DNA from: Stramenopiles sp. TOSAG23-2
Taxonomy: Eukaryota
Length of the DNA stretch: 49,847 bases
Assembly: GCA_900128395.1 (NCBI GenBank)
Contig: LT649270.1
Location: forward strand, 1-49,847
Direction: 5' to 3'
Shown: piece after piece, positions 1-49,847 of the stretch
Layout of the letters: each line of letters starts with the position of its first letter
How positions within the stretch are numbered: the first letter of the stretch is position 1
Translations under genes and position numbers: made by a program
Notes under the pieces: model-generated
Databases searched by the model: none
What the model was told of the DNA's origin: nothing
The model's input: the letters and a program-made list of their open reading frames with translations, nothing else

Positions 1-55
1 GGGAGCTGTAAAAAAAAAATACCGAAGTACTGTGTACATACGCGGCCTTATTCCA
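1..55. repeat. Inverted copy of 1549-1603 (3' end and UTR of the JmjC gene)
   Basis: 1-55 (gggagctgtaaaaaaaaaataccgaag...ccttattcca) is the exact reverse complement of 1549-1603 and also of the duplicate at 1672-1726. Confidence 0.95.
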
Positions 56-523
56 GAAGCCGTAGAATGGAGGTGTGCGCGTCTCATTGGCGACTTGGAG
101 GATGAGGGAGTTCATTTCGCGCACATTTTGCAGTGCCTCCGGTGTCTCCATGGTATTGATGAATATCTCGCCCCCACGGAAAGAGGTGGCGTTAGAAGCG
201 TAGCGCCGCAACTGCTCAAGACGCTGCGATGCGTTCAGTGTGGGGTTGATATCGCCGTGCGCGCGGCAAGGTACCCCGTTTGGGTGTCCTGTTACGAAGC
301 TACTCTGTATGTAGGCCATAGGCAGCGACACTTCCAGCGCAGCTGGCAGCGTTGACACATCTGTAGCTGGCAACCGTCGTCCCGGAGCCACACTTGCCGC
401 AGCAGAACACCAGATGCAACCACAGAGTTGCAGGAAAGCAGCGACCAGCAGCTGCGATCGCAACCCAGCCAGGCATGCACGGCCCGTGGGAAATAGTTGA
501 TCTCTAGGGCGGGGCACCATCAT
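1..523 (-). CDS. Partial GC-rich ORF of unknown function, probably foreign or chimeric; runs off the left edge
   Basis: My translation of the minus strand from the ATG at 523 is stop-free for about 174 codons (MMVPRPRDQLFPTGRACLAGLRSQLLVAAFLQLCGCIWCSAAASVAPG...NETRTPPFYGFW). It has a hydrophobic signal-like segment and several N-x-S/T sequons. GC is far higher than in the rest of the window, and the last 55 nt come from elsewhere (1549-1603). Confidence 0.4.
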   Translation of the reverse strand, partial: MMVPRPRDQLFPTGRACLAGLRSQLLVAAFLQLCGCIWCSAAASVAPGRRLPATDVSTLPAALEVSLPMAYIQSSFVTGHPNGVPCRAHGDINPTLNASQRLEQLRRYASNATSFRGGEIFINTMETPEALQNVREMNSLILQVANETRTPPFYGFWNKAAYVHSTSVFFFYSS

Positions 524-1547
524 TCCCAGTGTAGCGTGAAAAAAGAATCTTCAAAAAGAATCTTCTGCACTCTAACTGTAATAATAAATATACAATAATA
601 ATAATTTTAGTTGTTTTTTAATTTTGATCAACTACTACTCGTATGTTTTGACTGATGATTGTTGTTACAATTTATATTATACAGTACTGGTACTGTATTC
701 GATTATTATTACAACACGAAATAAATATCAATAGGCACACTACTACTATTGGAAGGCTCTAGATCAATATAATAATATTAAAATTGATGATGATACTACT
801 GTAGTAATAGATAATAATATAAAATAATATGTATATATATACTAGTATAATATATTTTTATAGATATATATTATTGAAATTCTTCTTGATGATTTTTTAG
901 AAGTTCCAGCTCAAATGCACGATTTTGTCCTATGTGTCGTAGTGTCTATTGACTCAAGTACATAATATTCCTATCAAAATATATCTCAAAAAATATACCC
1001 AATATATATAGAAACAGCCCTAAAATTGTGAAAATCATTAACAACATTAGACATGAACACACACACAAAATATATTAAAAATTAATATTTCTCTTCAGGA
1101 GTTCTTTTAGTACACAAGTAAATATGTTTTATTAAACATACTAAAAGTTCAGGGATCATTCGTATCGCGTCTCGGAGGAGATAGACCGCTAACTTTTGAT
1201 GTACAATCATCCATTACAAATATTTCTTTGTGTATTGTTATATGGAATGGCTTTTCTGTTTAATCCAACCTATTTACAGGAGACTTATGCTGTGTCCATG
1301 TATTTTAACATAAAATAAGGTATTTGTCAGAACAGGTTTTTGGCGTATGGAAATTACATGGGCTTACCATTAAGAGTCACCTCTTTTCTCTTTGAAAGAA
1401 TTTAAGTTTACTATGTAATGTTATTTACCTGCTATAGTAATTCTTCATAGATGATGATGATAATGATATGATGATATATATATTATTCTCCAACAAAATG
1501 ATACGAGGATGAATCAATATTATATATATTTATTTATATTACGGTTT

Positions 1548-1796
1548 ATGGAATAAGGCCGCGTATGTACACAGTACTTCGGTATTTTTTTTTTACAGCT
1601 CCCAACTATAATCAGAATCATCTGGACTACCTCGTGCAGTATCTAATGGAAATGCTTCATGACTATGGAAATGGAATAAGGCCGCGTATGTACACAGTAC
1701 TTCGGTATTTTTTTTTTACAGCTCCCAACTATAATCAGAATCATCTGGACTACCTCGTGCAGTATCTAATGGAAATGCTTCATGACTATGGAAATG
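1548..1796. repeat. Perfect tandem duplication, period 123 bp
   Basis: atggaataaggccgcg...gactatggaaatg starts at 1548 and again at 1671. It duplicates the JmjC stop region. Confidence 0.95.
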
Positions 1797-3602
1797 TTCA
1801 ATATCATTATTTACTGTTTGCAACACTTGCCCAATACTATTCACTAAATGTGGATGCGAATTTCTTTTTGCTTCATCATTATTATCACCACCATCAACAA
1901 TATTATTAAACTTACTTGTATCTTCATGAAATTTTTCAAATTTATAATTTGCAATATCTTGATCAATGTCCTTATTGTTGTTCATCATCATTTCTTTCAT
2001 ATCATTTAGCCATTTTTGATACAACTCATCCCATTTTCCATATGTGCGTCGGAAACATGCGCACCATGGACTATAAATACCATGACTGCCATCAGGTCTA
2101 CATGCTTTACGCGATGTACGTCGAAACTCCATATAATTATGTTCGTTTAAAATGTTTTGGGCGACTGCCAAGGAGTTTTCAAGTGCTAATGTTGCATGCC
2201 ACCATCCAGCAGACCAAAACAAGACATCCCCTTCTTCTAAAACAAACTCTACCCGCTTTACATCACGGTATAATGGATAACGCTCATAATCTGGTTCAAA
2301 TGGATCCACCAACCCATTGTATAATTTATTGCTTTCCTCTGGCGGATGCATGATCCACTTTTTTCTGCCGTAAATTTGTGCTTGCCATTTGCTACTACCA
2401 AAATCATCTTGATGATTAGATTGACGCGCACCTTCAGTTGCCCAAAATGTCACAGTCATCATCTTATGGCATTCACCCATGTAGCGGAACCAGTTTTGTT
2501 GATTAAATATTTTTGGTGCTTTGAAATCTTTCCACATGATATCAGCAACAAATTCTGGCATATCATCATCATCATCATCATGATTCTTTAAATTTAATTT
2601 CGTATGTTGATGGGTATATGCATATATAGATGACCATGGTGGTGGCTTTATATTGTTGCTATCCTTTAATTGGCGACGTTCATGTTCATTTTCTACCATA
2701 TATTTTAAATATTGCTCTGAATTTAAATTAGTTCCACCCCACCCTCGTTCAACTCCAATATCAGCATTTAACTTTGCAGATGCCATAGATTTCACCCACG
2801 TACCGTTTGGTTTCCATTTTTTCATTGCTGGCCAATTATTAACTGCATTTTTTAATATTAATGGACGACCACCAAATCCATGCAAACACAAAAATTCTTT
2901 CAAAGTAGTCGTTTTTGCATCTAACACATTGATTTTGTCATATTCTGGAGCTAATGGATAATCTTTACAATATTTTCGAACCCATGATACCATATCTTTT
3001 GACACATCAAATCCATTTGCTAGAATTGCTAATGTTTTATTTGTCTTAAAAATAACTGATAAGTCAAGTTCCTCTTCGAATGGGTTTGTATGAGCGTGTA
3101 AACATTTCCCTTCGATCCATTGTATAACTGATTTTACCGTGACAGCATTTTTTGGCACAATATGAGTTGTTGGCTTACTTAAACTTAAACCTCGTCTACG
3201 TTGGTTGTATTTTACAATTGTTATTTTAGATTTTTTTACTATATTATAAATATTGTTACTACCAACATTATCTTCATTATTATTGTCATATCCTATGTGC
3301 GATATTAAGACACCACCATCATGACGAAAACGGCCAGCAATTTCTTCAGCAATTCTTTTTAAAGCTTGTGAATTGTCTTTATCGTCTTGCCCATAATCAG
3401 TCGCAAAGACTACATTACATGCTTGAGAAGGCAATATATATTTAATATTTGCTTTAGTCAATTCAATAATAGGAGTCTTTTTAAAGTCATCTGCTGATTG
3501 TGGTGAAAAATAAATTCTATTATTATTATTATTATTATTATTATTTATCGGTACACCTTGCACAATTAATAACACTATTATAAGATAGAACAGTGCATTC
3601 AT
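1716..3602 (-). CDS. Secretory/ER-lumen JmjC (2OG-Fe(II)) oxygenase, JMJD6/JMJD8-like, with a Trx-like N-terminal domain
   Basis: Signal peptide MNALFYLIIVLLIVQG. JmjC motifs GRPLILKNAVNNWPAMKKW, HQD...GRKKW and EEGDVLFWSAGWWHAT give the HxD...H iron triad. The C-terminus is SWEL. Confidence 0.85.
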   Translation of the reverse strand: MNALFYLIIVLLIVQGVPINNNNNNNNNRIYFSPQSADDFKKTPIIELTKANIKYILPSQACNVVFATDYGQDDKDNSQALKRIAEEIAGRFRHDGGVLISHIGYDNNNEDNVGSNNIYNIVKKSKITIVKYNQRRRGLSLSKPTTHIVPKNAVTVKSVIQWIEGKCLHAHTNPFEEELDLSVIFKTNKTLAILANGFDVSKDMVSWVRKYCKDYPLAPEYDKINVLDAKTTTLKEFLCLHGFGGRPLILKNAVNNWPAMKKWKPNGTWVKSMASAKLNADIGVERGWGGTNLNSEQYLKYMVENEHERRQLKDSNNIKPPPWSSIYAYTHQHTKLNLKNHDDDDDDMPEFVADIMWKDFKAPKIFNQQNWFRYMGECHKMMTVTFWATEGARQSNHQDDFGSSKWQAQIYGRKKWIMHPPEESNKLYNGLVDPFEPDYERYPLYRDVKRVEFVLEEGDVLFWSAGWWHATLALENSLAVAQNILNEHNYMEFRRTSRKACRPDGSHGIYSPWCACFRRTYGKWDELYQKWLNDMKEMMMNNNKDIDQDIANYKFEKFHEDTSKFNNIVDGGDNNDEAKRNSHPHLVNSIGQVLQTVNNDIEHFHSHEAFPLDTARGSPDDSDYSWEL

Positions 3603-4120
3603 ATTTGTCGGTAATTATATAATATAAAATTATGTGAGTTGTCCTATCTGATCCTATGTCGCTGTATCTAATGTATATACAGGTTTGTCACATAAATACA
3701 ATAGTTTCATCAAATAATAGTATAGTTTAATTCATCAATTTAAGAAGATAAGAGTTGTTGATGATTGTTGTTATTGTTGTGTGCACCACATGATGAGATT
3801 CATCACCACAGGTATTATTGTGCTGAGAATGATACAGTATATCAGTGCTGTACCAATATTACCTGGGATAATATAATACTGGATGGAAGCTATCTATCCC
3901 TATTAATATTAGTATAAGTACTGGTACACAAATCAAAGATTTATTAGCTCTACTATTAAAATATGATATTATTCAAATAAAAAACACAAATATATATTGT
4001 TGTATGATATATATTTTATCTCTCTCTCTCTGTCTCTGTGTGTTTTATCATTTTTATGATACACTTCGTAAATCATATCAGTACTCTCTTCACTTTTTAC
4101 AGCGAGAAAATCTTCTCTTT

Positions 4121-7100
4121 TTACATATTATTACTATTACTACTTGGTGTCTCTTCGGTATCCAACATGAAAAACCCGCTTGATTGCGTGATGGTTGGCA
4201 ACGGTTTACTATTAATCGCTTTTGAAGCTAACATTTCTTTCCTTTTATTTGAAAGATGATTAAATGCTACATTTACTACTGCTCCTATTAATATAGAACC
4301 GACAGCAACTATAATAACATTCAATACACCAAATCTCATGGTAGAAACTGATGGTGTTTTACCAACAACATTTGATGCTGATAAATCAACCGCACCATCA
4401 TGTAAATTAATTTCACATGAGGAACCACTAAAACCTTCCGTACAGAAACATCTACCTTTGTGGCAAAGACCTCTGTTGTTGCAATCTAATGTGCATTGCA
4501 ATGCATTTTCTATTTTTTTTGCACAATCAGCACCCTCATGCGCCTCGTCACATTCACACTGTCCTAAATTACAAACACCATGTCCAGTACACGGCGAATC
4601 ATTTACCGATGGACATTGCGTCTCTGTACCACAATCGTTACCTTCAAAACCTTTATTACAAAAGCATTTACCAAATTTGCAAACACCATTACTATTACAG
4701 TTGTTTTCGCATGCAACCTTTTCAGCACATTGTGGGCCAGTGAATCCTGGATTACAGAAGCATGTACCATATTTACATACACCTCTACCACCGCAAGCAT
4801 TTGGACCGCAAGTCAATGCTTTTTCGCATTTTTCACCATCAAATCCTGGTTCGCAATCACATTTGTTATTACCATTATCATTCACACAAATACCATGTTT
4901 GCCACATTTCAATGTGCATTTTTTGTCGCTAGAACTGACTACTTGAACAGCTGATGCTTTGAAACGTGCATCTTTTGCAGCAGTCGGTTTATCATGTTCT
5001 TTAGCTTCAGCAGCATTTTCAAACTGTGCCCCTGATAATATTGGCCCATGTGTTAAACGATCTTCTAATTTACGAACTTCCATTGCATGTTGGGTTGAAC
5101 CGTACTTTGCACCGGAGGTAACTGGGCCAACTGCTTCGCGAGTAATAATATTAGGCCCGCCTGCAGAACGTGGTTGTTCACCTTTCACTGGGACGTTAGG
5201 ATAATTCAATTGAGAACAATCATCACCTTCATACCCTGGTTGGCACCAGCATTTACCCATGTAACAACGTCCATGGTTTGAGCAACCATTTTTACATTCA
5301 TTACCAGTCTGTTTTTCACATAAATCCCCGGAAAATCCAGGATTACAATCACACTGACCGTGGTGGCACAATCCGTTGCCATTACAATTCAATGGGCATT
5401 TCTTTTTGTTCTCACATGCTGCGCCTGTATAACCTAGATCGCAAAAACATTTTCCGTAACTACAGATACCGCGGTTGGAGCAATCACGCGGGCAACGCAA
5501 TGGTAGCACTTCTTGGCATGAAGGACCCGTGAATCCCGGGTAACAATAGCACTGTCCCATTAAACAAAGGCCGTATTGACCAGCAGCACGTGCTGCATGG
5601 GAGCCACGGCAATCGTTAGGGCAACGATCACTTTCTTTCCACGTATCATCTTTCCGCGAGCAATCAATTCCTTGGTAACCAGCATTACACATACATTCGC
5701 CACGGAAGCAAATGCCATGCATGCTGCAACCATTTGGGCAATTACCTGGTTTAACTGCATTGCCTGGTGGTATTACACCAGGTTCCATTTGTTTCGAGCA
5801 GTTTTTACCTGTCCATCCAGAATTACAAAAGCAACGGCCATGATAACAGCTACCATGAGCATTGCAACCAGCTTCACACGGCACTACCAAATCACAAGCT
5901 TCACCAGTCCAGCCAGGATTACAAAAGCATGAACCATGATGGCACTGACCGTTGCCGTTACAGTTACCTCCACCTGGGCAAATTTCTCCAGCAGGCAAGG
6001 AACAATCTTTTCCTCCAAAACCTGGAGAGCAAAAGCATTTACCAACTTGGCAAAGACCATTTCCGCTACATCCTTTTGGGCATACGTCTTTACCCAAAAA
6101 TACAACTTCGCATGCTGCACCACCGTAACCAGGCTCACAAGTACATTCGCCGTTTACACATAAACCACGATCACTACATTCTGGCGTGCCAGGGCATGGT
6201 TCTCTACGCTCGCAAAACTCACCAGAAAAGCCAGGATTACAGAAGCAGCGTTTATTGAAACATAAACCTCTTAAATTACAGTCTTGTGGGCATTTGTGTG
6301 CTTTGCTACAATCGTCCCCGTGATAACCAGGGTAACATTGGCATTTACCACCCACAGTGCACAATCCACGATCACTACAGACGGCACTTTCTAAATATGT
6401 ATCTCCTTTTGGGCATTTTGGTGTAACGTAACGTGAACAATCATGACTTTCGTAGTTTGGATGACAGAAACATTTACCTAAATGGCAATCACCATGCAAA
6501 GAACAATTTCTTGGACATCCTTTCGTTTGCAGTGCAACTTCACAAGCTTCACCACTGAAACCCATTTGACATTCACATTTACCACGGATACAGATACCAC
6601 GTTCGCTACAGCTTTTTGGGCATTCAACCGGCACTGCGCATCCTTTGCCTGAGAAGGCAGCATCACAGTAACAGCGTCCATTTAAACATTCACCATGTCC
6701 ACTGCATCCTTTTGGGCATTGGACAACAACATCGCAATGTTCTCCTGAAAATCCAGGGTGGCAATGGCATTGTCCATGTCGACAATCACCATGGTTGCTG
6801 CAACCTTTGGCACCACATTTAAATGCAACATCACATGCATCACCGCTGAAACCAGGGAAACAATGGCAAACGCCTCTTACACAATCACCGTTACCAGTAC
6901 ATGCACCTTTTGGACCTTTATTTCCAGGGCAGCCAATTTGAATTTGGCAGCTAACGCCTCTGAAACCAGGTTTACAGTCACACAATGGCCGTGTTGGCGT
7001 CTTTGCGAAACAACGACCATTGTTGTTACATTTTTGGTCGCATTGTAATTCACAAGCTTGACCGGCAAAACCTTGTTCGCATGCGCACAAACCAGTTTTC

Positions 7101-9436
7101 TTGTCGCACGCACCACGACCGTAACATTCTTGGCCATCTTCGCTTGATTTGCATGGTTGTAACTCACAACTTGCTCCAGTAAAAGGTTCTCTGCATTTAC
7201 ATACGCCGTCGTAGATGCCACTTGTTGTGCCGTTTACGTCTTCATGGCATTCACCGCGGCCATTACACATGAAAGTTTCATTTGCATTTGGGCAACGTAG
7301 CTTTCGTGAACAATCTTCATCAGCGAAACCGATATCGCATTTGCATAGACCGGTTTTATCGTCGCATTTACCTTGTTTGCTACAATCTTTTGGGCAACTG
7401 CGTTTGTCGCATTTGAAACCAGCATAACCATCGTTACATACGCATTTTTCAGCTCTGCACTGCCCGTTACCACTGCAAGCAACGAGTGGGGTCAAACCTT
7501 CAGGACAACGTACATCGATGCTACAATCTCTACCACCCCAACCGGTTTTACATACACAGCCAGATTTCCCTTCAGCAATTTCATTACATGAACCATGATC
7601 TGCATCTGTACAATTATTTGGGCATTGCGCATCATCTTTAACGGCGCATCCTGGGCCAGTGAAACCATCGTTACAAGTGCATGTTCCATCCACGTCGTTG
7701 CACTTGCCATTTCCACTGCAATCTTTTGGGCAGCTGCGCGTGCTACAATCAGCACCTTTGTAACCAGTAGCACATACACATCCAGTATCTCTACATGCAC
7801 CATGTCCGGAACATTTTGGTTCCCCTGGGCATTTTTTGGTACAATTTTCACACTTTACTTGTTGCGAACAATCTGTTCCATTGAAACCTTTATGGCACAA
7901 GCACATACCTTCCAGGCATATACCTTGATTGGAACAATTGCGTGGGCATTGAGTAATCGGGCGTGTATGCTCTTCAATGAGTTTCTCTGCGTTTTCACAT
8001 CTATCACCAGTGAATTTACCGACACATTCGCATTTGCCATTTTTGTACACACCGTTATTTTGACAGTCGCCTGGACAGACACCATTTACATCAAAGGTGG
8101 CGATCTTAGCAATTTTGCTATCACAGGTAACATCATCACAACCAGCAAAATAAATAGCTTTATCTGATGATAATGCTAATGCTGCTGCTTTTCCATTTCT
8201 TAACGCAGGTTTCCAATTTGCCTCTGCACTAACAGTAACTTTGTTCCAAGTTTTGGTTTGTGTAGTAAATTTCCACATTTCATCGTTGCAATTATCATTA
8301 TTGCTACAACCACCTATAACATATAAATTACCATTTAAGAAAAAGGACGACATTTTGCCTCCAGCACTTGGTGAATCACCAGCAGCTATTGCTAATTTCA
8401 TCCATTTCGTAGCAGCTGCATCGTCGTACACATACACAGTGCCTTTATTTTCTGCTTCTGCATCAACTGGCGTGCCATTTTTCAACGCACCACCAAAGAT
8501 GTAAACTTTACCTTCATTGGCAGCAGCAGTATGGGTTGTTCGTACCGATGGAGCATCCGTGCCTGGCAATTTAGTCCATGTATACGAGCCATCCTCGTTT
8601 CTGATTAGTTTCCATGCATCGTTTAATGTATTACCGTCAAGCGACTCACCACCAAATAATAAGGCTGTGCTGTCTGATATTTTCGTCAACGTTGCACCGA
8701 TACGTGCCTTTGGCATACCGTCTGCCTCTGTTGCAGCTGTAGGCCTCATAGGTGCTACAGAAACATCTCCATTTGCTTTCACTGTGTATACAATACCTTG
8801 GCCAGGCTTCATTTTATTCTCTTCATTACCAGCAGCAAAAACTACGAAATCTCCTTTTTTACCATCGTTGCTAAACCATACTTTAGCTGCTTTTGCTCTA
8901 TTTACTTGATTTTGTTCCAAATTAAAATTTTCTGCTAACGTAGGTGTTACTTTTTTCCAACCACCTGCACCAGCACCGTTCATATCAACTTTTGTATCTA
9001 ACTTGTAAATGCCGTTGAATGTTTTGTCATCACTTTTGTAACCACCAACTACGAACAATTCTTTATTTTCAGCACCATTTGTTCTAAGAAATACTCCTGG
9101 ATTTCTACGATCCTCAGGGGCATTTGTTAACTCTTTTGATTCTGTCCAGTGTGGACATTTATTCGCAGTTACGCTTTCACCTAAAGCTTGTGCCAAAGCT
9201 TGGCGATCTGCCATAGCAAATGCTTTAGAAGATGATGCAGCTGCATCAACTTGTTGAAAACGCTGTTGATCTGCCGCCTCAACAATCATATTATTACTAT
9301 TGTCACTATTTATATTACTATCACTAGCTGGTACATTTACACTAAAACCAGAAAGGTCTGATTCTTTTATTCCATGTACACTAGTACATGCAATAATAAA
9401 TGCTATAACTAAACTAATCAATAAAGAAACACGCAT
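4121..9436 (-). CDS. Type I membrane protein with a Kelch beta-propeller and about 31 tenascin/teneurin-type EGF repeats
   Basis: Signal peptide; Kelch motifs (LFVVGG, LLFGG, YIFGG, LYVIGG); 31 CPxxCSxxGxCxxGxCxCxxGxxGxxC modules counted; TM segment VLNVIIVAVGSILIGAVVNVAF; short cytoplasmic tail. Intronless, 1771 aa. Confidence 0.9.
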   Translation of the reverse strand: MRVSLLISLVIAFIIACTSVHGIKESDLSGFSVNVPASDSNINSDNSNNMIVEAADQQRFQQVDAAASSSKAFAMADRQALAQALGESVTANKCPHWTESKELTNAPEDRRNPGVFLRTNGAENKELFVVGGYKSDDKTFNGIYKLDTKVDMNGAGAGGWKKVTPTLAENFNLEQNQVNRAKAAKVWFSNDGKKGDFVVFAAGNEENKMKPGQGIVYTVKANGDVSVAPMRPTAATEADGMPKARIGATLTKISDSTALLFGGESLDGNTLNDAWKLIRNEDGSYTWTKLPGTDAPSVRTTHTAAANEGKVYIFGGALKNGTPVDAEAENKGTVYVYDDAAATKWMKLAIAAGDSPSAGGKMSSFFLNGNLYVIGGCSNNDNCNDEMWKFTTQTKTWNKVTVSAEANWKPALRNGKAAALALSSDKAIYFAGCDDVTCDSKIAKIATFDVNGVCPGDCQNNGVYKNGKCECVGKFTGDRCENAEKLIEEHTRPITQCPRNCSNQGICLEGMCLCHKGFNGTDCSQQVKCENCTKKCPGEPKCSGHGACRDTGCVCATGYKGADCSTRSCPKDCSGNGKCNDVDGTCTCNDGFTGPGCAVKDDAQCPNNCTDADHGSCNEIAEGKSGCVCKTGWGGRDCSIDVRCPEGLTPLVACSGNGQCRAEKCVCNDGYAGFKCDKRSCPKDCSKQGKCDDKTGLCKCDIGFADEDCSRKLRCPNANETFMCNGRGECHEDVNGTTSGIYDGVCKCREPFTGASCELQPCKSSEDGQECYGRGACDKKTGLCACEQGFAGQACELQCDQKCNNNGRCFAKTPTRPLCDCKPGFRGVSCQIQIGCPGNKGPKGACTGNGDCVRGVCHCFPGFSGDACDVAFKCGAKGCSNHGDCRHGQCHCHPGFSGEHCDVVVQCPKGCSGHGECLNGRCYCDAAFSGKGCAVPVECPKSCSERGICIRGKCECQMGFSGEACEVALQTKGCPRNCSLHGDCHLGKCFCHPNYESHDCSRYVTPKCPKGDTYLESAVCSDRGLCTVGGKCQCYPGYHGDDCSKAHKCPQDCNLRGLCFNKRCFCNPGFSGEFCERREPCPGTPECSDRGLCVNGECTCEPGYGGAACEVVFLGKDVCPKGCSGNGLCQVGKCFCSPGFGGKDCSLPAGEICPGGGNCNGNGQCHHGSCFCNPGWTGEACDLVVPCEAGCNAHGSCYHGRCFCNSGWTGKNCSKQMEPGVIPPGNAVKPGNCPNGCSMHGICFRGECMCNAGYQGIDCSRKDDTWKESDRCPNDCRGSHAARAAGQYGLCLMGQCYCYPGFTGPSCQEVLPLRCPRDCSNRGICSYGKCFCDLGYTGAACENKKKCPLNCNGNGLCHHGQCDCNPGFSGDLCEKQTGNECKNGCSNHGRCYMGKCWCQPGYEGDDCSQLNYPNVPVKGEQPRSAGGPNIITREAVGPVTSGAKYGSTQHAMEVRKLEDRLTHGPILSGAQFENAAEAKEHDKPTAAKDARFKASAVQVVSSSDKKCTLKCGKHGICVNDNGNNKCDCEPGFDGEKCEKALTCGPNACGGRGVCKYGTCFCNPGFTGPQCAEKVACENNCNSNGVCKFGKCFCNKGFEGNDCGTETQCPSVNDSPCTGHGVCNLGQCECDEAHEGADCAKKIENALQCTLDCNNRGLCHKGRCFCTEGFSGSSCEINLHDGAVDLSASNVVGKTPSVSTMRFGVLNVIIVAVGSILIGAVVNVAFNHLSNKRKEMLASKAINSKPLPTITQSSGFFMLDTEETPSSNSNNM

Positions 9437-10460
9437 GATTAATATTTAAATCTATTAAACTACTGTATATATTTAAATCAATATATATATATATAAATAA
9501 ATATATATATATTAAAACTAATTTGTTTCTCGATCTTCTACAAATTAGACTCGTTATATATATCTGTTCTACTATGTATGTATATTCTTTGTATGACTAG
9601 TCTTTCCCTCTCCCCCGTCTCTGTATATCAATGTACATATATATAATTTCTTGAAGGTTTTCTATCATGATCGATTTCCCCTCTTTTTTGCTTCCTTCCT
9701 TCCTCTTCCGGAGACGTACCAGTACAATAGCATTGGGAAGAGGTTTTTTTCGTTCGATAAAATTGTTCTAAATTTTGGGAATCTGAAAATATAAATATGG
9801 AAATCATGATAGTATTTATAAGTTTTTATAACTATAGAAATAATTTATTATATTTAATATTTTACGGATATTGTTATGGTATATTTCATATATGCCATAA
9901 AAATTGGAAAATTAGAGAGAACGATTAGACCGATCCTTTATTTTGGACCTCAATGCTATTCCGATGCTAAAGTATCGTTCTGAAAAAAATTGACTGGGCC
10001 TGCTGTGGCTCCTTTTGATCCTTCCTGGCCGGGCTGGCCTTTTCCTCCTCTGCTGTTCTGCAATAAACTCACTCTGAAGTAGAATATATGGACGTAGCTA
10101 CTGTTATAATTCTAATAATACGCCATGCTGCACCAATACTACAGTACTGACGTTTCACTACCGTTGAGAAAATTGAAAAATATTATTATTACCAGTCCTG
10201 GCATCAGTATTGTATCATCATCACAGTATTAGGGAACAATAACAGACAATATATTGTTTACATATATATATCTGGTTGTACATATTACACACACGTATAT
10301 CATATACATAGACATATATAGTATATAGATACATATTAACAAAGAACAGGTATACAAACTATTCAAGAATATTAATATTCTTATATATATATATATATTA
10401 GTTGTTAATTATATTTTGCAATATATATATATATATATATATAGTACGTAAAAATTAGTC

Positions 10461-13229
10461 ATGGCAGAGCAACCAAGTTTACCAAGTGAAGAACAAAACC
10501 AACTGCCACCACAACCACCAACGGAACAACAAGAAGATGGCATGATGGGAAATACCATGGAAGATGACGAAGATGTAATGATTGACGAGGATGAGGAGGA
10601 AGAGGAACAAGATGAAGAAGAATTGTATGAGCAAATACGAAACATGATGGAAAATCCAGTAATTCAACCAATCCAGGAAGCGTTGAAAAAACAATTATTG
10701 GAAGCAGACTTACGTGTATCCGCAGATTTACGTGATAAAATAGCAGAGTTAAAAGAAGCAAAGGAACAACGTGAATTGACTGGTGTCGAATTATATGGAG
10801 TACAACAACAATTGGCAAAATTGCAAATGGAGTTAGAAAACAAGCATAATACGTTAAACATCGTGACAAATATCAGGCAAAAAGCAGAAGATGACTTAAA
10901 AGTATTAAAAGATAAGCTAGCAGAAGCAGAAATGTTATATAAAAATGAAAATGAAAAAGTTAAAAAAAATAAAGATGATTTACAACAGTTGGAGCAAACC
11001 TTAAGGCAAGTGCAAGAATATAACGAAGAATTGAAAGGTGAAGTTGCTGTGACAAGACGTGCAACGTATAAAGCTGAAGAAACAGTAGTGAATATGGAGA
11101 AAAGGAAAGGAGAGCAAGATATTTACATTGATAATTTAAATGAAACGTTGAAAAATTTACACGAACAATTAGCTTTATTCGAAGCTCAGTTGACATCCCA
11201 GCAACAAGAAACCAATGCTGCTGTCGAAACATTGAGAGATGCTGGCAGTGAAATGGAAACTATTGAATTTGAAAAGAAACAATTGATGCAACAATGGAAA
11301 TCGAGTTTGATTGGCATACAACGCAGAGATGAAGCGTTGACCGCTACCCAAACTGCTATTAGTGAACAACAAGAGGAGGAGAAGAATTCACGTGCTGAAA
11401 TTGATGGTTATAAAAAAGCAATACGTGGGGAGCAAGCTGTTAATGAACGTTTAGTTGGCGTTACGAACAAGTTGGATGGCGAAGCGCAATGGATGAATGA
11501 GAAAGTTAAAAAGTTCAACGATGAACGTGCAACGTTGGAAGAGCGTTACAATTTGTTAAAGACATCGTTGGAGCAGACTGAAACGCAATTTGCACAGTTA
11601 GATATTAATTACGAAGCAGTTGTCGTACAAATTGGTGGTTTAGATAAAAATTTAGAAGCAGTTAGCCGTGAACGCAAAAAATTGGAGCAAGATGCATTGG
11701 CAAAGAGAGCAGAGCAATTGACGCATAGCAAAGCTGCGAAAAATTTAGCAAAAGAAGCATTAGCAATACAAAGCAAAATTCACGGAAAAGAAGGAGAGGA
11801 AAGCAATATACATAATGAAATGGCACGTATACGTGTTGATACGTTGAATACCAAAGCACATAATGTTCAATTGAAAGAAACATTGACAAAATTATTGGAT
11901 GATTTGAAAGACAAAGATAAATTAATTGAAAAATATGAAATGGAAATTAGGCAAAGAAATGATAGTATTGAAAAGAAAATGGCTATGGTAGATCGTTTAA
12001 ATCGTAAATACGAAAAGTTAGTTGCTGGTGAACCTGAAGAAGAGAATTTAGGACCATTGGAAGCTACTATTAAACATATCGGCAAAGAGACTGAGCGATT
12101 TAGGGAAGAAAATGGAGAGATTCAAAAGCGATGGTTAACCGCTCAAACATCATTAGTGAGCACTACGGAAGATTTGCATAAAGTGACTGGCATCTCCTCG
12201 CAATTAGCTAGTGAAGAAGCTATTTTGAACCAAAAACAAATACGAACCGATCGTAATATTGTCGCAGAGGAAAAAATGGTAGCAAAGTTGCAAACAGATA
12301 TTCGTGCATTGCATCAAGATTTGCAACGTTTAAACGATTTAGTATCTAAAAATGAAGCGTTGCAAAGCTCCTTGGCAAATGAAAATTATGCCATGGAAAC
12401 GGAATTTATTAATGAATTGAAAGAAATGGAGGAGGAAAGCATTGCTATGGATCGAAAAATCAAAGCATTGAAAGAGGAAAAACAGGAATTGTTAAAGGAC
12501 ATAGTGGAAAGTGAGCGACAATTATTATTGTGGGAAAAGAAAATTCAGTTGGAAAAAGAAACTCAAGCAGCGTTAGATCCAGATGTTGGTATGGCAGAAA
12601 GTCGTGCCATGGAACGTGAAATACATCGTATGAGAATAAGATACGAAGCAATCGCACGAGATCAAGCCCGCATGGTAAGCGAAATGGAACGTGCTATTTA
12701 TAAACGGGAAGCTATTACTAATAAATATAAAAAGCCAAAAAACCAAGGGAAAGGACATGGCAAAGATGACGACCGCGTCACGGTTGCCGAGTTAAAAAAG
12801 AAACATAAAGGAATGAGACGTAATATGAAAAAAATCCAACGTGATATTAAGCAACATGAAGCTTTAGTTACTGAAAAAATGTCACAAATGGAGGAAATGG
12901 GCGTTGATTTGGAAAAATTAAGTGCGGAATATAGCAAAATGGAAGATTCTGCAAATGAAATGCAGCAAAATATCAATAATGCATTATATGAAAAACAACG
13001 TTTGTTGGACAAAGTGCAAAAAAATCAACGTTTATTAGATCGATATAATAAAGCACGATTAGGACAAACAGCACCATTGTTAGAAGAAGATAATGAGCGT
13101 GTTGAAGAGGACCTCACTCGTGAAATCAAAGCAAGGGAAGCTGTACAAGGTATAATCGAACAATTGTCTGGACAACATAGTCATTTAGGTGAAGTATTAG
13201 GTAGAGTTATGAAATTGACGGAGGTGTAA
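10461..13229 (+). CDS. CCDC40: Coiled-coil domain-containing protein 40 (axonemal 96-nm ruler subunit, FAP172)
   Basis: Acidic N-terminus followed by a long coiled coil with CCDC40 hallmark segments GVELYGVQQQLAKLQ, EKKQLMQQWKSSLIGIQRRDEAL, LLLWEKKIQLEKE and MEREIHRM. Confidence 0.9.
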   Translation: MAEQPSLPSEEQNQLPPQPPTEQQEDGMMGNTMEDDEDVMIDEDEEEEEQDEEELYEQIRNMMENPVIQPIQEALKKQLLEADLRVSADLRDKIAELKEAKEQRELTGVELYGVQQQLAKLQMELENKHNTLNIVTNIRQKAEDDLKVLKDKLAEAEMLYKNENEKVKKNKDDLQQLEQTLRQVQEYNEELKGEVAVTRRATYKAEETVVNMEKRKGEQDIYIDNLNETLKNLHEQLALFEAQLTSQQQETNAAVETLRDAGSEMETIEFEKKQLMQQWKSSLIGIQRRDEALTATQTAISEQQEEEKNSRAEIDGYKKAIRGEQAVNERLVGVTNKLDGEAQWMNEKVKKFNDERATLEERYNLLKTSLEQTETQFAQLDINYEAVVVQIGGLDKNLEAVSRERKKLEQDALAKRAEQLTHSKAAKNLAKEALAIQSKIHGKEGEESNIHNEMARIRVDTLNTKAHNVQLKETLTKLLDDLKDKDKLIEKYEMEIRQRNDSIEKKMAMVDRLNRKYEKLVAGEPEEENLGPLEATIKHIGKETERFREENGEIQKRWLTAQTSLVSTTEDLHKVTGISSQLASEEAILNQKQIRTDRNIVAEEKMVAKLQTDIRALHQDLQRLNDLVSKNEALQSSLANENYAMETEFINELKEMEEESIAMDRKIKALKEEKQELLKDIVESERQLLLWEKKIQLEKETQAALDPDVGMAESRAMEREIHRMRIRYEAIARDQARMVSEMERAIYKREAITNKYKKPKNQGKGHGKDDDRVTVAELKKKHKGMRRNMKKIQRDIKQHEALVTEKMSQMEEMGVDLEKLSAEYSKMEDSANEMQQNINNALYEKQRLLDKVQKNQRLLDRYNKARLGQTAPLLEEDNERVEEDLTREIKAREAVQGIIEQLSGQHSHLGEVLGRVMKLTEV

Positions 13230-13283
13230 AAGTAAAATAAAAAAGATTCCCCGCATTTTTTTAATATTATATATTATGTGTTT

Positions 13284-13430
13284 TGTGTTTTTCTCTTACT
13301 CATATGTTATATAAAATTCTTTTACTCCCGTTTATTAACCTCTCAAATCAAAAATGTGTAAGAGAACATTTTATATATATATATGTGTGTATAAAAATAT
13401 TATAACTTCAAGATTTTAACCATCATTTTA
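13284..13430. repeat. Dispersed repeat family, copy 1
   Basis: 13284-13356 matches 36113-36185 (73 bp, one mismatch). The segment taacttcaagattttaaccatcatttt resembles ~36411-36436 and ~49539-49566. Confidence 0.85.
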
Positions 13431-13512
13431 TTATATATATGTGTCAATATTAAAAATATATTAATTTTTACGAACCTTCTTCGTATTTTATAACCATCAT
13501 GTATTAATTATT

Positions 13513-16500
13513 TTAGATAGTAGCCATTTCATCCCTCACTTCCTCTAACTCTTCCATTAATTGTATTTTTTTTTCGAGTATATCCTCATTGATTTCTCGC
13601 GTAGTACCATCTTCATCGATATAACTGAATGTTCCATCATCATGCTCGTGTATGGTTAATTGGCCATACGAAATACCTGTATTAATATTGCGACTTTTTG
13701 CATTCAGATTATGCACCCTAAACTGTTTATACTCTTTAAGTGCTTTTTTTGTAATTGTATATTTTTTCAACTTATCCTTGATGTTTGCCAATTTTTGCAT
13801 CCTTTCATCTTTTTCCTTTTGCTTTTTAGCTATAATGAATTTAGTTTTTCTCTTTTTTTTCCTTAGTTTTTTGTTAACCATCCATTTTATCATAGCACTT
13901 TGTATATTATTATACCTCACCGCGTCCTTTCCTGCAGTTGGTTTTTTATTTAAGTTCGCCCATTCTTTCTTTTTAATTTTTCGCTTTGGTGTCCTTGTTT
14001 CAATACCTTCATAGCCTATAATTCTTCTAGCTGTTATCATATTCACCATCATGTTATCTGCTTTTGTAGCTATTACTTTAGTCCGCTTGCCATCGTTGTA
14101 TACGGTAGACCAAAATAAAATACGTCTGATAGTTTCATCTTCACTCAATGGATTAGACGTATAACAAGTACTAGTATCGTAAACTATGCATGGTTTTGAC
14201 TCCTCATACTCTTTATTAAAAAAACGAGTTGGAAAGAAGTTTAAATGACACAATAAATTTGTACATAGTACTTTTCTATCAATAAATTTAGTAGGACTTT
14301 CACCGGAAGGATTAAACATGTGATTTGCTAAAGCTTTAACATCTTTTACACCTAAAATGTCTGCCAGGCGAAGATTCAACAAACTCTTTGTCAAAAAAGA
14401 ATCTGCTTGAATTAATGCTACTCGTACTAATGGTACTGCGATTTGTGGTGATTGAATTGGATTTGCTATGCTTAATTTGTCACGAAAATTTAGGTAATAT
14501 TTGCGATTTGCTTCAAGGTACATCATGGCGAGAAAGTGTAGAAATGAATCTTTTGGTTTCTCCTCTGGTACAGGTTCTTCCTCCTTCACGACAATTGCAA
14601 CTTTTTTTTCTTTGTGTTTTGTATTTCTTCTCTTCTTTTTCTTTGGAGAAATTGGCTTCGAGGGACGCAATGGAGCATTCGCCTCAGTTGGGTACCTCAT
14701 GGTGAACAGCTTATTTGTATCCAAAACGGACCATGGTGTTTCCAATAAAATCCTTCTTTCAAGTTCGTGTAATTGTACATTATTAAATTGCGGGAAAAAA
14801 CGTCCAAAGGAAGCAATCACATTTTTCTTCCAGACAATACCTTGCCCATAATGACCTTCCATCAAGCTTATTTGATTTATGTGTTTACGATAAGCAGCAA
14901 ATAATGATTTTTGACCGATCTCAATTTGCTGCGGAACTTGACATGTTAACACATAATAAAAGGTGCGTATACGGACATCATATAAAAATTGTGTACATGC
15001 ATATAATAAGCTTGCTCCCCACGTGCCAATATACCGTTTGTTTTTATTTGGATATTTACTTCGAAAAAACGAGTGAACAATTGCTTCCATATTATTCAAA
15101 TTTTGATCGTTCTGAACAACTGATGCAATAACATCTGCATGGATGCTTTCCTCCTTATGAATGTTTGCACCCTCCATTATTGGTTTTAAAATGTTTTGAA
15201 AATTATATATTTCCTCTATTAACTCTAACAATTCATCAATTGTGCCAATTGGTATTATTTCCAATAAGCGACTGACGTCTTGTAACACGTTCTTATTTCC
15301 TTTTTTGTTACTTAATATGTCACTTTTTCTTCCTTTCTTCTGGTTATTTATGGTAATATTGGAATTGCTGCTGTTATTGTTTTCAACAAGTGTAGCATTT
15401 TCATGATCTGATGTATTCAGAAAATGTTCTTCTTTTTCGTCATTCTCTATTTGTTTTAAAAAGGCTTTATCAGCAGGCAATATATTTTTGGCTAAAGTTT
15501 CAACATCAACAACTTGTAAATATCTAGGTAATTCATAGCGGCCTATTATTTTGGCATATTTTTTTGTCACACCATTTTTTAAATTTAATTTTGTAATTTT
15601 CAATGTGTGTAAACCATGTTTTTTTGCTCGTTTGTCATCACTAATTATTTTTTCAGCAACTTCATCTAAAATTGCTTTTTCTTTTTTATATGCATTAATA
15701 TATTCATAATAATTTTCTCTTAAGCTAATGGATTCATTTGCTAATGTTATTGTTTTAGTAAAAGCCGATAAGGATGCCATCATGTCGACGAAATCACTAG
15801 TGCCAGGTTGATTTCCCAGCAACATTGCAAAATCCATTTGAATTCGCAACAAACGTGTACGTTGACTATTTTTATGCAGCAAAATATATAATTTACGAAA
15901 AATACCAGATAGGAGGCCACTTGAATTTATTTCTTCTGTGACAATATCTCCAGTACGAGCAGTTAACTGTTCGAGATCATTTGCCAATTTTATGAATTTC
16001 TTCTTTACAACTTTTAATACAGTGTCCTCGTCTAATATTGGTCGTGGTGTATGTGTCTCCCGCATAGTGTATAACTCTACAGTTGAATTTTCTTGATCTT
16101 CATACATTTTAACTATATTACAATCAGTAACAGATGCTTTTTTTGAGTCACTTTCAAATTCATTGAATAAATTTTCATAAGTTGTTTTCAACTCCTTTAG
16201 ATAAGCTTTTTTACTTTCTAGCTCTTCTTGTATTTTATTATATTCGTCTAATGTGAACATGCGGCGTTGGTCTAATTCCAGTTGCTTTTTTAAATTTTGC
16301 GCCTCATATATTTGATCATGCAATGCAAACGAATTTTGCTCAAATGCTTCTGCTCGTGATTTTGAAGTATGTGCCGACTATTACATTCCAGTGAAAGGAT
16401 TATTGAAAATGTGAAAAAATATTTGTTAGTGTTATGGGGGGAAAATAAAATAAAAATAAAAAAGGATCATGTTTATATTAGTAGAACTTACTTCTTCTTT

Positions 16501-17208
16501 TTCCATTGCTTGTTCAAATATCAAACGTTGCTCTTCTGTAGCTTCTTTTGTCCGTATTCTTGCCCTTTCTATAGACGCTTTTAATTCCCGTATGTGTTTA
16601 TTAATTTGCTCAACACGTAATGCTGTCGACAGAGTATCCATTTTTTTATTATTTAATTTCTTTTTTATGATGTCATTTTCTTTTTCTAAAATTAAACATG
16701 TTTTTTTAACTTTTCCAACATGGTTATTCAAAGATAATTCAATTCCTTTCAGAACATCTTTGTAAGTTATTAACAATGGAGCATCTTTATAATACATTGC
16801 TTTCTCCATTGTATCGCAAATGTAAGAGATAAGCTGTTTCAATTTATGTGAATAAATTCGTTTCACTTGCTTACGCAGTATTTCTATTGCATTGGTTGCT
16901 TGTATGGATGGTGTTATATGTACTGGTGTTGGTATTCTTACATTTTGAGATGCAGTTTTCGTCATTGTTGGCGAATTGTGCTGAATTGGCGAAATATTTG
17001 TTATACGCTGTGGTGGACTACAAGGACTACTCTTACTGTTCTTGCCCATGTTATATTTATCATTATCATTGCTTCCTGGTAAAGGTGGATATTTAAAAGG
17101 TGGTGGTGATGATGGTGTATAAAAACGCACAGGACTACGTTTTTCTTTTAAAGTTACTAATCCTTCAATGTGTGATGATATGAATTTTTTATGACGATTA
17201 GTTGCCAT
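13513..17208 (-). CDS. Two-exon protein of about 1190 aa, TSNAXIP1-like (coiled coil plus conserved helical domain)
   Basis: Exon 17208-16492 and exon 16377-13513 join in phase 0 across a GTAAGT...CTAAC...TAG intron at 16378-16491. The segment FFRSKY...WGASLLYACTQFLYDVRIRTFYYVLTCQVP resembles the TSNAXIP1 C-terminal region (recalled similarity, not searched). Confidence 0.7.
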
Positions 17209-18418
17209 AATATATCGATTTGTAGATAATATATTTGGAACTTTTATGGCTATGTACGATGAACTAATTGTGAAAAGGTTTTAAATTAACGAATATATCG
17301 AAATGGTATATTAAGTATATAAATGTATTCATTAATTTTAATATTATTATAGAAAGTAAGTAATATATATATATATATATCTAATAAGCACCTGGGTAGC
17401 ACATGGTATTAGTACCAGGTATAGTCCTGGTGGTATTAATAAATAAAAGAAGTATAACACTGGAATAATTAGTGAAGAAGAAGAATTTTCAAAAAAATGT
17501 ACTAAAAAAAAAATGCTGTGATCCAAGCCCAGGCAAGTTCAGTTAAAGGTAAAACTGTTATATAACATATTTTAAGTATATGTATACTGTATACTAATAT
17601 TCCTATTTGATGTTAGGAAAGGTTCATCTCCCAAATCTAAATCCACCCAAGTCCTACCAATCACCACCCACACGAAAAAAATAATTCTCAATATTTTTGG
17701 GATATAGTCAGAATACAATTTTTGTTACTCTTATATTATGCATCTGGGTGTACTTACCTGAGATACCAAGCTCTGTTGGATCATGTAGCAACAGACTTGG
17801 CCTTGGAGAACTGCCTCAGCACATTGCAGTTTGAAAAGGTCGGATTATCATCCGATTTCCATTTTTTGGACACCCCTGGATTTCTTCGGAATTCCTACCA
17901 CAACAACAAATAATGACATTGATACAGTATTATATACATCACTTGTGTTGGTACTACAGACGACAGTAGTAGTTTAAGCGAAAAATTGATACCAGAAAAG
18001 AAAACAAAATATCGGATATTTCTAGAAAGATTAATTCAAAATGAAGCCCAGTCGGTTGATTCTCTCTGATTTTGTGGATCAAAATTTCGTTTCCTCCTCC
18101 CTTTTACAGTTGCAATCATAAGTCCACAAATTTCCTGCTATTTAAATGCTAATAGAAATTAGCAGGCACATACCATTATTAAAAGAGTGAGATGTACTGG
18201 TAACACGGTACATCAGTAGTGATGCACTGATATACTATTAAATATATATATCTATATATATATATGTACTCCATCAAAATATAATATTATTTTATACATA
18301 TATATTAATAATCACATAGATATTTAATACAACTTCAATATTTTACTATATATTATAATATATAGACCAAGAAAGAAAATCTTCGTCTGAGTAGAATATT
18401 CGATCAGGTTTATATATC

Positions 18419-20216
18419 ATGTTTTCAAAGGTATCAAGGAAACCGGTGCAATTGTCAAAAGAGGAAATTGCTAGGATTTTACAAAATACTCAACCTCAAG
18501 GCTCTCCAGCATCTTTACCAGTATCTGAAGCCAATAATGTAGATAAAAAAAATATCGGTGTTGTATCATCACCGCAACCTCCTGCTGCACCATCATCACG
18601 TGCAAATTATAAAATGACTATGACTCCACCAAGGAAAAAGGACAATATTAATTGTAGGTATGAAGATAATGTTGATAATAATGGAAATAATAATAATAAT
18701 GGAAATAATAATAATAAGAAGAAGAAGAACTGCAACACTGCAGGTGTATCTTCGGAAGAGGAGGAAGAAGAAGATGCATCTCCATATAAAAATACGACGC
18801 ACCCGAACAACCATCGTACTGCTAAACTTGTTCGCGATCGCTCATTGTGTAAATCATTATCTCCTACACGCTCGCCAAAAATGGCTGGGATCAAAAATGT
18901 TATAGGTGAACCTGCCATTGATAGTTTGCCACATTTATCGTTGGATATGCCTCGAAATGTATCCAGGCCCGTTGCTCGTCGCCGTGTACGTTTGACATCT
19001 GATGATATACAATTAGAAAAATTAGCTTTAGCCGGGAACAATGAATATTTAATACCTCAACCGAATCGAACGCGTGGGCTTTCATCTCCAGCAAGAGTTT
19101 CCGATAATCAATTTGCACAGAAAGTAGGAACATCGAATGTTTCCAGAAAGGAACAAAGTGATGGTAATAGTAATAATAACAATCAAAATGAATTTAAATC
19201 GAGTCAACTTATACGTCAAAACAGTTATACAAAATTGACATTATTGGGTCGCAAAGAAGGAAAAGCACCACTAGTTCTAAAGCAGTTAAGTTCCGAAAGT
19301 AGCTGTGATAATAGTGAGTTTGAAGCAAATCGAAATGGCTCGACTGGAGGCAGCACTGCAAATTCAGCCGCTGGATATAGTGCAGCAGTTGCCTCAATGA
19401 CTATTGAAATACGTGTATTGCAAAAATTAGCTAAAGTACCATATGTATGTCATTTAAAAAAGAATTATATTGATCGACGTGGAATTCGTTGCATGGTAAT
19501 GGAATATGCAGAAGGTGGAAATATGTTAGAGTGGTTACGAATGGTACGTAATTTTAATTGAAAATGTTTATAGATTCTTAGTGTCCTCATTTTTATTTTT
19601 AATTTTTTTGCTAACATGTGTTGTTTTTTTTTTTTCCCCTTTGTACTTATGATAGAATGGAGGATTTCCTGAACAGATCGTCCAAGTTTTTGTTGCACAG
19701 CTTGTAATTGCCCTACAATATTTACATACAAACAATATCGCCCATCGTGATTTAAAACCTGAAAATATATTAATGAAAGGTCAAAAAGGTGTCCAAATTA
19801 GTGATTTTGGCTTAGCAATTGATAATGTCACGGAATACGATGGTGCGCCTGCTGAGACATGTTGTGGCACTTTAGAATATATGGCACCAGAAGTTGCACG
19901 AGGAGAAAATCATGGTTATGCTGTTGATTGTTGGAGCTTAGGAGCAGTTGTTTATGAAATGATCAGTGGTGTACCATTATTTTTAAGTGGCACGATGGCA
20001 CCATTAGAATTGATATTAACAATTCAACGTGCTGACTATTATATACCAAACGAAGCAAGAATATCCAAAAATGCATTGAAGTTAATCAAAAGTTTTTTAG
20101 AAAAAGATAAAACGAAACGTTTACCAGTCAATGACATTGATAATTCCATTCCATTTTTCCATGGCATTAATTTTAATGCATTAGAAGCTGCTGGTATACC
20201 ACCCGAACATGATTAA
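18419..20216 (+). CDS. Ser/Thr protein kinase (AGC/CAMK-like C-lobe), 2 exons, about 561 aa
   Basis: Intron 19544-19655 (GTACGT...CTAAC...TAG) joins MEYAEGG...LRM to NGGFPE...HRDLKPEN, DFG, CGTLEYMAPE and DCWSLG in frame. Long disordered N-terminus. Confidence 0.9.
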
Positions 20217-20966
20217 ACAAAAGTTGTTGTGTGCTAAAATATGATTTTGATGAAATTTGTATTATGAATACCTGATGTGCTGCGCGAGCGTGTATGTATA
20301 TATAAAATTGTGAAATATTTTAAATTTGAATTTAAAATTTATACGCGTTTTCGTATTATATTTTATATCCATTATGGATATATACAAACGTAGACTAAAA
20401 TGTTGTTGTGCATTTATTATACATTTTGTATAAAAAATACCAGGTATTATCATACTAAGTGCCTAAATCTATTTACAAAAGTACATTTGCACAGGTTGTG
20501 TGTATACCAGGTATATATACTAATATATCTAAAATCTACTATCTGAATTTGCGCGGGGATTATTAAGATGGACATAGTAGGATTGACTTCTATAAAACCA
20601 CACAGTATTAGTAACATCTTCAATAACAGGTATTATCATTCTACTTATAATATCAATTCACATCATCACAACCAATAATATATAATATACCAATACCACC
20701 ACACACCACCACATACATAATAATAATTTTTATGATTCATCATTCAAAAAACATCTAAAAGTAAAATAAATGATTATCTCATATTGAAAACAAAAAAGAC
20801 ATACAATGATATCAATAATCATCTCATTGATCTAATAGTATCATTCATATATTATATTATAGTATAGTTCTCATATACCAATAGATATCCCACCACCCCC
20901 CTGTCCCCTTCTTCCTTCGTGTTTTCTCTTTTTGTTTCAAAAGGTATTATTATTATTATCATAACA

Positions 20967-23900
20967 ATGTCAACAACGACGCCAATTACGCAAAGTAAAA
21001 GAAAACGTCGTACTAGAGGTCAAGAAGCGCGCGAACGAGAGGAGAAACGACAAAAAATTGCCGACACAGTAGAAGGTCAAAATTTGATAGGAGCTTGTTT
21101 CGATAAAAGATTTATTGGTTACGGCACTTGGACTGCAACGATTGATGAGTTTAATTCAAGTACGAAGCTGTATACTTGTCGGTATGTTGATGGGTACACG
21201 GAACACCATACGCGGCAAGCGTTAAGAAAATATGGATTATTTAGACCGAAAGACGGTGAAGTTGTGGAACCAAATACGAATCCAGACGAACACCCAGCTT
21301 TATACGTACCGCGTAGCCAAGGAGGCACGGGTTTAAGCAATAGTAATAGCGACAGTACCCCAGTTGCTCCTGTGACGACGTCAAATGACACTGCCACATC
21401 ATCATCATCAACGACAACGACGACGACTTCTGCATCTTCTTCCTCATCTGGAACAACAGCAACGACGACGACAAATAATAATAACAATAATAATAGCAAC
21501 TCTGATTCCATTCCAACCGCATCGCTCGCAAATGCACAAAGAAATAATGAAATATTACTCTCTGATAGTGATGATGAAAAAAATGATGAAAATGGTGATG
21601 ATGTAGTAATATTAAGCAGTACAAGCAACAATAACAATAATAATAGTGGCGTTGTAGTTGATTTGACTTCAGATAATGATGATGATGGAGCAACAGCACG
21701 TACGGCGGCGACAACAACAACTACAACTACTACCACCACGACTAGTGCAAAAAAAAGAAAAGCGACATCAAAGCCAAAAGCAAGGAAAAAAGGAAAAGGG
21801 AGTACTGCTGTTGATAAAGATGACCTGGTTGATGTGAAACCAGAACCGGTTGCATTCGGCATGGCAGATATTCCACCAGATGTTATAGAACTTTCAGAAG
21901 CAGATTTTTACGGTCCGGAAGAATGGGCAAAAATGCAGTATGCGAAAACTGGTATAAACAGTGCTAGCAATAGTAAAGTGTCAAGTAAAAAAAGCAAATC
22001 CAAGAATAATAATAATAATGATGATGATGATGATATTGTTTTTATTAGTTCAACGGATAATACATCTAGTTACGAATTACCACATGCTAGAAAAGATTGC
22101 CCAGTTCATAAGTATCAACCCCATTTTAGGACACAAGATTTTGAAACTGTCGATAGGGATACGCCAGCACAAAAGAAAAAACGCCGCTTACAAAATATGA
22201 AATGTTGCGACAAATGTTACTGCATGATTTGCGAAACCCCTGCAAAGGAATGTAAGTGGTGGTCAATCGCTACTAAACCGCATTGCATTGCAGTGCTTAA
22301 AGGGTTTGACTCAAATTATTGGAAAGAGCAAAAGGTAGTATTATCAAATATTTTTCTTCGTACTCAAGGCACACTATCAGCTAACGCGAAGTCTGATATG
22401 AGAGAAACTATCTCATCTGTTAAACGCATCTTTGATAAGTATCATAAAGGAGAGGAGGTTTACGAGTATGATGATGATAGTGACGATGACTATGGCTTCT
22501 TTGGATTTTTGCGAGGGCGGTCACGACGATTTGATCATGTGTCACATGACTTTGATAATGTTGTATATGCTTGTGAGGAATACATCCGTAAAATTGAGAA
22601 CAGTTTTCGAAATTATCATATGTCTGAAACACAATCTACAATAGTTCACGGTATAGCAATATTGGATGCAATGACAGAGCAAATTGGCCGTCAAACATGG
22701 AGCCCGTTGCAAAATGAAGTCAGTTGCTCCGATGATAAATGGGACAAAAATGCCGAGAAAAAATATGAAAAGTTAGTTTTAAAATTAGGAAAACAATGGT
22801 TCCGTATAATCAAACCAGATTTTTATAAAACAGAATCAGAAAAAAAAAAATCTTCAACTTCTTCTGCTATTGCCAAGGTGCCTGTCGGAAAATGCCTTTT
22901 ATCAACATCAAACTTAAGTGTGCGCTTGAATATGATGCCACCCCATTGTAAACATGCTGTTTCAAAATTAGGCCTTAATATTCATTTCCAAAATCGGACA
23001 TCGTCTAAATTGAAATGTGCACACCCAAGCTGCAAAATTCAATATACGAAATACCAATATAAAGACGTAACACCAAACAGTGGTGAGCAGATGAGGGCGC
23101 GGCAAATGGCTTATGTTGCTGGAAAAACTGAAATTGTGGTGAAGCAAGAGCTTTTAGATCGCTTAAAACTGCGCTTGAAAGATTTATTAAATGTTACGAA
23201 AACTGCAAGCATGCGCGACATGATACAAGCATTACTATTTGATACAAGTGCTTTAGATGTTATCAAGAGGGGCGAATTTGCACCATATCGTGCTCCGGGA
23301 AATTCTTCTGTTATACCAGAATTTTATACATCGATCGCGCTTGAACAAGGTCGAGTTCAATTTGCTATTCAACAAATATTAGCATCAAGGAAATCGTCGA
23401 TGTCTTTAATTTTTTCTAATTTTTCTTGTATGACCAAATTTAGAAGATATTGGGATTTTGTGACTGCTGGTTGTTTAGCACGAGAGTTATCCGTAAAGGA
23501 TACCGGTCATATTAAAAGAGCATTGCAACGACGTTCGCCGTCAGTACCACCTGCAACTCTAGAAGTGGCAGAATATCTAATGGGACTGCGCCTTTTTTTC
23601 GGTAAAATGACTGAACGACACGATAAAGCTAATGCTGCAAATACGATTAATTTAATCAATGAAGGGGGTACTCGTGGTAGTGGCAGCAGTAACAGCAGTA
23701 ATAGTAGCAGCAATGACAATAACGACAACAATAGTAATGGTAAAGGGCAAGCCATGGAATTATCAGCCACATTTAAACAAAAAAGATTAGGTTTAGAAAT
23801 TTACGCAGGCCCATTTGGCCGCGTATATGTTACCAAAAAAGCCGAAGGATTTACTTCAAATGAACCAAGCGATCATGATGCAAGGGGCAAAATTAAACCA

Positions 23901-26258
23901 GGAGATTTACTAATTTCTGTTAATGGTAAATATTTATCAACTATTGATGCCAATGTTCATATTGGAAAAATGCAAGAACATAATGCAAAATTATTAGCTG
24001 CAACAAATGTTATCAGGTCTTTAGAAGCACCATTAAGTATAGTATGTGAACGACCGTTCTACAGTACTACTATCAGTGGTGATCTTAATGCTTATGACGG
24101 TGATTCGTCCCACAGAGTATTTGCTGGGCATGTATTTCAACATTTTAAATCGTCAAATTCTACTGGTTTGATGCCTTCGTATGACCAAGTCATTGCCGCG
24201 GAAACAAAGATTGAAAGCATCCTAGCACAAGGATCCAACGCTTGTATTGTTCAATTGTGTACGTTCACCCAGGTAGAATTTGCTTTAAGGGATTTGAAAT
24301 TATGGAATTATGCTGAAAAATGTGAAATGCTAGCTGCATCTGCTGCTCTTTCCATCATGACGTCTAGTTGCACTAAAGCATTAGCAGTCCGATTGGCTGG
24401 GTCTATAGATATTAAGTTTCGACAAAATCAATATTATTCTAATCGTCCTCAACCGTCTAGATCACATAGATTTTATCGCTTTTTATATTGGTGTTGCAAG
24501 TTTCATTCTAAAGCAACAACGTTTGGCAAACACTTTTTAAAAATTTTAGTTTTTAAACATAGTTGTATTGGTGACTTATTCGATATTAATTCTGAAAACA
24601 AATGTTTAAATGGTTCTGCAAAGATGGGATTTGATATTAATCTTACGCAAAAGAGGTTAAAGAAAGAAAGAACTATGATTCAAAAAGCTTTTTGTTTAGA
24701 GAAATTTGATATAGACATGGTTAAAATTTTATTCGCTAGTAGCGAAACCTTGCAAGAAAAGGTATATACTTCACTTCTTTTACAGATTCGTAACTATGAT
24801 GCATATTTGGCTAGAAGCAAGAAACCTTCTGTATTGGTCGGGGATATGCGAAAGACAATTGTCACTGGCGTGTTAAATAAGTTAAAGCCAATTGCACTAT
24901 CGCAGTCAGTATATGAGCTTAAGAGGTTTACGGAGACATGGAAAGTTCTACCAACTAGTCTCCAAAACGATCCTGAATTGAATTTTTTACATATATGCGT
25001 ATTGTTTATGAAAGAGTTAAGAAGCAGAGGTCCAGGCAAAGAAAAGCAGCATAGTTGTAATCCGAGTGCTGGGTGCCAACATAATCTCAAAAATGCGTGG
25101 TCGAATCTTTGGGATAGATTTTCAAAAGCATCTTCCATTTCAATCCAAGTTAAGAAGCAAAGATTAGATGAAATTTTAATTAAATTGTTCAAAACATTAG
25201 ATGATAGAAACTATATGTCAAAGATTAGCGAAAACTTAACATTTAAATGCTTAATATGCCAATATAACAAGGATGCATTTGAGATATATATGAAAAATTT
25301 GTTCATCGCAAAAGATAAATACGGCATAGAGATTGAGCATTTTATACGATCTTTATTAGTTTTTCCCAAGCAAGTAAAATTGATTCCCGGCTATCCAGTG
25401 TCTAATGTAAAAACTATTAGACTTAGTGCTTTGCTTGGTAACCAACAGACGTATGAGTGTAATTCGTATTTTGAATACAATAAGAACCACATTGCAACAA
25501 GGAACAAACTTAATTTTATTGCCAGTGTATTGAAAAATGAAAATAACATTTTTTCGGATGCTCAACAGCAGGTAATCTTCAAAGAGTTTCTCCCCTTCAT
25601 TAAATTTTTTATGAAAGATAAGCGTATCAAACTTGTTCTTGATAGCATATGGAAAGTCCTAGTTGAAGCGAGAAAACGCAAAACAGCATGGTTGAACAAA
25701 ATTGGTACTAATATTTATAAACATATTGTGAAAATGAAGGAAAAACAATTGACTTCAAAACTCGTGAAAAGACTTTGTTTACCAACGTTTAAGGCATTAA
25801 AAGACCACAGGAAAAATGAGCGTAAAAGAAAAGGCATATATCAAGTAAAGGTACAAATGCAACGGGATACATCTTCAAACCCTGCATACCTATATAAAAT
25901 GAATCTTTCATTGGCAGAAATTTGTTGCAAAACTATTGATCCAAAGACGAAAACGAATTTTTTCGTTCTTGCTGTTGAGAAAAAAATGCCTGGATTTGCG
26001 TTGAAAAGTCAAGCCTATAAATTTGATCCTTCCTATTCGTCAACTATTTTTTCGCCGGGTGTTAATCGCTCAGTAAAAATGGGTGATGTGCTTTATAAAA
26101 TCAATGCAAAAGTAGTTATAGGCAAAAGCATGGCGGAAGTATTAAAAATATTAAAAGCTGAAATCTTAAAGAAAAGATACGACATGTATGGCGGTTTTCC
26201 TTGTACTTTTGTTAGAAAGTTTGAAGATAAATCGGAGTTTTTTGATTGCCAGAAATAA
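20967..26258 (+). CDS. Large multidomain protein with a Tudor-like domain, a Cys/His-rich RIN13-like domain and two PDZ-like domains
   Basis: Open frame of over 1700 aa with the first ATG at 20967. Motifs: IGACFDKRFIGYGTWTATI...Y.DGYTEH (PTM/DIR17-type Tudor-like), LPHARKDCP...CCDKCYCMICE...C..W...HC, KIKPGDLLISVNG and VKMGDVLYKIN. NLS-like basic tracts are present. Confidence 0.75.
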   Translation: MSTTTPITQSKRKRRTRGQEAREREEKRQKIADTVEGQNLIGACFDKRFIGYGTWTATIDEFNSSTKLYTCRYVDGYTEHHTRQALRKYGLFRPKDGEVVEPNTNPDEHPALYVPRSQGGTGLSNSNSDSTPVAPVTTSNDTATSSSSTTTTTTSASSSSSGTTATTTTNNNNNNNSNSDSIPTASLANAQRNNEILLSDSDDEKNDENGDDVVILSSTSNNNNNNSGVVVDLTSDNDDDGATARTAATTTTTTTTTTTSAKKRKATSKPKARKKGKGSTAVDKDDLVDVKPEPVAFGMADIPPDVIELSEADFYGPEEWAKMQYAKTGINSASNSKVSSKKSKSKNNNNNDDDDDIVFISSTDNTSSYELPHARKDCPVHKYQPHFRTQDFETVDRDTPAQKKKRRLQNMKCCDKCYCMICETPAKECKWWSIATKPHCIAVLKGFDSNYWKEQKVVLSNIFLRTQGTLSANAKSDMRETISSVKRIFDKYHKGEEVYEYDDDSDDDYGFFGFLRGRSRRFDHVSHDFDNVVYACEEYIRKIENSFRNYHMSETQSTIVHGIAILDAMTEQIGRQTWSPLQNEVSCSDDKWDKNAEKKYEKLVLKLGKQWFRIIKPDFYKTESEKKKSSTSSAIAKVPVGKCLLSTSNLSVRLNMMPPHCKHAVSKLGLNIHFQNRTSSKLKCAHPSCKIQYTKYQYKDVTPNSGEQMRARQMAYVAGKTEIVVKQELLDRLKLRLKDLLNVTKTASMRDMIQALLFDTSALDVIKRGEFAPYRAPGNSSVIPEFYTSIALEQGRVQFAIQQILASRKSSMSLIFSNFSCMTKFRRYWDFVTAGCLARELSVKDTGHIKRALQRRSPSVPPATLEVAEYLMGLRLFFGKMTERHDKANAANTINLINEGGTRGSGSSNSSNSSSNDNNDNNSNGKGQAMELSATFKQKRLGLEIYAGPFGRVYVTKKAEGFTSNEPSDHDARGKIKPGDLLISVNGKYLSTIDANVHIGKMQEHNAKLLAATNVIRSLEAPLSIVCERPFYSTTISGDLNAYDGDSSHRVFAGHVFQHFKSSNSTGLMPSYDQVIAAETKIESILAQGSNACIVQLCTFTQVEFALRDLKLWNYAEKCEMLAASAALSIMTSSCTKALAVRLAGSIDIKFRQNQYYSNRPQPSRSHRFYRFLYWCCKFHSKATTFGKHFLKILVFKHSCIGDLFDINSENKCLNGSAKMGFDINLTQKRLKKERTMIQKAFCLEKFDIDMVKILFASSETLQEKVYTSLLLQIRNYDAYLARSKKPSVLVGDMRKTIVTGVLNKLKPIALSQSVYELKRFTETWKVLPTSLQNDPELNFLHICVLFMKELRSRGPGKEKQHSCNPSAGCQHNLKNAWSNLWDRFSKASSISIQVKKQRLDEILIKLFKTLDDRNYMSKISENLTFKCLICQYNKDAFEIYMKNLFIAKDKYGIEIEHFIRSLLVFPKQVKLIPGYPVSNVKTIRLSALLGNQQTYECNSYFEYNKNHIATRNKLNFIASVLKNENNIFSDAQQQVIFKEFLPFIKFFMKDKRIKLVLDSIWKVLVEARKRKTAWLNKIGTNIYKHIVKMKEKQLTSKLVKRLCLPTFKALKDHRKNERKRKGIYQVKVQMQRDTSSNPAYLYKMNLSLAEICCKTIDPKTKTNFFVLAVEKKMPGFALKSQAYKFDPSYSSTIFSPGVNRSVKMGDVLYKINAKVVIGKSMAEVLKILKAEILKKRYDMYGGFPCTFVRKFEDKSEFFDCQK

Positions 26259-26748
26259 AACCAAATTTTTTCTCGAATCGAATATTAATATTTAATATAT
26301 ATGATATGGAGTGTGACCACAGGCCACAGTGTGATGATACACTTCAACATTCAAATAAAAGAAAAGCCCTGTTGACGTTATGATATGATTTTATAATACA
26401 CATATAATAAATATATATCTGTATTGAGCGTAGTATTTTCCACGGAAAGAAAAAATATTATATAATACAAAGTAATAACTCTTTAGAGTTTTTAACCGAG
26501 CGGGTTTACCATCAATTTTTTTATATATCATGAGTAAGAGAAAAACACATATATATTGATATATTATATGATATGATATCTGGATCATAATGACATGTAT
26601 GATAAAATGGTGTATCATAATTTTTTACAAACATGTAAAAATTACAGATTTAATAATAATATATAATCTCAGCTCTTGTCGTCTCTCTCTCTCCCCTGCT
26701 GTCTCTTTCTCTTTGTATCTCTGTACATACTCTTTTTTGTACTTCTTT

Positions 26749-27673
26749 TTACTGATCCAAAGTAGCCCATCCTTTTTCAGGGCGATTAATAGGCAGTGGT
26801 AATATGGAATGAATACCATACGTGTCGTGGAATCGATATGGCTTCCCTTGTGCCTTCAATATTGCAGCTTCAACTAATTCCATTCTATCATTACCCCAAT
26901 GCATTTGTGTTTCAAAATTACTTTTACTATTACTTATGAAAATTGATGGAGAGCCAAATCCACCACGTCGAATCACCTCTTCTGTATTTTCGCGTAACTT
27001 TTTTTTAATGTTTTGATCACTTTTACAGCGTTCCAAAAATATTTCAGGTTTAATTTTCAGATTGGCTGCTTTATGCATATCAAGAAGAACATCGTCATCA
27101 TTTACATCAACTAACGTACCCCAATAAGCGTCAAAGGATACGAAACTGAAACGAATCATTGCGTCTTGGCCTTCCTCTAATGCAATTAATGCCCCCCGTA
27201 ACATTTTAACTGAACTGATCGGGTGACCTGGGGCCCCACTCTTTGTACGGGCGTTAAAACGTTGACTCATTGAATTTATATTTAAACCCATGCTGTGAAA
27301 CGTAGTTTATATTATGTATACTTTGTTAGAAGGAATTACTTTCAAGGATTATTTGAGTTTAGCGCCTTACTTACTAATCTGCCCAGCTTTTCAAATCAGA
27401 GCCACCCCAAACTTCTTTTGCAGATGGTTTCCCTCTTTCCGCCTTTGGCTTTGATTTATCCGATTTAGCCATCATACGATCTCTTGCGGCATATAATCCT
27501 TTGTTTGCTACATTAAAGACCCCACCAACTAACATTGGTATTAATATTAAAGAAGCATTATGTTTTTTGCACACTTCACGAATCCTTGCAAAAGCCAAGT
27601 ATGTCCAAGGAGATGACGTATCATAAAAAAATTCAACTTTTACTTGTTGGCTATTTAATTGAACCCGTGACAT
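26749..27673 (-). CDS. DsbA-fold 2-hydroxychromene-2-carboxylate isomerase / GST-kappa family protein, 2 exons, 280 aa
   Basis: Motifs VEFFYDTSSPWTYLA, PMLVGGVF, GGFGSPSIF and WGNDRM. An 82 bp intron at 27293-27374 (GTAAGT...CTAAC...CAG) joins the two ORFs in phase 2 (TA|C). Confidence 0.88.
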
Positions 27674-27860
27674 ATTTTTATATTCGTAGAATCGTATTGT
27701 TTCTTTATTGTTATGTGATATAATATATTGTATGATTGTTTATTATTGTTCTACTTTAACAATTCATTCTTCATCACATGTATTATTATTAGGTTTTAGA
27801 GGTTGTACTGTTGTACTGTGGTGAATTGGAGTATCTTTTGTTGTATCTGCTGGTATTATC

Positions 27861-27898
27861 ATGGTAGCGCTACCATAACCATAGCTACCAGCCGCCAG
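27861..27898. promoter_or_regulatory. 16 bp palindrome plus AGCCGCCAG motif in a divergent promoter
   Basis: ATGGTAGCGCTACCAT (27861-27876) is a perfect palindrome. AGCCGCCAG (27890-27898) recurs at 31506-31514 in the next divergent intergenic region. Confidence 0.3.
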
Positions 27899-28131
27899 CT
27901 ATAACCCGATGGTGATGCTCTGCGATGTGCTGTGTTAAATAAATTGGATATTACATATAGAGACCATATAGTTAGGACATACATATATACATTATAGATA
28001 TTATTATTATTATTACAGTAGTGCAGCACATATATTGTGTGACTATAATTGGTAGCGATCGATAAAATACAAGAGAGAAAAAAGAATTGATACATCATAG
28101 ATTTTAAAGAATAGATTGTTAAACAAAGAAA

Positions 28132-29199
28132 ATGGCAGAGAAAAACATGGTACGGGTTATCTCCCAACAAGATGTAAAAAAATGTATTCAAATGAAAGAA
28201 GCTATTGAATTACAACGAAAAGCTTTTCAAGCATTATCACCATCAACAAAATCAGTTATACCAGAAAGAATATTACTTTCTGTACCTAATGAAGGAATTA
28301 CATTGTTTAAACCAGCATATTTTGAGGAGAATAATAATAATAGTAAGGACAACGTACGCGTCTTAGGATGTAAAATTGTTTCTGTTAGAGCGAAAAATAG
28401 CAATTTAGAATTACCCACTGTACCTGGTTCCATTATCTTATTTGATGTACAAACTGGTGTTACAAAAGGTTTGATGGATGCTGAATATTTAACAGGATTA
28501 CGAACAGCTGCTGGCTCTGGCGTTTTTACAGATATATTTGCAAATGAAAATGCTACTAATCTTGTGATTTTTGGCGCTGGTTTACAAGCAGAAGAACATT
28601 TTAAAGCTGTTATGGAAGTGAGAAAATCAATCAAACAAGTTACTATAATAAATAGGACGGAAGAAAGAGCAAAAACATTAATACAAAAATTGGAAAAAAT
28701 AAATAATGTCCTTGCATATTCTTTCTGTTTATTAACTAATGAAAATGCTGTAAAAGAGGCATTATCTAATGTTGATATCATTTGTTGTTGTACTAATACA
28801 TCTAAACCATTGTTTCAATCAGAATGGATTGATGATAATGAAAGACATATTCATATTAATGCTATTGGTTCCTATCAGTCTACAATGCAAGAAGTTCCAG
28901 ATGGAGTTATTAAAAAAATTATAAATGAAGGAATTCTTGTGTGTGACAGTAAGGAAGCGTTTAATGTTGGTGAATTTAAAAATGTTTCAAAAGAACAATT
29001 GGAAAACGTCTATGTTGCTTGTGATGTTTTAACAATAAACAAAGAAGAAGATATTAATAATAATGCTTCTAATGACAAAAATAAGAAAAAAATTACAATG
29101 TTTAAATCTGTTGGTACTTCTATACAAGATGTAGTAACAAGTGGAGCAGTCTTTCAAAATGCCGAAGAGTTAAATGTGGGTACGCTTTGTCCTTTGTAA
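28132..29199 (+). CDS. Ornithine cyclodeaminase / mu-crystallin family (imine/ketimine reductase-like)
   Basis: Motifs GCKIVSV...N...LPTVPG.I.LFD..TG, LTGLRTAAGS, FGAGLQA (NAD(P) binding), HINAIGS and FKSVGTSIQD. Confidence 0.92.
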   Translation: MAEKNMVRVISQQDVKKCIQMKEAIELQRKAFQALSPSTKSVIPERILLSVPNEGITLFKPAYFEENNNNSKDNVRVLGCKIVSVRAKNSNLELPTVPGSIILFDVQTGVTKGLMDAEYLTGLRTAAGSGVFTDIFANENATNLVIFGAGLQAEEHFKAVMEVRKSIKQVTIINRTEERAKTLIQKLEKINNVLAYSFCLLTNENAVKEALSNVDIICCCTNTSKPLFQSEWIDDNERHIHINAIGSYQSTMQEVPDGVIKKIINEGILVCDSKEAFNVGEFKNVSKEQLENVYVACDVLTINKEEDINNNASNDKNKKKITMFKSVGTSIQDVVTSGAVFQNAEELNVGTLCPL

Positions 29200-29758
29200 A
29201 AAAAGAAAAAATATATATGATAAGCATACGTCGTAAATGTTAAATCTCGTGCACGAAGTATTTCTTAATTTTTTAAAATCTCATACACGAGTATTTGGAT
29301 ATGTGGTTATACTTTTGTATTAGTGATTGTATTAATATATAAATATATACGCGTATGATATTTTTTATAATACGAGCGTATGTACTCTTATACAGTCGTA
29401 ATATATAAGATATACTTTCTCGTACGAACCGTATTTATTTTATTTCTAGATAAAAATTTTTACGTTCGTAAAATATATATATGTAAAAATATGACACGCA
29501 CATTTCTTTCAACACACAAAATATAATGATATAAAGATATGCATATACAACGAATTAACCTGCGCTATTAAAATATTGTTGTATGCATATCATAACTTGA
29601 TATATACTATTAAAAATAGAAACGTACAGCAAAACTTTTTCTGTTCACTTTTTTAAACACAGAGTGTGGTGTGATAAAATATTGTGTAAAATTGCGAAAC
29701 TGTATTTTTATAGCAACCCTATACCACTAATGAGAAATGTAGACAATTTAATTGATGC

Positions 29759-31036
29759 TTATCGATGCATATGATCATAAAAATGATTCAATGCACTCAA
29801 ACAATCTTGTTCGGATTCTTTCTTTTTAGATGTATTTCCTCTACACGGTTGTGAGTTTGCTTTCATTTTCCATGATCCATTTGCTGCTTTGTAAAACGTG
29901 CAAATAATATACCCAACGAATGCACCAAAATTAGCTAAAGCATAACGGTGTGTCTCTACATTTCCCTGATTGAGCAATCGGACATATGCATTTTTAATTC
30001 CGGTGAATTTATCACCATCATAAGAATTAGCTAACACCATGCAATAGGATACATTCATTGGCAATCTTGTAAAATCAATAACAATACTTTCATCATCGCC
30101 ATCCCCTTCACCTGTGCGGTTATCGCCGCTATGTCGAACAGCCCCATTGAATAATACTTTCCTACCAAAGAAACATGTATCTAAACATCTGTAATTTGCA
30201 TCGTAACATTTAACAGATGCATCCAAGTCAATAGCTTTACTAACCATATCCCATCCACAACCAACAGTACATTGTGTACCAGAAATTTGTAATGATTCAC
30301 CTTTTGTCAATATTAATGATTTTGGTGGTTTACGTACTTCAATACCTGGAATTATATCTTCGGACAATCCTTGGCATTCAGGTATTAACCCGGCAAAACA
30401 ATTTTCATTTCCAGTAGCACAAATATTGTTGAAATACCATCGATTATCTTGCGAATATGCACGTGCTGCAATGATAGAAGTAGCTGTTCTAGATTCACAT
30501 GCCATACTGCAATTATGAATTTCAACTGGTTTACCAAGATTGGCAACTACACGGCAAGTTGCAGTTTTCACATTGCGAAAGGAATCCCCATTGAACGAAT
30601 TGACTACAAAGTATACGACAGCAATACCTTGTTGCTTCAAACCATCTAAATCAATCTCAATCACTTCATCATCCCCTTCTCCTTTCCCGTCTCTGTTATC
30701 ACCATGATGCAAAATTGCTCTTGCAAACGGTCTCATTTCAGCAAAGTAGCAAGCGCCTTTAAAACGTCCTTCTGCATCTAAACAAATTGCACTTAAGTCC
30801 AAATCAGTATCTCCTTTGCCATCACCATCTTTGTCTGCGAAATCCCATGATAACCCAATGCGATAGTCATGTCCACTGGAACCATCAGTCGTCAACTCTT
30901 CCTTTGTTTCAGATAAATCTTTTCCCTTGACTTCTGCAATACTCACGGTTTTTGCTTGGATTGGTACTGCGTTTACGACAATATTGCTTGCCCCATAATT
31001 GGTAATAGGCACTGCATTTACAACAATTTGTGCCAT
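29759..31036 (-). CDS. Tandem TerD-domain protein (TerD/TerZ, CABP1-like)
   Basis: Two domains, each with GLSWD/GCGWD, DLDLSA/DLDAS and H.GDNR.G.G.GDDE.I.ID motifs. Confidence 0.92.
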   Translation of the reverse strand: MAQIVVNAVPITNYGASNIVVNAVPIQAKTVSIAEVKGKDLSETKEELTTDGSSGHDYRIGLSWDFADKDGDGKGDTDLDLSAICLDAEGRFKGACYFAEMRPFARAILHHGDNRDGKGEGDDEVIEIDLDGLKQQGIAVVYFVVNSFNGDSFRNVKTATCRVVANLGKPVEIHNCSMACESRTATSIIAARAYSQDNRWYFNNICATGNENCFAGLIPECQGLSEDIIPGIEVRKPPKSLILTKGESLQISGTQCTVGCGWDMVSKAIDLDASVKCYDANYRCLDTCFFGRKVLFNGAVRHSGDNRTGEGDGDDESIVIDFTRLPMNVSYCMVLANSYDGDKFTGIKNAYVRLLNQGNVETHRYALANFGAFVGYIICTFYKAANGSWKMKANSQPCRGNTSKKKESEQDCLSALNHFYDHMHR

Positions 31037-31755
31037 CGTGATAATATTGTATGTGTATTATATTGTTTGATATTTAATATGTTTCTTTTTTTGTTTTATT
31101 TGGTATCTACCATGTATGATATGTGTTTCTCTCTCTCTCTCTATCTATATATTGTATCTATCAATCTATCTCACTATGTGCCTATGTACATATTATAATA
31201 TCTTTGCAAGTGTGTTTTGCCCCCCCGGGCCAGCGGGCCAACTTTATCCATGTAACAGGTTTATAGCATTGTATTGGAAACAAGATCGGATATATTACAA
31301 CATATCAATTTGTAGAAAATATTATTAGAAATTATAGATAAAATATTATTAGTCTTTACATTTACAATACAATTATTATGTGTTAAAATATTAAAAAATG
31401 ATTATATTAATATCTATATTTTTATTAAATTATCTGGAAATAATGGTCCTAAAAAAATATAATAAATGATTGCCGGCTGGCGGTGATGGCTGGATGTACT
31501 CGATAAGCCGCCAGTTGTATTGTATGTTGTATGTAAGAGCACATCATAAAACAACAACAAGCACATAAATATGACTTAAATAATAAATTTAAATTTATAT
31601 AGAATCTAACGTAGTAATTATAGAATAATAATAGCTAATTAACCGCTGCCACAAGAAAAAGAAGATTGACAAAGTATACATACCTACTATCAGAGGAGAA
31701 GTGGAGAGTCAATAATCATACAGAAATATAAAGATTTATACTAAACAACAACAAC

Positions 31756-33060
31756 ATGTCATCTTATTGGAAACGTTGTATTGTTTCATCGACTATATTA
31801 ATTACGATACTTGGAATTATTTTAAAATATGTTGATGTTGCCACTTCCATATATTTTAGATTAATTATTTGGAATTGCATTGTATCATTTGTTGGATACG
31901 CACTTACTGTATATGCCATACCAAGAGCAAAACTCAAATTTCCACCATGTTTACAAGGGCGGGATTTAGGACGTAAAGGGACACCGGATGAAAATACACC
32001 AGTCCCTGAAGGTGTTGGAATTATTTCCGGTGCCATGTTTTTGGTTTGTTTAATTTTATGTCAATTATTTTATGCATATCATAATAAAGTAAACGAACAA
32101 GAAAGTATTATGCAATATTATGCTGCATTATTGACCATATGTTTCGGTTTACTATTAGGGTTTTGCGACGATGTGTTAGATATACCACATAGATATAAAT
32201 ATGTCATACCAGCAATTGCATCATTACCATTATTAGTTTCATACCAAGGTGTGACTGATATTGTCATGCCAAAACCATTGAGATTTTTAATTGTTGGGGA
32301 AGGTAATGAATTAACCTTTCTTGGTGTGGCATTGGATTTTTTAGCACCTGTGGATAGAGCATCGAATGGTGCAATTGTTAAGCTAGGACTTTTTTATCAT
32401 TTATATATGCTTTTATTAAGTGTATTTTGTACCAATGCAATCAATATTTATGCAGGAATTAATGGTTTAGAAGCTGGACAATCTGTTATTATTGGCCTTG
32501 CCATCATAGCAATGAATTGTTTAGAATTAAGTCATGAAGGGGACCCGGTTGTATTTACTGGTAACGATGAGCAACATTTAATGTCATTAATTATTATGAT
32601 ACCATTTGTTGCAACAACATTAGGTTTGTTATCTTTAAATTGGTGGCCGGCACGTATATTTGTTGGAGATACGTTTACACATTTTGCTGGTATGACATTT
32701 GCAGTTGCAGCTATTTTAGGACATTTTAGTAAAACATTACTATTATTATTTGTCCCACAAATATTAAATTTTTTATATTCCTTGCCACAATTAACACGTA
32801 TTATAAAATTGCCACGACATCGTTTGCCAACATTTAATCCTAAAACTGGTTTAATGCACCCATCACGTTTAAACGATAGAAAGAAAATCACTGAGGAAGG
32901 TGAATATAATTATGTAAATTTGACGCTAATCAATTTAATGTTACAAATTTTTGGTCCATTACGTGAAGATACATTATGTATTTATTTACTAATTTTTCAA
33001 ATTATTTGTTGTTCATTGGGTTTGATTTTCAGATATGGTGTTGCAGGTTATGTTTATTGA
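31756..33060 (+). CDS. DPAGT1: UDP-GlcNAc:dolichyl-phosphate GlcNAc-1-phosphate transferase
   Basis: Multi-TM protein with LGFCDDVLD, FCTNAINIYAGINGLEAGQ, FVGDTF, GHFSKTLLLLF.PQ..NFLYS.PQL, PRHRLP and NLTLINL. Confidence 0.96.
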   Translation: MSSYWKRCIVSSTILITILGIILKYVDVATSIYFRLIIWNCIVSFVGYALTVYAIPRAKLKFPPCLQGRDLGRKGTPDENTPVPEGVGIISGAMFLVCLILCQLFYAYHNKVNEQESIMQYYAALLTICFGLLLGFCDDVLDIPHRYKYVIPAIASLPLLVSYQGVTDIVMPKPLRFLIVGEGNELTFLGVALDFLAPVDRASNGAIVKLGLFYHLYMLLLSVFCTNAINIYAGINGLEAGQSVIIGLAIIAMNCLELSHEGDPVVFTGNDEQHLMSLIIMIPFVATTLGLLSLNWWPARIFVGDTFTHFAGMTFAVAAILGHFSKTLLLLFVPQILNFLYSLPQLTRIIKLPRHRLPTFNPKTGLMHPSRLNDRKKITEEGEYNYVNLTLINLMLQIFGPLREDTLCIYLLIFQIICCSLGLIFRYGVAGYVY

Positions 33061-33505
33061 AATATATATGCATACGAGTATAAAATTACGTAATCGATCA
33101 TATATCTTTGAATAGTAGTGTAGTTTGATGAAGTGCCGAGTAGAGAGAGAGAGAGAGTCTATGTGTGTTGTAACATACTCGTACATTTTTAAATTAGCTA
33201 GCTAGTGGTGAGGCAACTTAGAGAATTTTGCGAAATCTTGATCCTTTTTCACAAGAACTCATTAATTATTAAAATATTTTTTTTAGTAATCCGTGTGATG
33301 TGAATGGCTGCAGAGATGAGATCACATTGAAAGAAATGGTGCAGAGGGAAAAGGAGGGAAGTAAAAATGTGAAAATATATGACACGAAGTTCGTAATATT
33401 TTTTTTTAAATTTAAGTGCTCTAATTTTACGAGAGAGAAGAAAAAATTAATCTCTCTCTCCTTCTATTTCTCTCCTCTCCACCTCGCACTTAAGAAAAAA
33501 CACAA

Positions 33506-33760
33506 TCAAAAATGATGACTCAATTCAATATGTTGATCGGAATGAGATTGAATTTCATTCGTTTGTTGCATTTCACTTTCACGTTCTTTACTATTTTCTA
33601 CATACGTATTATAATCATTTATACATTTCAATGCTTCCTGTCTCATCTTCATGCTTAATTTCCTTAAATTACGAAGGCATATCTCTTGCTTTTCTTTCAT
33701 CCTTTTCAATTTATATTTTTCTTTCTTATTATGTAAATGTAACAAATCATTTTTTTTCAT
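33506..33760 (-). CDS. Small basic coiled-coil protein, hypothetical
   Basis: 84 aa ORF with an ATG start, coding-like K/E/Q-rich composition and AT-rich flanks. No recognisable domain. Confidence 0.35.
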   Translation of the reverse strand: MKKNDLLHLHNKKEKYKLKRMKEKQEICLRNLRKLSMKMRQEALKCINDYNTYVENSKERESEMQQTNEIQSHSDQHIELSHHF

Positions 33761-34338
33761 AACAAAGTTAAACAGCGAATGATTCTTTCAAAGCAAAGAA
33801 TAAAAATGAAATTTTGTATTTTAATAATAATAATGATATATATCTTCAATGATGACTGATTGTTTGATATCGTCTTCTATTATTATATTTGTTGTAAAGA
33901 TCTAGTACATGAAGGTCATATGTACATATATATAAAATGTACAAGACTATATAGAATATATATACACCTGTAATATGTCGATCGTCCCCCCTTTTTGACA
34001 TGTAAGAATCTCTGCTATATACCGCTTACCTGTGTATACCTGGTCCCGAAACATACTTGTATTAGTCTAAGTCGTCTTATAATGCTATATACAGCTAGGT
34101 GTTGGGAGATAGTATACAGTTATATAGGGTACGTAGTATATGATAAATATATATATCTGTTATTCTTTTTATTATTCTTCTTGCGCTCTTATAAAATGAG
34201 ATATCTATGTACATATATATGTACATATATGTGTGTGTCATATATATTCTCTCTCTTTCTCTAAATATGTGGACATATGGAAGTACATAGAAATATATAC
34301 CACATATTACAACAGTAACAAAACACCTAAAACGAAAC

Positions 34339-35794
34339 ATGCCAATTAAAAAGAAAACTAGAATAAGTAGATCGAATTCAACACCATTGCATCATCGTTT
34401 CAATGTTCATGATTATAAAAATACAAACAAAATACCACATATCAATGAAATTTTAACATATCATATTGATAAATTCGACAAGCAAAATAATGTCACAGGT
34501 GGCAAATCAAGGCAATCCCCAATGCTTGGTATGGGTAGATTGCAAAAGTTAAAGTTTGAACAACGTGGAAAAGGTGCAGTGGTGAAAAAAAAAAGATGGC
34601 CTTGGTCCACGTGAACCTCGTGAAGTCACGATATCACAAGCAAAACGTTTCCAAGTATTATTTACTGGTGTTATTGATCCAGATCCAGCAAGGCAACAAG
34701 CAACGACAAACTTATTAAATAAATTTTTCGAAGCAGCGCCAAAGTCACAAAAAAGACCAGTAACCGTTGGACCGCGTATACGGTATTCACAACCAGATTA
34801 TTTTTTATTGCCAGACGAAGAGCCATTGACAAAACCAGTCATATTTCATAAAAATCGACGTTTTGAAGATGAATCGAAAAAATTTAAAGATCCAGGGCAA
34901 GAGAAACTAAGTTCGACGCTTGATGTTGATTCCAGAGCATGGAATCACATGTCTGCATATATCCAATCCCCGACTAAAAGTATACGAAGGAAACCGTTGA
35001 AATTAGACAATCCACCACATTGTTATATAACTTCAAAACATAAAGTGAAACCATTCGTTGATACGTCGTTGTTAGCATACCATACACAATTTCAATCTAA
35101 ACGTGATCGTTTTCAAAAAGAATTTTCAACAAAAGGCGATGCGCCTGGACCAGGCACATACCCATACCCGCGCGATAGTTGCAAAATAAAAGATCCAAAA
35201 CGCAATACATCTAGCTTTGTGCAACTGTCATACAAACCAACAAAAAAACCAATTAAAAAAGGATATACGCGACCAATAGATCATAACGAAACAATGAAAA
35301 CAATCATTGCAAGAAGAAGACACATGGTGTCATACAAACCAACAAAAAAACCAATTAAAAAAGGATATACGCGACCAATAGATCATAACGAAACAATGAA
35401 AACAATCATTGCAAGAAGAAGACACATGGAATTACCATTTCCAAAACGTAGATTTACTCCAAAACCAAAAAAGCAAAATAAAAATTTAGGCCCAGGAGAA
35501 TACGAAAATACTTTAAATGGATGGGAATTTTGTCGTGGTAAAGAACGTTTTCATAAATTCAATTTAGGTGGTATGTCTAGATATGGTAGTAGTGGTGGTA
35601 CCACTGTTGATACTATTTTAAATAATTTCGATCCAAATGAACCACGAAAACATAAATGGCCTAGAGATGGATTTGATATAGATCCAGCTATTGTAAAGAG
35701 TACTGATTTTTGGAAAATTGAAAGACAACAAAATGGTGGTAAAGCTGATAGTGATGATGATACAGACGAAGAGGATGATTGGGAATATGAATAA
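34339..35794 (+). CDS. SHIPPO/ODF3 (PGPG-repeat)-like ciliary protein, split by a +1 frameshift in an A10 run
   Basis: Removing one A from 34585-34594 joins the 34339 ORF (…GAVVKKK) to an open frame DGLGPREPREV…, which runs into the 34808 ORF. APGPGTYP and LGPGEYE motifs are present. Confidence 0.65.
35226..35429. repeat. Perfect tandem duplication, period 102 bp (in frame)
   Basis: tgtcatacaaacc...cacatgg at 35226 and 35328, giving a 34 aa repeat in the ORF. Confidence 0.95.
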
Positions 35795-35990
35795 AAAAAA
35801 ACGAAAAAAAAAACCCTTCTTGACGGTAAATATATACCACGCGCGTACCAACATATTAAATTTTTATAAATTTTGATACAGACGAAGAGGATGATTGGGA
35901 ATATGAATAAAAAAAAACGAAAAAAAAAACCCTTCTTGACGGTAAATATATACCACGCGCGTACCAACATATTAAATTTTTATAAATTTT
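35758..35990. repeat. Perfect tandem duplication, period 116 bp
   Basis: tgatacagacgaagagg...tataaatttt at 35758 and 35874, spanning the stop codon. Confidence 0.95.
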
Positions 35991-36065
35991 TTATTAATGG
36001 CGTGTGTACATAAAATATGCATATTAATTTTTTGTAGTTCGTACGAAGTTCGTAGCCTAATAGCG

Positions 36066-36440
36066 TGTAGAGTATTAGTTTGCAGAGGTGCATTAGGAGC
36101 TTTACCTATATATGTGTTTTTCTCTTACTCATATGTTATATAAAATTCTTTTACTCCCGTTTATTAACATCTCAAATCAAAAATGATTTATAAATTTTAG
36201 TAAAAATTATTTAGTATTCAAAAGATGTTTCCGCTGTCTGTGATTCAGAGCTAAATGAAAGAGGTCCTCCTTCATAAAGTTGTAAATCACACTTTACCTA
36301 TATTTATGATAGAATTGTTATTTTCTTGAAATTGAAAATTGAGTATATTGAGCACATAAATATTAGTTTTAATTTAGCACGGGGGAATTAAAATTATTAT
36401 TTAACGTGTTGTAACTTAGATTTTAACCACCATTTTCACA
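36066..36440. repeat. Dispersed repeat family, copy 2 (longest)
   Basis: Shares tgtagagtattagtttgcagaggtgcattag (31 bp identical) with 49421-49451 and 73 bp with 13284-13356. The taacttagattttaaccac motif is shared with both other copies. Confidence 0.85.
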
Positions 36441-36659
36441 CATGTATTTTTTAAAAAAAATTACAAAATCGCATTAGAGCACACCAATAAGTCTTTTTTT
36501 TATTTAAAAATTTTAAATGTGTCATAATAAAAATTAATGGGTAAAATCTAAAATCGGTGTTTAGTTTTAATTTAAGACTCTTTTAATAAAATTGCTGCAG
36601 ATAAAAATTAAACCCTGACACCTCACATGTATTTTAATTTTTTCCCTGCTTCCTTCCTT

Positions 36660-36939
36660 TTAATCTATCATTGCAACACGTGACTTTTTCTTCTTCTTTT
36701 TTTCACCTTTATTTTTACTGCTTTTTGGTGACAATTTCCCACTTCCGCTATTGGTACGACTACTGCTTTTCGTATCCCGACCAACAGAACATTTCTTTTT
36801 TTTCTTCTTTTTTTCACCTTTATTTTTACTGCTTTTTGGTGACAATTTCCCACTTCCGCTATTGGTACGACTACTGCTTTTCGTATCCCGACCAACAGAA
36901 CATTTCTTTTTTTTCTTCAATGTATTAGCAATTGCTATT

Positions 36940-36974
<35 letters not shown>

Positions 36975-38132
36975 TACATTCTCATATTTTTTCACTTGTA
37001 TAGCTAATCTAATATTTTTGACTCTAAATATAGAATAAGAATTGTCAAATATTAGTTTTACATTTGTATCATTTTCATCTGGTGGCCTAAATTTGCCAAA
37101 GCCACTCTGTTTACATATTTTATATGGTTGTAGCGTGTACGAATGAAACGACATGTTAGAGAGAGGATTTTAATTATAATCTCCAGGCTTGGGGTAATAA
37201 AATTTACTTACATTGCATCGAATATAAGCTCGCACAGGCTTTTCATCGTAAAACACAGAAAAACCAATATCAGCAGTTTCAAGTTTAAAATCCCATGTTA
37301 TTTCCGTATTTATATCAGCAGATATTGTGTGTTCATATTTTTGACGATTTTTGACTGTAATATCTAGCCGTGGTATGTTAGAATCCAATCTACGAGGAGG
37401 TGATGCAATTATAACACTTCCACCTCGTACAGCCTTTTTAAATCGTGGAGGAGATGGACTGTTTGTTTGGATTTTTTTGGCATCTTTGGATTGAGTGGTA
37501 TCATTGTTTTCATTATCACCATTGTTCGATACAGAATTGGTGCTATTGCTATTGTTCAATTCGATTTTAGCACGTGTTAATTCATTTTGAAATTTTAACA
37601 CTAGATGTTCCAACACTTCCACTTCCCGTCTTAGCTCTTGATTTTCTTGCAAAACACTTTTATAATTATTCGCAATCAAGTTACGCTTTCCTTCCATTTC
37701 ACGAACTTTTGCCTTCAAATAATTAGGCGCATCTTCCATTAATTTGGCTACAGAATAATTTGCGCTTTCAAGTTCCATTTGCAACGTCATTAAACGCTGA
37801 GCATCTTTTACAACTTTATCCATCATTGCATTTTTGTCTTTATTAGCTAGATTTAATTCCTCCTCCTTTTTTTTCAATTCGGTAGCCTTTTCTTCATATT
37901 TTTCTTCCAACACTTGGAATTGTGCCTCTTGCTGTTGAAACAACGTCGTAGATTTAATTTTATATTCATTTATTGATTCGTTTTCATTAGTTTCTTTTCC
38001 TTGATCCTCGCCAGTATTTTCATCTGGATCTTCATTTGATAACATTGGCGGTGGTAAGGATGGTGGTAATAATAATATATCAACCTTTTCGTCATCATCA
38101 TTGACAATATCATCATTCTCAACAGTCGTTGC

Positions 38133-38165
<33 letters not shown>

Positions 38166-39425
38166 GTCAATATTATCATTATCCACTTTATTGATTTCTT
38201 TCGTTTTCTCCTCTGTTGTTGACGTTATCTTATTTTTTATATCACCTACATCATCATTGGCTTCAAAATTATTTTTAAACGATTTAAAACGTTCTAATGC
38301 ATTTTCCAGTAATTTACCTAAACGCTTTTCCCGCGCTTGTGAATTTAATAATTCTACTTCAAGTTTTTTCAATCTCGCTTTTAACTCGGCAGGGCTAGCT
38401 TCACTATTTACAACTGCTTTGTTTTTAATATTTTTCGCCCGTCTACCAAAACGCAATGTACTCAATGTTTCATAATCATTGTCAGATGATGGAGAACAGC
38501 ATAATATCAAACAAGTGATCGAATTTCCACCAAGATTTTCTCTTAAAATACGCGTTAATTTACTATCGCGATAAGGTACATGTGAACGAGATCGTTCCTC
38601 AGTCAATGCATTTATGACATTTCCCAGAGCAGATAAAGAGCGATTAATACTTTTCGCTTCTTCTAAACGATCTCCTTTTGCACCTGTTTTTCGAACCATT
38701 TCACTACCAGCTAAATCCACTAAAACAAGCCTTGATGACAATTTGATGCCACTACTCTCATTTGCTTGGATTAAATCGATTAAAAATAGACTATGTGATC
38801 TAGATGAGCCAGCATTCATACCAGTTGCTGCAACTTTTCTATTATTATTTCCTCGTTCCATAACTTCGTTCATTTCATCTTGGGATGTTACATATATTTG
38901 TGTTGACCCAATAATATCAGTTCTACCTTCTGTAGAAGATGTACGTAAATTCAAATTATTCTTTTCAATATCTAATAAATCTCGTATTTTTTCATTATAA
39001 ATTTCTACATAAGAACAACAAATACTAAATTCAACTGATGCTTCAGTGGATAATGCATGTGTAAAAATAGAATCAACAACTCTAGGAATAATTCCTCGTG
39101 AAGTATCGTTTCCATTCATTGTATGTGTTTTACCTGCTCCAGTTTGCCCATAAGCTAATAAGCAACCGTTTTTACCTTTTAAAAATTCTTCAATGATAGG
39201 TTTACCAGCTAGGTCATATACATCTTGTTGGGATGAATCTTCCGATAATATTTGATCAAATGAGAAAACGTGTTTATCACTATCTAAGGATTCCAAAGAT
39301 ACCGTCGTTGATACCCCGTGCCCATCTTTAATAATATTGACACATTTGTTTCCACCATTTTTCTTTTCCTTTGATGATTGTGGTCTAAATCTTAAACACA
39401 CTTTGATCTCATCCGTGGATGACAT
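36660..39425 (-). CDS. Kinesin (kinesin-1-like N-terminal motor) with a coiled-coil stalk and C-terminal GOLD domain, 2 exons
   Basis: Motor motifs GQTGAGKT, SSRSH, LVDLAGSE and HVPYRDSKLTR. Intron 37107-37211 (GTAAGT...CTAAC...CAG) joins ITWDFKLETADIGFSV...RCN to SGFG...VKLIFDNSYSIFRVKNI, a GOLD-type signature. Polybasic tail. Confidence 0.9.
36691..36918. repeat. Perfect tandem duplication, period 111 bp (in frame)
   Basis: The 37 aa KKKKKCSVGRDTK...KNKGE is duplicated; cacc occurs at 36704 and 36815. Confidence 0.9.
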
Positions 39426-40153
39426 TTTACTTATTTATATATTTATATATATAAATATATAAATAAGTAAAATGTCATCCACGGATGAGATCAAAGTGTG
39501 TTTAAGATTTAGACCACAATCATCAAAGGAAAAGAAAAATGGTGGAAACAAATGTGTCAATATTATTAAAGATGGGCACGGGGTATCAACGACGGTATCT
39601 TTGGAATCCTTAGATAGTGATAAACACGTTTTCTCATTTGATCAAATATTATCGGAAGATTCATCCCAACAAGATGTATATGACCTAGCTGGTAAACCTA
39701 TCATTGAAGAATTTTTAAAAGGTAAAAACGGTTGCTTATTAGCTTATGGGCAAACTGGAGCAGGTAAAACACATACAATGAATGGAAACGATACTTCACG
39801 AGGAATTATTCCTAGAGTTGTTGATTCTATTTTTACACATGCATTATCCACTGAAGCATCAGTTGAATTTAGTATTTGTTGTTCTTATGTAGAAATTTAT
39901 AATGAAAAAATACGAGATTTATTAGATATTGAAAAGAATAATTTGAATTTACGTACATCTTCTACAGAAGGTAGAACTGATATTATTGGGTCAACACAAA
40001 TATATGTAACATCCCAAGATGAAATGAACGAAGTTATGGAACGAGGAAATAATAATAGAAAAGTTGCAGCAACTGGTATGAATGCTGGCTCATCTAGATC
40101 ACATAGTCTATTTTTAATCGATTTAATCCAAGCAAATGAGAGTAGTGGCATCA
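38744..40153. repeat. Perfect spacerless palindrome, two 705 bp arms
   Basis: The arms are reverse complements about a centre at 39448/39449, inside an (AT)n tract. The first mismatch is at 38743/40154. Confidence 0.97.
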
Positions 40154-40158
40154 TTTAG
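39472..40158 (+). pseudogene. Inverted truncated copy of the kinesin 5' region (probably an amplification chimera)
   Basis: Identical to the first 227 aa of the kinesin and stops before switch II (DLAGSE). Confidence 0.8.
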
Positions 40159-40161
40159 ACC

Positions 40162-41481
40162 ATGATACACTCAAAATCGTCACCATTGAACGTGACAAAA
40201 ATAAACATAAATGAGCAACAACCCGATCTATCATTAATATTGACGAGAAGACGTTCAAGTGTACAACGCAATTTAGAAAAATTACAAAAACGATTTCAAC
40301 ATTTGAATTCACCACCATCAAAAAATACAACAAATAATGTTGATATACCGTTAAAATTTCGTCGCAGACAATCCACAGCGATCATGGAGAAAACAACGTA
40401 TAAAGCAAAAGATAGTTTTACTTTGAAAAACAACAATAATTTCAGCCACAATACTACGGACTATCCGCTAAATGTATCCAATGATTTTTTAAGAGATTTG
40501 AGAAATGACTTTGTATTGCCAGAAGAGCAAAAAAACGACAATATAAGCAATAACGAGTTGTACAGCGATCAAAATCTATTGAAACGCGAATCGTTAAAAT
40601 TTGATAAAGGCATACGAGGTGTGTTGACGAAATTGTGGCTTCTAGTTGATAGCAATAATGATAATACTATAGAAAAACACGAATATTATGAATTACACCG
40701 TCGTTTATTACGTGCTTTAGTCGGTGTAGTATCCGTGGAAGAGGAACGTGTTATGTGCGATGAAGATTGGATACAAGATATTGGTATTAGTAATATCGAT
40801 TGCGATGAAAACAAAAGCACAATTGAAAATATTATGACTAAAAAGCAATTCATAAATGCATTTTTTCGAATGGTTGATTTATGGACTGAAAAAATATGCG
40901 TAGATGAATATTATACATTCTTATCAGATGCATTTAATCGTATCTCGATGCCAGATGGCATTGGTGGATATATGTTTAAAAATATAGACGATGTAAAACG
41001 ACGTTCTAGACGTGCTTCAATGATTGTCATCAATGGTAAGGTGTGTTTGAGTGAACCAAAGGGAAATGTCCCAAAGAAAAAGAAGAAGAAAAAGAAACTT
41101 AAGAAACAAGATAATGAAGGGTGGTGGTGTAGATTATATGGCACGGGTCCATGGTGGAACCGTTTAAAAGGAGTGAAAAAAAGTACAAAAAGCAAGAAGA
41201 ATCCCCATCATCATCAACAACAACATATCCTTCACCATTATTATCACGAGAAAAATATTGTGCCACCATTAGTTAATTCAAGTAAACTTGTCACTACTGC
41301 TATATCTTATAAGAGGAACCCCGCCCCTACATATTATAATATGGAGCTAAACAAACCGTTGAAACAACAAGAACGTAAAACAAAGATGACTTTTTCTAAC
41401 TGCATGAATAATGGCGATAACAATAATGCTGAGATTATTAGCAACTCTCTAGGTAATAATAAAATTAATAATCCATCTTAA
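40162..41481 (+). CDS. EF-hand-containing protein (possibly 5'-truncated)
   Basis: EF loop DSNNDNTIEKHE followed by D.W..D and F..AFFRMVDLWT...DEYYTFL. The ORF starts 9 bp after the palindrome end. Confidence 0.7.
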   Translation: MIHSKSSPLNVTKININEQQPDLSLILTRRRSSVQRNLEKLQKRFQHLNSPPSKNTTNNVDIPLKFRRRQSTAIMEKTTYKAKDSFTLKNNNNFSHNTTDYPLNVSNDFLRDLRNDFVLPEEQKNDNISNNELYSDQNLLKRESLKFDKGIRGVLTKLWLLVDSNNDNTIEKHEYYELHRRLLRALVGVVSVEEERVMCDEDWIQDIGISNIDCDENKSTIENIMTKKQFINAFFRMVDLWTEKICVDEYYTFLSDAFNRISMPDGIGGYMFKNIDDVKRRSRRASMIVINGKVCLSEPKGNVPKKKKKKKKLKKQDNEGWWCRLYGTGPWWNRLKGVKKSTKSKKNPHHHQQQHILHHYYHEKNIVPPLVNSSKLVTTAISYKRNPAPTYYNMELNKPLKQQERKTKMTFSNCMNNGDNNNAEIISNSLGNNKINNPS

Positions 41482-42688
41482 ATGGGTCAATACCTTCTAT
41501 TTCAATATTACGATATTTCATCATTTTGGCAAGCAATTCAACTTTTTTCGATTTGCCATATGGATGGTAGATAAACGTAGCAGTTTTCATATTCTCATAG
41601 ATCTCGTTATCATCCATGATATTAATATTATAATCATCATCATCATGTACATTTGTATTTAATAATGAGGGTGACAATACAGCTGTATGTACAAACAATT
41701 TAATAGGATCTCCACCATCCTTTGTAAAATATGGCTCTTCAATTATTAGATTCAATCCTTCTGCATAGCGCTTTAATACACGTATTAGTGCAGATTGCTC
41801 AAAATGTGGTACATGAAAATATTTCTTTTCTTTCCATACTTCATCGAATATTTTCAATGACCAATCACAAACTCGTATTAATATTACACCGCAATTAATT
41901 AACATGCTTTGATCCTCAGCAACTATCAAATCGCGATTTTCACCAAGTTTAACAATATCTTGTAACCTTATTTTATCATTAACAACACATGCATCTGCAT
42001 CAATCCATGCAATGTAAGTGTTTCCTTTCATAACATCGTCGTCGTCACCACCACCATCATCAACACTTTTATTGTTACAATAATCATGATGGGAAGATAA
42101 TAGTGATAATTCCTTTTTCATAAACTTTAATATCATATATACTTTATACCATGTGCAATGATTTCTGTTACCTAATATAGATGGTAATGTCTCAGGATCA
42201 ATTTTTTCCTCTACAAATTGATAATTGTGCAAATTACAATATTTTTTATTAATAGCACTACATAATGTACCAATGGTATAATTTTGTGTATATGCTGTCA
42301 ATACAATAAATTTATTACTGCTGGTGGTGGTGGTCGAGGTACTATCAGCATTATTATTATTACTACTAGTGGTAATATTACTATTTTGATCACCACGAGC
42401 ATAAACAAGATATTCACTCAAAATATTTTTTGTTGTAGATTCCAGCGAAATAATTTCTTTTGATAAGTTTATAATTAATTCATTTTTACATATTTTAATA
42501 CATGATGTTATTTTTTGTTTCTCCATTTTGGTCAAGTCTCGCTTTAAAAAAACAGTTTTGATTTTGATCATCACTTCATTATATTTAATATTGCGTATCA
42601 TTTGTTTCCGTGCTGCTGTTGATATTACTTTTTCTTTCGTTGTAACTATCACAATATTTTCCATTACTTGCTTTACAATTTCTTCCAT
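41465..42688 (-). CDS. Glycosyltransferase family 34 (GMA12/MNN10-like)
   Basis: Motifs NKKYC..HNY, WYKV, WIDADA (DxD), INCGVILIR..DWS and EQSAL. The first ATG is at 42688, but the frame stays open up to the cysteine synthase TGA at 42794. Confidence 0.85.
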   Translation of the reverse strand: MEEIVKQVMENIVIVTTKEKVISTAARKQMIRNIKYNEVMIKIKTVFLKRDLTKMEKQKITSCIKICKNELIINLSKEIISLESTTKNILSEYLVYARGDQNSNITTSSNNNNADSTSTTTTSSNKFIVLTAYTQNYTIGTLCSAINKKYCNLHNYQFVEEKIDPETLPSILGNRNHCTWYKVYMILKFMKKELSLLSSHHDYCNNKSVDDGGGDDDDVMKGNTYIAWIDADACVVNDKIRLQDIVKLGENRDLIVAEDQSMLINCGVILIRVCDWSLKIFDEVWKEKKYFHVPHFEQSALIRVLKRYAEGLNLIIEEPYFTKDGGDPIKLFVHTAVLSPSLLNTNVHDDDDYNINIMDDNEIYENMKTATFIYHPYGKSKKVELLAKMMKYRNIEIEGIDPFKMDY

Positions 42689-42793
42689 ATTGATATTATT
42701 TTCTTGTTCTACTTCCACTGTTGTTGTTGTTGTTGTTGTTTGTGGTGGAAAGGAAAGGAGAGAGGAAGATGCCGAGGTAGTAGAAATTGATTG

Positions 42794-44535
42794 TCATAAG
42801 GAAGGTTGTTTTCCTGAATTTGTATTCATCATTTTCATGATCATCATCTTCTTCTTCTTCTTGTTATTATCATCACCATTGCTGCTTCTACTAATAGTTG
42901 GTGGTATTTTTAAATTATATTTTTTTAAATAATCATAATTCCAAAATTTAGTCAAATGACGTTGACCACCATCACATAATATAGTAACAATTGTATGGCC
43001 AGGACCAATTTGTTTACAATATTCAACAACTGCAGCACAATTTAATGACGACGAGCTACCGATAAATATTCCTTCATTCCGCAATATATAATGTGCCATA
43101 TCCACACACTGTTGATCAGTAATACGAATTGCATCATCAATATATTTCTCACCAATTAAAAAATTACCAACTAATCGATCAATACCAACACCTTCTGTAA
43201 TAGTGTCAAAACGATGACGTTCCAATTTTCGTTCCGCTTGTTGTGGTGCATATGCTATACCATCCTTTACACGATGGTATAAAACAGATCCAGTTGGATC
43301 CGCTAAAATAATTTTGACCCCACCTTCCCCTTTCTTTTCTTTTAAATACGTCCCAACACCCGATATAGTCCCGCCTGTTCCAGCTCCCATAATAAAAGCA
43401 TCAACTTGACCATTTGTTTGCTCATAAATTTCTTTACCTGTACCATTATAATGTGCACGAAAATTTGCTAGATTTTCAAATTGATCCGTATAAAATGCAC
43501 CTTTCGTCGTATCTGCAATTTTTTTCGCTACATTATTATAATGTTTATCATTAACAATTGATGCTGGGTCAACCGTTTTTACCTGTAACGGACAACGCGA
43601 CAAAAAGTTTGTAAAGCGATCCGTATAAAATGCACCTTTCGTCGTATCTGCAATTTTTTTCGCTACATTATTATAATGTTTATCATTAACAATTGATGCT
43701 GGGTCAACCGTTTTTACCTGTAACGGACAACGCGACAAAAAGTTTGTAAAGCGCAGCGTAGGAGGTGATAAATGTATTTATTATTACATGTTAGATCGAC
43801 AACGGTTACTGTATATATATAATATTATTATTATACTTACTATTGCACCAAATTTTTTTAACAAATCTGTTTTTTCTTTTGCTGCATCATTTGGCATAAC
43901 AATATGGCATTTGTAACCCCTTGATGCTGCCATTAATGAAAGCGATATACCTGTACTACTATTATTATTATACTTACTATTGCACCAAATTTTTTTAACA
44001 AATCTGTTTTTTCTTTTGCTGCATCATTTGGCATAACAATATGGCATTTGTAACCCCTTGATGCTGCCATTAATGAAAGCGATATACCTGTACTACCTGC
44101 TGTACCTTCTACGATGGTACCACCTTTTTTTAGATGTCCTGATTTTTCAGCTTCAAGAACCATTTGCTTTGCTATCCTATCCTTTGAGGAACCACCAGGA
44201 TTCAAAAATTCACACTTTGCATATATTCTATTAGATGTTAATTTAGATAACGATTTCAATTCAATTAATGGTGTTTGCCCGATTAATTGCGGTAATGCTG
44301 ATTGTTGCGAGGTAGTTGTATCTCCTCTGGTGAAAGTTGCTTCATTAATTGTCTTATTGTTTGTTCGTCCTGTAAGTATTGGTTTTGATGATACTTTATT
44401 GACATTATCATTATTATTATTAGTGTTGTTGTAATTATTATTTTTATATAATAATTGTTGTTTATTGATATATTTATTGCGTAGAACAATGTATGATGTT
44501 GTACCAATTGTTAATAATACATAATATGATGACAT
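42794..44535 (-). CDS. Cysteine synthase 2-like PLP enzyme (MCY1/cys12 type) with an N-terminal hydrophobic anchor, intron-containing
   Basis: Motifs IGQTPL, KCEFLNPGGSSKDR (PLP lysine), EGTAGSTGI, DQFENLAN..AHY.GTG.EI, GAGTGGTISG, RHRFDTITEGVG and TILCDGGQRHL. Splicing 43977 to 43583 (or 43840 to 43718 after de-duplication) restores the frame. Confidence 0.9.
43483..43753. repeat. Perfect tandem duplication, period 135 bp, including an intron acceptor
   Basis: gatccgtataaaatgc...gtaaagc at 43483 and 43618. Confidence 0.95.
43718..43840 (-). other. Spliceosomal intron carrying a sequence shared with the 46454-46877 intron
   Basis: GTAAGT...TTGTCGATCTAACATGTAATAATAAAT...CTCCTACGCTGCGCTTTACAAACTTTTT...TTACAG; phase 0. 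Confidence 0.85.
43823..44096. repeat. Perfect tandem duplication, period 137 bp, including an intron donor
   Basis: tattattattatacttac...ctgtactac at 43823 and 43960. Confidence 0.95.
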
Positions 44536-44737
44536 TTCTTTCAAAGTTTGTTGACGAAACAATAAGTAATTTGTATGTTATTGATTTCTATCAGAAAGAT
44601 ATAATGTCTTGTATATATGTATTTTAATAATACATAATATGATGACATTTCTTTCAAAGTTTGTTGACGAAACAATAAGTAATTTGTATGTTATTGATTT
44701 CTATCAGAAAGATATAATGTCTTGTATATATGTATTT
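44511..44737. repeat. Perfect tandem duplication, period 113 bp
   Basis: ttaataatacataatatgatgac... at 44511 and 44624. Confidence 0.95.
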
Positions 44738-45300
44738 GCTTTCTGCTTTGTTCTATTATCTACTATTATTATTAATTAAATTTGTGTGTTCTGCAGTCCA
44801 GCTGGCCAGGCAGTTTTAAAAGTTATGACGAAATAAAAAATTTATTCTAAAATCATAAAAATTATTATTTTGTATTTAAATTAATTTATTAATGATAAAA
44901 TAACTATTATTACGCTATTATTTTGTTTAAAATAAAAAATAAATTATAAACAATGATTATTTAAATAATGCTTTTCAATAGTTTTTACATTTTTTTACGT
45001 TATTATTAACTGTTATATCCGTAATTAATAATTAAAAAAGAAAATTAAAATTAAAAAATTAAAATTTAAATCCAATTTAATGATTTTTGAAATAATATTT
45101 AACTTATATCACTTATAATTAACCATAAAGAAATTATTTTGATCAAAATTAACATTTTAAAAATTTTTATAATTTTTTCACATTTTTTTCAATTTTGTTT
45201 TTCTACTGTCGTTTACCACCAAATTCAAAAACATAATAAAGCAAAATAATATTAAATAATATATATAATGTTGCTAATGAATAAGTATGTATAAATACAG

Positions 45301-48300
45301 CGCGCACCATATCAACCATATTATTCAATCCCAGCATCTATAATGAAACTTCATTCCCAATATTAGACCCTGTCAATACGCACATAAAGCATATAAAACA
45401 ACTAAACAATAATTATAACATGGCTGATATTCGTCCAATATTATTATCCACTCTTGCTGCGTTAGATAAAATTCATTCCCAAAGTCACGCACATAAAGCA
45501 TATAAAACAACTAAACAATAATTATAACATGGCTGATATTCGTCCAATATTATTATCCACTCTTGCTGCGTTAGATAAAATTCATTCCCAAAGTCGATTA
45601 TTAAATACCAAAGAATTAGATACCTATGAAAATATACGTTTCAATTCCAAATGTCAAGTTTGTTTTATTAATTCATTTTTCAAGCAAAATCGTCCTAGCG
45701 TTATATCACCTTTGGAATCGCCAGAAGTATTGTTAAATTCCGAATATGTTACTAAAAAATCTGACGTTTGGAGTTTTGGTTGTTTATTATTATATCTTTT
45801 ACGTGGTAAGCATATCTTTTATGGCTCAACAACTACACAAATTTTAGCTAGTATATGTCAAGCAAACTTAAATAAAGACGGCATAAGGTCAATGGTATCA
45901 GCAAAATGTGGGGAAAATGTAATTGACATCATTTCCAAATGCCTGCAACGCGTCCCATCAGAAAGACCAACGATACGAGAAATATTTAAACACAAATTTT
46001 GGGCCAAAGAAGGTTTAGGTGAGACAATGGAACAGGATATAGCAAAATATTTTACGAATAAAATTAATAATATATTATTGGACAAGAAAGTGGTAGAAGA
46101 AGAAGAAGATAGTATTGGTAATAAGAATAATAGAAAGAAATGGAACAGGATATAGCAAAATATTTTACGAATAAAATTAATAATATATTATTGGACAAGA
46201 AAGTGGTAGAAGAAGAAGAAGATAGTATTGGTAATAAGAATAATAGAAAGAGTCATCATCAAACAGATGCTGCTATTGCAAATAATAATAAAATTACCAG
46301 TGATATAGAAAGAACAACAAATGTTAAAATAGATAAAACAATTCCAATTGTAAGAGATAATATACTCCATTTAACTGTTGATAAAATTAGATTAGCATCA
46401 ACAACTGTTACATGGGCAGCAGCATTTTCACAATCTCCCGTCAAAATGGTACAGTAAGTTTATATAATAAAATATAACAAATCATCATCATCTAACGACT
46501 ATTTAATTACATTTGTACTAACATATATACATATAATCTATTAAATGTTGCGAATCTAATATATTAATGACGTTGTAATCTATAATACCAACCCTTGTCG
46601 ATCGAACATATAATAAATGCAATTGCAATTGTAACGAATATACATATATATATATATATAAATCAAACACTGTCGATCCAATAAATAATAAATGCTAAAT
46701 GCAATTGCCACCTACGCTACTACTCCTACGCTGCGCTTCACAAACATATATATATATATATAAATCAAACACTGTCGATCCAATAAATAATAAATGCTAA
46801 ATGCAATTGCCACCTACGCTACTACTCCTACGCTGCGCTTCACAAAACTTTTTTCATATTATCGTTGTATTTATCAGCATAATGTTATCGATTAATGTAT
46901 GGAAAAATGTAAATGATATGAATACATTTGGCAAAAAATTTTATGCAAATAAATGGTGTGATGGAAGTCCAATCTCTGGGACATTGGCTGATGGATCGTT
47001 TATTTCAAAGATTGGACAAAATTTTAGATATAATATTAGTTCCAAACAATTGTTTCGTGGTTTAAATCGTCATCATTTCAACAATAATAAATCACCAAAC
47101 GAGACAGCACAAAAATCTCGTGAATTAATGGCAATTATATTAATACGTTTAGAATCTATTATCATTGGCTCTGCAATAGTTCCATTATCAAATATTGGAT
47201 CCATGGGAGTAATCAATGGCTATTATCATATTACACATCAAGGAAAAATAATGGGTCAAATTAAAGTATCTGCTTGCCCAACTGCACCAAATATTATAGA
47301 TGAATCATCTTATATCCCTGTCTTATCAATGTCGTCACCAACAACAACACCATCATCATCATCATCACCACCACCCTTATCAAAAGAAAAAGAACAAAAT
47401 GATCATCAACAACAGCTGCACCAAATATTATAGATGAATCATCTTATATCCCTGTCTTATCAATGTCGTCACCAACAACAACACCATCATCATCATCATC
47501 ACCACCACCCTTATCAAAAGAAAAAGAACAAAATGATCATCAACAACAGTTGTTACCAACTGTACCAAAACTTTCAATGGAAAATCTATATGGTAGTGAT
47601 AGTAATAGTACTAATAATACAATTGACACCAATAATAGTATTAATCATAGTAGTAGGAGTAGTGGCCGCGAAGACCACTTTTTAACTTTGTTAAAAGTAA
47701 CTGGTGGAGAAGATAGTGAAGCAGCGCGATTTAAAGCCCAAGATAATGAAATAAGTATCAATATAATAATAGTATTAATCATAGTAGTAGGAGTAGTGGC
47801 CGCGAAGACCACTTTTTAACTTTGTTAAAAGTAACTGGTGGAGAAGATAGTGAAGCAGCGCGATTTAAAGCCCAAGATAATGAAATAAGTATCAATATCA
47901 AAACTCGGTTAAAAAATATTAGATCAGCAGTGGAAAATTTGAAAGTTTTTCAAAAGAATAATGGTAAAGCTCCATCATTAGAACGATTTGCTGCATCAGG
48001 AGGAACGAATAATAATGAAGAATGTGATCCGAATAATGAATTTATATATCCACCTGTTACAGTACATAGAGGACATGTCGGTGATAATAGACATTATAGC
48101 AACAATAAGATAAAAAATAAAAATAATAACAGTAATCGCCGAGACGATCATTTCTCACCTTCATCATCAAATCAACAATCATTATCAATGGCATCATCAT
48201 CATTATCATCATCCAGAAAAAATAAAAATAAAAATCGGACAAGGAGTAAATTTAATAATAATAATAATAATAATAATAGTAAAAGTATTAATAGAAAAGG

Positions 48301-48842
48301 CAGGAGTACCTCACGTAACCAACAACAACGTAAAGGACAATCACCAAAATATATTAATAATGTAGATATTGATAGTATCAATATTTTAAATAGAAGTGAT
48401 AGTAGTAGTAGTAGTAGTAATGGTAATAGTAGTGATAATATTGTTGCTGCTAATGAAAATTTTCCACCAGGATATTGATAGTATCAATATTTTAAATAGA
48501 AGTGATAGTAGTAGTAGTAGTAGTAATGGTAATAGTAGTGATAATATTGTTGCTGCTAATGAAAATTTTCCACCAGCCGATGAATATTCTTTAACACCAA
48601 GTAAAAATTTTCAACGAATGCAAAGTCGATTAGAAAAATGGTCTACTTGGTGGGAATCTCAAAATGGATCCGGAGACATGTCGTTTATCGATGATGATGA
48701 AAACGAATTTGCAAATGAAACAACTTTTACTTCTAGTAATAGTAGAAGAAGTAATAAAAGTAGAGACTCAAAAGTAATGGGAAAAAAAATAGAACTGAAT
48801 AATAATACAAGTGGCGATGGTACATGGTGGCAGGTAAAATAG
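45301..48842 (+). CDS. Pseudokinase C-lobe + C2 domain (C2CD3-like) + Ser/Asn-rich tail; frame broken only by tandem duplications
   Basis: SPEVLL...SDVWSFGCLL...CLQRVPSERPT without HRD or DFG. Intron 46454-46877 (phase 2, CA|C) joins LHLTVDKI to IIGSAIVPL...INGYYHI...GQIKVSACP. Collapsing the duplications at 45378, 46026, 47282, 47631 and 48365 links the ORF pieces through to the stop at 48842. The 5' end is uncertain (acceptor-like CAG at 45300). Confidence 0.65.
45378..45595. repeat. Perfect tandem duplication, period 109 bp
   Basis: acgcacataaagc...cccaaagtc at 45378 and 45487. Confidence 0.95.
46026..46251. repeat. Perfect tandem duplication, period 113 bp (frameshifting)
   Basis: aatggaacaggatat...tagaaaga at 46026 and 46139. 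Confidence 0.95.
46454..46877 (+). other. Spliceosomal intron carrying a sequence shared with the 43718-43840 intron
   Basis: GTAAGT donor at 46454 and ATCAG acceptor at 46877. Contains TGTCGATC..AA.....TAATAAAT units and CTCCTACGCTGCGCTTCACAAAACTTTTT. Confidence 0.75.
46642..46846. repeat. Perfect tandem duplication, period 102 bp (intronic)
   Basis: acatatatat...gcgcttcacaa at 46642 and 46744. Confidence 0.95.
47282..47549. repeat. Perfect tandem duplication, period 134 bp (frameshifting)
   Basis: ctgcaccaaatatt...caacaacag at 47282 and 47416. Confidence 0.95.
47631..47898. repeat. Perfect tandem duplication, period 134 bp (frameshifting)
   Basis: aataatagtattaatc...atcaatat at 47631 and 47765. 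Confidence 0.95.
48365..48576. repeat. Perfect tandem duplication, period 106 bp (frameshifting)
   Basis: gatattgatagtatc...ccaccag at 48365 and 48471. Confidence 0.95.
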
Positions 48843-49184
48843 AGAGATATGGTGGCACCTAATTAATTGGAGCGAGAGTGTCAGGGAGAGAGATGTGTTT
48901 TATAAAAAAATACGGGAGACACGTATTATAAAAGAAATGTTTTTTACGCACATATATTTTTTTAGACTGCTGTAGAGATATGATTATGATTATGTGTGTA
49001 TACGCGCTTGATTACGTATGATACTTCGTATTTTAGTTATATAATCATTTAATAAAAAATGTATGTAACCAGAGAGAATGGAACACTGCCACACAGGCAA
49101 AGACTACAAGCTACGCTCGTAAAATATTTTATTTTTTGAAAAACCCACACCAAAGTATCTCATCTACGAACTATATATATATAT

Positions 49185-49405
49185 CATTAAATTGGCTTAA
49201 AGCACAATGGGTCAACGAAACTTGTAGAAATCTACAAGCTAAAGTGATCAAAACCGCGGCTTTTTGCCACAACCGTGCACTTCAAGATCTTTACCCGGCT
49301 AGTTACCGATTGTTGTTCACAACAGGATCTTTCACTTTGACAGCCTCACCGCTATCGAGTGAACCCGACGTCCAGCGCGTTCAACGATTGCGCACGGAAG
49401 GATAG
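49185..49405 (+). pseudogene. Coding-like fragment adjoining repeat copy 3
   Basis: Locally higher-GC open frame (…AQWVNETCRNLQAKVIKTAAFCHNRALQDLYP…RLRTEG*) with no ATG and no recognised domain. Confidence 0.25.
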
Positions 49406-49420
49406 AAACCTACTTGTGCT

Positions 49421-49570
49421 TGTAGAGTATTAGTTTGCAGAGGTGCATTAGAGCTTTTTACTATAGTAGGATAACATATTATTCTTGCGATTGAGTATTG
49501 AGAGCATATTACTTTAACACGAGAAGTGTAAAAATATTATAACTTAGATTTTAACCACATCATTTTATAT
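49421..49570. repeat. Dispersed repeat family, copy 3
   Basis: 31 bp identical to 36066-36096, plus ttgagta...gagca and taacttagattttaaccac motifs collinear with copy 2. Confidence 0.85.
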
Positions 49571-49847
49571 GATATGCATATATATATATATAAAAGAGAA
49601 ATAAAAATTACATCAGGGTATCATATTTTTATGATAAGCCACACACACGATTTCAAGGAATTCACTATGCATATGATATGATACGTACTCGTATATTATA
49701 CGCGCGCGTATATATACAAAAATACTAGATAAAAGATTTCCATAATCTATAATGTTTCTACCTCTACCAATGTTGCTTCATTTGTTACACCGCATGTATT
49801 ATTACCAAATGTCAAGCGCATGTATCCATTTTCACCCCATGTTGGGC

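Follow-up and report, generated by a model that had tools for sequence, protein, structure and literature searches.

Does the TGA that separates a cysteine synthase from a GT34-like glycosyltransferase (GT) in Stramenopiles sp. TOSAG23-2 simply end one gene, or does it let some ribosomes pass into the next? In the window, a stretch of 49,847 nucleotides of contig LT649270.1, the minus strand reads CCT TCC TTA TGA CAA TCA ATT, with the TGA at 42796-42794 followed directly by CAATCA. An earlier note had described the two enzymes as sharing one frame split by this stop, which the letters confirm, and had proposed programmed readthrough. We consider it probable that the UGA is a leaky stop under selection, giving rise to a minor synthase–glycosyltransferase fusion of ~910 aa, probably beside the separate proteins. 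The features of the locus are listed in Table 1.

Table 1. Features of the synthase–glycosyltransferase locus (positions in the window).
Feature	Position	Strand	Remarks
Assembly misjoin	41465..41472	.	~1.39 kb missing; last 24 GT codons lost, false stop made
GT34-like GT-A domain, anchor-less family	41472..42313	-	DxD in WIDADA, 42001-41993
GT N-terminal helical domain, residues 1-97	42398..42688	-	Invariant Met, ATG 42688; A at -3, G at +4
In-frame spacer, 35 codons	42689..42793	-	No stop or ATG; linker if read through, otherwise 5' UTR
Conserved 16-nt stop context, TCC TTA TGA CAA TCA A	42787..42802	-	Identical in window, L003, L004
CAATCA, a CARYYA hexamer	42788..42793	-	TGA + CAATCA is the same 9-mer as at the Arabidopsis eRF1-1 stop
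UGA stop, candidate readthrough codon	42794..42796	-	In window, X5, L003, L004
Low-complexity variable C-terminal tail	42797..42910	-	38 aa here, 17 in P0160, 11 in L004; always ends in SL
Cysteine synthase exon 2	42797..43717	-	PALP domain, GAGTGGT motif; artefactual 135-nt duplicate inside
Predicted synthase intron GT..AG, 123 nt	43718..43840	-	Orthologue in L004 intronless
Cysteine synthase exon 1	43841..44535	-	ATG 44535; PLP-lysine motif NPGGSSKD; artefactual duplicated sequence inside
Three tandem duplications, assembly artefacts	43473-43742, 43820-44093, 44511-44736	.	All absent from L003

The TGA is genuine and not an error, as two independent assemblies agree: it is present and in frame in metagenome contig L003, and for contig 18 of the independent DNA run X5, which covers 41472-42914, the list of changes has none at 42794-96 (run X7 has no piece over the junction). 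Downstream of the TGA, no stop interrupts the frame for 442 codons in the window (to 41465), for 464 in L003 and for 386 in L004, a contig of a second species. The end at 41465, previously taken as that of the GT frame, is a false one created by the misjoin at 41472, and the true GT C-terminus lies on contigs C2520/C2589. The window is rich in artefacts, with 13 tandem duplications besides this misjoin; X5 contigs skip the duplications at 43473-43742 and 44511-44736.

A sample of 844,747 nt from this genome contains 334 long-frame ends; CARYYA directly follows the stop in two of them and at least 150 open codons follow it in five, and the two properties coincide at this stop only. Cytosine at +4 is scarce as such (23/334). 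As noticed before, most other genes stop at TAA, which terminates 14 of the window's 22 frames of at least 200 codons (TGA 5, TAG 3). A second, putative TGA-CARYYA candidate in this genome is e1-7185869.

The upstream protein contains a PALP domain with the PLP lysine and the GxGTGGT loop (best PDB match 5i7w, E 6e-68). Its core is identical to that of L004 at 207 of 224 residues, and the L004 protein reaches 364.4 bits with the NCBIfam equivalog PRK10717 (cysteine synthase A), below the cut-off of 387 of this prokaryote-trained model. L003 carries a clean single copy of exon 1 (274-831). The best named matches (60-63% identical) belong to the N-anchored "cysteine synthase 2" of oomycetes and fungi (YGR012W/Mcy1 type), which has a similar hydrophobic N-terminus but an unrelated tail, and no GT-fused form of it was found. 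Exon 1 starts with a weakly hydrophobic stretch followed by basic residues, and its best 19-residue Kyte-Doolittle mean is 0.92 here, compared with 1.52 in L004 and 1.5-1.9 in four homologues; the putative N-terminal anchor that the earlier note ascribed to the synthase is therefore weak here. In relatives the C-terminal tail is dispensable, since the synthase P0031 stops just past the domain. Its 38 stop-free codons have a probability of 0.03 by chance in shuffling. All five listed same-species synthase records, and also P0161, end in KQPSL, and an SL C-terminus occurs in none of 119 other synthase homologues.

The Pfam GT34 model (PF05637) matches the downstream protein with 25.3 and 26.8 bits, above its cut-off of 23, and it also matches 78 of 82 aligned family members at E up to 0.1. 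The structural model of the protein (pLDDT 85.4) is closest in Foldseek to 2p6w (E 1.2e-7) and 6bsu (E 6e-6), and the DxD aspartates D230 and D232 are invariant in 82 sequences. It has PF05637, the GT-A fold and the DxD motif in common with GT34 enzymes (XXT1/2/5, Mnn10/Gma12) and the PBCV-1 capsid glycosyltransferase (2p6w), but it lacks the type II anchor of canonical Golgi GT34 and has an N-terminal helical domain. The best hydropathy is 0.77, with no N-terminal transmembrane anchor, and only one of 156 family proteins, some of them partial gene calls, reaches at least 1.8 in the first 80 residues. Judged from these sequences, the GT34-like family is natively anchor-less, and relatives fused to ankyrin, RRM, LRR, cupin or MYND domains suggest a cytosolic or nuclear family. 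The idea that the synthase must supply an anchor missing from the GT is accordingly abandoned, as the family is anchor-less by nature and its orthologues begin at the same Met. Anchor-less GT34-like enzymes constitute a large uncharacterized family with 1210 representatives. A likeness of the N-terminal domain to DEK-C was rejected, with a Pfam match in 0 of 82 members. The first ATG of the GT lies 35 codons past the TGA. This Met is invariant in six of six aligned sequences; in this species its start context is strong, and the words ahead of it are enriched before other starts of the genome, so readthrough is not required for making the GT.

In L004, gene order and frame are as in the window, and the 16 bases TCCTTA-TGA-CAATCAA recur without a change. 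Four-fold sites have diverged to saturation between the two lineages (identity at 28 of 84 positions for the synthase and at 13 of 61 for the GT), so that 16 of 16 identical nucleotides against 28 of 84 four-fold sites indicate conservation of the stop context beyond neutral expectation, across two species at the DNA level. When the two junction regions (219 nt and 87 nt) are compared, the 16-mer is the sole common word longer than 7 nt; in 300 codon shuffles, the longest common word was at most 13. Since the third positions of the 16-mer are all identical, the constraint acts on nucleotides. As a control, both neighboring orthologous stops change between TAA and TGA, without a common context. 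Tail and linker differ in length between the species, and their residues change freely; for L004 alone, a shared frame (1/3) and a stop-free spacer (0.47) would coincide by chance at ~0.16.

A third lineage, for which the evidence consists of proteins and the equal size of the listed JGI contigs, has its synthase P0160 and GT P0003 each on a contig of 5257 nt, and P0160 ends in PSL at the protein level. In P0329, a relative of this lineage, 26 open codons precede the GT Met, and the upstream peptide does not start with QS. In L004 the orthologues are neither unlinked nor out of frame, either of which the earlier note had said would count against readthrough. Of the two patterns it had proposed to look for in relatives, the conserved stop with CARYYA was found (L004), whereas a stop-free fusion was seen neither among 7911 candidates of 754-2150 aa, a weak search, nor in the best 150 of 1210 profile matches; a PALP domain is likewise missing from the 29 and 82 GT family members scanned. 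For the junction DNA, the 80 loci listed from prokaryote genomes are all at most 42% identical, viral contigs gave 11 distant GTs, and 27 exact 16-mer matches in viral contigs had no synthase or GT by tblastn.

The spacer, which the earlier note described as not AT-rich, has a GC content of 37%, compared with a median of 24% in the final 105 nt ahead of 187 putative starts of this genome. It spans 17 codons in L004, where an out-of-frame ATG 8 nt upstream of the GT ATG is awkward for a 5' UTR. Folding identified no significant stimulatory hairpin near the stop (z -0.4 to -1.5). A peptide in the -1 frame (MTIN...) diverges between species after 4 codons, ends at 32 and 12 aa, and is not favored. 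Among the contigs of two RNA runs, of six listed with RNA, none crosses 42794-96. Record 5 of X15, a contig of poly(A) RNA, covers 42785-42417 with no gap and ends at 42785, 9 nt past the TGA, which would fit a transcription start too; the depth is 2.3, contigs cannot reveal transcription starts, and the coverage gaps, that at the stop included, are low-depth contig gaps of no evidential weight. Programmed readthrough as first proposed has gained strong comparative support (stop, 16-nt context, frame and order in L004), though no RNA contig crosses the stop.

The main rival to readthrough, which we regard as unlikely, is that these are two separate, tightly packed genes and that the 16-mer works in cis at the DNA or RNA level, as a promoter of the GT, a factor site of the GT or a 3'-end signal of the synthase, and merely happens to lie over the stop, the shared frame being coincidental. 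The invariant GT Met in its strong context, the complete, anchor-less and stand-alone family members elsewhere and the end of the RNA contig at 42785 are all consistent with separate genes, as are EukProt and other gene callers, which give two adjacent proteins (g13985/g13984). Moreover, TGACAATCA is a TGA-N3-TCA palindrome, and another intergenic region also has one 13-nt word common to L003 and L004. However, TGACAATCA occurs in none of 187 putative upstream regions of this genome, and the 13-mer is not enriched genome-wide (six matches versus two for a control, the other five copies sitting in long coding frames). Only 8 of the 187 upstream regions are stop-free over 35 codons, and L004 would leave 51 nt for a 3' UTR and a 5' UTR together, with the upstream ATG inside. 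Separate genes would also need three coincidences, namely that the element equals a textbook leaky context, that it lies in register with the synthase stop, and that L004, and probably a third lineage too, retained the frame. Selection for a leaky stop but not for the fusion is less likely still: a bicistronic mRNA might be protected from NMD, as for eRF1-1, or might allow re-initiation at the GT ATG, with the fusion as a by-product. This would explain the conserved context and the conserved Met jointly while leaving tail and linker residues free to change, and both halves have precedents in the published accounts, as eRF1-1 readthrough partly rescues its own mRNA from NMD (PMC5397192) and inefficient stop recognition in yeast leads to fusion and 80S re-initiation on bicistrons (PMC11952965). 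Re-initiation needs no conserved frame, though, and the yeast mechanism is described as induced by selection and independent of cis-elements (PMC11952965). Leaky scanning of the green-algal kind is unlikely, because the L004 synthase contains 28 ATGs and its start has a purine at -3 (cf. the account in PMC11291117).

Removal or recoding of the stop by other means, i.e., splicing over it, A-to-I editing, selenocysteine insertion or genome-wide UGA reassignment, is very improbable. The in-frame intron considered in the earlier note drew on a pyrimidine tract and CAACAG in the spacer, but X15 record 5 keeps the proposed acceptor in its ungapped stretch (which could be DNA or pre-mRNA), and the tract is missing in L004. 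Rfam gave only two chance-level snoRNA matches and no SECIS pattern follows either GT stop, which speaks against selenocysteine, and UGA is no reassigned codon in a genome where it terminates 88 of 334 long frames; the L002 paralogue and the GT of L004 end in it as well. A sequencing or assembly error, whether a nonsense change in a true fusion (also raised earlier) or a shift of frame within the tail's GAA repeat, is hardly credible: the window is prone to artefacts and the shifted tail frame reads as an acidic peptide, but the same stop and frame recur in L003, X5 and L004 and the KQPSL end recurs in the other records. A one-base indel in the repeat, by which the synthase would end at a TAA near 42698, was discarded since the frame is identical in L003 and X5.

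We favor readthrough because the 16-nt context, frame and gene order have been kept despite saturated synonymous sites while neighboring stops have not, and because a tail that is dispensable in relatives nevertheless stays open to the same TGA. A single mRNA would extend from the synthase through the GT; most ribosomes would halt at the UGA, setting the 448-aa synthase free. For a minority of them (perhaps a few percent, if eRF1-1 is a guide), a near-cognate tRNA might insert a residue in the CAAUCA context. The product would consist of a PLP enzyme, a flexible linker and a GT-A transferase (913 aa in L003, 799 aa in L004). Free GT, otherwise soluble, would probably also be made from its own conserved ATG.

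The tobamovirus-type stop-CARYYA of the TMV replicase (context TAGCAATTA) has the hexamer directly after the stop, as here, and the TMV 126/183-kDa arrangement, with an entire catalytic domain in frame past a leaky stop, resembles this locus. TMV differs in using UAG, whereas here a UGA lies in a nuclear gene with its own downstream start codon, and unlike in TMV, the two enzymes occur unfused in every other organism examined. We know of no biochemical link between cysteine synthase and a glycosyltransferase. The stop of Arabidopsis eRF1-1 (AT5G47880), a cellular gene whose context is conserved across species, has the identical 9-mer with moderate measured readthrough (PMC5397192), which is a further reason to favor readthrough; its reported role is NMD escape in an autoregulatory loop, whereas here a complete enzyme of 370-430 aa follows the stop. 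The Trichomonas "RT genes" are adjacent predicted genes ~100 nt apart, some unrelated in function, that are proposed to be joined by readthrough (bioRxiv 10.64898/2026.08.31.748405). They are likewise from a protist but, as presented there, defined by long RNA reads and not by a conserved leaky context; for the locus here the situation is the reverse, as the context is conserved but no RNA contig spans the stop. Readthrough extensions of fly and yeast share the conserved leaky stop and open downstream frame but are described as lacking Pfam domains (PMC4999894), whereas the extension here is predicted to be a folded glycosyltransferase.

Yeast YGR012W is reported to reside on the mitochondrial outer membrane (PMC3216388). 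If the synthase N-terminus were a signal anchor of this kind, readthrough would tether a small GT pool there. It is possible, though we put it forward tentatively, that a leaky stop of viral style joins two whole, otherwise independent enzymes at a set ratio in a free-living eukaryote, and that a minority of the synthase takes a cytosolic GT34-like GT to the mitochondrial surface, where it may glycosylate outer-membrane proteins or the synthase's thiol product.

The extensions that readthrough adds to cellular proteins are usually short or disordered, and appending a whole enzyme is mostly a viral strategy. We found no case of programmed readthrough in stramenopile-like protists in open-access literature text, and a conserved case would extend it to this abundant uncultured marine group. 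Together with the second TGA-CARYYA candidate, readthrough could recur in this lineage as a route to multi-domain proteins that all gene callers have missed. If true, this would also illustrate how a new fusion of genes can come about without the loss of either parent protein.

The PALP cysteine synthase gene lies upstream of a TGA on the minus strand (TCC TTA TGA CAA TCA ATT), and a GT34-like glycosyltransferase (GT) domain follows downstream in the same frame, with 35 in-frame spacer codons between the TGA and the GT ATG. As read from L003, a metagenome contig of the same species (JACLAC010022295.1), the synthase comprises 448 aa with one inferred intron of 123 nt, and the GT comprises 430 aa. 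An error at the TGA was suspected first because the region contains assembly faults: the synthase gene carries three tandem duplications, of which contigs of the independent DNA run X5 skip two and L003 lacks all, and a segment missing within the GT gene, whose true end is present on contigs C2520 and C2589, costs the protein 24 residues. The stop and the frame are retained both in L003 and in X5 contig 18, which bears out the in-frame TGA described in the earlier note and excludes a sequencing or assembly error behind it, the residual probability being close to nil.

The window corresponds to contig C646 of a eukaryotic assembly (32.8 Mb, 9146 contigs), and its DNA turns up mainly in marine sequencing (20 of the 24 rows; 13 studies; two rows flagged as possibly the source). 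The organism is presumably a marine heterotrophic stramenopile, and placing it among the MAST lineages would be a guess. Independent contigs skip two of its 13 tandem duplications. An inverted kinesin copy stands where L003 has a 1.2-kb intergenic region and creates a false in-frame "kinesin-TAG-ORF" pair. Frameshifts and repeats in the window should best be treated as assembly artefacts.

Features of the synthase-GT junction and of the rest of the window
Feature	Position	Strand	Description
In-frame TGA	42796-42794	-	Between synthase and GT
GT ATG	42688	-	
X15 record 5 (RNA run)	42417-42785		Ungapped
X16 record 12 (RNA run)	42850-43141		
Misjoin	41472		~1.39 kb absent
Convergent neighbour gene	40159-41481	+	Shortened by the misjoin to 440 codons (L003 736, L004 732)
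Inverted kinesin copy	39463-40158	+	First 231 codons of the kinesin; probably an amplification chimera
Kinesin gene	37170-39434	-	
Tandem duplications	35226-48576 and 1548-1793		13 near-exact copies, 102-137 nt each
TerD-like protein	29759-31057	-	Presumably two TerD-like domains
Kelch/EGF protein	4121-9445	-	1774 aa; taken to be kelch-like with numerous EGF-like repeats and, at the C-terminus, a hydrophobic segment
JmjC protein	1716-3614	-	Presumably JmjC-like, secreted-looking
Contig end	1-550		56% GC versus ~32% elsewhere; open frame runs off the contig end; possibly foreign or chimeric

The metagenome scan yielded two loci out of 344 candidate stretches. L004 (MDSZ01007149.1) represents a different species, with 193 of 362 residues identical in the GT and 207 of 224 in the synthase core, and identity to L003 at four-fold sites is at chance level (13/61 in the GT, 28/84 in the synthase). 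The stop and CARYYA context to which the earlier note had drawn attention are conserved there, as L004 keeps the gene order, the frame and the 16-mer centred on the stop (ATA TCC TTA TGA CAA TCA ACA), with 17 open codons between the TGA and the GT Met. The distance from the end of the PALP core to the GT ATG is 219 nt in L003 and 87 nt in L004, and the 16-mer is the sole word longer than 7 nt common to the two junction regions; in 300 codon shuffles of these regions the longest shared word was 13 nt. In orthologous genes on both sides of the pair, the stop changes between TAA and TGA and the context is not common to L003 and L004. A third lineage is known from proteins alone, a synthase (P0160, C-terminus HTPSL) and a GT (P0003), each listed under a 5257-nt JGI contig; in its relative P0329, 26 open codons precede the GT Met and include SYSLLS, which resembles SSSLLS of the window. 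Synthase C-terminal tails of the three lineages measure 38, 17 and 11 aa and all end in SL, an ending found in none of 119 other synthase homologues. Elsewhere, the 13-nt word GCTATTATAGCTA is common to L003 (5977) and L004 (5685) in the intergenic stretch that separates the kinesin from the divergent neighbour, either by chance or as a promoter element.

As a sample of the genomic background, the window and 80 further stretches were taken together, 844,747 nt in all (frames uncurated, intron run-ins included). Among 334 frames of at least 200 codons, 203 end in TAA, 88 in TGA and 43 in TAG; CARYYA follows two of these ends and at least 150 open codons follow five, the synthase TGA being the sole end with both. 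With 1342 TGACARYYA sites genome-wide, the motif alone should turn up occasionally by chance, and therefore the argument rests on conservation rather than on the motif. Other long frames were noted in passing. A 427-codon frame on the minus strand of L187 (G000:C621:20001-30000) ends TCC TAA CAATCA with just 11 open codons beyond, and L118 (G000:C635:10001-20000) holds two more pairs split by a single TAA (761/514 codons on the plus strand near 2284; 460/532 on the minus strand near 6209 of the reversed strand), without leaky context and with downstream sequence that looks intronic or low-complexity. A second cysteine synthase paralogue (L002, G000:C2296) stops at an ordinary TGA TTT.

A nucleotide-exact island on the stop, with the frame kept on both sides, is most simply accounted for by selection for leakiness. 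We consider it probable that readthrough yields a functional fusion as a minor product, which would measure 913 aa in L003 and 799 aa in L004 and would probably exist beside free synthase and free GT. The conserved 16-mer could instead be a cis-element between separate genes, which is rather unlikely: TGACAATCA fails as a promoter word, occurring in none of 187 upstream regions, and the five genomic copies of the 13-mer other than the one at the stop all lie within long coding frames. A leaky stop serving NMD escape or re-initiation (cf. PMC11952965, in excerpt) appears quite improbable.

Splicing, editing or selenocysteine at the stop is given very little weight. Two of six runs with locus RNA were examined, as contigs; because X15 record 5 is ungapped, the spacer with the proposed splice acceptor is present together with GT coding sequence, in a record that could be DNA or pre-mRNA. 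X16 record 12 covers sequence on the synthase side, and no contig of these two runs bridges the stop. Leaky scanning of the green-algal type (PMC11291117, partial text) is unlikely because ORF1 contains 28 ATGs.

The structure model of the GT (pLDDT 85.4) comprises an N-terminal helical domain and a GT-A fold with an invariant DxD, and comes nearest in structure to the capsid transferase of PBCV-1 and to XXT1. Among aligned relatives, the GT Met does not vary. A profile search gave 1210 family representatives, the named ones from green algae and a cercozoan, with ankyrin, RRM, LRR, cupin and MYND as partner domains. Among 156 scored proteins, a hydrophobic N-terminus reached at least 1.8 in one and at least 1.5 in two. 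The family is natively soluble, so the earlier note's argument that the GT depends on the synthase for an anchor fails. Stop-free synthase-GT fusions were not found among candidate proteins, best family profile matches and family domain scans. P0180-P0327 form a large uncharacterised anchor-less GT34-like family found in protists as well as algae; its members carry either a small helical domain at the N-terminus or the same partners, and are possibly nucleocytoplasmic glycosyltransferases.

Among named homologues, the synthase matches those of oomycetes best (60-63% identity); it groups with N-anchored "cysteine synthase 2" proteins and scores under the bacterial equivalog cut-off. Yeast YGR012W, which sits on the outer membrane of mitochondria (PMC3216388, in part), is similar through this N-anchored type, orthology being presumed at most, and the anchor of the window synthase is weak (0.92).

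The candidate readthrough would work like that of tobamovirus or eRF1-1. Arabidopsis eRF1-1 has TGACAATCA as its stop context, described in excerpts of PMC5397192 as angiosperm-conserved and as giving moderate readthrough dependent on +4 C. Fly and yeast readthrough extensions lack Pfam domains in the portions available (PMC4999894; PMC4973966). The nearest protist parallel, Trichomonas RT genes (preprint, partial text), is based on long reads and not on a conserved context as here. Readthrough is unmentioned in the MAST literature among the matches listed, and the open-access literature offered no precedent for a cysteine synthase-glycosyltransferase fusion made by readthrough. The signal is already known, and its use to join these two enzymes is unusual. 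The synthase-GT stop is real and conserved and probably undergoes programmed readthrough; a leaky UGA would give a minor fusion, with free synthase and free GT probably made too, and the likeliest role of such a fusion would be to relocate a small GT pool to a membrane surface.
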